Assembly: GCA_977862235.1 (NCBI GenBank)
Contig: OZ374557.1
Location: 1,488,001-1,552,000 of the forward strand
Source: Dudresnaya verticillata
Lineage: Eukaryota
DNA length: 64,000 bases
Reading direction: 5' to 3'
Part shown: piece after piece, positions 1-64,000 of the stretch
Layout: each line of letters opens with the position of its first letter
Numbering within the stretch: position 1 is the stretch's first letter
Notes under the pieces: generated by a model
Databases searched by the model: none
The model's input: the letters and a program-made list of their open reading frames with translations, nothing else
What the model was told of the DNA's origin: nothing
Made by a program: the position numbers and the translations under genes

Positions 1-1296
1 TTCAGGATATCTTCCGTCTTTTGGGAGTGGAGAATCTCTTCACCACCACGTACCACCCGCATGCAATGGCCAGGTAGAACGATTGAATCGAACTATCCTG
101 GCCTCGCTGTGCCACTACGTTGCGGATCATCCGAGAGACTGAGACCTGTACACGGATGCCTTTAAATTCGCAGATAACACACAGTTGCATTCGTCTACGC
201 ATTTCGCTCCGTTTGAATTGGTGCTGTCTAAGCCACTACGGCCATTGTCGCTCGAAGCGGAACCGTCGCTCGAAAGCGTACCCACCGCGGGGCAATACTA
301 CACCAAGTGGCGAACCTGGCTCACCGCACTGATGGGAATCGCTAAAGCGTTGTTAGAGAAAACTCAAGCCCGTTACAAACGGAACTTCGATACCCGATTA
401 AGGAAATATAAGGAAGCAATCGCCGTAGGCGACTTCGTATTCGTACGCAAAGAATACTCGCCCGAGGTGGAGGCACTGATCGCGCGAAGCGAAAACGTAA
501 GTTGGCGCCAGTGGCGGACGGACCATATCGGGTAACTAACGTTGATAATGAGACAGTAACTGTCGATAAGGGACGTGACGAGCGGGAAAGTTTGTCCCGA
601 GACCGCGTGGTCTGGGCTCCGACCCCACCGGGTCAGGCGGCCCCTCCAATCGTCGTACCACCAGGCCCGCCCGCGGCGCAGGACACGGTCGCCCCCACGT
701 CACAAGAAGAAGGGACGACTACCCCAGACACGCCACCAGCGGACCCAGAGGGTGACGCAGAGACTTCGCATACTTCGGGAGATACGCAGGAGCGTACAAT
801 TGAAACATCACGCAGTCGTGGGTTGGCAGAGCTTTCGCCCTTTGCCGCCGACCCCGACGATCGCGCTTCGCAATCCGTCTCCAACAACGACAGTACCCCA
901 GGGGCTCTCACCCGTTTGGAACACGTCGCTACGGCACCGCCGAATGATAACAATGCCTCCGCTGAAAACGCGTCCGATAACGAAGACGTTAACCGTGGAA
1001 GTACGAAGCAAGGCGCTTCAAGCGATGGACTCGTCCCAAGACGCAGCAAACCAGTGACCGCTAAACGGGCGTCCGAGGCCCAAGACCAGCGCCTTCGGCG
1101 ATCAACCCGTCGAGTATGCTTCGCCAAACCGGTACAGAAGCCCATCACGCAACGAGACGAACCACCAAAGGCGCTGGAAGGGCCCGAGTCCAAGCCGATC
1201 GCTGTGAGCGGGAAATAATACGTTATCGAACGCATCGAGTCCCAGGCGTACGCGGATGATGATGAGATCCTCTACCGCGTCAAGTGGTTTGGATAA
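1..1296 (+). pseudogene. pol: Gypsy element A: C-terminal integrase, low-complexity linker and chromodomain (stops/frameshifts; starts before the window)
   Basis: Translation gives NRTILASLCHYVADHPRD*DLYTDAF...HSSTHFAPFELVLS (rve C-terminus), then a GPY motif (ADGPYRV), then YVIERIES...ILYRVKWFG* (chromodomain) at about 1219-1296. Confidence 0.9.
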
Positions 1297-1299
1297 ACT

Positions 1300-3539
1300 G
1301 CGTCTTCAACCACCTTTCCCCCCTTGTCGGTGGGTTTGTCGGAGCGCCCCTTCTTGGCGAGTTACGTCGGAGGCGTTCAACGTGTGCTTTCGCGCGAGGC
1401 CGTGGCCGGAAGGGTGACGGTCCCAGGGACTTGGCCGCGGTGCGAGTGGGCATCTCGACGTCGGAGACGGTTGTTGCGCTCTGCAACTTGCGCCTGTCGT
1501 CGCTGGTGTTCATAGCACCTGCTCGGCCACTTGGCATGATTGTGTTCGTCGCGCGTTGACTGCTGAGCGGTGCGCGCTGCCGTGTTTGCCAACTGAAAAT
1601 TGTCCAATTACGCTTCGCTCCTATTACCCGAGGGGCACGGGCGGCGGATCTCGATTTGCGATCTGGATCCACTGTCAACCGCACACCTATCCAGAGGTCC
1701 TATATGGTGGCCGCTGTGAGGTGTCCGTGCGCGTGGTTCTCTATGACGCAACGACTTGCGTCCACGTCCGTGCATGAAGCGCACACGTGTCCGTCACTAC
1801 CGTGGTTGCGACCGCGTCCACTGGCCACGGGTCGGGCTTCCGGGCCTTTGGCGACCGTAACTCGAACACGCGGTCTCGATCGTCCGTCCATTCCAGCGGT
1901 GTTCGACTCTACGCTCGTCGCCGACGCAGGAGCACCTGGCTCCTTTTGAACCGTCGACGACGTCATAGCAGCATTCGCTTCTCTCGCCGCTGGCGATACA
2001 GTAATACTCACGTCTTTAGACGCTGGACCATTCGCCTTAGGCGATGACGGCTCTCCTGCCGCACCGTCGTTCGACGCGGAGCCTACGACAACAGTTGATT
2101 TCGGCGCGGACCCACCCTGAGCCGGAGCCGCAGCCGACAAGGATTGCCTCACCCACTCTGTAGGCGAGCCGCTCAAACCGCTAGTAGCGACGCCGGCGGT
2201 CTGTAACAACGCAAGGACCATACGGCGCTGTTCTTCGGTCCAGACCGGCACTCTGGGAGCCTTCCCTGAACCGTCTACGACGTTCGATGCTCCGCCTTCT
2301 GGCATTGCGAACGGGGTGGCTCTGACACTGGCACCGCCATCATGACGTCACCCTCGTCGTACGCAACGGGCGCCGCAAGGTCCAAGGGCGTAACCGTGGC
2401 TACGCCGGTTGGAATCGCACTCGCCGCAAGAGGCTCCGTGGGCAACGTCGTAGAGGGAACAGCCGCTTCAGCGGAAGACTCAATCGCCATAGGCGTAGCA
2501 ATAGCCGTCCCAGACGAGTTAACTGGTCCGCCGCTGGCGTGCAGGGCATCCTCTTCCGCCATTAAGGCGCTCAAGTGAGGAGGAAAGTCACCGAAAAAGT
2601 CGCAGGTCTTACGCAAACCGCGCGGGTGATTACCCGGCGTGAAGGGATCGGTCTTGCGATGGCGTTCCGCAATGTTCTTCGTCGTACGACACTGTGTCCA
2701 AGGGTTGAACCAAATCCAATCGCCACAGGCGGAATGAGTACGACTCATCGCGTAACGCGGGCGATTCGCCTTACGGCGGTTGTTGGCTAACGGCACGGCA
2801 GCCGGGTCGTTCCAATCGATCTCACCCGCAATAGCGCGCAGGTCCCAGACTCGGAGTTCCTGGAACCACCAAATATTTCGACGAAGTCGAGGCTACCGAG
2901 ATGGGCGACCACACGCGGTAGTACATGATACATACGGAAGGTGTCATACACCTCCCATAACCAAGCATACGCCACGTTGGCGACCCACTCGGTGTAGAAC
3001 ACGATGCAATACCTGGAATATGGGTCGGTCATCGGCTCGGAACCAAGATACGTGACACACGGGGGGAGCTCTGCTGCGAAACCTTCGCATATCTCGAACT
3101 CTCGCCATACAGGCGGCACCTTCACAAAACAGTGAGGTACCTTACTACGCTCAATGCGGTCGACCTGCATGTCCTGGTACGGCACAAACACGCCCTTTCG
3201 GCGACTCGTTTCACATTCCCAACGGATAAAAAGCTCCCAGAAGAACGTACCCGTCCGATGCAGATAACGAAAATCCGCTTTTAAGCGTACACCTAAAAGG
3301 CAAGCCTCTTGCAAAATGCGAGGCTCGATTGAAACGCTCACGTGCTTCAGCGACAACGTCCCAACACGAGCACCATATTCGGCCTCGCAGGCTGTACGGT
3401 ATTGCCCTCGACATCGAAATTGAAGAGGGGCGGCGTTAACGTCGACCCGAGGTAACGCGTGAAGCGCCGATATACGTCTGAGACGAACCGCGCGTGGACG
3501 TCCGCACGCAATTGCCCCTCTCGCACCCAATTCCACCCA
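1300..3539 (-). pseudogene. Antisense accessory ORF of Gypsy A (frameshifted pieces 2787-3545, 2275-2796, 1700-2305, 1280-1684)
   Basis: Shares motifs with 16715-19042: RWECETSRRKGVFVP vs RFERRHRHRTGCFVP; VPPVWREFEI..LPPCVTY vs IPTDHREYEV..TPPVVAY; GDWIWFNP vs GDWVNFDP. It has an Ala/Pro/Ser-rich C-terminal part and is cut at 3540 by a dispersed repeat. Confidence 0.75.
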
Positions 3540-3905
3540 GAACACTGGTTTCCCGCGTTTCAGAATGTACTTTCAAAAACTGACTGAAATAAAACGCTTC
3601 CAAAGTACGTGCGTTGGGAAGGGGAGCGTCCCATGAGCACGTTGGTGCAAACGGAGTAGAGACCTAAGTAGTAGTTCTCGAGTTATGTTGGTTGGCGTGC
3701 TAACCCGGCAGCGGGTCTGAAATAATTAATTTTGCTGTAATTTCTGAGATTTTTTAATTCGGATTTTTAGGTAACCTAGGCTACTTCCATGGGCCCCTCA
3801 CCGCGCAGTATACGCTGCCCCAACAGTACAGAACTACTCGTCAGTTCAATGCCGCTCTCCCCATGCCATGCAGAGTACTGCAGCACCGCCATGAATTCCT
3901 TTCCG
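3540..3905. repeat. About 370-bp dispersed repeat, probable end of a DNA transposon (copy 1)
   Basis: Closely similar by eye to 43517-43900. Homology starts sharply at GAACAC and interrupts the element A antisense ORF. Confidence 0.8.
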
Positions 3906-4538
3906 CGCCTCACGCCTGAAAATCTGCACGCATTCTTCAGCAGAATAACGCTCGTCTTGAGCGGGGAAGAAGCCCGGGTCAAGCCTGTGAGTTTGCAGCT
4001 TGGGAGTTCAGGCGCATGGTGTTGGAGGGCCGAGAGTGGAGCTGGCGGCGAGAGCAGTAGGGAACAATTTTGAAGGGACGAAACATGAAGGAGCTCCAGT
4101 ATGGAATAAATATTTCTGTTGTGGGGATAAAGGTTGGACACGGCAAGGCTCAGTCTAGCCTGCCCTGGAATCTGCCTCGGTATTTCTGAAGGGTAGTATC
4201 AAAGCAGCAGGAAAGCCGCGGGTTTCTGCTGCTAAGCCGAGTCACATTGCCTTTGAAGAGGGAAGCTACAACGAAATATTTCCGTGTATGTAGCTAGTTT
4301 GCTCCTGTCCTTAGGATACCTTTTTTCAGTTCTAGTGTCTGGGTCCTGGTTTACGCGGGTGAATCAACTCTCTCCGCAGTCAACTGGAATCACTATAGTT
4401 GTGTGACAGAGCACGAAGACTGTGTCCCAATCTGCAACAAGCGAACAGGGTTCAGGACAACATTACACATACAGTAAGACTCTACCCTCACTGGAGCTTC
4501 TCCAGAGCGATAGGAACCTAACGCGATACATCACATCT

Positions 4539-6479
4539 TCAATACGTTGACGGAGGTAGAACGATATGTCCGCCCGCTAATTGCTTTCTCAGCTCAGTCC
4601 ACGATTCCGGAATATAAATCTGTGTTGTCCAACTATCTGGCGAACCCGAAGCCGCTCCGATCAGTTGACGGAGAAGCCGTACATAGCCTGGTGCAGTATA
4701 TTCCCTCGCTACTAATTCTGTGAACAGCGATGATATAATCATTTCACCAGAGGCGTAGCGCTGCCTCTCATGAGATGACTATGCATAGTATTCATTTCGT
4801 AGGTTTTCCTGGTCATGGTGCTAAACCCGCTCTTCGAAGCCACATGCGAAGAAGCCACTTCTAGATTGATTAGGGGCTTTCTCCGTCGAGGCTGATAATT
4901 ACATGGCCCCTTAAAGCCGCCGGGAGTTTTTCCACGTTTGTTAAGTTTAGCGTATTCCGCTTCGTGCCACGAGATGAAATTCATAGCGATTCAATCTCTA
5001 CTCGACACTCTATGCCTTCCAACCTTTACGCTTCATGACACGCGCTGTTGATGTAGAAAGCGTTCGGGCAATAGCAGGTTTACCAGTTGACTTCGGGCGC
5101 TGGAAAGCCCGCGCACCGTCTGTTTGGTTCGCATACATGCGAACCAAACAGACTATATACATATCAACAGAATCTGCAAATATGTCTTCGTTACCCATCA
5201 CATGCACGAGTGTCCTTTCATGTCTTTCCAAGCCGCCTTCAGAAGGTTGGGGCGAGTCGGGGTCTAGTTGAGAAGTATACGTCTGTTTGCCACTGCTCTC
5301 GGTCTTCAATATGTGGCTAGTACCTGCCGGAATGTCAGCTTGTGACATTTCATCCTGAACTCTTTCACGTATGCCGCGTCCTTCTTTCATGAACGTTTTC
5401 GCGTTTTCCACGAACCTCTTAATGACGCTGTGACCGTGGTACAATAACGCCGTACTTAACATGTTTTCTTATAGTGTTGTTTCCACGTTGAGCAGAGTCC
5501 AATCCTTGTCCGTGCTCCTTCTCACAGCAAGGAGCACGGGGCCATAATCTTGAACACTGTCGCTATTCTTCCAAACCGAATTGCGTCAAACTCTTAGCTG
5601 CCAATAGTCCCGTTTCTAACTCTTGCATGCAAAGACTTTCGCTTTTCGGCCTTTGTCATGCCCTTGGGGGTAGACCGGCTGGAAGCCAGCATTGCTACGT
5701 TGCACACTGTTCCTGCCTAGGGAGTTGCCTGCTCCCCCATATTTGTCTTCTCGGTTTTAGAGATTGTGCGGCCTGTCATTGAGAAAGTTTGTTTATCCAG
5801 GTCCCATGCTGTTGCCAGGACCTAATGCAGGAGATCTGGCACCTTTAGAAGGACCGTGGACATGCTGCCCATCATCTTCTGTTTCCGGTCGTGAATAATG
5901 ATTTCCTGGAACGACTGCTGGCGTCTAGACGCTTTGTAATACCAATAGAATATCTCTAGTAAGGCAACATATAGCCAGTCCCATTCATGTACTCTGCACC
6001 GGAAAGGGTCTTGAGATGGTCCATAGCAGTGCCAAACTGGAAGGAACACTCACTCATGTAAGTTGTTCAGAGTGTATTCCGGGACAGTCCCTGAATAGTT
6101 TCTGATGATGAAAGCCGCCTTCAGAGTATCTGAGTCTTCTTTGTAGGGTCCCGGCGGGGTGTATCTGCCAGTATGAATACCGCATTCTGCACTAACGTGC
6201 GCCCGGATTAAGCCGGGACCGAATTCGGGCATCCGTTTATAAGGCAGAGCCGTTCAGGTAGATCAGATGATGATCAAAAGAGGGATTGTGCCCTACAAAC
6301 TTCAGCCAGTCCTCATCAGTCCAATTCGGGTTAGAACTCAGAACGATGACTCTAGTGTCCAGGTTTGATGAGTATGATTCTGCAAGGAACTCCTTCACAA
6401 ATTTCTGTGGCAACTCCCACTTCACTCTTCCCTGACTACAACATGCTGTGTTACTGCCTAGTTTACAGACATATTTCAA
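4539..6479 (-). pseudogene. Degenerate ORF fragments of unknown product inside the putative DNA transposon
   Basis: A chain of closely spaced minus-strand ORFs (6237-6479, 6050-6232, 5822-6049, 5010-5462, 4739-4984, 4539-4742) with protein-like composition. No motif recognised. Confidence 0.3.
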
Positions 6480-7689
6480 CTGTCAGTGCGTGTTGTAGCA
6501 GGCGTGATCCAAATTTCATTGCACCGACCAGATCATATACGCTGGGTCGTGTATATTTGCGTGATCTCGTTCTGAAAATATCAGAACCTACTAGAATCAG
6601 ACTGGCAAATCAGGTGGTTGCATGTCACTTGCCTATATCTCCTAGACATGGCACCAGCGCTGGCACCTGTCTTCGCCTCCTCGACAATAATTACCAGTTG
6701 TGTCATCAGCTGGAAGCAGATCTCCGCGACACGGACACGAAAACGGTCGGCAAGCTGGACCAGAAATGTCGACATCTTCAGCTGCAGTGCGTGAGGATAA
6801 TGACGGGAAGGAAACTGCTACTTCCCCTACTCGAAGGCGTGTTCAGTTGCTCGACAAATGGCTGATAGTCGGAACCGCTGAGCCGCTCGTCCAGCCAGAG
6901 CCTAGTGCAGCGGACAGTACAGGATGCTATTGCACTAGACTACATGGTCATTATCTGCACGAAGTCGAGGAAGAAGGGCAAACATTGCCGGTCATTTACA
7001 AGGCGAAGATAGAAGCAGAGTTTGCTTCGAAGCCATAACGTTACACCTATAAGGGCGTAGAAGATCCACCTGCTACTCTTCGCGGTCTTGAGGTTGGATT
7101 GCATGTTTGGGATGTGTCGCAGATGCGCAACAAACACGTTGCCCGCTGCTCCAATAGTAAACCTCACACACCAACCCCCGCGACACGTCTAAACAGGCGT
7201 AAAAAGGCCGTGAAAACACCACCCAAGGCTGGGAGAGGAGGAGAGCGATTCACTGTGGATTCTCCGCAAACAGCACCGTCGCCGGCATTAACCGCGTCAC
7301 CTCTGCAGTACACACCTCGAACCAGACCTGCATGGCGACCTCGGCCACAGGTTTTAAACCCTGCAGATGGACCTACTCCGCAAGAAGAAGAATCTAGTGA
7401 CGAGGAATATTTACCGGGGAGTGAGGGGGACGATAGCGATACGCTTGAAAAGGCAGAGGATGGGGCTGAAACAGAAGGACCAGTGGAACCAAAGGCAATG
7501 ACCAGCCCTCCTGGGGAGACAAATGCTGCTGCTAGCCCAGGGCCGGAAGAGGAGGACATTGACATAGAAGAACAGAACACTCGGTAGAAGCGACGCTATG
7601 TCTATCACAACAGGCCAAGAGGCAACCCCACTGCACCGTTGATGACCAGTAAGCGCCGGAAACTGCTCGAAGACCTTGAGAGCACAAAA

Positions 7690-9438
7690 ATCTCAGCGTG
7701 GGTATTCTGTTAGTCCAAAAAATGCTTTGGAACAATCGAAAGCACATATGTTCAGGAGGAAGCGAGGCGTACAATTGTAATGAATGGGGCAGCTCGGCGG
7801 GCATGTATACGAAGCCTGTTGGAACCCAATTCGAATATGTACTTCTTCAACGCCAGGCCGGTGTGTTACACATCTCTAGAACGGGCATTTGGATTTTCGA
7901 GGGACTTGCAGTCGTCGACGAAAGGGACAAGACAGACCCGAAGGCGAACTGGCCCCGGAAAGAGCTCGCGAGATGCTTCAACAGACTCTCCTGAACTTAT
8001 TGTGCGTTTCTTCGAGAGGTTAGCGGAAGCCACATCTGAAGCAATGCCAGACAGAGATGAGCTCCATCTGCCCTTCTTTCAAAAGCAGGCGGTCTACGAC
8101 GTCTTTGTGCGTGAGATTTCCAAATTATATCGAGGAAAGACGCCGCCCTCTCAGAGCTACTTTTACACTGTTTGGACTACACATTGCGCAAGGATCAAAG
8201 TACGCAAAATCCACCGATTTGCGAAAGGTGCCGAGTACGAGACTGTGAGGGACCAACTTGCCCGCATGACGTCAGGGGGTGCGGACCAGACGGCGACGGA
8301 GGGTTTGAGAGAGCGCCTCAGGCGGCATGTAGAGATGGTAAGGCAAGAGAGAATCAAGTACCGGAAGAAATGCGACATGGCGAAACTCTCGCCGACGCGC
8401 TATTGCTCCATGATTATCGATGGCGCTGATCAGTCAGCTTACGGTCTCCCACACTTCCATGTTCGATCGAAAGCGACAGCAGGCCACGCGCTGGCAGCAA
8501 AATGGATAGGAGTACTGGACCACGGCTGTGCAGACCGATTGTCATTATTAACAATGACTGGCGAGTTCGAATCCGGTGCAAACCATATCGTTGAAGCGTT
8601 GCACCGTGTCTTATCAACCAAATGGGATAGAGGGGAGGTACATGGTACTCTATTTCTTCAAGGAGACAACTGTACACGAGAGAACAAAAATGCGTTCCTA
8701 CTCGCCTACTTGGAGTAGCTCGTGTCGTGGGGTATGCACTGAAGTGCATATGTCCTTCTTGCCAATCGGGCACACACATGCCGATATCGACCAAACATTT
8801 AGTTGCACCTCCACAAGGCTTCGGGTACACGACGCAGTAACCATGCAGGATTTGATGGAGGAACGTCTTCAATCATTCACACCCGAGCCCATAGTGACGC
8901 GCATGCGACACATCGCGAACTGGTCCGGACTCTGCAAACAGGAAAAGTGCATTGGGGGGTTAAGCCTTTCTCCCACTTTCGCTACTTCAAATTGTCCAGA
9001 TCGGAACTGGACTCCGGCTCTACTGCAGCTTATTATAAGACGAAGTGTGAGGTACGAGTGGGCTGCAAGGGTTCGTGGAAGGCGTTGAAAACAAAGGGAC
9101 CTCAACAAGGTTTCTTGCTATTCCCACCCGAATTGGAAAAGACACCTGCCACTTCGATAATCGCCCCTACAGATAAGGACGAAGTAAGCCAGCGCTTATG
9201 CTCAGAGGAGCCACGAATAAATGACTCCGCGAAGCTAAAGGAGTTACAGAAATTGCGCGATGAGGTCTTCCGCGATCGCGAGGAGCCGCTGCATTGGGAC
9301 CTGACAAAGGTATTCGAGAAGAAGGGTGCATATAGAAAGTCGGAGCAAGTTGTCGAAAGCGATGGTGAACTGGGGGAGGATGCAGATAGAGACGCTGAGG
9401 AGGAGGATGACGCAGAGCACGAGACTCATCGTGCTGAC
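7690..9438 (+). pseudogene. Sola-like (DUF7869-type) RNase H-fold DDE/D transposase, disrupted
   Basis: Motifs SMIIDGADQ, LFLQGDNCTRENKN and SFLPIGHTHADIDQTFS across ORFs 7780-8718, 8576-9088 and 8803-9483. Upstream LPFFQK..VY and KVRK..RFAK. One stop and about 2 frameshifts. The acidic ORF 7099-7587 may be its N-terminus. Confidence 0.75.
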
Positions 9439-9572
9439 TACAGGTGTTGCCACTCGATGTACTCCCTTCGGTCTACGAACTAAGCTCTACCACCCCGGTG
9501 CCGTGTGAGATCACCCCTTATTGGGATGGCCTGATCAGCTCTCCTTACAGGTGTGCCTTTCACTTCACCACA
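9439..9572 (+). repeat. 134-bp 3' (U5) end fragment of the family C LTR, ending in CTTCACCACA
   Basis: Matches 57491-57624 and the reverse complement of 58910-59056. Confidence 0.9.
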
Positions 9573-11834
9573 GCCTTCGTTATACCACACCTACCAAGGA
9601 CTCTGCGGAAAGAGAGAGGCATGTCAAGGTGTCCATAACGCGGTGGCGGCGAGCTCAAGTAGATCTGTGTATGCGTGCCTGCCGAGATCTGATCCGGCGT
9701 TGCCGACAGGCCGGGATGCAATTAATTGGATCTCATGGAATTTTTGTACGTGTCGTGCAATGCCAGCTCACCTGGCCACCCTTGCGATTTAGGTGAGACT
9801 TTGTTTCATCTGTATAAACACTGGTCTAGACAAGACGAAAAGTGAAAGCGACACCCTAACACCCTGTCCCATACGCCACAAGCGTGGAAGGCGATGCAAC
9901 GGGCTCTTGGTCAAGGGGAGACCGCGGGACCGTGAGCCAGAAGAGGAGTACGGTACGGGGGGAAAGACAAAGTCCTACTGCGTTCTGCGGTGGTCTCTGG
10001 AGGTCGCGTAGCGACCTCCAGAAAAGGAGCATGACCAAAGATGAAGGACTGCGGGGCACGATGCCAGAGTCCGATCGACACGGTCGTGGGCCGGCTACTG
10101 GCAACCTTGTCCCATTGTGGCGGGCAGTAAACTGACCTCGGGCGCGCGACGCGCGATTATAATGCCGAGTTGCTGCCGTTCTTCCCGTGCGAGCGATTGC
10201 GTTTGCGGAGCGTTAGCGTACGAATCTCTTTACTTTGTACAAGCGCGGATCGTCACAGAGGGCAAAAAAAGCGCGCGCTTCGCCAGCAGACTATCGCTGC
10301 TTCCCGCCAGAGCTCTAGATCGGCTTCCTATTCTCGTTTCCAGCGTCATCTGCGCCTTGCCACAGCGCGCGATGCGCATCAAACCACTCTCGATGACTTC
10401 ATGCAGTAGCGTGGTACTCCACGCTGTAAGTAAATGTGCTCCCATACTGTAATGTGTTTTGTCATACACATCCGATATTTGGATTCTCGCGATAACTGAA
10501 AAGCAACCCTGTCGACCGTCATTATTCATTTGTCGCGAGTTGACTGTAAAAGGGTGCAGACATTTTGGGGACTTCACATGGTAATGTGAAGAGCTTCGCT
10601 ATAAAAGACTTCACAGATTTGGTTCCCGCGGACAAAACTTCTTCAACGGAGTGTCGAGTTCATTAGCGAACGCACGGTACAGGCATGACATTGCTGCAGC
10701 ATGAAAGCTCACTAACCGTACGCGGCCGACTCCAGTTGTGGAAATGATGCAGGCACTCCTTGTCACGACTGATACTTTCGCGGTCCGTCTTCAAAGGAGA
10801 CGGGGAGAGGGCCCCAGTCTGAGTCGACAGTGCCATCCACTACGTTCTCATAGCGGAACTACGTTCCACACAGTCCGGCATGGCATCTTCTCAGCAAGCA
10901 ATTGGTGCATTTGAGGGCCAATCTAACCTGGCTCCCTCATATACTGTGCTTGAAAGACTGGGTTTTTCGCCTCGTAGTACAATGCACAAAGTCTGTGTGA
11001 ACAAACCTGCTTCGATGACAAAGCTAAGGAATTCGGCGAGGGTTGTAGTTCCAGGAACCTAGTTCTGGGCAGTGCATCACAAACCATGGTTCGTTCTTTT
11101 GTGTCCACGCCTTTGTCCTCACGTTTTTCACGAAAAGAACGAGAGAAGTTGGAGTGGTCGCGATGCTTGTGATTCTATTCACTTTAGAACGACCTCACCT
11201 TACAGTCAAAGGAATCGATGAGAAAGGCCTCGAAGACGGCCCACCAGACGCAAAACTCTTCGCGCTCTGGAGCGTCCGCGACGTGCGAGCGAGCGTGCAT
11301 TATCTCTAGGACTGCGTACATGCGGATGTATTCTGTGCGAACGGTGTTCACCACAACTTTTGTTGGATCCCGAACATGTTCAGGATGACAGAACATGTTC
11401 AGGGCGCAGTTGGACGTCGCGCCAGGCTTGGTCTGGGAGTAAAACGGATGACGCGGGAACTGCCCGGGGCGGTGTCACGGGGCAAAGGCGCGCATTGGGT
11501 TAAGAGCAAGGGCACAATGACAAGGGCCTGTTGCTTCCTTCCACCTATATTTTATCATTGACGCCCACACAGCGAGATCTGTACGTTCCTACTGTATTGG
11601 TCGGTCACCATCTGCTACAGTGTGCCAGCCCTGTTGACATGCAGTGAAAGGGGCGCACAAGGGAGCACAATGGTAGCCATTCGAGTTACGTGGAAAATGC
11701 AGTAGCCTGCAAGACCCATCCGCAGGGCTTGTAGGTGCTCCAGGTTTCAGTCCGCGCCGGTTCTGAGCCTGGTCCGGGTTAGGACATACTGCCCCCAAAT
11801 GGGCGAGGTGATCGGACGACCGAAAGCATTGAAC

Positions 11835-13610
11835 TTATTCTGCATCTTCTGCACAGAGGATATCACCATCCAATGCATCTAGAGATTCTGCAGGTAGCAT
11901 GAGAGGAGCGACTCTGGAGCGGATGAAAATCAGAGCACCAATGACAGCGGGAAAGAACATGCTCGTCTTTTTGTTCAACTTGAGAATCCAGAGCGATCCG
12001 AGACAAACCAGCTGTATACAGGTGAAGACGTGCAAATGCAATGCGGGAACATTTCGCATAGGTGCATCGATGGGATACATACTAGGGTCCATGAACAGGT
12101 AAGGTATTCTTGATACAAATCCATTGCCGCTCAACATGTTATGTCCAAGGAAGATGAATAAACCGCTAGTGACCGCCATCGGGATACGTTGGACCAATGG
12201 TAAAAGGAAGAGGGAACACAAAATTGCTGCATATATCACAAATGCTGTCAGGCGATTCTCCTGTACTGACAAAATGACTTCCTTTCCATTTCGGAGCTTC
12301 ACGTCAGCCAGTGCTTGTACATGGGCAAGGGACTGAACCGTGCCAGCGCACATTAGCGGCAAGCCGAAGATTGAGCATACAAAAGTGCAAGCGGCGAGCA
12401 CCAGCATATCGAGGTGGTATCCAGGCCCCTTTCGCAAACGGTGAGCGGGAGAGTTGACGACACGGACTGAGATGTTCTGGTCCAAAAAGAAAAGACAAGT
12501 CAAGAGGAGAGCAGGAACTATTGCAGCGAATCTGACTGACACAGGGGCGTCAAGCAAAGGGACAAGCAGCTTTCGCCCACCCGCAAGGGCGAACGTAGAC
12601 GGGATTGGCAGCCTTTCCAGCCCAATCCGGGCTACCGATGGCAGTGCCGCAACTGTACTCATTACGCTGATAGCAAGGACAGGATCGAAATCTGCGAGCA
12701 CATTACGGGCACTCCTGAAGAGATAACGTGACGAACGCATACCTGTCAAAAACCGAACGAGGTGGTACGTCCCTAATGCCAAACCTAGTGCTGCAAATGG
12801 ACTTGTTTTGTCTGCACCAAACACGCAGAAATCTCCGATGAGAGCGCGACCAGCCTCGTACAGAAACGAGGTCGCGATCAGCGAGTTAAAAATATCGTCT
12901 GTGAACCTTGTGCAGTACTTGATCAGATCGCTAACGTTGGCCACAGAGGATAACAAGAGTACTAGTGCAGTCCATACCCCAACCCAAGCATATGTGCTTA
13001 AGAATGGCACGGCAGCAATTTGACAAAACTCGTAGAGCGCACAGGTAAACGCAAGCGTCAGACCTGTGGGGGCAATGAAAGTCAATGGTTGGCCCGACAG
13101 AGTAGCATATGCCATGCCAGTAGCGCCAGAAGAAAGTAAGAACTCGACAACACCCATGCTGCCGCCAGTTAACGTGAACGTAATGCCTCCGAAAGCAACA
13201 ACCGGAGCCAGGCAAGCAAAGTATAGATATAACACGACAGGGACGGACCTTAGTTTCAGCCCATCCTTCCAATCCGACAGATACCAGGGAATTCGACGTA
13301 CTATATCGGCACGTAAGCCGAGTAACCAGTACATCGGGGCAATTCTGGCCGGCTGCCCTGGTGGTCCTAAGGGCCAGTCATCATCTCCCCGCGCAAGTTC
13401 TGTTGTTTGGCTGCCCGAAGAAACGCATGTCGGCGTGAAATAGAATGGTGCAAATACCCTTGAGAAGCGGGTGGCCGTGCTCAGTCCTGTTGAACGCCGA
13501 AGAAACATCGAGAATGGCGAGCAATGGAGTACTTGTACACGAGTGCCGAACCAGTGTTGAGCCCTCAGCGGGGCGACCGAGACATAGGCGGGTCGGAGTG
13601 GGTAAGACAT
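11835..13610 (-). CDS. SLC4-family anion exchanger (bicarbonate/borate transporter), intronless, with an N-terminal extension
   Basis: 591-aa intact ORF with DIVRRIPWYLSDWKDG, LYLYFACLAPVVAFGG, SGQPL, CTRFTDDIF, LFFLDQNIS, LRKGPGYHLD and VQENRLT, the HCO3_cotransp signature. The exact start Met is uncertain. Confidence 0.93.
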   Translation of the reverse strand: MSYPLRPAYVSVAPLRAQHWFGTRVQVLHCSPFSMFLRRSTGLSTATRFSRVFAPFYFTPTCVSSGSQTTELARGDDDWPLGPPGQPARIAPMYWLLGLRADIVRRIPWYLSDWKDGLKLRSVPVVLYLYFACLAPVVAFGGITFTLTGGSMGVVEFLLSSGATGMAYATLSGQPLTFIAPTGLTLAFTCALYEFCQIAAVPFLSTYAWVGVWTALVLLLSSVANVSDLIKYCTRFTDDIFNSLIATSFLYEAGRALIGDFCVFGADKTSPFAALGLALGTYHLVRFLTGMRSSRYLFRSARNVLADFDPVLAISVMSTVAALPSVARIGLERLPIPSTFALAGGRKLLVPLLDAPVSVRFAAIVPALLLTCLFFLDQNISVRVVNSPAHRLRKGPGYHLDMLVLAACTFVCSIFGLPLMCAGTVQSLAHVQALADVKLRNGKEVILSVQENRLTAFVIYAAILCSLFLLPLVQRIPMAVTSGLFIFLGHNMLSGNGFVSRIPYLFMDPSMYPIDAPMRNVPALHLHVFTCIQLVCLGSLWILKLNKKTSMFFPAVIGALIFIRSRVAPLMLPAESLDALDGDILCAEDAE

Positions 13611-13989
13611 AGCTTGTCGTTTACGATGGGCTTAGTCTTGGCGGAATCCGTTCGAAGCCTCGCTCTGTCACATGAGCAGCTCCAACATTCGCTCGCTATA
13701 AAGCTGCAGCTCAGCTGTTAATAGGCGAGCTCTAGGCCAGCTCCAATCCCTCCAGTTGGTGATAACGAGTCATCGGTCTGGTCCGATTGTCGCGACAGTG
13801 GACTGAGCCCATTTGGGGTCAAGAGCCCAATTCCAGTGGTCCATGGTCCATTTGTAAGCGTTGTCAGGGCCTGAAGGGACACTATGAGGGTGATGCTTGT
13901 CATTCGGCCCTCGCAGCCTCAGGCCGAATGTCCCGAATGTGGGCCAATGGGCCAATATCACGCCGAGAGCTCATGATTGACCCTGAAGA

Positions 13990-14268
13990 TGTTGATTTGG
14001 ACCTATCGGTATCACAGAGTCGCACTGTAAGGTATCTTACAGTGCTCCCGTCGTCGACGACCACCGCGCTGTCGGCTCGTGGCGCGCGCGACGACCTCGC
14101 GCCCGACCGCAACTCGTTGGGCTACTTCATGCCCAACTGACCACTCCAGACCACCACCCCTCTGGACACGATCGAAGTAGAAGAGTAAGCAGCGCTGGCG
14201 AGAACTTGTAGTAGTCCGGCGCAGCGAGCCTGTAGCCCGCAAAAGCAGCAAGGACAGGTGTCCTAACA
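13990..14268. repeat. Possible short LTR (TGTTG...TAACA)
   Basis: TG...CA ends and a perfect 10-bp hairpin at 14022-14045. There is no second copy in the window and no TSD was confirmed. Confidence 0.25.
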
Positions 14269-14299
14269 CGCACACACCCTATCTAGGGTAGCCTGAAAA

Positions 14300-14687
14300 T
14301 GTCGCGTTGAGCCCTCTTTACAGCAGTGACGCAACGGCCACTGTACGATAGCTTACAGTGGACCGCCGACACCGTCGTCCGACCGCCGCGCGCCCAAGCC
14401 GAAGCCTACTTCAAGCACCCCAGGCGCGCCCGACCGGACCGCACAGGTGCGACGACAGAGACGTATAGTAGCGTAGACGCGAGTCCGCTACGTCAGCTGT
14501 GGAGGACTTCCACCGCCCTTCTCTACGCGCCGTAAACGCTCACTCCGCTCATCCCGCTCGCTCCGCACCCGCGTTTCCTTCGACCTTTGCCCCGCTCACG
14601 CCCCGATCATCGCGCACGGTCCTCGCAGGAGTTCGTTGCAGACTCTCCTGACCGCGCGCGCGTGTGTCTAGTGCTGACCAGACGACA
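14300..14687 (+). repeat. 5' LTR of Copia E
   Basis: About 11 substitutions versus 32652-33039 by eye (about 97% identity). Confidence 0.95.
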
Positions 14688-14793
14688 ATCCGGATTCCTG
14701 GACGCTAGCACGCGCTGATCCGATCGCTCAAGGCAACTCCCAAGTTTGTTACGATCGTAACAACAGTTCAAGTTTCTTCATCTTCCATTCAAG

Positions 14794-15171
14794 ATGCCGC
14801 TCACCCGTGCCCAGATCAAGACGCAGGTCGCATATTTCGTTCGAAGGCTGGAGAAGACGCGCATAAGGAACCCAACGGCTCTAGAACTCATGGACGTAGC
14901 CCGACCTACACTGGACAACTTTGCTCCAGATACTGCTCCGGTAGCCGGATCATCCGAGACGGGTGACTTCGTTGTAGACTCAGCCGCTGTCTCCATGTTC
15001 ATCAAGTACATGATGCGCCCTGTGAATGAACTTTTCACAGACAACTTCTATAAGATGCCAATGTTCCCCATCATGGTATTATATGATGTTGCCGAGCTTT
15101 TTGTAGCAGTATGGGACCGGCCAGAAACAGCAAAGAACAAGAAAAGACAGCTGTCCGATGTCACACGCTAA
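14794..15171 (+). pseudogene. gag: N-terminal part of Copia E gag, cut by the Gypsy B LTR
   Basis: ATG about 105 bp after the 5' LTR. The ORF ends exactly at the B LTR boundary (15171/15172). Confidence 0.55.
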
Positions 15172-15905
15172 TGTGTGGTAGTTCGAGGGAGGTTTGGTAG
15201 AGGCTTGGAAGGAGGCGGGCCCTGATGACCCGAAAGGGGGGTGCGGAAGCACGGCAAAGACCCGGCGCGACCGACTGAGGGAAAGTATAGAGGTTGCGAA
15301 CCGGTATTTAGTAGAGTACTTGTCGTACGATTTCCGGGCCTGTACTGGGCGACCCCTGCAGGCGCGGAGCGTCCGAGCGACCAAAAGGTGGAAACTTCCC
15401 GAACAACTCCGCGGAGTGTTTATTCTGAGGGCGCCGGCTATTCCGGCGCCCATAAGTAGGGCTTGACAGCCAAAAAGTCTATCAGCCCGAAAGGGGGTCT
15501 AAGTTAGTCTATGATTATAGTTACGTAGGTTAGTACAGTCAGTACAAGTCAAAAAGTGGGAATGCATTCCAGTTAGGGGACTTGGTGGTGGATACGCCGG
15601 TGGTCAAGCCGAGGTCCCGGCTGCACTGTCGATACCCTGAGCGCAGGGGTGCTCCTCGTTCATGAGTAGGAGCGCAGCGGCGCGTCATAAATCAGCCAAT
15701 ACGAGGCGTCCAACTGGCATCATTACAATGCCATGTGTACGCCACGTGTACAGCTGTAGGGCCACGTGTACACACGTGTATCCCACGTGTCGTCCACTTG
15801 TACAGCGATGAAAGGATAGCTGTCCTGATTAAGGGACAGTCTGTCCCGCGAAAAGAAGTGTGCTCCCGTAAGCCCTTCTGCTGACAGCGTCCATGCTGCC
15901 ACACA
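15172..15905 (-). repeat. 3' LTR of Gypsy B (734 bp)
   Basis: Terminal inverted repeat TGTGTGG...CCACACA. Preceded on the minus strand by PPT AGAGGGGGGC (15906-15915). Confidence 0.85.
15743..15790. promoter_or_regulatory. Cluster of four G-box (CACGTGT) motifs in the U3 of LTR B
   Basis: CACGTG at 15743, 15763, 15773 and 15784. Confidence 0.55.
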
Positions 15906-16155
15906 GCCCCCCTCTGAGGACCGAAGCGGCCCGCGAGGCTATGATTGGCGGTTTCTGAATCTTAAATCTCCTTCGTGAGCGGTTGAGCGCCCAACGGCTG
16001 TCTGCGTATCACGCCCTGTGGGGGATTAAGTCGGGCCGGCGGCCGCACAGGCCCGAGTTACATGCGTGTCATCGCGGGCCATCACCTCAGTGTTCGGGCA
16101 CGCCCGTCTCAACGTCGGCGGCTCTTGAGCGTTGCGGCTCACGAGTTTGCACGAG

Positions 16156-16186
16156 CCAATTTTGGCGCGGCTGCACGGCTATATAA
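16156..16186 (+). promoter_or_regulatory. Candidate CCAAT + TATATAA promoter for the antisense ORF of B
   Basis: CCAAT at 16156 and TATATAA at 16180, on the ORF strand about 530 bp before its ATG. Confidence 0.35.
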
Positions 16187-16714
16187 GCAGAGGGTTGGAA
16201 CCCGATTACGACTTCTCACGTCTCGGCATCGACAGCCCGCAGCAACTCAACGCTCTTCAACAGGGCTCACCGCGCTACGCCCGTCGGCATCCTTCTCTTT
16301 CCTCCTTCATCTTGCTTGCCCGCGGCCGTCGCCTTGCGCCATCAACACCGACGCTGTCCGTGCGTCGCTGCCATCTCACAGCGGGAGGCGTGCTCGCCCT
16401 TTTCATCCAGACGTCAGGCGTAGCGGCAATTCCGCGAGGGACTTCGGAGCGGCGCTCACCCAACTGCGCACCTGCCTTCGCAACCGGCCGCTATCTCCGG
16501 CGTACTCGCTCACTTCGTCCCAACTCCCTGTCGGCGCGGACAGGTTTCACGGTGTTGCTACACCCTCAAGAATTTCAGGCAGAAGGACGTCAAGTCTCAG
16601 GATCAAGCTCTTCAGGTCGAAGTTCAGGTAGAAGACCGGAAGGTTCAGGTAGAAGACCTCAGGAAGAAGTTATTCATCTCCGCGGCGCTCCGCTTCACGA
16701 CTCCTGCGGCCCGT

Positions 16715-19042
16715 ATGGCGACTTCTCCCAACCTCCCGTATGGGCAGGCGGGCTCTAGCTTGGCCGTCCTCGGGTTTGGTGTCGATGCGGCAGGCGTGCC
16801 TTTGCCCATCACGAAGAGCCGTGACTGGCTACTCCGAACGGACTTAACCCACATTCGGGTCGCCGCCGGTGCGCGTCGCGAAGACATCCGCCGTTATGGC
16901 CGTCATCGTGCCCAAGCCCGTTCATGGGAGTTCCTCATGCGTGAGCGGATTGGAATCCTGCGAGGGACCAATATCGCGCTTCCGCCGCTCCCGAACGACC
17001 ATTACTGGGACCTGGCCATGGTGCGCTTCCTTTTTGAGCAACGCAACGTGGAGCACCACTCTCAAGCTTTCATGGAGTTCATGCCGGAGCTTGTCTCGTT
17101 CCACGCGAAGGGAGGCTACCGCCTGGAGTTGGTCGCTTTTGAACGGCCACTCATCCGCCACGGTCGGGATAACTATCCATTCACGATGGCACGCATTACG
17201 CGGTGGGACGAGACGTCCAACTTCAAGTACGCGTTGGATAACCCACAGACAGCGATGTCTCGCGAACTCCTTCGCTTCGAGCGTCGCCATCGTCATCGGA
17301 CCGGTTGCTTCGTGCCGGCGCACTGTCAAGAAGTGGTGGCCATTAAGCCCGAGTTCTGCACGGGGAAGTACGTCCCAATCCCCACGGATCATCGGGAGTA
17401 CGAAGTCTCATACTCGATGCCTGTTGGCACACCCCCAGTCGTGGCGTATAGAGGCCTTGATATGATGCACGAAAGCTATCATCATGGCCTCTTGTGGATG
17501 ATCTTCCGTAACGAATGGGTGGTGATGGTGGCGCAGACCTTCATGTATGAAGCCCGTCGGGGGTACTTGTATTACATCAACGCACGTCTGCGCACCGAGA
17601 TCCGGGGACTTGGAATTGGCTTACTCAATACGACTGCTGTCGATGCTACGGACTTGGAGGCGCTCCTCGTGTTTGTCGAACGCATTCGTTGGAGTCGTGT
17701 GAGCAAGCGCAACCGCTACCTTCCGGAGAACACCGGGTTTGTGACGCCGGTGTACGACCGTGGTGACTGGGTAAACTTCGACCCGGTGCAGTGGCACCCT
17801 CTCCTACCGGAGTATCTGCTGCAGCCGCAACCTCAAGATGGTGAGACGCTTCTCGTGGACAGCGGTGAGCGCATGACCGGCTATACGAAAGATTGGCAGA
17901 GTGCCTCCGGCGAGGCTCCCGTGACTCCTGCTGACGTGCCGCCGATGGACACTACAGTGTCGGGACAGCCCCAGGGTCCATACGCACCCAGAGTGCGAAA
18001 CGTCGCGAGGGCCGATGCCGCAATTCGGGACTTGTTCAACCGTCGAGGTCTCGCCATCCGCTTGGCTGTCCATTGGGAGGTGACCCATCTGACTCTCTAC
18101 AGTCTCGCGGATTGGGTCGAAGACGTCCTTTGCGACTTCGAGTCGAACTGGGTGAGCTCACCGGGGCCCATCGAGACGTTGAAGGCGTCGTTAGCCGTGC
18201 TTCCGCCTATCGGGCCGCAGGCCGTGGTGGAGTCGGAGCAAGCTCAGGAAGCCCCGACGAGTGTCGTGGCGCCAGCCCCTTCGGCAGCGGCGAGCGCGCC
18301 GAGTGTGTCGGGGTCAGCAGTGGTAGGCCCTTCAGCAGCGGCGGGCGCGCCGAGTGCCTCAGCTTCCGCCTCCGCGTCGAGAGATCCGCGACTTGCGCGC
18401 CGTTCCCGTCTGGGTTTGGGTCATCAAGGCCGCGCTAGCTTGCTACCAAGTACGGGTGCTCCCGTGGCACCAGCCGGTGGTGGGCAGGGCGCGGATCCGC
18501 GCGAGGGCACGCTTGCCGATACATCCGCTGTTCCGCGCGAGGGTTCTTCCGTCGCTACCTCGGGTCCGCCTACCAATGCTCCAGCTGCTGCAGGTTCGCA
18601 GCTAGCAGTAGGGGCCGTTCAGGAGAGCGCTCCGACTTCTTCACCCATGGAGGTAACCGTCGACCTACCCGTGCCAGAAGTTCCCGCGGGCCATGCTTTA
18701 CAGCTCGAAGTGACCCTTCCTACTAGCGCCGTCGAGGCTCCTCCGGCGGTGGCTGAGCCGCAAGAGGTTATTGTGAAGACGGAGCTGCTGCTCAAGGAGG
18801 AGCTCGAGGAAGAGGACATGGGTGTCCAGGAGGGTGACGCGCCGTCTGGCGATGGAGGTGTTGGGCCTAGCGAGGCGGGTGGTGAAGTTCCGGCGCGGGG
18901 AGTCGGGGCTCGGCGCGGCCTTGGTCGTCGCATCGTGCGCGAGGTCCGTCGCGTGACCATGATGCCAGGGCAAGGCCCCGTTGCGAATCCGCCGTTGCGC
19001 CCGAACGAGGTCATCGACCTGATGGACTCAGACTCGGACTGA
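16715..19042 (+). CDS. Intact 775-aa antisense accessory protein of Gypsy B (unknown family)
   Basis: Uninterrupted ORF between the PPT and the pol stop, antisense to pol. It has an aromatic-rich globular half and an Ala/Pro/Ser/Glu-rich tail ending EVIDLMDSDSD. Confidence 0.85.
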   Translation: MATSPNLPYGQAGSSLAVLGFGVDAAGVPLPITKSRDWLLRTDLTHIRVAAGARREDIRRYGRHRAQARSWEFLMRERIGILRGTNIALPPLPNDHYWDLAMVRFLFEQRNVEHHSQAFMEFMPELVSFHAKGGYRLELVAFERPLIRHGRDNYPFTMARITRWDETSNFKYALDNPQTAMSRELLRFERRHRHRTGCFVPAHCQEVVAIKPEFCTGKYVPIPTDHREYEVSYSMPVGTPPVVAYRGLDMMHESYHHGLLWMIFRNEWVVMVAQTFMYEARRGYLYYINARLRTEIRGLGIGLLNTTAVDATDLEALLVFVERIRWSRVSKRNRYLPENTGFVTPVYDRGDWVNFDPVQWHPLLPEYLLQPQPQDGETLLVDSGERMTGYTKDWQSASGEAPVTPADVPPMDTTVSGQPQGPYAPRVRNVARADAAIRDLFNRRGLAIRLAVHWEVTHLTLYSLADWVEDVLCDFESNWVSSPGPIETLKASLAVLPPIGPQAVVESEQAQEAPTSVVAPAPSAAASAPSVSGSAVVGPSAAAGAPSASASASASRDPRLARRSRLGLGHQGRASLLPSTGAPVAPAGGGQGADPREGTLADTSAVPREGSSVATSGPPTNAPAAAGSQLAVGAVQESAPTSSPMEVTVDLPVPEVPAGHALQLEVTLPTSAVEAPPAVAEPQEVIVKTELLLKEELEEEDMGVQEGDAPSGDGGVGPSEAGGEVPARGVGARRGLGRRIVREVRRVTMMPGQGPVANPPLRPNEVIDLMDSDSD

Positions 19043-19567
19043 CGTCCTTTCCACTTTATTGAGCTCGCATCGGACGCTCCCTAGGGATAATAGATAGGTG
19101 TGAGTGGGGGAGCGCCCGATTAGCTAGTGGACCTTTCCGCGTTGTAACGCCTGAGTAAACTTTGCATTGACCGAGTACCCTTCTCCTCCCGCGCGGTGGC
19201 ATACCATCCTCGCTCTGACTTAGCGTGGAGACCATCGCGTGTCCTTGACCGGGGGAATTTTCCCATAAATTAGAGTACAGTGCGGACTGTAGAGTGCAAA
19301 AAATTAATGTTAAGCGGCGCTCCGCGCGGTCATTGGTGCGGGGCTTCGCGGCGTGCGTTTGGTGGCGGCACCGGAAAGGTAAACCGCCATGATTGGCTGT
19401 GTCTTTTGGCAGAAGCTCCACCAAGAGGCGTTCGCCGTGAGCCCGAGCCAGGGAAGCGTCGCAGCCACTGATGGCTCTTGTTTAAGTTAGCCGCTGTACA
19501 GCGTAGTTTCGTTTGTATACATATGTAAGGTGTTGTGGTGCCAATCGGCCTCACACCTATTCATTTC

Positions 19568-19722
19568 AGCTCCGCAGAGCGCATCTATCCAGGCTTCTGC
19601 CAGCTTTCATCTATCCACATCCGCTCGTCCAGCATCTATCCAATTTTAGCTCCGTAGAGCGCATCTATCCAGGCTTCTGCCAGTATACATCTATCCACAT
19701 CAGCTCGTCAGGGCGCATCTCA
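19568..19722. repeat. About 79-bp tandem duplication with an internal CATCTATCCA motif
   Basis: AGCTCCG(C/T)AGAGCGCATCTATCCAGGCTTCTGCCAG occurs twice; CATCTATCCA occurs five times. Confidence 0.85.
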
Positions 19723-19803
19723 GGGCTTCGCGCCCTGTTTCCTTAGCTCGGCTCGCTAGCCCACACATCAGTAGGGCAACAGCCTTAGGGGTAGTAACCC
19801 ACC

Positions 19804-22800
19804 TTATGATTCGTAGGGTATTCCCTTGGCGCGGTGGTAGCGTGCTACGAGATTATGGGGAAGATTTCCCCTTGGCTCCCACGTGTCCTTGGTGGCAGGG
19901 GCCTGATACCAACGTATCCGATATAGATGTTCCAGCGGGGCATAGTCAACAATGCGATCATATTCATGCTCTCGAGCCGAGGTTTTGCGTAAGCGGGAGA
20001 AAGAGTGCGGAGGCTCGATTGGAGGAAGAGGAGGCTCGACGCCACGACTGGCCAAGGTAGACCCGGGCGCAGGCGGCGCGACTATTGTGGGAGTCTCCCC
20101 TTGGGCGTCCAACGATTCGTGCGGCGTGGGCGCCCGCGTTACGCGATCCAGCGAGATTGTCTCGCGTTCACCCTTCACGTCTATCACGACCACATGAGTG
20201 CTTCGCTCAACAACCTTATACGGGCCCAGTGCCTTTGGTAGCAGTTTGCCTTCGCGTGCCACGCCGTCAGCGTCTTTGAGCTTTGTCTCTCGCTGGACAA
20301 ACACCCACTGTCCGGGTCGTATCTTCTCATTGGCGGGACGCATCCTGTTATTGAAGTTCACTTCATAGCGCTTCTGCACCAGGCGTAGGCGAGGGAGTGC
20401 CGTCTCTACTAACGTTTCGAGCCGGCGAGTTAAACGCTTCTTGACATTGGTAGCAGGCACGTTTGCCACATCGACTGTCTCGGCGCGCTCCATTAGGAGG
20501 GAGTTAGGAGGGTTCGACAGAACGAGATCTACAGGGGCGAACCCAGTTGCCTTGTGGACAGTCGTGTTATAGGCGTATGTCAACGCGGGGGTAAACGCAT
20601 CCCAATCAGTCTGATCCTCAGCGATGAAGTGACGTAATCCAGCCAGAAGAGTGCGGTTGAAGCGTTCAGTTTGCCCGTTCGACTGGGAGTGGTAAGTTGA
20701 CGTAAATAGATTGCGGATCCGCAGAATGCTACACACTTCCATAAAGAACTTCGATGCAAATTGGGACCCATTTTCCGAGAGTAGATATCGTGGTGGTCCA
20801 TACACGTAGACCCAATGGTCACAAAAGGCTTTCGCCACTGTATAGGCCGTGATGGTCTTCAAATGGACCGCCCTGGTAAGCTTAGAGAAGCGATCAGTAA
20901 TAACGAGTAGGTACTCATTACCTTTGCCTGAACGGGGAAGCGGGCCCAATATGTCAATGCCGACGAATTCGAGAGGCATAGTTGCCGGGAATAACTTCAT
21001 AAACGAAGTTTGCTTCCGCAGTTGTACTCTCTCCCTGGAACAGGTCACGCAGTTGCGTACAGTTGCATAAACCGCTAATGCCATGTCTGGCCAATATACT
21101 TGACGTTGCAGATTTTGATACATGCGCGTGCCGCCTGGGTGTCCGGCCATTACGGGGTAATGAGCGAGGTGAAATACTCGCTCTTGTAGCGTTTCGGGTA
21201 TGAGCACCTGCCGTGCGCCATCAATAGGTGCTTTCCGGACAAGCAGTACCAACTCGTCTTCTAGGTAACAACCGGGTCTACCACCCTCGATCCCCGCTCT
21301 AATCCGCAGGCAGAAGGGATCTGTTTTCTGTTCCCGGAGGAGCTCCTCAATAGTCAAGAGTGACAGAGATTTCTCATCCACATCCTTCTCGGCGGTCGCC
21401 ACTAAGAGTTCGTCTGCAGACGTAGGCTCGTCGAAGGGTTCGATCTCCCACGCTTCGATTGGACTATCAGACCAAAAGGGGGGGTGTTTTTCCCAGTGGT
21501 GTCATCCTCGATAATATAGCAAGGGACGTCCAGATCCGGTTCGCGGCTCGTATAGCCAAACGTAGGAAGGCGTGAGACAGCGTCTGCTATTTGGTTCTTC
21601 TTACGCTTCTTGTATTGGACTGTAAAGTCGTACTCGAGTAAGCGTAAGCGCCATCTCGCTAGGCGTCCCGACGCGTCGGTCATACTCATAATCCACTTCA
21701 GTGCTTGATGATCTGTGTAAAATTCGAAATGTGTTCGCTCCAAGTATGGACGTAATATCTGCACGGCCCATACGACGGCGAGGCATTATTTCTCTCCGAC
21801 GGAGTAGTTCTTCTCAGCGGGTGTCATCCGTCGACTCCAGAAACCAATGGGATGTCTTTCCCCCTATCGTTCATCTGCATGAGTGCATAACCTACTTGAT
21901 ATTCACAAGCGTCAGTGTCGACCGAGAGATTACTTCCCAGCTTTGGCAGTTGTAGGATAGGTGGGGCGATCAGCGCGCGTTTCAACAGCTCGAAAGCTTC
22001 CGTTTCGCTTTTGCCGAAGGCGGTAGATCAAACTCCACATCTTTCTGTAGAAAGGCATTGAGAGGTGCGGCGACTCGCGCGAAATTCGGGACGAACCGTC
22101 GGTAGACATTACATAATCCAAGAAATGATCTCAGTTGCGTCTGCGTTCGTGGTTCTGTAAACCCCTCTATCGCTTGAGTGTTCTTGGTCGCAACCACTAG
22201 GAGACCGGGGCGAATCACATGTCCGAGATAGTCGACACTCTTAGTAGAGAAGTTACACTTCCGCAGTTTCAGCGAGACGCCAGCATCCTTCAGGATAGTG
22301 AGTATCTCCCTTACGTGGGTAAGGTGTCCGTCGACGTTCTTCGAAAAGATAATTATATCGTCTAGGTAGACCAAAGAGGTTTTCCACCTGAAGCCTGAAA
22401 GCAGGATATCGATTGTACGCTGAAACGTCGCGGGGGCGTTACACAGCCCGAATGGCATTCGGTTGAACTGGAAGCTTCCCGCATGACATGTGAACGCAGT
22501 CTTGTGTTGGTCCTGTGGACATACTGGGATCTGCCAATATCCTGAATTACAATCCAGAGTCGTAAACAGCTGGGCGTCGCCCAAGGAATCGAGACATTCG
22601 TCCATTCGTGGAAGTGGATAGGAATCCTCAATGGTGATGGCGTTCAGCCTGCGGTAGTCCACGCAAAAGCGTAACGAGCCGTCGGGATTTTTGACCAAGA
22701 CCACGGGGCGTGCATACTCCGAACGGGCGGGCTCTATAACGCCTTCACGAAGCATCTTCTCCACTTCCTCTTGTTCCGCCTGTCTGGCCTTTGGACCAGC

Positions 22801-24060
22801 GCGGTACGGTTGGGTAAACACGGGTGTCGACCCTTCCTTGAGTTCTATACGGTGTTCCGTTACCTTAATCGTTCCGAGTTGACCACTCCACATAGGGGCG
22901 AATGGCTTAAGCATCTTGCGAACGCGCTTTTGATCCTCGACCTGTAGGTGTGTTAAGTCCAAATCGTCTATTGTTTTCGCTTTCACCGCTTCCGTCACGC
23001 CGGGCGTCGTTGACGACTGTTGTATCGCAGCAGCAAGCCCTGCCCCCCCACATTGGAGAAAGACTCGGAATGCGAGGCCGTGTCGGGCGCAAGAGACGGG
23101 GCGTTCCCAAAGGACAAAGCGTACACCGGCGTGCTAGAAGGCGCGGGTATCGCGCGGCCAAGTCGTTGGCGCTTCGTGAGCTGTTGCGGCTTTCGCGAAA
23201 AATTCGCTACCTTGACATGGAACAGGCGGTTCGGAGCGATCTCGGTGATGCCGTTGGACAGGACGATTCCTTGTGTCTTGTATAAAGGTTGGAATGCATC
23301 CATGAAGTGTGTACCCTGGGCTGGGCATGTAACCGCAACCCAGGTTTCCGATTCCGGGGGTAGTAGAATAGCGTGAGCGACGCGGATATGCCGCTGCACG
23401 GGGCGAGGAGGTATCTCCGTAGTTTCGGTTGGTCTGTCGGGACGTAGTGGACCACATTGGCGTCTTAGAATGGGGTGTTGCGACCCGTCACGGAGTATCA
23501 CCGTTTGGTTGCGCACGCGCAGCGTGTCGACGTGATTATCGATAAAGGTACATCCGAGAATCATGTCGACCGCTAGCGCGTGTGCAACAACAAATGGTTG
23601 ACGTACTGTGTAATGTCCAATCCGGACCAGGAGAGAAATACTTCCAAGGGTAGTTAGTTTGTGCCGGCTGGTCGACACTAAATTACAGATTGGTCGTGAA
23701 GTCGACACCTTCTTCAATTCTGCCTTCGACAGGACATCAGCTCTGATGAGGTTCGGACCTGCTCCAGAGTCCAGTACGGATAATACGCGAGTGCGTTTTT
23801 CAGTGGAAGTCCCGACGGCCTCAGCCACTTTATAATTGTAGCGTGACAGCGCGCATACGGGATTCCTACAATACTCTTCGAACGTACGCCCTGGAGGGAG
23901 GCCAATCGGGCGAGCTAATACCTGCTTGGGTAGAACCAGAGGTGTCTCGACATCCGACCGTTCCGATGAACCGGGAGTTGGCAAAGCGCCAAGCGGGTTG
24001 CTACCCTCATTTTTCGGATGATCGGGGGGCTCCGGGGTGGAACCCCAGTCCCCCTAGCTA
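19804..24060 (-). pseudogene. pol: Gypsy B pol: protease, RT, RNase H, integrase, chromodomain (several frameshifts)
   Basis: LDSGAGPNLI (PR), RFCVDYRRLN and YLDDII (RT), YTDHQAL (RH), GHPGG..C..C and DILGP (INT), GPY, YRIRWY..DTWEP (chromo). Confidence 0.95.
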
Positions 24061-26417
24061 GTTTTTCGGCTGTGAGCCGGGCTTGCTAGCCGGGGAATGT
24101 GTTAAAGGGGGTGGTGGAGGAAAGGGGCGTCCGCCCATGCGAGGTGATCTGGGAGAGTGAGACCGCGGCCATTGATCGGGTGGTTCAATCCCGCCTTGAA
24201 ATTCACTTGGCGATTTTTCTGGAACTGATTTCCCGGCCTTCCGGCGTTGTCTGGCCCTGTCCAGGTTGGAGGAGGAGACTCCTTGGCGAAATTCGGGAGA
24301 TGGCCTACGACGGCGAGCCAGTCCTTTTGTTGCCGCGACAGCGCATAGAAATTCTGGCGCATCAGCGTGGCAAATTCCAAATCGTCCGTACGACCTAAAT
24401 GCGGGCAGTTGGGCTTCTTGTGGCCCACATCAAAGCACTCAAAGCAAATATCGTTCGGGAGATCATCGACTGTTACCCATCCGGGGCGCTGTTCCTTGGA
24501 TGGCTGTGCCCATGCGGGGAGCCTTGGATTTTGGTTAGACAGAACCGCATGAACTGCTTCATAACGGCTTCTGCCCTCACTAGGCTCTCCGGACCATGTA
24601 TCCGTCGGTAACACCGAGGACGGGCCCGCGTCGCGTTCGAATGCAGCAACTGCCTGCCCGTTGGCATCTGAGTCACGACTCGAAGAGTCATTATCCGAAT
24701 AGGGGTGGGATGTTACTCGAGCGACCGGCTGCCCTTGTCGAACCAGCAGAGTTCTGCTCGACTTGCCAGGGACGGCGCGTGTCGTCAACTTCTTACGGGG
24801 CAGCATCCCGGAGGACTTCTCCTTCCTTCGACTGGCTCCGAAAAGCGCGCGGTGGCAATCACTTTGGGCGGTGGCTAGCTCCACGTAATCCGCGAGTCGG
24901 GCCGTCGCCGGGTCCAGTGAGGTGGTACTCAGCAATGGCTTGACAGCGGGTAGAAACCCTCGGATGAACCGTGTTATGAGGTCCTGCTCCGATTACACTC
25001 CTGCGACTCTTCGCGCGTTATTCTGGAGCCTCCTTGAGAATGATACCTCATCCTCGTCGGGCTCCTGGGACATGCGGTCCATTTCGGCAGCTATGCGTTC
25101 GATGTACACGTCCTTCGCGAAGCTTCGCAGTAAGTAGTTCACTGCCTCCGGCCATTCGGCGAATCCCCCAATATCGTCGCCCGCGACGTCGAAGTTCGCC
25201 TCGAAGAGATCTTTGGCGTCCTTCTCGAGAAACTCCGGTATCACTAGGATCGCGGCTCCTTCACTGACATGCGCTTGGTCTAATTGACGCTTTAGCGTGG
25301 CTAGAAAGCCGATTATCGATACCGGGTCACTACCATCAAAGCGTCGACTGCGCATCACGGACTTGATCCGCTTAATCTTTCGGGACGTCGATTCCGTTAC
25401 CTCGGGTCCCCGGTACGGGTCAAGGTTTAACAACCGGTATCGTCGATACGAAAGCACGTTAGCGAACGCTGGATTCCGTGGTACCAACGCCTTTAGGCCT
25501 GACCGGCGTGGTCCTATCCAAGAGGACCTTGGCTGGCTTCGGGAGTCCGCTCCGAATGCACCCTCCGGCTCGGCGTCACGATGCGAGGACTGCCGTTGCT
25601 GGTTGTCCACTTGTCGGCCATGCGGCGTTACGGGTCGCGACCGATAATCTCGTGACGGGGAGCCGTCCCGGTATCCACTTCGACTTCGTCCCATACATGG
25701 GTTATCGCCATGTCTGGTACTGCAGAGGCACTGACTGTGCGTGTCCGGCTGTCTAGGAGGATACCTCTCTTCGCGATGGTACAGGTCGTCACCCCTTCTT
25801 CCATCCCGATGCGGCGAAAGTCGGCGTCGGTCGCGTGTCCCTCGTGGGACAGGAGACCGACGTCTCTGGATTTCAGGGGATTCATCCCGTTCACGCATCA
25901 GTCGCCTGACACGAGCATCCAAAGTCGCGACTCTTCTCCTTTCTTCATCGAGTTCCTTACGGAGGAGCTCGATGGCTTCATTCTGTTCGGCGCACCGCGC
26001 GCCGTCTGCGTTATGATCAACGCCTCTAAATGCCACAAGGGCGTCGTTCCTCGACTGGCCAACTTCTCGGGAAAGCATTCCCACAGTGTCGTGGACTTCC
26101 TCGACACGCTCGACCAGCGAATTAACTCGAACGCGAAGCGTCGCGAGTCCTTCCTCTTGCGGGATGCCGGGGTTTCCAAGAAGAATTCGGGACGTTATCT
26201 CCTCTTGACATCTGGTCAGCACTTCTTCATTCTGGCGAACGGCCGACTCATCGATATATCGTTTGATTCTTGAGATTGACTCGTCCACCTGGACTTCTAA
26301 AGCTGCTGCCAGCTCAGGACCGACTGTCCGTTCTATTCCATCTTGGATCATCCTTCCGATTTCTCGTTCAGTGAAGCACCGTTCGGCGGAAGAATTGGCC
26401 TTCGACCGGATAGGCAT
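24058..26417 (-). pseudogene. gag: Gypsy B gag with coiled coil and CCHC zinc knuckle
   Basis: ORFs 24993-26417 and 24102-24935 are separated by one in-frame stop. Contains FDGSDP and CFECFDVGHKKPNC. The original end is probably ...SQPKN* at 24058. Confidence 0.88.
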
Positions 26418-26420
26418 CCC

Positions 26421-27933
26421 TCAATTAGCTTCCAACGTGGCCACAATCGAGTTCGATGAAGACCCATCCTTCCCCATCTCAGAGGCTGATTTCGGTGTTG
26501 CAACGTCCGGAAGGAACCCAATGCACGCACTCACCCAACCCCATAGTTCACTATCGACGGGTATTGGACTTGGAAGACCATCCCCAGGCAGACATGCCCA
26601 ATCTGTCGTAGGCCAGAATGGATTCAATACTTTCCGTGACCGTCAACAGCCTACCAACCCTGATCATCACAATGTTGCTGAGAATCAGCAGTACCGTCGC
26701 GCTCAGAGCGATCCAAGGGATGATTCAAGGAAGGCCAATTACGTCCAACAGATGTTTAAGGAATCCAAGTTCGATGGTGACTTGTCCCAGGACATTAACC
26801 TTGCCCTGCAGTTATACGCAGTATGCGCAAAGCAGCATCACCTCTCCCAGTCACAGAGGGCGGACTACCTTGTACACATCTTCGATGGACCTGCCCACAA
26901 GTTTTTCTTCGAGAATACCAGGGACGGCATGACATACCAGGAGAAGGTCCAGATCATGTTCAAAGAATATCTTTCCGACGCTCACCAGCTGCAGGTCAAG
27001 GGAATCGTAGAAACTATCCACCTAAGGTCGTTCATGGAGGAACGTTATCTCACTGATGTCTCCACTGGCTTAACACAACTTGTTTCGAAGCTCAACGAGC
27101 TAGTTCCCCAGTGCTCCAGAGACTTCCGCAGCGACTCCATGAAGATCGACTATCTCCGTCGCGCCGTCGCCGAGTTTCAAGATTGGGCACGTATCCCAAT
27201 TCATAACATCGTCTCTCAAATCTATACATTCAACGCGTTTGTGACTGCTCTGCATGAGTCAATCCAGACACTCCGACAGATTCAGGTTCTCTCGAATAAC
27301 CCCGCATCAACTTCCCTCACCGTCCTGGCCCTCACGGACCCAGGTCTCAGCAATAAGCTTTACATCGAGACTAACCTCACCCAATACGGCCGTAATCCGC
27401 GCAAGCTATCCCAAGGTGGACGCGGAAATGGCCGCCCCACCGCCCCGATACGACCACATCACGGTAACCGCCACAACGGACAGAATGGATTTCGCTATTT
27501 CTCCGACGCTCGTCGACGCAACGAGTGCTTTCGATGTGGAGCTCCAAATTGGACCCAAGCCATCGCTGTAACAAAGGAGCTATCCTCTCGCATGCCAGGC
27601 AGCGCATTTAAAAAGGATAATCCGCTGCGTACATCCGTCGCAGAACTCGCCCGCGAGCTGGAAGAAGACGTGACCATCGAAGAAGAAGTTACAAATGGAA
27701 ACCCCATTCATTTTCTAGGAGAACAACACGCCCGAGTAGAACACGACCTCCAGCTGTTTGACACCGCACTCATCAACGTTGAGGATACGGAAGAGACTGA
27801 CACTGGATATGTTCAGCCTATAGAAGCAGTGGAACACAGCATCTACGCTTCTCACATCGCTTCATCACTAGCCCCGGATGCCACACAAGAAACAGAGCTA
27901 CCCTTGGTTTTTCGACCGGGCGACAAGAATTAA
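26421..27933 (+). pseudogene. gag: Remainder of Copia E gag
   Basis: KFDGDLSQD...L..Y (gag capsid-like) and CFRCGAPNW (degenerate knuckle). It resumes directly after the start of B gag. Confidence 0.8.
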
Positions 27934-27951
27934 AGCCCGGACCTTGTCGCC
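27906..27951 (+). other. Putative -1 ribosomal frameshift signal of Copia E
   Basis: G_GTT_TTT in the gag frame, followed by CCGGGC/GCCCGG and GGCGACAAG/CTTGTCGCC pairings. The -1 frame is open into the protease ORF. Confidence 0.7.
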
Positions 27952-30900
27952 GACCAAGTGACCAATGGCGCACGAGGCATCGCACTACCACTCCGAGGCA
28001 CCCCTCACGACCTGAAGGCCAAGAATTCGAAATGTTCGACATACAGGTTGGCTCCCTTGCTCAAGAAGTCCGCTCAAATCGTCCAGCAGGCTTCTGTGTC
28101 GATATAGGCGCTCCCAAATCAATAGTTGAACGCAAGGAACTAGATCGTATTCTCACCGCGTACGGAATACATCAACTTCGAATCATGCCTTCAAGTAACA
28201 GGTTCCGCTTCGCCGACGCAACGTACGACTCGTTGGGCAGAATCTCATTACCATTACTGACCCCGTCAGGTGTGCAATGCATCGATGTCGATATGGATAT
28301 CGTTCACGCTGACATTCCAGCTTTTCTAGGAATGGTCATCTTGGACAAACACTCTCTCACCCCATGTACAGTCTCTAACCGCCTCATCAAGCTAGGAGTA
28401 CGTGAGACCGAGGGGGGAGAGAAGCGTTACATCAACGAATGGAACGTGTCGCTCACAAGGTCAAGCAGTAACCACCTCTATGCTCAGATCCAATTCACGA
28501 CTGCGAGTCACTTCACTCGTACCCAGTTGCGAAAGCTGCACCGGCAATTCTTCCATGCCTCAAGCCAGAAGATATTCAACCTAATCAAAAGAGTACGCAC
28601 ACAGGACGCTAAACCTGAAACACAGGCGATGCTCAAAGACATTGCGAAGAGATGCGATTTATGTCAACGAATACAACACACACCACTACGATTCTACGTA
28701 TCCCTTGGTGCTGAGAACCTTCGTCTCGTTCTCCTTGACATCATGACCTTAGACTCATTCCCCGTCCTACACATCGTAGACGAGCCCATCAAGTTTGGAT
28801 CTGCACGGTTCCTCCCAGATACATCCACGGGCACTGTTTGGCAGACATTCCTAATGTGTTGGGCTCACATCTACACAGGGATGTCCAATCACATATTGAC
28901 CGACCAAGGATCTCAGTTTGGCCAGAAGTTCATCCACATGGCTCGAATGTGCAATGTAGAAGTCAACCGCACCGGCATTGAGGCACATGCCAGTCTCAGA
29001 CTATGCGAACGATACCACGAGCCTCTCCGCAACATGTACCGGAAGATCAAGCTGCTACATCCCACAGCAGATAAACACCTTATCCTCTCGTTCTTCATCA
29101 AGGCCATGAACCATACACTAGGACCCGAAGGACTAGTCCCATCTGCACTTGTCTTCGGCGAATACCCACAGCTTCACACGACATCCGAAGCCACAGGTTC
29201 CCGTCCTACTACAGCACAACGTGCGAGTATTTCCACAGCGGCACGTGCAGAGATGAAGCAACAAATGGCAAAGATGAAGCTCCGGCGAGCTATGCACCAT
29301 GCGGTGCCACCAGCTAGAGACCGAAGCTATGAGCCTGGAGACCGTGTGCTAGTCTTCTGCGACAAGGTAATTGCCAACAGAATTGGGTAATGGCTAGGAC
29401 CTTACGAGGTCGAGTCGGTAGATTACGACAAGAAGCTCGTCTTCATCAACGACATTCCGGGAAGAACAGCACGCCCCTTCGGTATCGCCCAAGTCAAGCA
29501 GTACTACGCGCCTGAAATTCTTGCCCACACCTTCATCGCCGATCTTGAACGCTGTTTCCATCAATTCAGCACCCCCGATGACGCAGACAACTCAGTCTTC
29601 TTGACTGAAATCTTGGATCCTAATGACGAACGAGCCAAAGGAAAAAGGATGGACGAGGCCAAACGGGCCGAACTGGTTAACCTCATGAAGAGAGGAACCT
29701 TTAAGGTCATGCTGAAGGAGGATATTCCACCTGACGCCAGCGTCCTCCCCGGTCGTTTTGTATATGCAATCAAGTCCACTATCGACGGCAAGGTAAAATT
29801 CAAGGCTCGCTACGTCATTGGCGGCCACCGCGATAAGATGAAGGACCTACTTGTGCACTTAACCACTACTTTGCAACCGCAGTCGATTCGTCTTCTTCTT
29901 GCACTCGCCGGAATTTTTGGTTCTGACATCTGGACCGCCGATATTCACCAAGCGTACTTGTTAGCGTCTGAACCACTCGCACGCGAAATCTTCATCGGCA
30001 AACCGGCATCAGAGTTTAACCTCTCCAAGGAACAATGCCTCAAGCTCCTGAAGCCCCTATACGGCTTGTGTGATGCCGGAGACGTACGGCACACAATCCT
30101 GGATAAGCACCATCGTCCCGAGCTTCACATGAAACCCTTCCGTATCGACTCTTCCCTCTACTACTTGTTGCGTAATGGAGTCCTGGAAGGAATAAGCGGA
30201 TGCTACGTTGATGACCTCATCCGTTCTGGTACCACTGAGTTTCGCAAGGTATCAAAGCTCACCAACGAGGGCTTCGAGATTACCGAGGACAACCAGCTCC
30301 CCGCAGAGTTCACCGGATTCATCCTTGATTGAAACAAGAACGGAGAGATTCCCATCGACCAGAACGAGTATCTCCGCAAACTAGAATGTCTCCCGCTGGA
30401 ATCCTCATTTCGGCGCTTCCGATCAATGCGGATGAAACTAGCATGGCTGTCGACCTCAAGACCCGATTGCCTCTTTGAAATTTCCCAGCTTGCACAAATT
30501 ACTAAGGAGACTTTCAATTCCGGAAAGGCCACAGTCCTGCGTCGTCTCAACAAGGCCGTCAAGTACGCCGTGGACAACCGAGTCCGACTCCGAATGCCCC
30601 GACTTGACCGAAGCACCCTGAGGGTGGTTGGATTCTCCGACTCATCGTTTGCCAACAACCGGAACTTGTCATCACAGCTTGGACACATAGTATTTCTATC
30701 GGACGCCATAGATGCCGTTGTATCCATCAGCTTCAAGACGTACAAGTTACGAAGAGTCACCAGATCGGCAATGTCCGGAGAAGTCATCGCCTTCTCCGAC
30801 ATGTTCGATATCGCAATTGCGTTCTCGCAAGAGGTATCGCAGGTTATGAACCAGCAGGTACCCGTGCAACTTCTCACGGATAGCAAGAGCCTGTTCGACG

Positions 30901-31136
30901 TCATCTGCAAAGGTTCACGCACTTCCGAGAAGCGCATGATGCTAGATATAGCAGCTGCTCGAGAGGGTTTCCGTGACAAAGTCATATCAGATATTGGATT
31001 TTTCCGAAGTTCCGACAACATAGCAGATGGATTGACTAAGATGATGACCCAAGCAACCCTGCGCAACTTTGTGGTCTCAGGCTTCCTTCGTGTCCAGCCC
31101 GAACAGTGTATTGTGCGTTCCGAGCATCAGACATGA
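27912..31136 (+). pseudogene. pol: Copia E pol: protease, integrase, RT, RNase H (premature stops)
   Basis: FCVDIGAP (PR), LHRQFFH..C..C and LTDQGSQF (INT), KARYVIGGH, LLKPLYGL and YVDD (RT), FSDSSFAN, TDSKSLFD and ADGLTK (RH). Stops at 29390 and 30332. Confidence 0.95.
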
Positions 31137-31163
31137 AGTACTGTACATTTCTTCATCCAATAC

Positions 31164-32472
31164 CTACAGAAGCTCGAATATCTCTGCTACAAACAAGTTA
31201 TTACAACCCCGCCCCACACACATACGCAAGCTTTCCGAGCTCAAGCGCAGCGGGCAACGTTCCACAGAATCGAGTAACACCTTCCTGAATGCATCTACAA
31301 CCACACAGGGATCGACCCGATGACCGACATCCTGCATCAGGCGCACCAAGTACACCCCGGCACAAATATCCGCAATGATGCGGAAAGCTTGCTCGTACTT
31401 TCCTCTTTGGATTTCCTTCCTTTCCTTGGGACGCTGAAAGCGCAGCTTCAATCCCATCTTGTTAATAACAGGTCCCGCCTGACTGAGGTTGTGAAGATGC
31501 TTCACCTCCTTCGACCACACCTTACAAGCTTTTGACACACCCTCGTCAACTCGCAGCAGACCAATAGCATTGATGACTGCGGCAGGGACACAGTCAAACC
31601 CAGCAGTACCGGCACGGCGGCCCCTGCAGGAGGGCAGCCTGTACGGTTGCAAGGCCGAGTTCACATCCCGGGCACCAGGCCCCCCCCATCATCACAGCAA
31701 CACCGGGATACCTTCGACAAAATCCCATAATTGCGCCACGCACCACATGCTCACGGCCGCTTTTCGTTTGCGTCCTCGTGTTCACCGGTGCCGGTATTAC
31801 ACATGCCCGCGGTACCACTTTTTGCTGCGACAGTACCTCCCTGGTTGCGTACACAACACTACACGCCATGCACAACTCGACCGAGAACGAGAAGGGGTCA
31901 ATTTCGTGGTATCCATCGACACCAGCCACATTGCTGGGTGCACCATACCATGTTCCAGGCTTGAGTGTCTTGCCATACATGCTGAGACCGGTTCCCAAGA
32001 GAACCGCATCGAATTGCCAATCTGCAGTCTCCTTGCTGTGCATGCCAGCATCACCCGAAATTTCTTCTTCACTTCCAGTATCTGAACCTGTTGATGACCT
32101 TTCCTCACTTGCCTCAATAGCCTCATCGTCGATGAGGGAATGGCGCACGGCAGTGTGCCTACTGTGGGGAATTGACACGCGCTTCAGCCGTGCACGCTTA
32201 CAATCAAGTGGGTAGCCTATTGCGTGTGGAGCAGAACGCTTACGCACTACCGCGCTGCCGCCTGTTGAACGGTCCGGATCACTGGTAACCGCACCATCAG
32301 CTGGAACAGAACATAGCGATAGGATGGAGGCGGCGTCCCCGATGGAATCAGTTGAGCCGTCAATCCTCACCAAAGATCCACCAGCATCGGCACGTATCCC
32401 AGACACCGGCGTAAAAGGCCCCACCATCGAGGCAAATGCGCACGTGTGCGGAAAAGGCGCGCAAGAGTGCAC
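31164..32472 (-). pseudogene. Antisense accessory ORF of Copia E; C-terminal part papain/C39-peptidase-like
   Basis: Overlapping ORFs 31594-32472 and 31164-31664 (frameshift). Motifs FDCVPAAVINAI and GVYLVRL...GHRVDPCVVVDAFRKVLLDS. Confidence 0.5.
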
Positions 32473-32651
32473 GCGTCGTCACGCCACCAAAGGTCGCGCA
32501 GATCGCGCGCGGAACAAAAGAGAAGAACGAGTGCCAGATCGATACGAAACCGCTCGCGTTGCGCCCCACAGGACCTAAAAAGGGCTCCATGAAGTACCCC
32601 ATTGGTTGACTCGGCGCTTCCCGAAGACGCCGGGCGTTGCGACAGGGGGAG

Positions 32652-33039
32652 TGTCGCGTTGAGCCCTCTTTACAGAAGTGACGCAACGGCCACTGTACGA
32701 TAGCTTACAGTGGGCCGCCGACGCCGTCGTCCGACCGCCGCGCGCCCAAGCCGAAGCCTACTTCAAGTACCCCAGGCGCGCCCGACCGGACCGCACAGGT
32801 ACGACGACGGAGAGGTATAGTAGCGTAGACGCGAGTCCGCTACGTCAGCTGTGGAGGACTTCCACCGCCCTTCTCTACGCGCCGTAAACGCTCACTCCGC
32901 TCATCCCGCTCGCTCCACACCCGCGTTTCCTTCGACCTTTGCCCCGCTCACGCCCCGATCATCGCGCACGGTCCTCGCAGGAGTTCGTTGCAGACTCTCC
33001 TGACCGCCCGAGCGTGTGTCTAGTGCTGACCATACGACA
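32652..33039 (+). repeat. 3' LTR of Copia E
   Basis: Direct repeat of 14300-14687, preceded by a PPT and followed by the TSD. Confidence 0.95.
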
Positions 33040-33327
33040 GAAAAGGGGGTTACAGACTTGGTAAAAAGCGAAAAACAGGGAAGCGAGGCTAAAGGGGAGG
33101 AAAAACGGATGGCGCCACAATAGTCCACGTAGATTACAAACTCCTCCAAAACGATGGTTCGTAAAGCATTGGAAAGGGAGGAGGGAGGGAGGAGATACGA
33201 TGAATCCGTGTAAATAGATCTGAAAAAGAGTACCGACCCGAAACCTACCGTTCGTAATATTCAGCAAATCCCTGCCAGTCAGGGACAAAATAAATATGGC
33301 GAAGGACGAAGTTGTGTCATAAAAAAT

Positions 33328-35971
33328 GTCCACGGAGACGCGGGGAAGTCTCGAACTATAAGGAATGGCCTTGGAGCCTAAAGTGTGGTCTTGTAGCCTA
33401 AGGGAAAACCGAGAGAGGAAAAGGGGTGGTAGCGTGGTAGAGAGGAGCGAGAAACACGAAGGACTGCGGTGTCAACGTATTCATGCGCGGAAGGGAGAAC
33501 TCAAGCGATCGATCACCGGGGATGACTCCAGGAGCACGCGGCTATCGATAGGGAGGCTCGACCGTATCCGCGGTCACGAAGACGAAGACACTGAACTCGA
33601 AGAAACAGTCGTTTACCCAAGCCTCCGAGGTCCGGGCGCTAGTCGCTTACCGGAAACCCTTGGAGCTCGTGCCAGACGACTGTTTAATACAGTGAAGGGC
33701 TTACAGAAGTGGGCCCTCTGCCCTCGTGTATGCGCTGAAATAGCGGTAACTATAGGGCGCCAACAGGAACAAGATGGGTAGTCTATGATTGGTCCAAGTG
33801 TCACCCTGTAGGTCAGTAGCTTAGTATCTGTCTATTTGTTTTAGAAATAATAGCTTAGGATCGGGGGCGTGTATATAGCCCAGATGAGGGGTGCTGCCTG
33901 ACAGTCGGAGTACCATATAAGGGTATCTCCCTTAGCGGTCACTGTACAGTAAAGGTAAGCACCTTCCGGCCCCAACTACGGCTCCAAGCTATCGGCACCG
34001 CAGCATACTTGTCACCCGTGCCCGGTTAACCGCCCGCCCAGTGAACTGCCTTCAGTATCGTGCTTCCAATCAGGTTACGCGCCCTCGTCTACCCTCTGGG
34101 TGCCTCCCGCTCTACCACCGCTACCAGGTACCCGTTCTATGGCTTTCTCATTGAGTGCACTCTTTGAGTTCACAAGAGACCTAAAAGGTACTTCCTTACA
34201 GACTGGCTAAGTACTAGTACGTGAGCACTAATACACGTCAACAAGGGAGACGGTTCGTACTCGAATGATTCATAACGGCCTCGGTGCCAACGAACGGTCG
34301 TCTCACGTATGGTGTCGGTTACGAAGTACGCCAACGAATCATTCGAAGGTGCACGCGCTTCGAGGGCCTCGGTGTCGTTACGCGCAGGAAACAAGGGGAA
34401 AACCACGAAGGTGTCAGCGATTTCGTATCGCGTGCGCACTGTAATGCGAATGCCATCGCGGCTCGTGCACAGTATCCGCACTGTAATACGTTTGCTATCG
34501 TGGCGTGCGCATTCACGGAGTTGCTTCGAAATTCGTATTTCTCGACTATTTTGACGTAGACCACGGAGTCGTTTTGCGCACAGTGTCTATACCACACGGT
34601 CCCCTCCTCAAGACCGAATGTCCCGGTCGCGGGTTACGAATCAAGAATTGGCGTGGCCCGGTTTCGTTCTGAGGAGCGTGTTCGTGGCCATCCGAGTGGC
34701 CGGGCGGCGGTGCATCGAGCGTTGCTTGCATTACGCTCGGGTCCGGGGCCCTCTATCTCAGTCATTGCACTCGTCGGTCTCAACTCCGTAGCTCGCGGTC
34801 TGCGCGTTTTTCTTTGTCCCCTCGCGCACTTCGTAGCGGCTGTTGCGGGTTGCCTCGTAGCATCGTGTCGCTGTTCCCCTCGCTTCGTGGCTTATCTTAC
34901 TCGGCTTCGATTCGTACGATCTCGCTATTGCTCCGTTGGCTTCGATGGTTTCGATTTTCGTGGACCGACGTTGCTGGACCTCCGTGGGATACGTCTTCGG
35001 GACTCGTATGATTTTATTTCCGCCAGCCTCGTATATATATTCACGTAGTTAGTCACGTAGGTAGGTAGCACCGTAGCTTCTTGTAAACGAGTTTAGGGGT
35101 TTTAGGTCCGATTGACCATCACTCGTAGACTTAACCTCCGAACGATTGCGGAAGTCACGAAATCGTCGATCCTGAATTTTCGTAACTTTTGTGCGACTCG
35201 ATTCGCAGTAATTTGATTTCGAAAAAACGCGGGGGCGCTGTCATCGAGGCTCGTGAAAATCGACCGCATGGCCCACTCCTCAAGACGAAGGCATCCGCAT
35301 CGACGCTGCGCGGGGCGCCTCACGATTTCGGGCCCCTCGGTGAGCATCACGAGGATTTCGAGGGCCATGTAGAGGTGTACGAATGAGCACTGGGGCTCTG
35401 GCTTCGATATGGCGTGAACCTGCGGGCAAACGATGCAGTACGAAGCGATTCACGGTTCCGGATATCGGGGTGTGTCAAACGAAATTCGTGGGCGGAAACC
35501 GGACTCCACTTGGACTGCGGGTATCGAAACAGCCTCGGGAAACACGAAGATCAAACGGAATGGGCATCGCATCTTACGTTCATGAATGGCGTGCATGCGG
35601 ATGCGATCGATGGAGTACTGTACGCGAAATAACGGGACGTTCCCGTTGTAGACAACTGGATATTGCGAATCTTAATTGACCTTACCTTCAGCGTCCGCGG
35701 AGACCTCGAGTATCACGGAGAGAAGACGGATCTGAAATCGCAGCTCCGGTTCTCGAACGGCGTGGATGCGGATGCAAACGTTGCAAAACAGCGATTTCAG
35801 CGGCCCCGAGGCGACACGGCATGCGAATCCGAACTGGGCCGTGGCATCGCAAGTTGGATTCGAAATTATCCATCGGTAGGTCGGATAAACGTATAAAGAG
35901 CTGGCTGATGGAGCTCCGGGGCTTACGTTCACGAATGGCGGCGTCATCGCGACATCGGCATTTCACGTCCA
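33328..35971 (-). repeat. Family D-related 3' region, probably a long LTR
   Basis: Patchy homology to 51057-51896. In both copies homology starts at a PPT-like GAGGGGGCC(C/G) followed by TG. Confidence 0.6.
33683..34200. mobile_element. Solo LTR (518 bp) inserted in the D-related region
   Basis: TSD GACTG at 33678-82 and 34201-05. Ends are TTTAATAC (probably from TGTAATAC) and CCTTACA. The empty site is seen at about 51543-51560. Confidence 0.8.
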
Positions 35972-37041
35972 GGGCCCCCTCGGTGGTGCAAACGTCGTTG
36001 ACGGGCACCTCCGGACCGTTCGGGAGTCCCGTGGGTAGCACGCCTAGAGACGGTAGGTGGTAGAGCTTAGAACACGCCAGGGGCGCACTGTAAACGCCCA
36101 AGGCGGAAGAAAGGGGAACAAAGGAAACCCAAAGGAAGACACGTCTGCGACGGTAATGGACATGGAAGCACGGGAGGTAGACGCTTAGGCTGTGGGCAGC
36201 GGTAGCGAAGGGTACGCGCGTGCGGAACGGGGAACCCTGGACCAAGGCCGGCTTGCCCGGGTGTTTACTGCTACGTCTGGGACGGCTTACCTAAGTATGA
36301 CGGTGTGGCGGCGGGGGCGCGGGGTGCGCAGCGCGGGAACTCGGGAGAAGTGTCGTCCCGAGACGCGTCTGACAGATTGCCCATCGTATGCAGCCGCGCG
36401 CCTGACAGGTTGCCGCGCAACCCTCTGCGTGGGTGCTTACACACAAGTGGACGCGTGCGCCTTACAGCCGTGCGCGCGCGTACGGTAGAGCGTGGGCCCT
36501 TGATCTAATCCAATACTTGTCCGATCCTGATTCCAATCCCGATCCGGGCCAGCAATGCGAACACTCGCAGCCTTACAGGCGTGTACATTACAGCGTAGGC
36601 GATCCAGATAGCCAATCTGGATACCGGATCCGGATCGCATCTAGATCCGTGTTACAGTACCCCGGGGCGCCATATCGGCCCATCACCGTACAGTGCCCGC
36701 ATGACGCGCGGCGCAACGTTTGTGTGCGCCCCAGTGAACCGTCGATGACGTGTTCGTGCGTCAACGGCGGCGGTGAGCGCCGGTGGCGGTTTCTCCGTCG
36801 GTCGACGTATTTGTCGCTCCTCTTTCAGCGAAAAAGGGGCTCACCCCCCTTGCATCACACGACCCCCCTCCAAAACGCGAACACGTCCTACCCTCAACCT
36901 GCTTCCGCGCGCTTGCCTTCGTCCTTGACCGCTCCTGCGCTTCGTCTTGGTGTGTATGCGCGTGCATTTCACGACTTCGGCTGTGCCGTGCGAAACCCCG
37001 CTCGTGTTGCGCACCGCGTGCCCTTGCACTACACCGGCATC

Positions 37042-37305
37042 ATCGCCTGTGGCGCCTCTTGATCCCCGTCGTTGACGTCGTTCAGATTCCCTCGCCTGCT
37101 GGCGTTCTCTTTGTGTATCACCTGGGGCGTAGTAACCGAATCGTCGTTGTCGTACGGTTGTAAGGTTTTCGCCAGTGGCGCAGGTTTGTGTGTATCGCCT
37201 GTGGCGTTGGACAGTAATCGTCTTCGACGCACGCTTCGGGAAGCTTTCGCCAGTGGCGCAGGATACGAGTCGCCTTTGATGTTTGTGTACTAATCGCCAG
37301 CGGCG
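37042..37305. repeat. About seven copies of the near-palindrome TCGCCWGTGGCG
   Basis: Copies near 37042, 37092, 37117, 37168, 37194, 37246 and 37293. Confidence 0.7.
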
Positions 37306-37346
37306 CGAACATACTTTCGTCTTCGACGTTATGCCGACATTCAATG

Positions 37347-37833
37347 TGTAGAGAACCGTTGCCAAGTGGCACTACAGGCTTGAACCGTTTCCAAGTGGCA
37401 CTACAGGCTTACTAGCTTGAAGCTTTTGTTATACAATTTAGAATTGTCAGCTCTACTCTAATCCAAGAAGATGTTCCGTTGCAGGAACAACTTCTTCCGT
37501 TGAAGACGTAACATCTTCAAGCCTGTCCCCGGAGATAGATGTTTTGAACTACCATGTCCCCGGGGGTAGTTGTTCTGAGGGCATGGCGGTTGGGGCTACT
37601 GTAGAAGATACCGTTTAAGAATAGAACAGCTACTTTATCCATACCGTTTAGAATCAGCAGTAGTGCTGTTCTTTATCAAACGCATAGAGTAGGCTCGGAG
37701 CTTTGGAGCAAGCGGCTCCGTAATGGAATATAAAAGCTCCGCCCTTTTCTCTCTCAAGGAAGAAAAGGGCAGAGGTCTTCGCATTGAGCACAAACAAGAC
37801 AGCACCCAACAAGTCAAGGAGGAAGTGATTATA
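37347..37833 (+). repeat. 5' LTR of Gypsy F (TGTA...TATA)
   Basis: Direct repeat of 42791-43276. It begins with a 29-bp tandem duplication. Confidence 0.95.
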
Positions 37834-38071
37834 GAAATTTCTTTTCCCTGCAGGAGACGCAATTTCCTTTACTATTGCTGTTGTCAAGTTGTCTACTCGT
37901 CAAGTGTTTCTACCTGTCAAGCGTTGTACCCGTCAGGTGCTACTATCGTTCAAGAGTGCTACTTGTCAAGTATTTCTATAAGTGGATTGTTTTGTAATCT
38001 ACTGGAACTGGTGTACATACGAAGCAATTGTACTACCTCTCAGTCGCCTTGGTTATTTTTGAAATAGCATC

Positions 38072-41000
38072 ATGCCACCGGTCACTCGTTCTGGAATTGA
38101 GAGCGGGCCAGGTCGCTCGGATTTTGGCACATCCAGTGCGCTGTTCGCACCCGTACAGCATCCTGTACTAAGAAGTGTCGACCCGCTGAAAGTCTCCGCG
38201 TTCTTACGGGAGCGGGAAAGATATGTAGATGAAGTCGAGGAGAAGAGCAGAGAAGCCCCAGGAATGAGCGTTGCTTCATTCAAGGTTTCTGTGGATAGGA
38301 GTCTGCTAATGACGATGCATAGCCTCGGTAGAATGGATTCTACTGCTAATTCTGTCGCGCTTGAAGATCCCACGTCCGAGCAAATCGAAGAATGGGTGAG
38401 GAGCATAGTGTGCAAAGCTAATGCCAAGGAAGTCAACCCTACCATAATTCAGGACACTCTGAAAGGCATAAGAATGCCTATGAACATTTCAGATCCAGAG
38501 GCTCGAATACTGGAATATGTCCATGATGTTTTTGAAAGACTGAATGGAGTTGGCTATTCTTCTTTCAGGGAGCGCAATCCTGAGAAGACAGTGAAACTAA
38601 TACAAGAACATGTCTACCCCCTCCATCTGAAAGCAGCTATGGCAGAGCACCTTGAATTTCAAGCTGGACTGAAGAAAAAGGTCAATGATTACGTATCTGT
38701 ACTTTGCAATGAGGCTGTCATTCAGGACAAGATCAGACCTACCAGGACGAGTGTTGAAAAGGATGATAAGGGAACAAAGAAGGCAAGCTCGTCCGGCTCA
38801 AGAAATGGCAAGCCGAAGACGGATGGACGTAAGTCAGCTGGAGCTTCTAAGTCTGGAAAAGGACCACAGAATCGTCGCGAACTTCTATGCTTGAATGAAG
38901 ATTGCAAGCGGAAGGGCATCAAGCACCCAGGCGGTGTTCGGCATTGCCCTAAGACGAGCACCGATGAAGCAAACAAACTAATACAGTCGTTCATATACGA
39001 AAGGGAAAGCAAGAAGGCTAAAAGTTGTGCGGATACTCAGTCTGACACACATAAGCAGCCTGAGGATAACAATTCTACACTCATGAGTGTAGTGTTCGCT
39101 GGATTGGTTTCGACTAGATTGTGTGCAGACGGGGGTTCTGACATCAATTTAATGCCACAAAATATATTCAAAGAGTTGTTGCAACGACGTGCACCCATGA
39201 AGGTCAAAAAGTTCGACCGTGCCCGTAAGTTCGGCCTTGCTGCTGCCGAAATGCATGTCGCATGTGACAGGGAAGTCACACTAAATATTGAACTACGAAT
39301 CCGCCATGGCAAAACGTTACTGATTCGAAACTTAAAATGGCTCGTGGCTGTAGACACAGTTGACGAACCACTACTCGGTCGTCCTATCCAAGAAGCGCTT
39401 GGATTAGATACGAGGAAGATTCTTGAAGCCGCATGCGACAGATATCAAGGCGAGGTTGATGCTGGTTTGGTGATGGAGGATGAGTACCAGGAGGTATCTA
39501 TCGCCCGCATTTTGTCGTCTGGTCTTTTTCATTCCGACCAGGGAGTGACGGGGGAGGTGCCCGATAGTCTTTCCGAGCAACGCACTGAGCTTGGAGAAGA
39601 CTCACCCGCAGAGTTGAAAACTGCATTTAACAAGATGTTGGAAACTGCTTCTGACAATGGTTTGAGCGCAACTGGAAAGTTGAAATTGGAAAAGCTGCTG
39701 GCAGCATATACGGATGTTTTCCGTGTGCGCCTTGGTCCGGGCCCCCCAGCAAAAGTAGAACCAATGCGGATCAACATCAAGCCAGGTTCTGTAGCCTACA
39801 TTACGAAGGCGCGGCGCTATTCTGCTGAACAGCGTGACTACATGAAGCGATTTGTCGGAAAGCTTTTAGAATACGGCATGGCCATCCCGAACCCAAATGC
39901 TGAGTGGGCATCCCCACTGCTACTCGTGCCAAAGCCTGGTACTAAAATGTACAGGCTAACTTTCGACCTTCGCATGGTCAATCAGTGTACTCAACCAATG
40001 GCCTGGCCAATGCCACATTTACAATCGGAGCTGTTGGACTTCGCAGACAGCTCTTGCTTTGCGAGTATAGATTTCTGTGCAGGTTACTGGCAGATGCCTC
40101 TACATTCCGAGAGCCAGCATTACCACAGTTTTCTAACACCTTCTGGTGTTTTCCAGCCTACAAGAACACTACAAGGAGGCATGAACGCAGTGCAGAACTT
40201 CCAGTCCCGAGTGGAGCCATGTTTTCAATCTATTCGTGGTGCAGTCAAGGCTTGGCTAGACGATTTTGCAGTGCATACCAAGGATGAAGGAGACCTTATA
40301 TCCTATCTGGAAAGGTTCTTCGCCATCTGTAGGGAAAAGAACCTGAAAATATCTGCAAAGAAGTCTGTGCTTTTCAGCACTTCCTTGGAATGGTGTGGGT
40401 ATGTGGTCGACAAGGGTGGTGTCACTTGTGACCCAAGACGTTTGAGTGGACTCAAGAATGCGTCTGTTCCAGAGAACGGCGCCGAGTTGTCACAATTTAT
40501 GAACTGTTTACAATGGATGTCGCAATATATTCCCGACTTTACTACTCGTGTGGCAACACTACCCGCAGTTCTTGAAGAAGCTTATACAAAATCGGGAAAG
40601 CGTACTTCACGGCCCATACAGGGCATACGACTTTGCAAATTGTCTTGGGGCCAAAAGCACGCTGAAGCCTTTAACGACCTTCAAGAACCGCTTCGAAATG
40701 CGGTGAAACTCGCGCATAGGGATCAAAAAAAGACTCTTGGCGTCTACACCGACGCATCTGATGAACACTGGGCGGCGGTAGTTACACAGTGCGATCCACC
40801 ATGCTTATAAAAGCCAATAGAAGAGCAGATGCATCAACCTTTGGCTTTCCTTGGGTCCGCATTTAATGAAACGCAGCAGCATTGGACAACCTTTGAGCGC
40901 GAAGCATATGCTGTGTATCAAGTTTTCGAGAAGATGGATTACATGTTCTCCTGCGAAGCAAATATTCATCTGTTCACGGACCACAGGAATTTTCTTTTTG

Positions 41001-42753
41001 TATACAACCCTGTTGCATTACGACCAAGCCTTGGAAGGCATATCATCAACAAGGTTCAGCGCTGGGCACTGTACCTTTCTAGGTTTATGTATACAATCGA
41101 ACACGTCGAGGGCAGCCGCAACATTACTGCCGACATGATGACACGATGGTTTGCTGGCTATCGAGGCAAACATAACCTTGCTAAACGTGTCACTCGTGCT
41201 ATAGAGGCCCAGGACCTTGTTCATTCTCCATATGAGAACACGTTTGAATGGCCGTCCCAGGAAATGTTACTGAAACCACAACAGTCCGCAGATAATGTTC
41301 CTACACGATTGAAGAAAGGAAAGGATGGTTTACTACGAGATAACACACGCATTTGGATACCTGATAATAATGTGGACTTGCAATTGAAGTTGTTAGTAAT
41401 ATCGCATTGTGGGGCAGGTGGACATGGAGGTGTGGAATCGACCTGGAGTACACTTAGGAAGCTGTACCAATGGAACAGTATGGAGGCCGATGTGAATGAG
41501 TTTGTATCAAATTGTTTGCACTGTATCATTGGGAAAAGTGGAAACCGCATTCCAAGTCCAACATCTATTACCCTTCACGGCACGAAGCCTAATGAAGTTG
41601 TTCACTTCGATTTCATATTTATGGGGGTTGGCATAGATGGTTTGAAATACTGCCTCATCATCCGAGACGATCTTTCGTCTTACTTATGGATATGTCCAAG
41701 TATGGCCGCGGATGCAGAAACAGTGTTGAAAGAGCTTTCAAGATGGATACGAGTATTTACGGCAATGAAATACTGGGTATCGGACCAAGGGTCGCATTTT
41801 CAAAATCAAGTTATGGAAACTTTGGCTAAGATCTACAAAGTTGAGCACCGGTTCACAGTTGCGTATTCGCCTTGGGTTAATGGTACGATTGAAGTTTGTA
41901 TGCGACATATTAAGGCCGCTTGCACGGCGTTACTCTCAGAACTCAAGCTTGGGCCACAAGATTGGCCACTGGTTATTGACACCGTGATGACGGCGCTGAA
42001 TGAGGCTCCACACCGGCGCCTAGGTAAGCGCATCGATGGGACGTACAGAACACCCCTCGAAGTCATGACCGGAATACTACCCAATCGCATCAACTTTGTG
42101 GTGCGACACCAAGAAGAGACAGAACCAGTCCCGATAAGTCAAGTCCGCGTGCATCAACTCATTAACATCAATAAGTTGCAGAATGTTTTAGAAGACATGC
42201 ACCGCGATGTGGCTAATAATGTCTCCAATAATAGGCAGAGGCAGATAGCGTATCACAACCAGAAGACAAACCTCGTTACGCCTAGCTTCACAATTGGCGA
42301 TTTTGTTCTAGTGCGCAGAGCGCAGAATAAGGGACACAAAATGATGTTTCGATGGGTGGGTCCGCGCCGTATTTCAAGGAATATTGGTGACATGGTTTAT
42401 GAAGTAACCGGGCTCATGGATAACAAGACTGAATTGTTCACGCCGCTAGGCTACTCCTCTACAAAGCCAGCTTGGATGGCGCTCCTGTTTCTAAAAATCT
42501 GATGAAGCAAGCCGAACATATCGAGACTAAGTTTGAGATGGTCGAGAAATTGCTGGATATCGGCGAGGTGTCCGACAGAATTTTCTTTCAAGTGCAGTGG
42601 TTAGGGCAGCCTGATACTACTGACTGGACGTGGCAGTCGTTGCAGCAGATGTATCAAGACATTCCGCAACGCGTAGAAAGCTTCCTACGAAAAACACGTA
42701 AGAAGCGTCTTGCGAAAAAGGCACTCAAAGAACTTGGCATTAAGGAGAAGTAA
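38072..42753 (+). pseudogene. pol: Gypsy F gag-pol polyprotein (one premature stop at 40808-10, one frameshift near 42440)
   Basis: CLNEDC..H..HC knuckle, CADGGSDIN (PR), YWQMPL and WLDD (RT), YTDASD (RH), HCGAGGHGG and SDQGSHF (INT), QVQWLG..DWTWQ (chromo). Confidence 0.95.
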
Positions 42754-42790
42754 TACTCACTAGGACTCCGCCCTAGCAAGTATGGGGCCA

Positions 42791-43276
42791 TGTAGAGAAC
42801 CGTTGCCAAGTGGCACTACAGGCTTGAACCGTTTCCAAGTGGCACTACAGGCTTACTAGCTTGAAGCTTTTGTTATGCAATTTAGAATTGTCAGCTCTAC
42901 TCTAATCCAAGAAGATGTTCCGTTGCAGGAACAACTTCTTCCGTTGAAGAGGTAACATCTTCAAGCCTGTCCCCGGAGATAGATGTTTTGAACTACCATG
43001 TCCCCGGGGGTAGTTGTTCTGAGGGCATGGCGGTTGGGGCTACTGTAAAAGATACCGTTTAAGAATAGAACAGCTACTTTATCCATACCGTTTAGAATCA
43101 GCAGTAGTGCTGTTCTTTATAAACGCATAGAGTAGGCTCGGAGCTTTGTAGCAAGCGGCTCCGTAATAGAATATAAAAGCTCCGCCCTTTTCTCTCTCGA
43201 GGAAGAAAAGGGCAGAGGTCTTCGCATTGAGCACAAACAAGACAGCACCCAACAAGTCAAGGAGGAAGTGATTATA
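42791..43276 (+). repeat. 3' LTR of Gypsy F
   Basis: Direct repeat of the 5' LTR, followed by AATG. Confidence 0.95.
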
Positions 43277-43516
43277 AATGGCATGCAGGTGGCGGCGCCC
43301 TCGGCCGGGCCGGTGTACGCGTCACCTGTCGACTTTGTCGGGAAGAATCCTCGCGATCACGCGTATTTCTTCTCGCGGGCCCCCTGGTTTGACCGGAGGC
43401 TTCGCGCGAGGAATTATTGGTCGCTCATTACGCTACTAGCGGTTTCTTGCCAGAGGGCCTGCCCCTTGGCGTCGTCTGGACGTTAGAGTGGAAGTTGCGC
43501 TGTGCGGTCCCTTCTG

Positions 43517-43900
43517 GAACACAGGCTTCCCGCGTTTCAGAATGTACTTTCAAAAACAGACTGAAATAAAACGCTTCCAAAGTACATGCGTTGGAAAGGG
43601 GAGCGTCCCCTGGGCACGCTGGTGCATACGGAGTAGAGAACTAAGCAATAGTTCGCGAGTTATGTTGGTTGGCGAGTTATGTTGGTTGGCGTGCTAACCC
43701 GGCAGTGAGTCTGAAATAATTAATTTTGGTGTAATTTCTGAGCTTTTTTAAGTCGGATTTTGAGGTAACCTAGGCTACTTCCATTGGCCCCTCACCGCGC
43801 AGTATACGCTGCCCCAACCGTGCAAAACTACTCGTCAGTTCAATGACGCTCTCCCCATGACATGCCAGAGTACTGCAGCACTGCCATGAATTCCTTTCCC
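43517..43900. repeat. Second copy of the putative DNA-transposon end
   Basis: Homologous to 3540-3905, with an extra 17-bp duplication (GAGTTATGTTGGTTGGC). Confidence 0.8.
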
Positions 43901-45148
43901 GGACTTACTCCGGTACAACTTCGGGCATTCGTCACCCAGCCGCTGCATGCTACACTCTCTACTTTCATGCACTCTCTGCTCTTCTCTAGGCGCCAGGACT
44001 TGCTCTGCGCAGTCGCACTCGCCCGCTACACTCTCCCTCCTCACCGACACATCGGCTCGTTGTCCTTCGCGGCAACCAAAAACTCCACCCAGGTATTGTA
44101 ATCCCTGTTTCACCAACGTTACAGCATGTGCTGCCCAGTGCGACGGCATTCATGTAGCGCTCTTCCCATTGTATACCGTTCTCTCCGTCGACCTACTCCA
44201 TGTGGTTTGGACTGAGCTCCAGTACTGAATTTTGTCCCACATTACCGTGAATTTGCCGTTGTCATAAGTCAGACCTCGTTCCGGACATCTCGTACTTCAC
44301 CCGTGCAGTTCCCTACACATGTAGCGAGCTGCAGCTCGCCAGACACCCCGGTCAAAACCACAAACACCCATTTCTAGTCATGCACTTGAACCAACTTCGA
44401 AAGTGCACTCAAAGCCGTCCCCCGTAGTAGTTCAAACAACGATTCCTTACTTGCGCCCGTTCCCCTCTTCAAGCGCCTCAGCATGGTAAACATACACAAC
44501 CGCTCCCGTACGCACTTTACCTGTAACTAAAATTCCTCAACTACCTTTACCCTAAACCTCAGCCCGCTTCAGACTCCGGGTCTTCTTCATCGACCTCCAC
44601 CGCCCAGCACCCTGAGAAAACTAGTATTCCCTCCAGCACCACCTTCACCGCCTCCCCAACTGTGACAGCATCCGCAATCATGACCCGTGCCCGCCCCACC
44701 AAGTCCAGACTAAGCGTGGCGTCACTGGTATGACGCGTGGCTCGCGCCCGAGCTTCTTCTAGCTCGGCGCGCATTCTCCGCACCTCCAGCACCAACGCTT
44801 CCGGTGCTTCATCGCAACTCTCCATCTAAGTCGTCTCCACCAACCCTCAAACCGACACTGTACCACTCCCTTTTATAGACGGAACCGGGCACCATTCTGA
44901 AGTTTAGTTGACCTCGCTTACACCAACTCTGCACATCTTTTCCCTATTGCGAAACCGCTGCAACGTCGGGAATCGTTAGCATGCAAACCGTTCTTGGTGC
45001 GTAGTTGTTATTATTTTAGCGGACGCGGCGAATCCCAATCGATACGAGTACCTGGTTGAGGAATGTTCACAATGTTTATCCTTGAGATTTTGCGCTTCTC
45101 TTCATGGACTTTGCGAACTGCTGTCTCATACTGCCGACGTTCTCGTGC

Positions 45149-45634
45149 TCACAAGTTATCCATGTCTGTAAGCAGAGGGTTGGGAGCCATCTCACGCAGC
45201 TTCTGCATTCCTCTCTCCCTTGCATCCCTGAGGAAGTTACTAAATGCGAAATCTTTCCCGCGCCCTGCCGCACTGTATTGCCCTTCTTTCCCTATTACAT
45301 CCTTCATGAAACTCTTGAAGAGCGACCTATCAAAGAGCTTGATGCCCAGAGTTTCTAGACCGATTATTTCCTTCCCTGCGCTGCTGAAGTATATCAATAT
45401 AGTCTCCAATCTTTCCACTCCGATCCGTTTCACGATGTCCTTCGCACACTCTCCGTCCTTGCACAAGTCGGCTACATTCAGGGACTCCATTTTCTGGCCC
45501 ACTTCCACCATATCAAATGTTACGTCCTGCAGCTCTGTCAGACAATGACGGTGTACAGCCGGGTTTCTGTGCTCCATTCTGCTCTTTTCGATAGTGCTAT
45601 TCATGTGCCATACACAATTCCAGTTCGATGGCAT
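45149..45634 (-). other. Hypothetical ORF fragment, possibly cargo of the DNA transposon
   Basis: 161-aa helical, protein-like ORF. No recognised motif. Confidence 0.25.
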
Positions 45635-46044
45635 GCTGTCCTGAGTAACTGAGCGTGAGCCACTTCCGAGACTCGAAGAGGGGCGCTTCCTGTTGCAGTA
45701 GTCATCTCAACATCACGGTGGGTGGCTTCGGTCTTCATTATTGCTTCGTGCCGTAAACTGTCGTGAGAGATTTCTTACAGGATATATTGTTCCCGCGTCT
45801 CTCCACAATGTATATGGGAGAGAGACCGAACTCATCACATGAACCTGTGATTCGGATTGCCCACGTATTACTTGGCACGCGTATTAGCACACGTTGTTTT
45901 CCTACCCAAATTTGATTGACGAGAATCAGAATCTCCCGTCCACCACCGTTTCGGTTGCACTCAAACTGTTCGGTCGTCCCCAGGGCAGTTAGATGACGTA
46001 AAGACACGTATCTTTATTCCGTCGTTGAAAGAAGGCACACAGGA

Positions 46045-49000
46045 TCTCCTACCCTTCGTGGTTGCGGAGAAACTCGCAGTCGACGTTCTCCTTGGAACTT
46101 CGTGGATGGACGCGCATTTACGAAGCATCGAGCTCAGCCCACGGAGGCTCATCACGAAGAGTGGAAGCACGATTCCGATTATCAATCGCATTGCTGGATC
46201 TGCTCAGCCCGCAATTAATTCGAAAAATCCGAAGCAGAAATCCGAGAAAACGCTATCGAAGCGACATCAACGCGAGCTCCACGATTGGGACCGAGACACC
46301 CGTACCATTCGTTTGAACCGCCGCGTCACAATACCGAGCTATTCGCAGAAGCTAGTCACCGTGACCTCGGAAGCACTCGGACTAATTCATATCGAACCGA
46401 AGCCTTCGTTACAACACCGACACGGAGCACGGTTAAAGAACGGGATACACGAAGTCAGTCCGAATCGCGAGTTTTCGGTGTTGATGGCGAACTTCACGGA
46501 TAAGCCTCGAGCCCCACCGAAGGGAACTGTCATCGGATACGCAGCTCGAAACCCGCTCGCGATTCTGACACCCGATCGCGAAGTCGCGGATTCGTTTGCC
46601 AAGGTGCTCAACATCTCTACGCTATGCGAGCACGACGACTCGAAGGCACCCGAAGAATCCGTATCCACGAAGGAAAAACGGCTCACGAAGGGCGCCGCGA
46701 CTGCAGCAGCAGAATCCAATTCGAGTTCCCGCGATTGGGAAGAACGCGTAGACCTTTCGAATATACCCGATGAAACTATGCGAAACGAGGTCCTCGAGAT
46801 GCTACGTAAGCACGAATCGATGTGGAACGGAGACCTTGGAACCATCGCAGCCACGGAGCATCGTATCGATCTACAACCCGGGACTCGACCTATTCATTCG
46901 ATGCCCTATCGTCAAGGGCCTGCAATACGTGAAATCGTCCGTAACGAAATCGACAGTATGCTCGAAGCCGGAGTAATCGAACCAGCCACCTCGGAATGGG
47001 CGTCCCCCGTAGTCCTCGCACCGAAGAAAGACGGAACACTTCGTTTTTGCGTAGATTACCGCGGACTTAATACGAAGACGCTATCCGACGCGTACCCACT
47101 TCCCCGGATGGAAGATTGTATCGATTCACTCGGAGACGCTTCGATTTTCTCGACACTCGATTGTAACAGCGGATACTGGCAGAATCCGGTTGCCCCGGAA
47201 GACCGCGAGAAGACTACGTTTACTTCGTTTCTCGGAACTTATCGTTATCTTCGTATGCCCTTCGGATTGAAAAACGCGCCCGCAACGTTTCAACGTGCAC
47301 TCGACATCATTCTATCCGGAGTCCGTTGGCAGTGCTGTCTCGTTTACCTCGATGACGTGATCGTCTTCTCCGCGAATCTTCGTGAACACATCGCGCATCT
47401 CGATCAAGTTCTCACGTTACTTCGTAACTCCGGGTTTCGCTCAAGATGAAGAAGTGCTTCCTTTTCCGAAAGCGAGTCGACTATCTCGGACACGTAATTT
47501 ACCCGGGGAAGCTGAGTATGGCCGAGAAGAGCTCCGAAGCATTCCGATACGCGAAGTTCCCGAAGACACTCACGCAAGTCCGTTCGTTCCTCGGCGCGTG
47601 TAACGTATACCGAAGATTCGTGAAAGACTTCGCGAAAATTGCGCGACCGTTGACGAGCATGACACGAAAGGACGCCGATCCCGACTACGAGAATCCCACG
47701 GAGGATCAGGTTACCGCATTCGAAACGCTCAAACGGAAGCTCGTGTCACCGCCGATACTACGGTTACCGCAACTCGGGAAAAGTTACATTATCGATACGG
47801 ACGCGTCTGCGTATCAACTCGGATGCGCGTTGCTACAGGAGCAAGATAACGAAGAATTCCAACCCGTGGGCTACTGGTCGAATTCGTTAAACGATGCCGA
47901 GAAGAACTACTTCGCAACCGAGCGCGAATGCTACGCAGTCGTATGGGCGGTTACTTCGTTGCGTCCGTATATCGAAGGGACCCGGTTCACCGTGCGTACG
48001 GACCACGATGCGCTCCGATGGCTTCTTTCTTTCACCGATTCGTCCGGGCGACGCACGCAATGGAGGCTTCGCTTAGCCGAATTCGACTTCGAAATCGTGT
48101 ATCGCCCCGGTCGCGTCCACCAGATTCCCGATGCCCTCTCGCGATTGCTACTTCCGCATCGCGAACAACCCGCAATCGACGACGAAGTTCCTACGTTTGA
48201 CTCGGATCAAATTGCAGCGAAGAACGAAGAACGTTTCCGCAACGACATTACGAAACCCATCGAAAACGAAAGAGACCCGGTTCTCATTACTACGCGATCC
48301 CGCAAAGGTCAATCGAAGCCCACTGCGATTCGCCACGACTCTACGGGAAAGACTACACCCGCGAAACGCGTACATCGAGCAGGCACTACGCCACGACCCA
48401 CGGAGGTCACCACGGGATCCGAACCCCACAATCATACGTGCCACGACGGCTGCGAACACGAACACGACGCAGAACTACGTGATGAATACGCAGGCCAAAA
48501 GGATGTCTACGATGACTGCGACTTATGGGACGATATCGATGACGATGATCCGTTTGACCTTTATCGAATTGACCCCAACGAAGAACCGAGTGACCTCACC
48601 GACGTGAAACCCGTTGACCTCCCTGCGCCGATTACGGTAACCGAAATCCTCGAAGGACAACGTATTGATTCGTTCTGCAAAACGGTGCAATCACGACAAT
48701 CGAAAACGAAGGATAGTCTCTTTCACGAAGATGGAGACGGTCTCCTGCGACGAACGCACCCAACGATTCGGAAGCTAACGCAAATCGTATTGCCCGAGAC
48801 GCTCCGACCGCGCTTGCTCACGCTGGCGCATCATTCGTTTCTCGCTGGCCACCCGGGGCAAAATCATATGTTCTACTCGCTTCGTGAAGCGTATTACTGG
48901 CCTTACATGGCCGCCGATATCGCATCCACGGTTCGTAACTGCAAATATTGCGCAAGGAATCGAATCCGTCTCCGAAGGAATCTTCACCGCTTGAAGCTCT

Positions 49001-50160
49001 TCCCCGCTACGCGCCCACTCGAATCGGTCGCGATTGACATCTTAGACCCGTTGCCACGAACGAGATCCGGACGCAAGTTCATTCTCGTGATTACGGATCG
49101 CTTTACGAAGTTGACCCAGGTGGCCACACTACGAGTAATAACCGCGTATCACGTGGCCGTTGCCTTTTGCGAAGTTTGGATATTCGAGTACGGACCGCCA
49201 GCCTCGGTGCTCTCGGACAACCGGAAACAGTTTACTTCGAAGTTCTTTCAGGCCGTCTGTCGCTTACTCGGGTTATCGAACGTATTCACTTCCGCGTATC
49301 ATCCGCAAACGAATGGACAAACCGAACGCTATAACCGCACTATCCTCGCGATGCTTCGTAACTACGTGAACGACCACCAAAACGATTGGGACCGCTACGT
49401 TTCCGCGTTAACGTATTCGTACAATTGCCACGTTCATCGGTCTACGAAGACAACTCCGTTCAATCTCGTTTTATCGCGACCGCCGCCCGAGTTCACCGTG
49501 AAACATCGCTCCCGGAAGCATCGACCAAAACCCACGGAGGACCTTCGCAACGATTTCGTTAAGCGACTCGATTTCGCCATCGATTCCGCACGCACTTCGT
49601 TACAGCGAGTTCAAAGTCGTTACAAACGCGACTTCGATAAGCGCATCCGCCACACGAAGAGCCGCGTCAAACCCGGAGACTACGTGTACCTCGATATCCA
49701 CGATGGGAAAACGAAACTTCCGAAGTTGAAATCCCTCGCGGAGGGGCCGTACAAAGTGCTCTTCAACGATACACGTACACTCGTGATCGATCGCAAGCGT
49801 CTCGTTGAACGCGTCTCCGCGGACCGCTGCATCTACGCGCCACCACCTACGAATTCGCGACCGTCGATTAAGCGACCCGAAGACATTGCGGAAAAGGTCA
49901 CCGAAGGCCCCGAATACGTTGTCGATCGCATCCTCGATCACTCGACCGACGACACCGGAAAATTCGTGTTTCGTATCAAGTGGGACGGCTACGCGACACC
50001 TACGTGGGAACCTCGTACGCACGTGTCCGAAGAACTCGTTTCGCGCTATTTCGCAAGGCTTCGAAGCCAACCGGACCCGCGTGATCCCGTGCTACTCGCC
50101 CACGAATGGCTCTCCGCCTGGGAACCCGAGTGGTTCCGTGGCCCCGACTTCGTGCTCTGA
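46045..50160 (+). pseudogene. pol: Gypsy D pol (5'-truncated): end of protease, RT, RNase H, integrase, chromodomain
   Basis: LAVDVLLG, RFCVDYR, YLDDV, DTDASAY, GHPG..C..C, QTNGQTER, GPY and YVVDRIL..IKWDGY..TWEP. One frameshift near 47432, where a G is lost relative to the copy at about 57750. Confidence 0.95.
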
Positions 50161-51056
50161 AATTCGTCGCACGATTAACGCTCCCGCTCACCCGGATTGC
50201 GCGTCGCACTGCCCTCATCACTCGAAAGGCCCCGGAGCCACACCCCGCTCTCGCCAGCCACGCGCTCACTACGTAGCTGCTCATTTCGATTGTCTCGGAG
50301 CATCCGATCACCCAGTGCCACTCTGCGCACATCGCGGCCCAACTTCGTGATCCTCGACTTCGTATTTCACGACGCGTCTCCGTCGTGCACGACCGCAGCC
50401 CCGACAAACACGCATGCCTCGGAGCAGATGGCCGCCACCTCGCACATGACGCTACTGCAGCTGCGCACTTTCGATGGCATGCGACGCACGCCAACGCAAC
50501 CCTCGGCGGCAACCCGCCGAACCACTCCTCGGCCGCGCGCCGCACGACACCGAGGTCCTCGGAGACGATACGCCACCGCATCAACGATACGCGATCACGA
50601 AGCCCTTGCCCCCACGAAGTTGCGCTCCACACCGTCGGGCGGTGTCGACCACCCCCGCCCCAACTCAGCGCCCCTCGTGAAATCCGCAAAGGCGCACCGC
50701 GCGCACCCGGTTGCACCGCGGCACTCGCATTACAGGGGCTGACACCGCGACGGACGAACGGACACGGTGCCCTATCCGTAATTTTTCATACGCGCCTGAC
50801 GTCATACTTCGAGACCGATGCCACCCGCCACGCGCACTTCGACTTTGCACCCCGCGCCTCACTTGCGACACGGAGCTCACCTATTCCGACGCACCTTCGC
50901 AACGACCACGGAGTCTCTCGCATGGCCTCGGCGCCCCATTACGCACACATTCCGCCCGCACCGATGCGACCGCCCGCACAGCTCTCCGAGGAGCGCGTAT
51001 CCGGACTCCACCCCCAGCACGTCGGCGCGGACGCCTTCCTCTTGAGGAGGGGGCCG

Positions 51057-51896
51057 TGCATGTGAAATTACGAAGTCTCGATGACGCCGCCATTCGAGAA
51101 CCGAAGCTGTCATTAAGAATCCGTTTTGTCTCCGTGATTTCCGAGGTCTTCGCGGACTCCGAAGTCTAAGTCAATCGCGATTCGCAACTCTCGGTTTGTC
51201 GCAGTCAGACCATATCGAAATTCTGCGCTTCGTATTGCATCGTTTGCACGCAGGCCAGGCCAATTCTGCGAATGCCATCGTGGCGCGCGCGATCACGATG
51301 GAATTCGCATTACAGTGCGCACCCGATACGAAATCGCTGAGACCTTCGTGATCTTCCCGTTGTTTCCTGCGCGTAACGGAACCGAGGCCGACGACGCGCG
51401 TTCACCTACACATGCATCTCTGGCGCACTTCGCAACCGCCACCATACGTGAGGCGACCGTTCGTTGGCACCGAGGCCGTTACGAATCATTCGAGTACGAA
51501 CCGTCTCCCGCGTTGACGCGCATTCGTGCTCACGTAGTATTACTTAGCCAGTCGTCTGGCACAACCTCCGAGGGTTTCCGGCAACCAACTAGCGCCCGGA
51601 CCTCGGAGTCTTCGGTAATCGCTTGTTTCTTCGAGTTCGGTGTCTTCGTCTTCGTGACCGCGGATACGGTCGAGCCTCGCTTTCGATAGCCCCGCGCACC
51701 CGGAGTCATCCCCGGTGATCGATCGCTCGAGTTCTCCCTTCCGTACACGAATACGTTGACACCGTGGTCCTTCGTGTTGGTCGCTCCGCTCTACCACGCT
51801 ACCACCCCTTTTTGTTTATCCGATAGGCTACGAGGCCATTCGTTAGGCTCCGAGGCCATTCCTTACAGTGCGAGACTTCCCCGCGTCTCCGTGGAC
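51057..51896 (+). repeat. Probable truncated long 3' LTR of Gypsy D
   Basis: PPT-like GAGGAGGGGGCCG then TG at 51057. Homologous to 33328-35971 (minus strand). Confidence 0.55.
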
Positions 51897-51907
51897 TTCG
51901 TAATACC

Positions 51908-52393
51908 ACACCGGGACGGAGGTAAGAGGAATCGGTGCACGGGGCTGGCGAGGGGAAACCGTAAAGGAGTATGAGGGTAAGGCTTAGGGTAAGTCACTTT
52001 CCCCAGGGTTGCGTACCCATTTACTGTAGGGCTCGCGGTGGCCACCCATTAATATACTGGAAGATACGCCCCGCGGTCCTGTCCGTGTGGACCAGACCCC
52101 AATGGTTCTGGTCCACCAGGTGGGTCCGGCCCTACTGGTCCCGGTCACCGTTGCGGAAATGCTCGGCATTCCAATTGGCCGGCTGACACTACGTACTGTA
52201 CAGCATTAGAATTACCTAATTACAAATAAATCAACTACTTGGCTCCTATTGGTGGTGCGCGCAGACTCCAGCAAGGCGTACAGTGCTACTGTGTCGCTGC
52301 ACTCCCGTTCGGTTTTTGGCGCCAGCTCACCGGTGCGCCGGGCGCGAGTCGGCTCAACCGTCGTCGGCACTCCACAACGGCCGCTTCACCACA
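51908..52393 (-). repeat. Partial 3' LTR of Gypsy C (U5 end missing)
   Basis: Matches 59109-59596. Starts TGTGGTGAAG on the minus strand, right after PPT GGAGGGGGGTC. Confidence 0.9.
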
Positions 52394-52408
52394 GACCCCC
52401 CTCCATAA

Positions 52409-55267
52409 ATGACTACACGTCCTCGTGCGCCGCGGGAGTTGGGTACGGACTCCGCTCAGGTGCACCGCCATGTTCCATCATCCGCTCCCTTACCAACTGG
52501 TGCATCATCCTGCACGTCAACCAACGCGTTCTTCCCATCCGGTGTGCCGCTTGCCATGGCGGGTTGCAGCACTGACCAGGGGCGGTCCCCTTTTCAACCG
52601 ACGTGGCATGCGCAGTCGACGGGGGAGGTGCCGGCCGCGGAGGTGCTCACGCAACAAGACGAAGCGCGGGCGACGACCGTATTGGAGTCTCCGACTGGGG
52701 CGGCCGGGGTCCCAGGACGTCCGGCGAGCCCGAGGGTGCCACGCTGCCAACTCAGGGGCGAGAGCCCGATGGCGAACACACCGCTTCCGGATCGTCAAGT
52801 AGGAGAAGGGGCGCATTGGCCTGGTAGGGGTAACACCGAAATGGAGTACCGCGTCAGCGGCGAGCCACGACAGGAGGGCGTCACACCGGTTGCGCCGGAG
52901 CAGCAATGGTCGACTCCGCATGGTCGGACGGGGAACGTTCATCCACTGCCGTCACCGACGAGGGGTGGCGAGATTACTCCACCTGGGCCAAGGTCGTACA
53001 CTCCAGCTGGGTATCGGGGCCTCGCGAGCTCAACCGAGTACAACGATGAGGCGACGTGGTTGGGTCGCGAATACGACCACCGCACAGGTCGGCGTCACCG
53101 CACCGAGGAGGAGCGCGACATGGTCCGCCTCCCCCTTCCCGTTTCGGTGTTCGTGATGGATTACGCCGAGACGCTGGATGGGCGCTGCTATAACGCCGTG
53201 ACGGAGTCCAGTGGGCTGATCAACCACAAGTGGTTTCCGAACCGGCGGGAAGAAATGTGGAAGTCCCGCTGGATTCACTCCGCTTGCCAGACACGGACTC
53301 CTCGTGGGTGTGACATCGTATGGGTGCGGTGTCAGGAAGAAGAGGATTATGCCGAGAAGGTGTTCCGCTTATTGGTGTCCGCACATCGGCTGCAGGATCG
53401 TCCAGTGGGTGTGGAGTTCTTGTGCTACACCAAACCGTACGATCATGGCGTACATTGGTTTGGCAATCCGCAACGGTGGTCCGACGACGCAGCGAAGGAA
53501 CACCGACTCCGTTCACGGGATCGAGATGGGCGCTGTTTGGGCAGGGTTTTACTCCACACGTGGAATACCCACGAATTCTTCCAAGTGCCTGCGTCATCGC
53601 ACCGCAGCCTCTACCTTACCGCGCCGGAGTGGTGGGCCGAATACGAGGTCACCCGCTGGCTTTCGGTGCCGACTCCGACCGTGGTAGCGTACTTCACGAA
53701 TCGGTTCCTTCGACACCATAATTGGAAAGCGTTATACCCAGGCGGAGAGAAGTCAATCGATCACCCACAGATGGCCGTTTGGGAATTAATCCTGCGTTCG
53801 GAGTGGGCGATGTTCGTGCTCTTTTCGTGGCTACAAGTTACCTATCGCGGTGTGCGTGCCAACACGAAGATGACCGATTGGAGAGCCTTCCCAAGAGACA
53901 GTACCGAGCCGGAGGGTGGCGACTGTGGGCGCATTTTCGAGTTGCCCGCCAAGGTCGTCTCGTTCATACACCAAATGGGAGTAGCCGCGCTCGTGGAGGG
54001 GACCGAGTATCCGTTGGAGCGCGTGCAACGGTTGTTCGCGATTCACGCGAACACCAACTGGAAGAAGACACCGGGTTTCGTTGGCTACCATTGGGACGAC
54101 GACCGGGTGTTGTCCGTTCCGCCGCTGAGCCCAGGGTGTGGTCTGCTTTACTATTTGTCGGCAGGGGACCCCAATCCGGTGTGGTTGCTTGATGAGGAGA
54201 TGGCCAACTGGCATGTGATGCGATCCCACGCAAGGCACTATCCGGTCACGGAGGGGCCACCGAGGCGGACGGGACACCGCGAGTGGGGTATGCCGTCTGG
54301 GGCACGTGCGCGTGGCGGGAGCCCCTTGGCGGATCAGGAAGAAGTTACACCCGTGGGAATGATAGGCATCGAGCCAACGCGTGAAGACCCGAGGGTGTTG
54401 GTGCCCCGCGAATCGGCAGAGGTTGAAGAGAGTAACCGCGATCGCGCGGCGGTACCGCCGACTAAGCCCGTAACGGTGTCTCCAAAAGGAGCAGGGGCGC
54501 AGGGGACGAAGGTTGTGTTGCCGCCCCCGGCATCACCGGCGCACACAGATGCGGTTCCACTTAGGACAGTGGTGCGGCCGAGGGTTAGTGAGGCACGTGC
54601 TCCACCAACTACGGGAGAGAAGGTTACCAGCGTGGAGACCCAGCCAGCAGCGCGGGCGGCCAAGACCGCTCATCTGGGACCCATTGGAACGCCAGAAGAC
54701 TCAGATGCGGAAGTGGCTACCACACCAATGGGGAAAAGAAAGGCGTCTACACCGTTGGGAGTGAATCCGTCCGCCACAATGCAGGGAGGTACACCAAAGC
54801 GGGGCGACGTGGTCAAACCGACGTCGACGGAGTCCAGTGACTCCATCGTCTGCGTCACACCCTTGGATCCGGCTGGTACCGCGGCAAGGCTTACCGATTC
54901 CGTCACGGTCAAGAAAGAGAAGGACACCGATGTGGAAATGGGGACGTGGTGCGACGCGGATTTGCGTGTCGATGGGGCTGCTCTGCAGCGACTCCGCGAA
55001 GGGTGTAGAGACGCGGGTATGCCTCTTCCAGCGTCGGCAAACGAGGCCATTAACACCGCAGTGCTGTGGGTCGGGCGTCTGGTGCGTCTGCGGCGCACCA
55101 TTCGAGCCTTGCGTCGTCGCATGGCAGACACCGGTAGGAGACTCACCATGATTACCGCAAGGGTGTATGATGAGGATATTCCCGACTTGGAGGAGAGTGC
55201 GGCAAAAGAGGAGGATACGGAGGCTGACCTGGCGCCACCAGCGAAGCGTCCGCGAAATGCAGTGTAA
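52409..55267 (+). CDS. Intact 952-aa antisense accessory protein of Gypsy C (same unknown family)
   Basis: Uninterrupted ORF antisense to pol. Core APEWWAEYEV..PTPTVVAY..WELILRSEWAMFV; C-terminal coiled coil and PPAKRPR (NLS-like). AATAAA at 55288. Confidence 0.85.
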   Translation: MTTRPRAPRELGTDSAQVHRHVPSSAPLPTGASSCTSTNAFFPSGVPLAMAGCSTDQGRSPFQPTWHAQSTGEVPAAEVLTQQDEARATTVLESPTGAAGVPGRPASPRVPRCQLRGESPMANTPLPDRQVGEGAHWPGRGNTEMEYRVSGEPRQEGVTPVAPEQQWSTPHGRTGNVHPLPSPTRGGEITPPGPRSYTPAGYRGLASSTEYNDEATWLGREYDHRTGRRHRTEEERDMVRLPLPVSVFVMDYAETLDGRCYNAVTESSGLINHKWFPNRREEMWKSRWIHSACQTRTPRGCDIVWVRCQEEEDYAEKVFRLLVSAHRLQDRPVGVEFLCYTKPYDHGVHWFGNPQRWSDDAAKEHRLRSRDRDGRCLGRVLLHTWNTHEFFQVPASSHRSLYLTAPEWWAEYEVTRWLSVPTPTVVAYFTNRFLRHHNWKALYPGGEKSIDHPQMAVWELILRSEWAMFVLFSWLQVTYRGVRANTKMTDWRAFPRDSTEPEGGDCGRIFELPAKVVSFIHQMGVAALVEGTEYPLERVQRLFAIHANTNWKKTPGFVGYHWDDDRVLSVPPLSPGCGLLYYLSAGDPNPVWLLDEEMANWHVMRSHARHYPVTEGPPRRTGHREWGMPSGARARGGSPLADQEEVTPVGMIGIEPTREDPRVLVPRESAEVEESNRDRAAVPPTKPVTVSPKGAGAQGTKVVLPPPASPAHTDAVPLRTVVRPRVSEARAPPTTGEKVTSVETQPAARAAKTAHLGPIGTPEDSDAEVATTPMGKRKASTPLGVNPSATMQGGTPKRGDVVKPTSTESSDSIVCVTPLDPAGTAARLTDSVTVKKEKDTDVEMGTWCDADLRVDGAALQRLREGCRDAGMPLPASANEAINTAVLWVGRLVRLRRTIRALRRRMADTGRRLTMITARVYDEDIPDLEESAAKEEDTEADLAPPAKRPRNAV

Positions 55268-55457
55268 GCGTAGTAATGCCACTTGTCAATAAAATCTTGT
55301 GATTTTTGTGAGCCCCCTTCCACTGGCGGAGGGGAAGTGGAATAACACCACTGTGGAGTGAGTCCCGAAATGGCGGGGATACCCTCCACCATACAAGGCT
55401 TTGCGTCAGGTTGACAACCACCTGATACCAGAAGTGGTTGCGCGCTTGCCGGCGATT

Positions 55458-55603
55458 CACCAATATGGAGTAGAGCCCCTTGGGCAAGGGTTCTGTGGTT
55501 CCAGAGTCCAGAGGTCATGCCCATTTTGTACCAACGCCAAGTCACCAATACGGAGTAGGGCCCCTTGGGCAAGAGTTCCGTGAACACGGAGTCCACAGGT
55601 CAT
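55458..55603. repeat. About 60-bp direct repeat, period about 85 bp, between the antisense ORF and the pol stop
   Basis: CACCAATAYGGAGTAGRGCCCCTTGGGCAAG...AGGTCAT occurs twice. Confidence 0.8.
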
Positions 55604-55649
55604 TACCGATTTTGCCAAAACCCCTACTGCGTGGGTGAGTAGCGACTGG

Positions 55650-57490
55650 CTATCGACGCGTGGGAGTTCTGCGACGTCGAGCTGCAGCGGCTGCCGTGCG
55701 TTTTCTATTCCAATAGCGGTGTATGAAGTTTTGCGGCAACTCCTCAGCGGGTTCATACGTGTACTGGTCTGGTGGGTAGCCGTACCAACGCACCTTGTAG
55801 GTCATACCCGTGGGTTCTTCGCGGTGTCCCACGATCTGCTCGATTACATACTCCGTGTCTACATCAATTGTCTCCGGCACGGGGGCAGAAATACCGCCTG
55901 GCGTTTGGGGAGTTACAGTAATACCACCTGGTGTTTGGGGTACTACTGTGGTGCCTCCCGCTTGCTGGGATACTGTACCGTCCTCGTCGGTGTGTGGCGT
56001 AACCGGCGGAGCCAATAGCGGCGCCGGTTGCACGGGAACTCGAATTGGTACCTTAGTGATGCGATCGATGTTGATGGGAATCAGGACGCCATCCTTCTTG
56101 ATAGTTACTACAGTATCCGTTGCGGTGTGCACCTCGTAGGGGCCCGTCGATCTTGGGAGGAGCTTCTTCATTTGCTCCGCAAATTCGCCGACGCGGTCAG
56201 GGCCTTGACCCAATCGGTCGCGTTCCTTCCGTTCGGTGGGCCGTAGATTACGCGGCGGGCGATCGACGTAGACTTGATCGCCACCGCGAACCACCGGTCG
56301 GAAACGCACCTTACGGTCGAGGAGGGCCTTCGACTTCAACTGGGCTGTAGTTTGCTTGGTCTGCGCCTTCTGTATGGCATAGCGCAAACGCCGCATGGTT
56401 CCCCGCTTTTGGAGTACGGACGTCATACGCCCCTCCGTAACGGTTTCTTCCAACTCCACAGGGGTGCCACGCACAATAATATCCGATGGGTGTCGAGTTA
56501 ACACCAAGTCAAAGGGAGTACTATCCGTAATCCGGTGTACCTGCATCTTATAGGAGTAGGTCAACGGCTGTAGGTATAAATCCCAATCGGTGTGGTGATC
56601 CTCGACGTAGTGTCGGAGGTGCTGCGCTATGGTTTTGTTAAACCGCTCGGCTTGCCCGTTGGTTTGCGGGTGATAGGCAGCGGTCAACAAATGCCGCACT
56701 CCGAGTAGGGCACAGACAGCGTCGAAGAACTTCGCCGTGAACTGTCTTCCATTGTCGGTGAGTACAAATTTAGGTGCGCCATACGCATACACCCAATGGT
56801 CTAAAAATTCGTTCGCCACCACGACGGCTGTAATCGTCCGTAACGGAATGCACCGTGTTAGTTTAGAAAACCGATCGGTGATGACCAGTACAAAGACGTA
56901 TCCCCGTTTGGTTTTCGGCAGCGGGCCCAGTATGTCCGTAGCGACAAACTCCAGTGGGCCACTGGCGGGAAATAGCTTCATGAACTTCTGATGCTAAAAC
57001 CGCGAGCCCTTTGTTTTGACACATGAGCGGCAACTCCGAACAGTCTCGAATACTTCGTTAGCCATATGTGGCCAATAGTAGTCTCTCCGTAAGGTGTATT
57101 ACATTTTAATTCCGCCAGGGTGTCCCGACATGAGGGTGTAGTGGGCAAGATACAGGACCCTGCCGCGCATCTGTTGCGGTACCACCGTTTGGAGTGCGCC
57201 GTCGAGGGCAGACTTGCGCACAAGAAACCCATGTCGGTCGTAGTCAAATTGTGATCCAGGGGATCCCACCGATTCGGCTTTAAGCGTGCAGAAAGTATCT
57301 GTTGTTTGAGCGGCTATGAACTCCTCACGGGTAAGGGTCTCATTGCGCATATCCTCTTGTTGGATGACCGTTTGCCGGATTGGAGTGGGTGGTACTGTAT
57401 CCTTTTCAGGCGTAGTATCAGTTTCGGTGTCTCCACTTTCAACGCCTAGGACAAGGCTGCTTGCGGCATCAGGCTGCTGGGTCTGTTTCC
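55650..57490 (-). pseudogene. pol: Gypsy C integrase and chromodomain
   Basis: GHPGG, DILGPLP, TDNGRQF, QTNGQAER, GPY and YVIEQIV..YKVRWYGY..TYEP. Stop at 57099 and frameshift near 56980. Confidence 0.93.
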
Positions 57491-57624
57491 TACAGGTATT
57501 GCCGCTCGAGGTACTCCCTTCGGTCTACGAACTAAGCTCTACCACCCCGGTGCCGTGTGAGATCACTCCTTATTGGGATTGCCGGATCAGCTCTCCTTAC
57601 AGGTGTGCCTTTCACTTCACCACA
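57491..57624 (+). repeat. 134-bp U5-end fragment of the family C LTR, inverted relative to element C
   Basis: Same boundaries as 9439-9572. The CA end abuts a D-family RT. Confidence 0.9.
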
Positions 57625-58420
57625 GGGAACTTCGCGTATCGGAATGCCTCGGAGCTTTTCTCGGCCATACTCAGCTTCCCCAGGGAAATTAAGTGTCCGA
57701 GACAGTCAACGCGATTTTGGAAGAGGAAGCACTTCTTCATATTGAGCGAAACCCCGGAGTTACGAAGTAGCGTGAGGACTTTATCGAGATGCGCGATATG
57801 TTCACGAATGTTCGCGGAGAAAACGATCATGTCATCGAGGTGAAGGAGGCAGAACTGCCAACGAACTTCGGATAGAATGATATCGAGTGCACTTTGGAAC
57901 GTAGCGGTCGCGTTTTTCAAACCGAAAGGCATACGAAGATAACTATACGTTCCGAGAAACGAAGTAAACGTAGTCTTGTCGCGGTCTTCCGAGGCAACCG
58001 GAATCTGGCAGTACCCACTGTTACAATCGAGTGTCGAGAAAATCGAAGCGTCTCCGAGTGAATCGATACAATCTTCCATCCGGGAAAAGGGGTACACGTC
58101 CGATAGTGTCTTCGTATTGAGTCTTCGGTAATCCACGCAAAAACGAAGTTTTCTGTCTTTCTTCGGTGCGCGTACTACGGAGGACGCCCACGCCGAGGTG
58201 GCTGGTTCCATTACGCCGGCTTTGAGCATACTGCAGATTTCGTTACGGACGATTTATCGTATTTCGGGCCCTTGATGGTAGAGCATCGAACGAATAGGAC
58301 GTGTTACGGGTTATAGATCGATCCGATTCTCCGTGGCTGCTATCGTTCCGAGGTCTCCGTTCCACATTGATTCGTTCTTACGTAGCATCTCGAGGACCTT
58401 GTTTCGCATAGTTTCGTCGG
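57625..58420 (-). pseudogene. pol: RT fragment of a second family D copy
   Basis: Reverse-complement match to about 46765-47561; RFCVDYRRLN and HLDD. Confidence 0.92.
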
Positions 58421-58909
58421 CTATAAAATTCGTCAAGCTAAAATTGCACCACACTAACACGGATGGGGCACGTTATGCTGACTGCGTGCATGATCCAACA
58501 TTCGCGGAGACTTTGTCTTTTGAAAGTAGTAAATGAAACATAACTGGGCCGTTCAGTAACTCGAACATTCAAAGAGCCACGTCTGGCACCGCTCTGAACA
58601 GGATTTCTGTGTTGAAAGAGGTCTATCAGTTTAAATAGAAGCCGAGTGGAATAATGGTTCCCTGATATACGTAAAAACGCACTTCTACACGTAGTAAGGC
58701 TAAGGCGCAGCACCAAACATGACGGGAAATGGACTGGTATAGCTGACTACCACTGGAACTTTAATTATAGGATCAAAGACCGCGTTAAAGCGCTCCCACT
58801 TGGATACGTTCGCAGACCGTTTTCACACTGCGCAGTGAATGGCACCACGGACGTCCTTCCCTTTTAACTACCACAAATGCCTATTCTGAGACAGTAATCC
58901 AATGTTAGT

Positions 58910-59596
58910 TGTGGTGTAGTGAAAGGCACACCTGTAAGAAGAGCTGATCAGGCAATCCCAATAAAGGGTGATCTCACTGTGGCACACTCACACGGCATCG
59001 GGTGGTAGAGCTTAGTTCGTAGACCGAAGGGAGTACCTCAAGCGGCAGCACGTGTAAGGAGTAAAGGGACGCAACAGACAAGGGGGAAGGTACAGTGCCA
59101 GGGCAGCTACACCAGGACGGAGGTAAGAGGAATCCGTGCACGGGGCTGGCGAGGGAAACCGTGAAGGAGTATGAGGGTAAGGCTTAGGGTAGGTCACTTT
59201 GCCCAGGGTTGCGTACCCGTTTACTGTAGGACTCGCGGTGGCCACCCATTAATATACTGGGAGATACGCCCCGCGGTCCGGTCCGTGTGGGCCAGACCCC
59301 AATGGGTCTGGTCCACCAGGTGGGTCCGGCCGTACTGGTCCCGGTCACCGTTGCGGACATGCTCGGCATTCTCATTGGCCGGCTGACACTACATACTGTA
59401 CAGAATGATTATAATTACCTAATTACAAATAAATCAACTACTTGGCTCCTATTGGTGGTGCGCGCAGACTCCATCAGGGCATACAGTGCTACTGTGTCAC
59501 TGCACTCCACTTCGGCTTTTTGCGCCAGCTCACCAGTGCACCGGGCGCGAGTCGGCTCAACCGTCGTCGGCACTCCACAACGGCCGCTTCAACACA
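58910..59596 (-). mobile_element. Solo LTR of family C (687 bp)
   Basis: Ends TGTGGTG...CAACACA, flanked by TTAGT/TTTGT (4/5 TSD match). It covers both 51908-52393 and the 134-bp fragments. Confidence 0.85.
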
Positions 59597-60833
59597 TTTG
59601 TGTACAGTATTGGCTAACTTTTAGTATTATAACTCTAACTTAGAGTGGATAGCATGTTCGGCTCCATACGTATTTATTGGACCCTAAGTAGCAGGGGTCC
59701 CGCATTAATCTGGGAATGGTGTGTGATTTTCGTTATACCCATTTTTGGGTCTTTCACAGTACCGCCGTTGTCTTTTCCCTGCCCGTATACAGGCCCTATT
59801 CGCACGACGATTAACTCTGCGTTGTAGGGTTGGCCTTCCCTTTTTCCTTGGTTATGGGTACCACACGCATTACACGTCTCTAGGACCATCCCGTTTCCCT
59901 TTTCTTTGAGGCACCGCCCACAATGAGTATAGGGTCCCCTGGACAGCTGTCGCACCGTTTTATCCGCAACTCCCTGGCCAGGAGCCATTCTACCACAGGA
60001 GGGCAAGCCCAGAGTTCGTGTTCATTTGGCTCGATTGGCGCCAAACAGGCGAGCAGGTTAGCGCACGGGTCCTACAGTACTGTAACCAATTGGCCACTGT
60101 TCCACAAATACAGTCATAGTTCGAGTGATGTTGTACTTTTATTGCGTCTTAACGTGCGCAGTTGCGCGGGCGATTAAGGCCCATATGCAGGCACACGCCC
60201 TACCAACCAGCTATCTACTGACGGGCTTACACCCGTAATCTGGAGGCAGTCCAGCCGGCTCTATGAGAAGAATGGGCAAACAACCCCGGTGGGGAAAAAT
60301 CCTTGAAAATGTAGAACCATGGGACCTGGCGGGAGTCGAACTCGGTTTCCCGGAATCGACCGCGCAGCGGTGAACCACTGCACCACCCGTCCGCCTCCGC
60401 GGGCGGATGTGCTGCTGGAGCAATGTTCTGTAAGGAGTGTAATGTTTTCGTTAATTTGGTCTGAAATCTGATGCCGTAAACCCTCATTTACTGTAGCAGC
60501 TTAGCAAACAGTAGTAGAAGCCAACTTGGAGAATAAATTCGCTCGGCGGCACTGCAAAGACCGGGTTACTCTGCCCGAGCAGCTCGAAGAACAAAGGGGA
60601 GGACCAAAGGACGGTGAAGGGACAGAAAGATAGTTGGAACTGAGGTAGCGCAGTGCATGGGGAAATGCTCGCAACAAGAACAGCAGTTTGCCAGGAGAAA
60701 AGTGCACAGTGCTGCACAAGACATGAGAGACAGCTGGGAGACATATTGGTTCGTTAGCTACTGGAGATCCTTTTAGGTGTAGGCTTGTGTGAATCGTTTC
60801 TCGTCTTCGGCATCGGCATTTGTTTCTGGGCGT

Positions 60834-62072
60834 ATGCAAAGCAGATCTCCTATGGGGCCGCAAACTTCGTCTGAATCGGCAGCACCGATCACTTGTGCCA
60901 GCCTGCGCGGACCAGCCGGGCTCTTGTCATCTTCATCCGCATATCACCTGGCACAACCGAGGACGTACCCACTTTCGTTCACTCAGAAAGGGTCAGGAAA
61001 CGAAAAATCGTTTCATGTCGCATTTCGTTCCTACCCATTCCCACCCGCCAAAACGCCTCTCTGGCACCCGCTCCCACCACTGCCGCCTACAAAAGATGCT
61101 AATCTACCCAATGTGTCAGCGTCATCCAGATTTACAGATCTTCGCAAGCGTTTTCTGCATAGATGGCGGCGGGAAGGCTCAGGTCAAGCTGCTCTCTCAG
61201 GTGCCGTTATGACAAGTGCTGAGACGAATCGAGGTTTCTGTCATGTCAGTGACGGCCAGAAAATGGACTCGTTACGTTCCGCGATTGGCACCCGGAAAAG
61301 AATGCGCTCTCCAGCGACATGTTCAGCAGCCCAGGATCCGTCATCTTCTTTTAACTTTGTACAAGGAGATCCAGGGCTACCATTGCCTCAAGATGTGTCT
61401 TTGTGCGTGCATGAGAAAGAGCTGATGCAGCAGAATGGCTCTTCACGTGTATGGCCAGTCTCACATGCGGCGAAAAAGACTCGTGTAGATGGCTGCGAGT
61501 GCGGATTCAGGCCAATTCCTCAGAGGTCTCACCCCGTTCAGAGGAAATCGATAGGCCGCTCATGCCGTGAAATGGGTACTGTCCAAGATCATGTCCAGAA
61601 AGTGCGTACCACGCTCCCAGACAAGACAGCTCATCAAGCCGTCAAAGACCGTATCCAGAGTTTAAAAGTGCGTCGGCGGATGCTGGAGGAAAGGGCGCTG
61701 GACGAAATATGTATTGTTGCAGCGGCATTGGGACCGTCGAATATTATCAAAGAGGAACTCTTGCAGCTCAAGACAGACATGGAGAAACTTACTAGACAGG
61801 GCGTTCGGAACAGCGTGCGCCTTGTCTCTCGGCGCATGAAGGGTGTTTCATCGCGGAGGAATGCGGAGGTCAGCTTGCACCTTGACATGTTCCCAGCGGG
61901 CCTCATTCGGGAGTTACAATTAATAGTGATGCATGAAAATGGGCAGCTAAGAATTCGCTCATCTGTTCAGCTTTCGCAACTTCGCGCCGAGCTGAAACAC
62001 ACAATGCTGGAGAGTATGGGAAGCTCGCGATCCTTGTCCTGTCGTGGAACAGGTATGGTTTCAGGACTATGA
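60834..62072 (+). CDS. Hypothetical protein with a C-terminal NET/ET (extra-terminal)-like domain
   Basis: Open ORF of about 412 aa from the first ATG. EELLQLKTDMEKL...VRLV...EVSLHLDMFPAGLIRELQLIV resembles the ET consensus. Confidence 0.55.
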   Translation: MQSRSPMGPQTSSESAAPITCASLRGPAGLLSSSSAYHLAQPRTYPLSFTQKGSGNEKSFHVAFRSYPFPPAKTPLWHPLPPLPPTKDANLPNVSASSRFTDLRKRFLHRWRREGSGQAALSGAVMTSAETNRGFCHVSDGQKMDSLRSAIGTRKRMRSPATCSAAQDPSSSFNFVQGDPGLPLPQDVSLCVHEKELMQQNGSSRVWPVSHAAKKTRVDGCECGFRPIPQRSHPVQRKSIGRSCREMGTVQDHVQKVRTTLPDKTAHQAVKDRIQSLKVRRRMLEERALDEICIVAAALGPSNIIKEELLQLKTDMEKLTRQGVRNSVRLVSRRMKGVSSRRNAEVSLHLDMFPAGLIRELQLIVMHENGQLRIRSSVQLSQLRAELKHTMLESMGSSRSLSCRGTGMVSGL

Positions 62073-63633
62073 AGAACCGATAGGTCTCCGCGACTGCCAG
62101 TAGGACAGAACGTATACGAATCGACTGTCGGCATTAACCTGTAAATGATCTCGCCGCCGCCTGCCAGTTGACCCTACAAGCGAAGCTACTGGCCCTAGGA
62201 CTGCAATACCCCTCGCAGCCCGATACTGTAAAACAACTCGATAATGTCACAGCCTGCGATATGCAAGATGCTCCCGACCCAACGATATCTTGCCCTTTAG
62301 TTCGGTGCGACTCTCTACTAGTGCCAACATTTCGGTTCACTAATGCAGCCGTCATCAGAGCAAGTACTCAGATCCGCCTCAAGCTTTCTCGAACCGCAGA
62401 TGCGCTGTTAAACCCAGTCTGCCCTGCTGAGCATGGAGACTGACAGTTGCTCAAGGGCAGCTGCTCTCCCCAGACGCTTGACGATACTTTTCACTTAACA
62501 CAGCCTCTATCGGAGCACCGCCTCGTGCTTTTTGCCACCCCTTCACGCGACAGCATACTTCAACCAGGAGCAACCGTCCTTTGCAAAATCGTCCTGAGGG
62601 AGGCCTCATTAGTATGGGGTCCTGAAAGGCATCCTGTGCGATGGTCAAGATGCACGGCGTAACTCCAAAGGCGTGGCACTATGGCCGCGTGTCGACTCGC
62701 TTTACCCCTCCCACAGGAGCAAACTTCATGGCAGTGGCTTGCATCGCTCAAGACTGCACATGCTTTCTATCACAATTTGATTTCCGTTGGGAGGTGATTT
62801 CAGGGAGGTGTATACTGGCCAACTTGGGGATGCATGTTTCTCATTCATCCCCCTGATCCACTCCACCGTCCGCCCACCTAAACTCACAGGTCACGATCTG
62901 GGCTTGCGGCCCATGCATAGATCCGCCTCATTTGCACACGCACGCGCGAACGAAAAGTAGTCTGTTTTGGCCTTCCTACCACCCTCTGCGCTAGCTCGCA
63001 AAAATCCCCGCCGAGCAGAGACTACCCGCAATCAGTCCCTGCGGTCACGTACACACACCCAGCTAGAGAATCACTGATCGTGGGAAATAGCAGCTGTGGG
63101 AAGTCCAGTTGGACCCAAGCCCCAAAACGCCACACACCGAAGCAGCCACAAAAGCAGTTGTATGCACTTCAGTACAGCTAAGTCGACATTTCCAGATCGA
63201 CTCCCTGCCGTTTTCCTGCATTACTACAACCAGCCAGCCCCCGATTCCCCGAAGGCCTGTACCCGGCCTTGGCTCCTTGACACGTTGTCTTCAGAGCTCT
63301 AAAACTCAATGTTGCCTCCTGCGCCAACCCAGCACATTTACGTGATGTGTAGACTCGTTTATACGCATGAAACGTACTCAATGAATAGCGAGGGCGATCC
63401 TGTAAGAGGATGCTACACGATGCGTACGTGTCAAATTTCCGGGGAAAAAAGGCGCGCTTTTCTTGGACGCAACTTCGTCATAAGAGTGGTCGACGCTATG
63501 CCCCCGGAGAAATCTGGGCATGCTTCTCTCTTTCGAGAGTCCCCAGAACGACTGGCGGTAGGCACATTTCTAGCTGGTCAAAAGGACAAGACCAAGGACT
63601 GGAGAAGACTGCAGTTCAGGAATCAAGATCGCT

Positions 63634-64000
63634 ATGGCTTCTCCGTTTAAGTCAAGTAAAGAACAAGCTGACACGCTCCTCGTGAAGGCTAAGATGATCG
63701 CCAAGGGAAAGACGCTCCATGAGGCTGGAATAGAGCCGGTATGGATGAACGCCTATGGCCAGATCGCCGAACGGGCATATCGTGATCGCCGATACGGGTT
63801 TAGCCGCTATCCATACGAGGCAGGACCTGCCGTTGGAGCCTTCGTGGGCGGCTTCTTCGATCACCGAGAGTGGGCGCCTCGCAAGGCCCTCGAAAGGCAT
63901 CAGAGCGTGCGGGCAGTAGCCGAATATGAAGCCAAATATGTTAATGCAGCTGGGTACTGGTCTGCGTTTCAGGAAGCGGCTATCGATCTTCGCCAAGAAT
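63634..64000 (+). CDS. 5' part of an ORF running off the window end, unknown product
   Basis: ATG at 63634, open for 122 codons (MASPFKSSKEQADTLLVKAK...GYWSAFQEAAIDLRQE). It is absent from the ORF track because it has no stop. Confidence 0.5.
   Translation, partial: MASPFKSSKEQADTLLVKAKMIAKGKTLHEAGIEPVWMNAYGQIAERAYRDRRYGFSRYPYEAGPAVGAFVGGFFDHREWAPRKALERHQSVRAVAEYEAKYVNAAGYWSAFQEAAIDLRQE

Follow-up and report, generated by a model that had tools for sequence, protein, structure and literature searches.

A family of large antisense proteins carried by chromodomain Gypsy retrotransposons of red algae

Antisense reading frames between pol and the 3' LTR have been described for the LTR retrotransposons Grande, RIRE2, Retand, PvRetro13 and Boty, and the available text of the sources gives their function as unknown (PMC7264820, PMC11963269, PMC6317226). 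The frames of the Retand/Tat group, termed aORF-3R or eORF-3'R (gene23 of maize Grande, and those of rice RIRE2 and Silene Retand), resemble the genes considered here in slot, orientation and the length of the region between pol and LTR, as far as the accessible parts of these papers go (PMC7264820, PMC11963269, PMC6317226). The resemblance extends, on the same partial basis, to short family-specific tandem repeats, a likely promoter of their own and a proposed nuclear role, the product of Grande GENE23 being described as nuclear and its gene as having its own promoter in the available text (PMC7264820). Retand is, however, a non-chromovirus without a chromodomain, whereas the integrases of the elements called B, C and D here bear one, chromodomains having arisen more than once in Gypsy according to the accessible part of another source (PMC12477816). 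The plant frames, moreover, are split into 314 groups in the part of that study available (PMC6317226), whereas here elements that differ greatly from one another share one homologous family. The brtn gene of Boty-like Gypsy elements in Botrytis and Sclerotinia also lies antisense behind pol in a non-plant Gypsy, as described in the text at hand (PMC7264820).

Transposon-borne accessory proteins beside short repeats, with a proposed action on their own element, are a further point of likeness: VANC of the VANDAL elements is an anti-silencing factor, and the accessory genes of red-algal Plavaka elements (PAG1-3) lie beside tandem arrays, as reported in the accessible text (10.1101/2025.02.11.637652). 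The carriers of VANC and the PAG genes are DNA transposons, whereas the carrier here is an LTR retrotransposon. HBZ, a small bZIP protein made by the retrovirus HTLV-1, is encoded by an antisense gene adjoining the 3' LTR, as is the ORF of element C described below, although no sequence relation to the present family was seen. Most antisense ORFs known from LTR retrotransposons are small, change fast or are confined to one lineage.

The window analysed here, a 64-kb stretch of DNA from Dudresnaya verticillata, contains four chromodomain Gypsy elements (A to D), three of which carry a member of the family (Table 1). ORFs B and C lie on the + strand with the integrase genes opposite them on the - strand, and each sits between the chromodomain integrase and a polypurine tract (PPT) followed by TG, as an earlier note on this DNA had placed them. 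The wider statement of that note, a long antisense ORF downstream of pol in all three elements, holds for B and C, which are open, and fails for A, where the slot opposite gag-pol holds the frameshifted pieces of a split pseudogene. The longest open frame is 872 codons in the B region and 952 in the C region, against at most 330 and 356, respectively, in 200 base shuffles per region, and neither ORF needs an intron. The B frame stays open for 97 further codons upstream of its ATG (16424-16714, +), including a coiled-coil-like stretch made of 12-bp repeats, and the N-terminus of ORF B is possibly longer or spliced. In C, the PPT directly precedes the ATG, the start codon is 15 bp from the 3' LTR, and an AATAAA follows the stop codon by 22 bp.

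Table 1. Coordinates of the antisense genes, their carrier elements and associated features in the window.
Feature	Position	Strand	Remarks
Integrase remnant of A	1-1296	+	25-residue chromodomain stub
Broken family member of A	1700-3540	-	at least 3 frame changes; N-terminus cut off by repeat at 3540
Repeat of ~400 bp	3540-3939	.	second copy 43517-43934 (86%); one at each cut end
N-terminal gene piece	43277-43516	+	frameshifted; profile iE 1.5e-4, also E 4.5e-4; complements A's piece
Copia host around B	14300-33039	+	LTRs 14300-14687 and 32652-33039 (97%); TSD GAAAA; RVT_2; gag-pol about 26500-31136
Inferred 3' LTR of B	15172-15906	-	present once; terminal inverted repeat of 10 bp (one mismatch); adjoins PPT and end of host's ORF
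Polypurine tract of B	15907-15920	-	
TATA-like box	16180-16186	+	535 bp upstream of ORF B
ORF B, intact antisense accessory gene	16715-19042	+	775 aa counted from first ATG; profile iE 5e-83 (B itself in profile)
Conserved Trp/Arg/Glu-rich core domain of ORF B	16766-17950	+	predicted mostly helical
C-terminal SUMO-interaction-like motif of B	19007-19039	+	V-I-D-L, then acidic/Ser run
Two ~80-bp repeats, B	19554-19709	.	between ORF B stop and end of pol
pol of B	19804-24053	-	protease, RT, RNase H, integrase, chromodomain; several frameshifts
gag-like ORF of B	24102-26420	-	one in-frame stop; abuts Copia gag, no 5' LTR
Element D	45920-50160		chromodomain on integrase; pol nearly intact
3' LTR of C	51908-52393	-	cut by LTR of element D; partner 5' LTR 59056-59596 (93% identical)
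Polypurine tract of C	52394-52407	-	
ORF C, intact antisense accessory gene	52409-55267	+	952 aa
Two ~85-bp repeats, C	55450-55614	.	between ORF C stop and end of pol
Integrase-chromodomain of C	55650-57524	-	two in-frame stops

The carriers of the two intact genes differ in state of preservation and share no LTR sequence, blastn at word size 7 giving no match between the LTRs of B and C, which had been called unrelated. All three carriers had also been described as chromodomain elements: this is borne out for C (Pfam Chromo, E 6.8e-11), B matches at E 1.4e-3, below the curated cut-off, and A retains only the 25-residue remnant behind a stop. B has the complete Gypsy domain order, PR-RT-RH-IN with a C-terminal chromodomain, has lost its 5' LTR and keeps one inferred 3' LTR; its gag-like ORF, without a Pfam match, is putatively gag by position and a CCHC-type knuckle. 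The LTR pair at 14300-14687 and 32652-33039 was considered as B's own and rejected, since the GAAAA target duplication, a + strand PPT and the Copia genes inside assign it to the + strand Copia element into which B is inserted. That host has a 294-codon antisense frame of its own between RNase H and PPT (31594-32478, -), which gives no Pfam match and falls outside the accessory-gene family, and just inside its 5' LTR a 125-codon ORF (14794-15171, +), which may be the start of an upstream Copia gene, stops exactly at the B insertion point. Element C is without a gag or RT of its own; an RT at 57612-58253 was rejected as C's, since it derives from the family of element D, to which it is 89% identical. 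Inverted repeats of ~140 bp inside C bound a segment (57490-59056) that holds an 800-bp piece of D-family RT, and a third copy of the inverted repeat lies at 9438-9573.

Short family-specific repeats adjoin the gene in B and C and sit upstream of the A piece, those beside B and beside C showing no common motif. The B repeats contain five exact copies of a 10-mer within 116 bp, and 7 matches with one mismatch occur in the window against 2.9 expected; the repeats are a candidate binding site, and the TATA-like box of B is likewise a candidate internal antisense promoter.

That the three proteins align, as had been proposed by eye, is confirmed for every pair by local alignment scores that none of 300 shuffles reached (B-A 117 against 36±5, B-C 95 against 50±7, C-A 56 against 37±4). 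Alignments of the tails alone are no better than chance, the score being reached by 121 of 300 shuffles for B-A3, 45 for C-A3 and 145 for C-A2. The motifs quoted in the earlier note are present, but in A VKVPP..EW and GDWIWFNP sit in different frames and do not belong to one ORF. Relatives from outside the window connect the three members further in tblastn searches with the window as database: one (P0003) matches A, B and C at 1.7e-30, 3.8e-17 and 6.8e-6, and another (P0068) matches C at 5.9e-41 and B at 8.8e-5. The A, B and C members are thus firmly established as homologues. Between B and C, identity at codon positions 1, 2 and 3 is 0.37, 0.48 and 0.28, the third being near random and the first and second not, a measure that is not dN/dS and that comes from an alignment made on protein, which favours such a pattern. 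The integrases of the three carriers are only ~37-43% identical, and the divergence of the ORFs exceeds theirs.

A profile built from the three cores and searched against 1.84 billion 50%-identity representatives matched 531 proteins at E<=0.001, of which the stricter cut-offs of 1e-10 and 1e-30 left 190 and 9, and the sequence-level results that follow rest on the best 150 of the 531. Family proteins are 500-950 aa long, with a median core identity of ~26%, taken over the 88 sequences out of 153 whose core is nearly complete. At D99, R104, E108, E189, R193, E230, Y245 and W261 (B numbering), 92-97% of the sequences that reach the column have the same residue, E206, E267 and D351 are also near-invariant, and no conserved Cys occurs in the core alignment. 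The view of the earlier note that this is an old, selected accessory gene gains from these relatives, from the many positions conserved at 85-97% despite such low median identity, from the codon-position pattern and from the confident fold described below. The domain had gone unrecognised in that note, and no Pfam, PHROGs or NCBIfam assignment explains the members: Pfam gave no match for the B, C and A frames (E<=0.05) and only one sub-threshold coiled-coil match in 57 of the best 150 relatives (E<=0.01), and PHROGs and NCBIfam gave none for 12 members. Within those Pfam searches, Retand TRP28 (Transposase_28, PF04195), PMD (PF10536), Athila ORF1, VANC/MAIN-type families, methylase, SET and oxygenase were all without a match in the three frames or the 57 relatives. 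An Atlas row with PMD at 11% scored 0.78, which is chance level.

Organism names were attached to 3 of the 30 clusters looked up, all of them 'hypothetical protein' entries of Gracilariopsis chorda. This alga has 14 loci in three sets of 5, 4 and 5 at >=90% identity, with locus tags scattered from BWQ96_00829 to _10872 on different scaffolds; because the copies are near-identical and dispersed, their pattern appears transposon-like. No single-copy, host-like member was found among the named matches. Linkage of the family to pol was seen in the three elements of the window; none of the 120 listed integrase matches is from G. chorda, the named neighbours of the window integrases being from Chondrus crispus and Agarophyton chilense, which makes a florideophyte red alga the likely host. 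A FastTree phylogeny built on 102 integrase cores out of 125, with 23 left out for their shortness, A retained at 78 residues and no reference chromoviruses in the set, places A, B, C and D in one clade with the sequences of these algae (support 0.92), within which C falls in one subclade (0.90) and A, B and D in the other (0.91). As the carriers are spread over both subclades, the accessory gene likely predates their split and D likely lost it.

The predicted structure of ORF B is one compact, mostly helical domain of ~390 residues followed by a disordered tail. In the AlphaFold2 model of residues 18-427 (150 rows), which is mostly helical, pLDDT is 84 and pTM 0.86, the five models agree within 2.2 points, and a sub-core reaches a pLDDT of 88 and a pTM of 0.88; the fold is predicted to extend to about residue 410, beyond which lies a disordered Ala/Pro/acidic tail. 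Cores across the family contain 4% Trp, 4% Tyr and 11% Arg, and tails are rich in Ala, Pro, Ser and Gly. The arginines may be structural, since the core is Arg-rich yet neutral in net charge, which averages +1 over 70 cores and spans -11 to +12. Two tail patterns, one resembling SUMO-interaction (SIM) motifs, with which ORF B ends, and one resembling nuclear-localisation (NLS) motifs, are over-represented in 40 representative tails, albeit picked after seeing the sequences and among five patterns tried: the SIM-like pattern occurs in 9 (shuffles 2.0±1.3) and the basic NLS-like pattern in 15 (shuffles 6.0±2.1), with none of 300 shuffles reaching either count. C shows no match to the SIM-like pattern; its C-terminus carries the basic motif KRxR, and in two close relatives a basic motif with KR likewise closes the protein. 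A 37-residue two-helix motif occurs in 42 of 117 tails, many of them redundant cluster members, while neither B nor C gave a match; its matches to HeH (E 0.17) and Ish1 (E 0.21) are sub-threshold and found in 1 of 14 members each, with no such PDB match. In a chance locus (L001:98-841, +), an unrelated phage-like ORF has an RNase H-fold-like look.

The remains of the third gene lie in two places. The N-terminal piece covers profile positions 6-43 and the A piece position 44 onward, and because the two junctions share 6 of 8 bases, the pieces appear to come from one gene that a DNA transposon interrupted and an inversion then separated, the ~400-bp repeats likely being the two ends of that transposon. 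A frameshifted transposase-like gene with DUF7869 (7714-9483, +; E 3e-11) may represent the internal part of the transposon that ends at 3540-3939. Element E, a young non-chromodomain Gypsy element (37347-43276, +) with LTRs 98.6% identical and a 4-bp target duplication, sits in the first codons of the N-terminal piece, and a PPT with a D-like LTR lies ~1.4 kb upstream on the opposite strand. This LTR is 77-88% identical to D's (33328-35981, -, and 51060-51909, +), yet the integrases of A and D are only ~37% identical; an LTR swap, a chimeric D or a piece that is not A's would each fit. Elements D and E gave no accessory-family match in the profile search of the window. The element nest also encloses an apparently intronless host gene for an SLC4-type bicarbonate transporter (11835-13631, -; PF00955, E 3e-129), and a 429-codon frame without a Pfam match lies at 60783-62072 (+).

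The ORFs are best read as a real accessory gene of a red-algal chromodomain Gypsy lineage; tentatively, and with somewhat less than even confidence, we propose that the protein binds chromatin in the nucleus and sustains expression of its own element. The gene would have its own mRNA, from the internal antisense promoter in B or from the 3' LTR in C, and the protein could then be produced at times when the sense strand is not transcribed; an antisense gene suits an element-reopening factor because its own promoter can be on with the LTR off. The basic tail motifs would convey nuclear import, the core would recognise element DNA or chromatin, perhaps at the short repeats beside the gene, and the tail would engage SUMO-modified host silencing proteins and thereby relieve repression. 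Of the roles suggested in the earlier note, anti-silencing, copy control and targeting, none is singled out by these results; a nuclear, chromatin-side location gains some support from the tail, as the NLS- and SIM-like motifs point to chromatin, and the repeats beside the gene recall the VANC and PAG3 layouts. Counting against the proposal are the neutral net charge of the Arg-rich core, the minority of members with the tail motifs, C being without a SIM-like match, the lack of a common motif in the repeats beside B and C, and the position of D, nested in the same integrase clade and without the gene, although action in trans would render the gene dispensable for any one copy.

A helper in the replication cycle, binding element RNA or the pre-integration complex and aiding export, packaging, nuclear entry or integrase tethering in the manner of Rev/Vpr-type factors, is a less probable but still serious alternative. 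It would suit the Arg/Trp-rich folded core and the NLS-like tails and, in the accessible text of one source, has been proposed for antisense ORFs in general (PMC7264820); however, the antisense orientation uncouples the gene from gag-pol expression, D keeps a nearly intact pol without it, and the integrase already bears a chromodomain. Rather unlikely is self-restraint, in which the protein, perhaps with the antisense RNA, would damp its own element as HBZ does for HTLV-1 and be retained for a lower cost to the host. The HBZ-like closeness of the C start codon to the 3' LTR agrees with this, SIM-like motifs fit the recruitment of repressors as well as blocking them, and ORFs B and C are intact against ~7 lesions in their pol genes (P 0.014; with A included, 3 against 11, P 0.036), a test that is ascertainment-biased, as long ORFs drew the attention, and that counts lesions by hand. 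This imbalance weakly hints at selection in defective master copies or at host-level retention; master copies that are non-autonomous but keep the gene would also account for it, and the ORFs stop 380-760 bp before pol is reached, a gap that overlapping transcripts would have to bridge.

More doubtful again is a core with enzymatic activity on DNA, RNA or chromatin, such as the removal of a silencing mark. In its favour, D99, E108, E189, E206, E230, E267, D351, R104 and R193 are near-invariant in a 390-residue domain, and methylase and oxygenase accessory genes are reported from red-algal DNA transposons in the available text (10.1101/2025.02.11.637652), but neither a His/Cys metal set nor a nucleotide-binding motif is conserved in the core alignment, and the acidic residues, matched in number by conserved arginines, may be engaged in salt bridges. 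That the gene is mobile cargo without a special role in Gypsy, moving between red-algal transposons (possibly as Plavaka PAG1) or captured from a host, is improbable: PAG genes are reported to move among transposon families, and PAG1 has no known domain, in the part of that source available (10.1101/2025.02.11.637652), yet the same slot and orientation recur in three elements of both main subclades, the divergence of the ORFs, deeper than that of the integrases, is expected under long co-descent, and the named matches include no host-like single copy. An Env-like or movement protein for cell-to-cell spread can be given hardly any credence, since, although env lies in the same slot between pol and LTR, the gene is antisense, the tails are NLS-like, and a hydrophobic segment is lacking, the Kyte-Doolittle (KD) value of 1.9 for a membrane helix being reached by 2 of 67 proteins and the top hydrophobic 19-mer scoring 1.44 in B and 1.18 in C.

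A bolder form of the chromatin-factor reading is somewhat less probable still: a lineage-wide third gene older than the main subclades, with a new fold, encoding a dedicated anti-silencing factor or a SUMO-coupled chromatin-modifying enzyme, a retrotransposon counterpart of VANC assembled from unrelated parts. If true, it would offer a handle on transposon silencing in red seaweeds.

The layout of these genes is already known, and what is apparently undescribed is the large, well-folded protein family. An antisense ORF in red-algal Gypsy elements was not found described in the literature covered, which took in neither Repbase Reports nor the genome papers of Chondrus and G. chorda nor the majority of subscription journals, and a prior note in Repbase is possible. 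Being large, conserved across deeply diverged elements, confidently folded and equipped with near-invariant residues, the family is amenable to structure solution and mutation. At least 14 'hypothetical proteins' of G. chorda are likely transposon genes. Red seaweed chromatin is described as unexplored in the accessible text of a recent study (10.1101/2025.02.11.637652), and the family would supply the first transposon-encoded probe of silencing in these algae.

Follow-up and report, generated by a model that had tools for sequence, protein, structure and literature searches.

The minus strand of the window (the whole stretch of DNA that was analysed, 64,000 nucleotides long) carries a coding region at 31164-32478 that lies in the space separating the pol gene from the 3' LTR of a Copia-like retrotransposon and is read in the opposite direction to pol. 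This arrangement raises the questions of whether the region is a gene of the element, what type of protein it encodes, and what such a protein could contribute to a retrotransposon. A preliminary description had proposed a cargo gene for a C39-like cysteine peptidase of the papain fold, possibly acting against host defence.

The Copia element and its antisense gene

The element at 14295-33044 is a Ty1/Copia LTR retrotransposon, as is evident from the order of its pol domains, an RVT_2-type reverse transcriptase (RT; Pfam E 6.1e-17, 62.5 bits against a cut-off of 31.6), a TG...CA LTR pair, a 5-bp TSD and a polypurine tract (PPT). The two LTRs (14300-14687 and 32652-33039) are 388 nt each and 97.2% identical by self-BLAST, with 11 mismatches in 388 positions and no gaps. 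The integrase matches the Pfam family rve at E 0.0081, which is below the family cut-off, and the aspartic protease motif DIGA is retained within 27801-29390, as it is in the related locus L007. No TGG-type PBS was found after the 5' LTR, nor a tRNA-Met PBS, and the palindrome at this site has no clean second arm and is absent from L007. The copy in the window is dead: pol is interrupted by two in-frame stops, and a nested Gypsy-type element of ~11 kb has been inserted, on the minus strand, into the 5' part of the Copia; self-BLAST detected no second LTR copy, and hence no LTR pair, for the nested element. Directly behind the 5' LTR, a 136-codon frame without a Pfam match (14761-15171, plus strand) ends at the nested insertion and is possibly the start of the Copia gag. 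The features are as follows.

14295-14299, plus strand: 5' TSD copy, GAAAA, with the same 5-mer at 33040-33044
14300-14687, plus strand: 5' LTR of Copia, TGT...ACA, 388 nt, pairing with 32652-33039
14687-14696, no strand: 10-nt perfect palindrome at the expected PBS site, overlapping the 5' LTR by its final A
15173-26420, minus strand: nested Gypsy-type element with gag, protease, RT, RNase H plus integrase; boundaries approximate
26209-27933, plus strand: Copia gag-like frame, 3' part, stop-to-stop limits, with tblastn match to the gag regions of L005, L006 and L007
27801-31136, plus strand: Copia pol, protease-integrase-RT-RNase H, with in-frame stops at 29388-29390 and 30330-30332
31164-31688, minus strand: antisense 3' frame, predicted papain-fold domain, with the Cys codon at 31590-31592, the Asp codon at 31269-31271 and the stop at 31164-31166
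31680-31687, minus strand: run of eight G with the single frame break, placed by the profile match positions
31681-32049, minus strand: conserved N-terminal domain, ~120 residues (profile positions 18-140)
32050-32427, minus strand: Ser/Ala/Gly-rich N-terminal extension; relatives have extensions of like kind and variable length
32644-32651, plus strand: polypurine tract directly before the 3' LTR
32652-33039, plus strand: 3' LTR of Copia, pairing with 14300-14687
33040-33044, plus strand: 3' TSD copy, GAAAA, with the same 5-mer at 14295-14299

Two overlapping frames free of stops make up the antisense coding region, one of 294 codons (31594-32478) and one of 174 codons (31164-31688). A profile built from 39 long relatives fits both of them, over positions 18-140 in the former (E 2.5e-23) and 139-306 in the latter (E 1.9e-57), and because the family profile matches the two frames end to end, they are regarded as one gene with a single frame break. 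The break, within the run of eight G, reflects either decay or a homopolymer error in the assembly. The long frame has its first Met codon at 32427 and the next at 32043, each being a candidate start. All of the sequence motifs originally quoted were found on the minus strand at 31266-31595, namely DCVPAAVINAI (31563-31595), GVYLVRL (31338-31358), GHRVDPCVVVD (31293-31325) and LLDS (31266-31277), with the Pro codon CCC of the third at 31308-31310. This codon occupies the column that holds His in relatives, and the Cys and Asp are kept. With its frame break, a Pro in the His column, and an element whose pol is broken and which bears a nested insertion, the copy of the antisense gene in the window is a pseudogene.

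The stop of the antisense gene is 27 nt from that of RNase H (31134-31136), such that the two genes are arranged tail-to-tail. In 1000 dinucleotide shuffles of 31137-32630, a two-frame cover of at least 1312 nt was never obtained (0/1000) and a 294-codon frame was obtained once. Furthermore, the GC content by codon position of the antisense 3' frame (0.61/0.43/0.60) is akin to that of the Copia RT (0.57/0.36/0.61). The shuffles and the tail-to-tail stops uphold the proposal of an antisense cargo gene, convergent with pol, between the RNase H and PPT of a Copia element. Its description as the second cargo of this element is not upheld, the other long antisense ORF (16424-19042) belonging to the nested Gypsy.

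That ORF, an open frame of 872 codons on the plus strand without a Pfam match, is antisense to the nested Gypsy pol and lies between its integrase and 3' end. Long antisense ORFs recur in the Gypsy elements of the window: a 952-codon open frame at 52409-55267 (plus strand), likewise without a Pfam match, lies opposite a minus-strand Gypsy integrase (55650-56993) and inside direct repeats that are 93% identical (51908-52393 and 59109-59596). Two overlapping minus-strand frames of 205 and 261 codons at 2275-3572, opposite an integrase fragment (143-1218), are possibly a third antisense cargo. The window also contains a young Gypsy-type element (37347-43276), with LTRs 98.6% identical and a single stop that splits pol into 915 and 563 codons; an intronless gene for an SLC4 bicarbonate/boron transporter (11835-13631, minus strand; HCO3_cotransp, E 3e-129), less than 700 nt from the Copia 5' LTR; and frameshifted frames matching DUF7869 (7714-9088, plus strand; E 3e-11), which are probably the relic of a DNA transposon.

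The position of the gene was compared with that of its relatives in a metagenome scan with a 12-sequence alignment, which gave at least eight loci (L001-L008), all in one assembly, from at least 600 stretches. Among the eight matches listed, five (L002 and L005-L008) have a Copia RNase H tail-to-tail to the gene at a distance of ~20-110 nt, and the slot between pol and the 3' LTR, on the opposite strand, is therefore occupied in the window and in five of the eight loci. At L007 the gag, pol and antisense genes are all located inside one LTR pair, and at L002 a purine tract and an LTR-like stretch were read by eye upstream of the gene. The latter locus holds an open frame of 393 codons with the full triad, yet its RT and RNase H are frameshifted; L002 and L003 are the only ones of the eight listed with a full open frame. 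Among the Copia-linked elements RNase H is 45-68% identical and the peptidases are 17-60% identical. The two sets of identities are correlated (r 0.65 over 6 elements, reached in 14 of 720 permutations), though the test is a weak one, with comparisons that span 40-285 shared columns and a signal that comes mostly from one close trio. The Copia-linked loci fall on both sides of the deepest split of the family tree (FastTree).

No RNase H was found downstream of the gene at L001 (1349 nt) or L003 (~870 nt), even by profile at E<=5, and the ~120 nt available downstream at L004 are too short for a judgement. These three loci form one clade (FastTree support 0.91). Their genes are at L001:174-785, L003:539-1555 (fully open, with the triad) and L004:1679-2998, and a Pfam search of 25 flanking frames gave no useful match. 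They may be derivatives of the element (domesticated or non-autonomous), part of another element, or host genes, and part of the family may thus reside elsewhere. The genomic context comes from few loci in one assembly, against 142 proteins in the family; in spite of this, the antisense gene is almost certainly a real, inherited accessory gene.

An uncatalogued family with a predicted papain fold

A HMMER search of 1.84 billion representative proteins with the antisense 3' frame returned 142 matches at E<=1e-3, with 26 at 1e-10, and the best relative had an E of 5e-36 and 47% identity. P0055, a spurious repeat protein among these matches, was excluded. The family falls into at least 141 clusters at 50% identity. 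Its full-length members are ~270-440 aa long (P0055 apart, the matches do not exceed 439 aa) and begin with a low-complexity part that varies, followed by a conserved domain of ~120 residues that ends in GPGxR and by the C-terminal domain. With the 3' frame as query, word-index protein searches detected no relative among 51 near-length and 273 longer candidates, and a profile search returned 3 of 7992 candidates scored; these misses reflect the sensitivity limits of the method, since the full HMMER scan found 142 matches. Relatives were confirmed neither in viral contigs nor in prokaryote genomes (0 of 599 stretches), both of which are weak results as few patterns were used per scan.

No informative family was found in Pfam, PHROGs or NCBIfam for the antisense gene or its relatives. 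In fact, no peptidase family of Pfam matches any of the 98 aligned members, the family profile had no peptidase match among PDB sequences, and none of 19 relatives that were looked up has a name or accession. A PDB sequence match of the profile, to mitoribosomal mL43 (E 4e-4, in two weak stretches), was rejected because it misses the triad and disagrees with the predicted fold. Feature-based matches, which are leads only, were to unnamed viral clusters (0.95), a C39 cluster (0.93), of which 25% of the members carry PF03412, and DUF261 (0.92). To judge from these sequence searches, the antisense gene belongs to an uncatalogued protein family.

Conservation was counted over the 84 of 142 relatives with near-complete domains, aligned in 152 columns, with denominators that vary with coverage. 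The three best-conserved columns are the Asp (76/84), the His (75/84) and the Cys (70/79), and the full triad is present in 58 of the 79 domains that cover it and in 32 of 38 long relatives. The surroundings of the His mostly read VDH-C/A-V-V-V-D, and some relatives have intact frames, P0014, P0018 and the ORF of L002 among them. Also near-invariant, and as conserved as the triad, is the Arg of GPGxR in the second domain (37 of 38 long relatives). By crude hydrophobicity cut-offs, a signal-like stretch was found in 1 of 39 long relatives and membrane-like stretches in 2 of 39 (both borderline), and NLS-like motifs occur in 9 of 39 compared with 5.9 expected, which is not significant; the rarity of the former and the lack of enrichment of the latter fit a soluble intracellular protein.

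The fold was predicted for an intact relative, P0014, which is 33% identical to the window copy in the alignment, in place of the window copy itself, for which a single-sequence model had a pLDDT of 37.9. Modelled with a 98-row alignment, P0014 gave a pLDDT of 87.9 and a pTM of 0.83. In this model Cys191 begins a helix (191-202), His285 lies on a strand (283-290) and Asp298 directly follows a strand (295-297). In the published description of the papain core (PMC10318531), the Cys stands at a helix N-terminus, strand 2 bears the His and strand 3 a polar residue, and the predicted placement of the three residues in P0014 is this same arrangement, which points to a papain fold at the level of the family.

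The structural comparisons are in agreement with this assignment. A VIA-align search of 48,161 chains gave 12 at Z>=8, led by AvrPphB (1UKF; Z 9.1, rmsd 4.2, 149 aligned), followed by YopQ (Z 8.8), the C39 domain of PCAT1 (Z 8.7, rmsd 3.7, 130 aligned), a viral-tegument-like (VTD) deubiquitinase (DUB; Z 8.5, rmsd 3.3, 137 aligned), staphopain (Z 8.3, rmsd 3.6, 133 aligned) and Josephin-2 (Z 8.0), with phytochelatin synthase and a CD lyase at Z 7.3 and ZUFSP-type chains at Z 6.3 and 5.7. Rows within 1 Z unit count as tied, and the tool itself rates a Z of 8-9 as middling; papain-fold proteins make up nearly all of the top 50 matches, those at the highest ranks being mostly peptidases. Foldseek with the same model agreed in part, its top rows being mostly papain-fold enzymes but none reaching E<=0.001 (best 9e-3), and nothing in a viral fold library matched at E<=0.001 either. 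The matches span only residues 164-334 of the model. The N-terminal domain, although confidently modelled, had no fold match in searches that used the full-length P0014 model. Intact members of the family thus very probably adopt the papain fold with an active triad, a judgement that rests on the predicted model, and the fold as originally proposed has been sustained.

Enzyme class and possible role

What the family has in common with C39 peptidases (PCAT1, ComA; PF03412) is a compact papain core (Z 8.1-8.7) and the order Cys-His-Asp. The C39 label itself is not supported by closer comparison. C39 enzymes have an oxyanion Gln six residues before the Cys (Q15/C21 in PCAT1; PMC6959990), whereas in the antisense-gene family a Gln at this place occurs in 4 of 75 domains (3 of 38 among the long relatives) and no oxyanion Gln or Asn before the Cys is conserved. 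The aromatic residue after the His, which restricts enzymes to Gly-Gly sites, is reported as conserved in C39 and also in USP, UCH, OTU, Josephin, MINDY and the SUMO/NEDD8 proteases (PMC7391069), whereas His-[FYW] occurs in 4 of 84 relatives, the position being mostly Cys, Ala or Val. The spacings are likewise different (Cys-His 94 and His-Asp 13 in the family, 78 and 16 in PCAT1). Furthermore, PF03412 matched none of the 98 aligned members at E<=0.05 and neither window frame at E<=1, and of the fusion to an ABC transporter that is a C39 trait there is no sign, with no transporter match in Pfam for the 98 members and with the short length of the matches. In the fold search, C39 is tied with other families.

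The family shares the order Cys-His-Asp with YopT/AvrPphB (PMC9741609), and AvrPphB is the top structural match, but at 11% identity, with a lead of less than 1 Z unit (tied with C39, VTD and staphopain) and without a match at the level of sequence, as neither Pfam nor a profile search of PDB sequences (E<=10) turned up one of this kind. The window family also adds the conserved N-terminal domain of ~120 residues. The VTD, UFSP2 and ATG4 enzymes are described as lacking the aromatic residue and using an Asp-x-His triad (PMC9741609); this motif is absent from the family, in which the His lies 13 residues before the Asp and no conserved His follows two residues after it. ZUFSP, which combines the ordinary triad order with the lack of an aromatic gatekeeper, is a possible model for the family, though a lower-scoring one. 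By predicted fold and by sequence, the family is likened to papain-type peptidases outside C39 and outside the named DUB classes.

The explanation that best accommodates these results, and that is probably correct, is that of an extra antisense gene of one Copia lineage, the intact relatives of which would be papain-type Cys-His-Asp peptidases likely to cut a specific intracellular protein. By analogy with gene23 of maize Grande (PMC7264820), the gene would be driven from an antisense promoter within the 3' LTR or close to it. Its product would be a soluble intracellular protein in which the Cys nucleophile is activated by His-Asp, and would work as a narrow-specificity endopeptidase, in the manner of AvrPphB/YopT, on a specific protein substrate cut at a site other than Gly-Gly, with the N-terminal domain as the likely part for substrate recognition. 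The view of the family as specific endopeptidases with a protein other than ubiquitin as substrate is slightly favoured. A restriction factor of the host would probably be the substrate, and the retention of the gene from 60% down to under 25% identity would be explained if the element gains from it; taken as a claim in its own right, a host defence factor as the target is tentative. The most specific form of the proposal is rather doubtful, namely that an old, probably red-algal Copia lineage encodes an effector-like two-domain papain-fold endopeptidase, similar to YopT/AvrPphB, that cleaves a host anti-transposon factor. If it were true, the spread of the family over more than 140 clusters (at 50% identity) in which the triad is fixed would be the mark of an arms race, and the family would be the retrotransposon counterpart of viral accessory proteases and a pointer to the silencing or restriction machinery of the host.

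The first alternative is an atypical DUB or protease of ubiquitin-like modifiers without the gatekeeper, which would shield the element's proteins from degradation or undo SUMO-dependent silencing. Transposons repeatedly carry such enzymes (Helitron, Ginger1, Mutator, Dualen and NeSL/Utopia, in the published accounts cited below), the tied fold matches include Josephins (Z 8.0) and the VTD DUB (Z 8.5), and the ZUFSP, VTD, UFM1 and ATG8 proteases are likewise described as being without the gatekeeper. This reading is nevertheless unlikely, as is the earlier guess of a deubiquitinase or deSUMOylase: the aromatic residue conserved in the canonical DUB, SUMO and NEDD8 classes, the gatekeeper of enzymes that cleave at Gly-Gly (PMC7391069), is missing in all but 4 of 84 relatives; the triad order is not the Asp-x-His of VTD, UFSP2 and ATG4; the ZUFSP-type chains, with Z 6.3 and 5.7, rank lower; and no DUB family of Pfam matches any of the 98 members.

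Counting against a peptidase is the fact that there are transferases and amidases with a papain fold as well, such as phytochelatin synthase (Z 7.3), and a non-proteolytic acyl reaction on a protein or small molecule (by a deamidase, transglutaminase, acyltransferase or amidase) would be in keeping with the inclusion of such enzymes among the papain-fold families (PMC10318531), the scores of phytochelatin synthase and the CD lyase, the lack of a canonical oxyanion Gln/Asn before the Cys, and the GPGxR Arg of the second domain (37/38), which could bind an acidic group. Since the highest-ranked fold matches are mostly peptidases and nothing in the element points to a small-molecule pathway, such a reaction is improbable.

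An enzyme that processes the element's own Gag/Pol, or a particle-associated protein, would account for the stable linkage of the gene, which is inherited with pol across elements with RNase H only 45-68% identical. It is very improbable, given that the element has its own aspartic protease motif (DIGA, also in L007), that the antisense orientation implies separate expression, and that some family members have no adjacent pol. Finally, a captured passenger gene without a role for the element, as might be suggested by the broken state of the window copy and of most loci listed (L002 and L003 alone being fully open among the eight) and by L001 and L003, which lack RNase H and could be nearer to a host donor, is scarcely credible, because slot and orientation are constant and the triad is kept even though the peptidases are 17-60% identical and form at least 141 clusters, and because the broken copies have a broken pol too, while at L002 the gene is open next to a frameshifted RT and RNase H.

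Comparison with known systems

The preferred reading, a peptidase encoded by an inherited antisense gene, has precedents for each of its parts. As regards the Copia element, the TGT...CA LTR ends, 5-bp TSD, H-x4-H zinc finger, YVDD and ADxxTK are shared with the GalEa clade, which has been reported from red algae (PMC3587641, PMC5445492), and the palindrome at 14687-14696 is similar to a hairpin site that is conserved in the fungal members of the clade (PMC5445492). The motifs DIGA, KARYVI and SRPDC differ from the corresponding DTG(C/A), KARLVA and TRPDI of GalEa, this being a comparison of motifs rather than a tree of reference elements, and the accessible parts of the GalEa descriptions make no mention of an extra gene.

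Antisense ORFs between pol and the 3' LTR (aORF-3R) are described in maize Grande (gene23), rice RIRE2, Silene Retand, PvRetro13 and Botrytis Boty, and the review of them gives no clear similarity to other proteins for any of their products (PMC7264820). The window family resembles them, as there portrayed, in slot, orientation, retention across family members and lack of relation to gag-pol, and differs in its predicted enzyme fold and conserved triad and in having Copia as the carrier. Enzyme genes gained downstream of pol are also reported for the LTR retrotransposons of bdelloids, the ORF3 of which encodes a GDSL esterase or DEDDy exonuclease (PMC5408684); these are other enzymes, however, in elements with the pol order PR-RT-RH-IN, which are not Copia. 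Accessory enzymes are further described in red-algal DNA transposons (bioRxiv 10.1101/2025.02.11.637652; PMC6431247).

Cysteine proteases are known from other transposons, according to the accounts available: VTD and OTU DUBs in Helitrons (PMC9741609), OTU and Ulp1 in Ginger1 and Mutator (PMC2836005), Ulp1 in the VANDAL element Kaonashi (PMC13317346), a Josephin-like protease in Dualen (PMC8557442) and a Ulp1-like protease in NeSL/Utopia (PMC4640811); the Polinton protease is the sole relevant addition from the accessible part of PMC5718144. Like the window family, these are extra proteases beyond the core enzymes, for which evasion of host degradation or silencing has been proposed. In these accounts they belong to DNA transposons or non-LTR elements, mostly as fused domains, and to named DUB or SUMO-protease families, whereas the window family is a free-standing antisense gene of an LTR element, of an unnamed family, with neither gatekeeper nor Asp-x-His.

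The literature searched yielded no account of an antisense gene for a papain-fold protein in a Copia element, although Repbase, subscription papers and supplements could hold one. Antisense extra ORFs and transposon-borne cysteine proteases are both known, and what appears to be new is their combination in a Copia element and an uncatalogued papain-fold family. The interest attaches to the family rather than to the dead copy in the window; from the model, it appears to be a new papain-fold family with an extra domain and would extend the range of transposon-borne cysteine proteases to Copia, by an enzyme unlike the usual ubiquitin or SUMO protease. With its predicted enzyme fold, its conserved triad and members that are intact by nature, the family also makes it possible to test what antisense extra genes do for LTR retrotransposons.

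Follow-up and report, generated by a model that had tools for sequence, protein, structure and literature searches.

The locus described here raises the question of why the 3' end of a chromodomain retrotransposon would carry a reading frame of 952 codons on the strand opposite to pol, and what the product of such a frame might do. The window, i.e., the whole 64-kb stretch of DNA that was analyzed, is a nest of LTR-retrotransposon pieces, and the frame in question (ORF A) lies in one of them, copy A. The features of ORF A and its surroundings, numbered by position in the window, are as follows.

51908 to 52393, minus strand: what is left of the 3' LTR of element A (486 of 687 bp; 199 bp lost on the R/U5 side).
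52396 to 52404, minus strand: polypurine tract GGAGGGGGG, 2 nt ahead of the TGTGG of the LTR.
52409 to 55267, plus strand: ORF A, the antisense accessory ORF, 952 aa with zero internal stops.
53051 to 54148, plus strand: conserved core, mostly helical, with conserved D302, R307, E311, R366, R368, E389, P423, Y428, and E465.
54956 to 55213, plus strand: helix-C(x)6-8P-helix hairpin that continues as a parallel coiled coil, predicted to form a homodimer.
55235 to 55255, plus strand: PPAKRPR, a monopartite NLS-like motif that recurs at the C-terminus of many relatives.
55288 to 55293, plus strand: AATAAA, 20 nt past the ORF A stop, with a T/GT-rich stretch after it.
55650 to 57490, minus strand: final part of pol in element A, comprising linker, integrase, and chromodomain, with 2 in-frame stops in the zinc-finger region.
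57490 to 57625, plus strand: 136-bp U5-end piece of an A-family LTR, inverted relative to A.
57625 to 58425, minus strand: reverse-transcriptase fragment of a foreign family, not the RT of A itself, 89% identical to 46762-47561.
58910 to 59596, minus strand: complete 687-bp A-family LTR, probably solo, with flanks TTAGT/TTTGT.

The remaining five frames of the ORF A span contain 16 to 29 stops each. When the DNA was simulated 500 times with an order-2 Markov model, the longest run without a stop had a mean of 296 codons and reached 588 at most, compared to 952 in ORF A. A frame so far above chance run lengths counts for a protein-coding reading, and we regard ORF A as almost certainly a protein-coding accessory gene. 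Codon-position GC in its core is 0.60/0.46/0.70, resembling that of pol. Codons 1 to 210 have flat codon-position GC; this stretch was stop-free in just 14 of 5,000 shuffles. The part of the protein ahead of the core is long, with 246 residues in A against a median of 46.5 in relatives, only 2 of 48 of which exceed A. The 952 codons of ORF A have no stop, compared to 2 stops in 613 neighboring pol codons (3.1 expected; P about 0.045), and this stop-free state beside a decayed pol may be a weak sign that the frame has been kept open. From end to end, the protein comprises a Pro/Gly-rich N-terminus (residues 1 to 210), the core (about 215 to 580), a low-complexity linker (581 to 845), the hairpin and coiled coil (850 to 935), an acidic patch, and the NLS-like end. 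No exact letter-for-letter match was found for six proteins of the window in the collection searched.

The first-pass annotation placed the start of this frame beside the polypurine tract and 16 bp from the LTR boundary at 52393, and the coordinates agree: 15 nt separate the first ATG from the LTR edge, so that it lies 16 nt from it, and an in-frame TAA sits immediately 5' of it. This ATG has a weak context (T at -3). The context of M50 at 52556 is strong (gccATGG), and an ATG in another frame occurs in the start region at 52470. The 16-bp distance thus hangs on a putative start.

Copy A itself is a rearranged remnant and not an intact element. Its LTR boundary at 52393, where the minus strand reads TGTGGTGAAG.., combines TG..CA LTR ends with a polypurine tract, as for chromovirus-type Ty3/gypsy elements. 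A 382-bp spacer separates ORF A from the integrase, both domains of which are recognizable (rve, E of 1.7e-12; Chromo, E of 6.8e-11). The 3' LTR remnant is 93% identical to the LTR copy at 59109-59596, a figure that gives no age, since copy A is rearranged and has pieces missing. The U5-end piece occurs a second time, with the same junction, at 9438-9573. We rejected the pairing of the LTR sequences at 51908 and 59596 as the two LTRs of a single intact element. The reverse-transcriptase piece between them is foreign and the right LTR looks solo; no PBS-like sequence was seen beside the LTR at 58910-59596. The gag, protease, and RNase H of copy A are absent at the locus, and copy A therefore cannot be autonomous. 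No Rfam match was found across 51800-59700.

Two further members of the same protein family are present in the window.

16715 to 19042, plus strand: homolog B, 775 aa, antisense to the chromodomain integrase at 19804-21150, with an LTR edge and polypurine tract at 15905.
1703 to 3572, minus strand: homolog C, split over three frames, antisense to the integrase at 3-627 (chromodomain start at 1219).

That B is a homolog of ORF A, as previously proposed, is true despite a weak pairwise BLAST match (E=0.003): a family profile from which A, B, and C were left out detects B with an E value of 4e-25 and C with 6e-14, the match in C sitting in the frame at 2790-3572. When profiles were made from any two of the three, the third window member ranked at the top of the non-training segments among 1,338, with a score reached by none of 1,000 local shuffles. 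Core identity to A is 17 to 24% for B and C, and pairwise integrase identity among A, B, and the element at 46106 is 43 to 49%. The element of B has the order PR-RT-RH-IN; the LTRs at 14300 and 32652 were considered as its LTR pair and rejected, as they are plus-oriented and a polypurine tract precedes 32652. The layout in A, i.e., LTR and polypurine tract, ORF on the plus strand, chromodomain integrase on the minus strand, has the same relative order in B and C. The three elements thus hold diverged members of one family in equivalent position, with an antisense member behind three of the window's four chromodomain integrases. In the fourth chromovirus-type element (46106-50160), a family-profile search found no member after pol, which means that not all such elements carry the gene.

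Beyond the window, a full HMMER search with the A core returned 117 clusters at E≤0.001, 28 of them at E≤1e-10, and the database relatives share 25 to 45% identity with it. Full HMMER alone found the family; word-indexed homolog searches with the A and B cores gave no match. The best match is a hypothetical protein of Gracilariopsis chorda (PXF39757 plus four further accessions). Members of this cluster are 93 to 97% identical to each other and lie on different contigs, as expected for a mobile gene. This match, together with the lack of introns in the genes, makes a red alga the probable host. Names were checked for 20 of the 117 clusters; the G. chorda cluster was named and the other 19 were nameless. 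Locus scans found no relatives in metagenome contigs or viral contigs, and no relative was fused to pol or gag pieces. Pfam and PADLOC matches among the relatives are scattered coiled-coil types, each in 1 to 3 of 123 members. An identity with DUF3723 (ESM Atlas, 0.81) was rejected, the score being within the chance range. We made only a quick tree of 45 cores, in which B and C fall on long branches, and so no order of events is drawn from it. Occurrence in three elements of the window, in 117 clusters, and in multiple copies in G. chorda points to a gene conserved between elements rather than a one-off capture, the antisense position being seen in the three window elements.

The core is the most conserved part of the protein. 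With the family alignment, AlphaFold2 gave a mostly helical model of 385 residues with a pLDDT of 86.5 and a pTM of 0.88; the model from three sequences only had a pLDDT of 32. No Pfam family covers the core in any of 123 members, no PDB chain matches the core profile (best E, 0.3), and a Foldseek search of the core model against PDB and BFVD gave no match at E≤0.001. VIA-align over 48,161 chains gave a best Z of 3.7, with an rmsd of 4.3 over 101 aligned residues. The predicted compact fold is unmatched among the solved and the viral predicted structures searched and appears new, which is not proof of a new fold. Conservation was counted in 42 long cores out of the 117. R368 is present in 42 of 42, R307 and Y428 in 41 of 42 each, and E311 in 40 of 42; D302 (38/39) and E465 (34/35) are also near-invariant. 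Homolog C deviates at several of the near-invariant positions. Cores of the family are near neutral, with a median net charge of +2. There is no membrane helix in A (maximum KD19 of 1.18); the family median is 1.2, and 8 of 45 cores reach at least 1.8. An env-like aORF-3S identity was rejected on two grounds, the antisense orientation of the ORF and the lack of a transmembrane helix in A.

C-terminal modules were counted in those 36 of the 117 relatives in which the end of the core is present and at least 100 aa of tail follow; the remaining 81 did not enter these counts. The hairpin precedes the coiled coil in 17 of these 36 tails, and no hairpin match was found in B; as a control for the hairpin search, a single reversed sequence scored an E of 0.0097, in one round only. 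The C-terminal coiled coil noted in the first-pass annotation is supported by modeling of two copies of A residues 850 to 935, which gave a predicted parallel coiled coil at 884 to 916, with the first helix of the opposite chain as a cap. The homodimer score was 0.38, compared to 0.01 for the best control, and the runs, which used no alignment, had contact agreement of at least 85% and pLDDT of at least 74. Among microbial test proteins, 21 of 30 homodimers and 0 of 23 monomers reached the mark for a dimer; among eukaryotic ones, 17 of 29 homodimers did (only 1 of 7 where no older relative had been solved), and 0 of 30 monomers. Residues 850 to 935 are thus predicted to form a homodimer, the score being a measure of confidence and not of binding. 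The dimer geometry presumably resembles that of HLH-zip modules (without the basic region) or of RIIa-type D/D modules. Profile and member scans of A and 18 hairpin segments found no HLH, bZIP, or D/D match, leaving HLH kinship of the hairpin unsupported by sequence scans.

The protein does end in PPAKRPR, at residues 943 to 949, followed by NAV. This basic C-terminal motif is conserved: K[KR]x[KR] occurs within the last 15 aa in 13 of the 36 full-tailed relatives, compared to 0.33 expected, and is missing in the other 23 and in B. The product of ORF A is quite probably nuclear, judging from this motif. The SUMO-interacting motif (SIM) proposed for the tail of B fared less well. B does end in EVIDL plus acidic residues (EVIDLMDSDSD), but the strict pattern [VI][VI]D[LVI] is weak across the family, occurring in 3 of 36 tails compared to 1.2 expected (P about 0.12). 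Seven looser patterns were picked after viewing the data; two are enriched (3 of 36 tails, reached in 2 of 1,000 shuffles; 6 of 36, reached in 14 of 1,000) and five are not. A has no canonical SIM, and SUMO acceptor sites (psi-K-x-E) are not enriched (7 of 36 compared to 5.5). The NLS-like end thus recurs in the family, and the SIM is weak there.

The signals around the ORF suggest how such a gene might be transcribed. An AT-rich sequence, CAAATAAAT, lies on the plus strand at about 52222 in both A-family LTR copies, and no ATG occurs in the 183 nt that follow it in A. An LTR-driven antisense start is possible for A, with this sequence as a candidate promoter. In B, the ATG lies 809 nt from its LTR edge, with an internal TATA, TATATAAG, at 16180 and an ATG-free leader of 653 nt, which is the longest of the 1,852 ATG gaps in the window (19 of 5,000 shuffles). 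An LTR promoter is therefore probably not a family-wide design. HBZ itself is a short protein of the bZIP type that is expressed from the 3' LTR. For the HBZ-like design proposed for ORF A, the aORF-3R genes of plants and fungi offer a closer precedent, and no bZIP was found. At the other end of the gene, AATAAA follows the stop at 55288 as had been noted; both strands of the window hold 17 copies (0.008 per 60 nt). The available text of PMC6413133 gives UAAA and GUAA as the dominant poly(A) signals in the red alga C. merolae. TAAA (inside the AATAAA) and GTAA both occur within 30 nt of the ORF A stop, and two GTAA lie between the AATAAA and the stop region.

The reading that we favor, tentatively and with a probability of about 45%, is that the gene encodes a separately transcribed nuclear dimer that regulates or de-silences its own element. 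ORF A would be an antisense accessory gene of a chromodomain Ty3/gypsy retrotransposon, probably red-algal, with its own plus-strand mRNA that would start in the LTR U3 for A and at the internal TATA for B, and would end at the AATAAA. The protein might be imported through the NLS-like motif and is predicted to self-pair through residues 850 to 935. Dimers might then bind through the core to a nuclear target, either the chromatin or the DNA of the element itself, and an anti-silencing or trans-activating effect would sustain expression of the element against host silencing. H3K27me3 reportedly marks transposons in distant eukaryotes. The anti-silencing step draws on analogy with the nuclear product of Grande gene23 and with the VANC and Athila accessory proteins, which combine a globular domain with a coiled-coil oligomer. 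We infer the link from the core to chromatin; the core is near neutral and has no Pfam or PDB sequence match, and its conserved R, D, E, and Y residues could fit an enzyme or an RNA-binding site as well. In its most far-reaching form, which we consider rather doubtful, the proposal is that chromoviruses of red algae encode an accessory protein that is ancient, evolves fast, and has a new fold, a dimeric, nuclear, family-specific anti-silencer that would be an independent counterpart of VANC, with a core that would be a new nucleic-acid- or chromatin-acting domain.

Other readings explain parts of the same evidence. The protein could be a factor of the replication cycle, acting in Vpr/Rev-like nuclear transport of the pre-integration complex or the element RNA, or guiding integration together with the chromodomain integrase. 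The conserved terminal NLS-like motif and the linkage to integrase in three elements would suit such a role, which has also been proposed for aORF-3R proteins (PMC7264820, available text). Separate antisense expression would, however, uncouple the product from gag-pol stoichiometry, and a sister chromovirus-type element has no such gene, so we consider this reading unlikely. It seems more unlikely still that the core has enzymatic activity and a new fold, with nucleic acid or chromatin marks as possible substrates, although this would be partly compatible with the regulator reading. Such an enzyme would reach the nucleus as a dimer. A large, compact predicted domain with near-invariant polar residues across 42 long cores is what such an enzyme might look like; nevertheless, a known catalytic motif is absent, C differs at several of the near-invariant positions, and the conserved residues may be buried salt bridges.

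An HBZ-like brake, in which an LTR-driven dimerizer would sequester host transcription factors through its HLH/coiled-coil end, in the manner of Id, and so dampen transcription of the element, gains from the start of ORF A 16 nt from U3, from the AT-rich element and ATG-free stretch in the LTR, and from a predicted dimer geometry that we take to be HLH-zipper-like without a basic region. The internal promoter signature of B and the lack of any HLH or bZIP match by profile or member scan speak against it, and it leaves the 350-aa core, the most conserved part, unexplained; we regard such a brake as about as improbable as the enzyme. A non-functional shadow frame, or a captured host gene of no use to the element, would be in keeping with the rearranged state of copy A and with the lack of a codon-position GC pattern in codons 1 to 210, yet that same stretch is rarely stop-free in shuffles. 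Conservation over 117 clusters, equal position in three elements that have diverged deeply, a predicted fold of high confidence, and a conserved NLS-like motif make such a reading very improbable.

The role of the antisense accessory genes of LTR retrotransposons is an open question (PMC7264820, available text), partly because most such genes are too variable to align (PMC6317226, available text). The present family is deep, its core is modeled with confidence and has residues that hardly vary, and two modules are conserved at the C-terminus, which makes direct testing possible. The core is a candidate new fold, and a set of "hypothetical" seaweed genes is probably transposon cargo. If the anti-silencing proposal were true, it would help explain the abundance of chromodomain Ty3 elements in seaweed genomes.

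Several known systems resemble ORF A in part. HBZ of HTLV-1 is likewise an accessory protein encoded antisense near the 3' LTR of its element; it is nuclear and dimerizes, as the product of ORF A would, but in the present family no bZIP was found, the core is large and unmatched, and one homolog at least carries the signature of an internal promoter. The analogy between HBZ and antisense retrotransposon ORFs is already in print (PMC7264820 and PMC11963269, in the text available for both). Coiled-coil oligomerization is predicted for VANC and for Athila accessory proteins, and VANC, which belongs to VANDAL DNA transposons of dicots, resembles MAIN (PMC13547354, available text). Like these, the product of ORF A is an accessory protein of a transposon in which a globular domain is joined to a coiled coil with predicted oligomerization; no sequence likeness to them was found, and the anti-silencing role is an analogy here. 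TRP28 of Retand is a lineage-wide antisense accessory domain with a proposed regulatory and DNA-binding role; Retand is a non-chromovirus, and the available text reports TRP28 in flowering plants only (PMC11963269). The present family differs in being carried by chromodomain elements, and no match to TRP28 (PF04195), the plant mobile domain, or SMC was found in its 123 members at E≤0.01.

The closest comparison is with the aORF-3R class, defined by an antisense ORF between pol and the 3' LTR and including maize Grande gene23, rice RIRE2, Silene Retand, bean PvRetro13, and Botrytis Boty (PMC7264820, available text). According to the same text, the GENE23 protein of Grande localizes to the nucleus and is expressed from an upstream promoter of its own, with its function open; the layout of homolog B is comparable. 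Antisense ORFs in a survey of plant elements were highly heterogeneous, and the available text of that survey does not mention red algae (PMC6317226). We found no report of a red-algal antisense LTR-retrotransposon ORF in the open literature; supplements and subscription papers, which lay outside the search, may describe the family. ORF A, B, and C share with aORF-3R genes their antisense position between pol and the 3' LTR and their conservation between elements. They differ in belonging to another protein family, with about 950 aa in ORF A and a 350-aa core whose predicted fold is confident and unmatched, and in their carriers, which are chromodomain-bearing elements of a probable red alga. 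The design is thus a known one, that of aORF-3R, and the family and its predicted fold appear to be new.

The 775-aa antisense ORF of element B, a homolog of the accessory ORF of the chromodomain Ty3/gypsy remnant A, is preceded by 653 nt without an ATG (16063-16714), the longest of the 1852 ATG gaps in the window, with TATATAAG at 16180. When the 534-nt leader of this homolog was shuffled, 19 of 5000 shuffles lacked an ATG. Element B itself lies, together with a copia-like gag/integrase, inside the LTR pair that heads the following list of further LTR-element features.

14300-14687 and 32652-33039, plus strand: LTR pair whose GAAAA target-site duplication is perfect
36859-37346, minus strand: PPT and LTR edge (GGAGGGGGGTCGTGT), closely resembling those of A
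46106-50160: chromovirus-type pol with one frameshift

The element bounded by the LTR pair also carries a short ORF 3' of its 5' LTR and a 277-aa antisense ORF (31594-32427) that ends in a Cys-rich motif, has no Pfam match and falls outside the accessory family of A, B and the broken copy C. At 36859-37346, the pyrimidine-rich stretch that follows the PPT/LTR edge is interrupted by a Ty3 element (37347-43276), and no accessory-family match was found on either side of the interruption. The ~890 bp after the pol at 46106-50160 contain no member of the family; as an element that lacks the accessory gene, it is a natural case for comparison. A repeat without TG..CA ends occurs at 3540-3939 and 43517-43934 (86% identical), where the first copy extends into the 5' part of homolog C.

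The 136-bp U5 end of the A-family LTR occurs twice (9438-9573 and 57490-57625, 96% identical), and in both copies unrelated sequence is joined at the identical point, ..CTACAG|GT... This shared junction looks either like a splice acceptor or like a rearrangement that has recurred.

Among other genes, an intronless member of the bicarbonate/borate transporter family (11835-13610; PF00955, E = 2.7e-129) sits amid nested elements, an ORF at 7780-8718 matching DUF7869 (E = 2.9e-11) is probably a DNA-transposon fragment, and a 412-aa ORF (60834-62072) has no Pfam match.

Two 73-bp direct repeats, 82% identical, lie at 55457-55614, between the stop of A's ORF and the integrase end. Tandem repeats are also found in the corresponding region of Retand, a plant LTR retrotransposon with the antisense protein TRP28 (PMC11963269).
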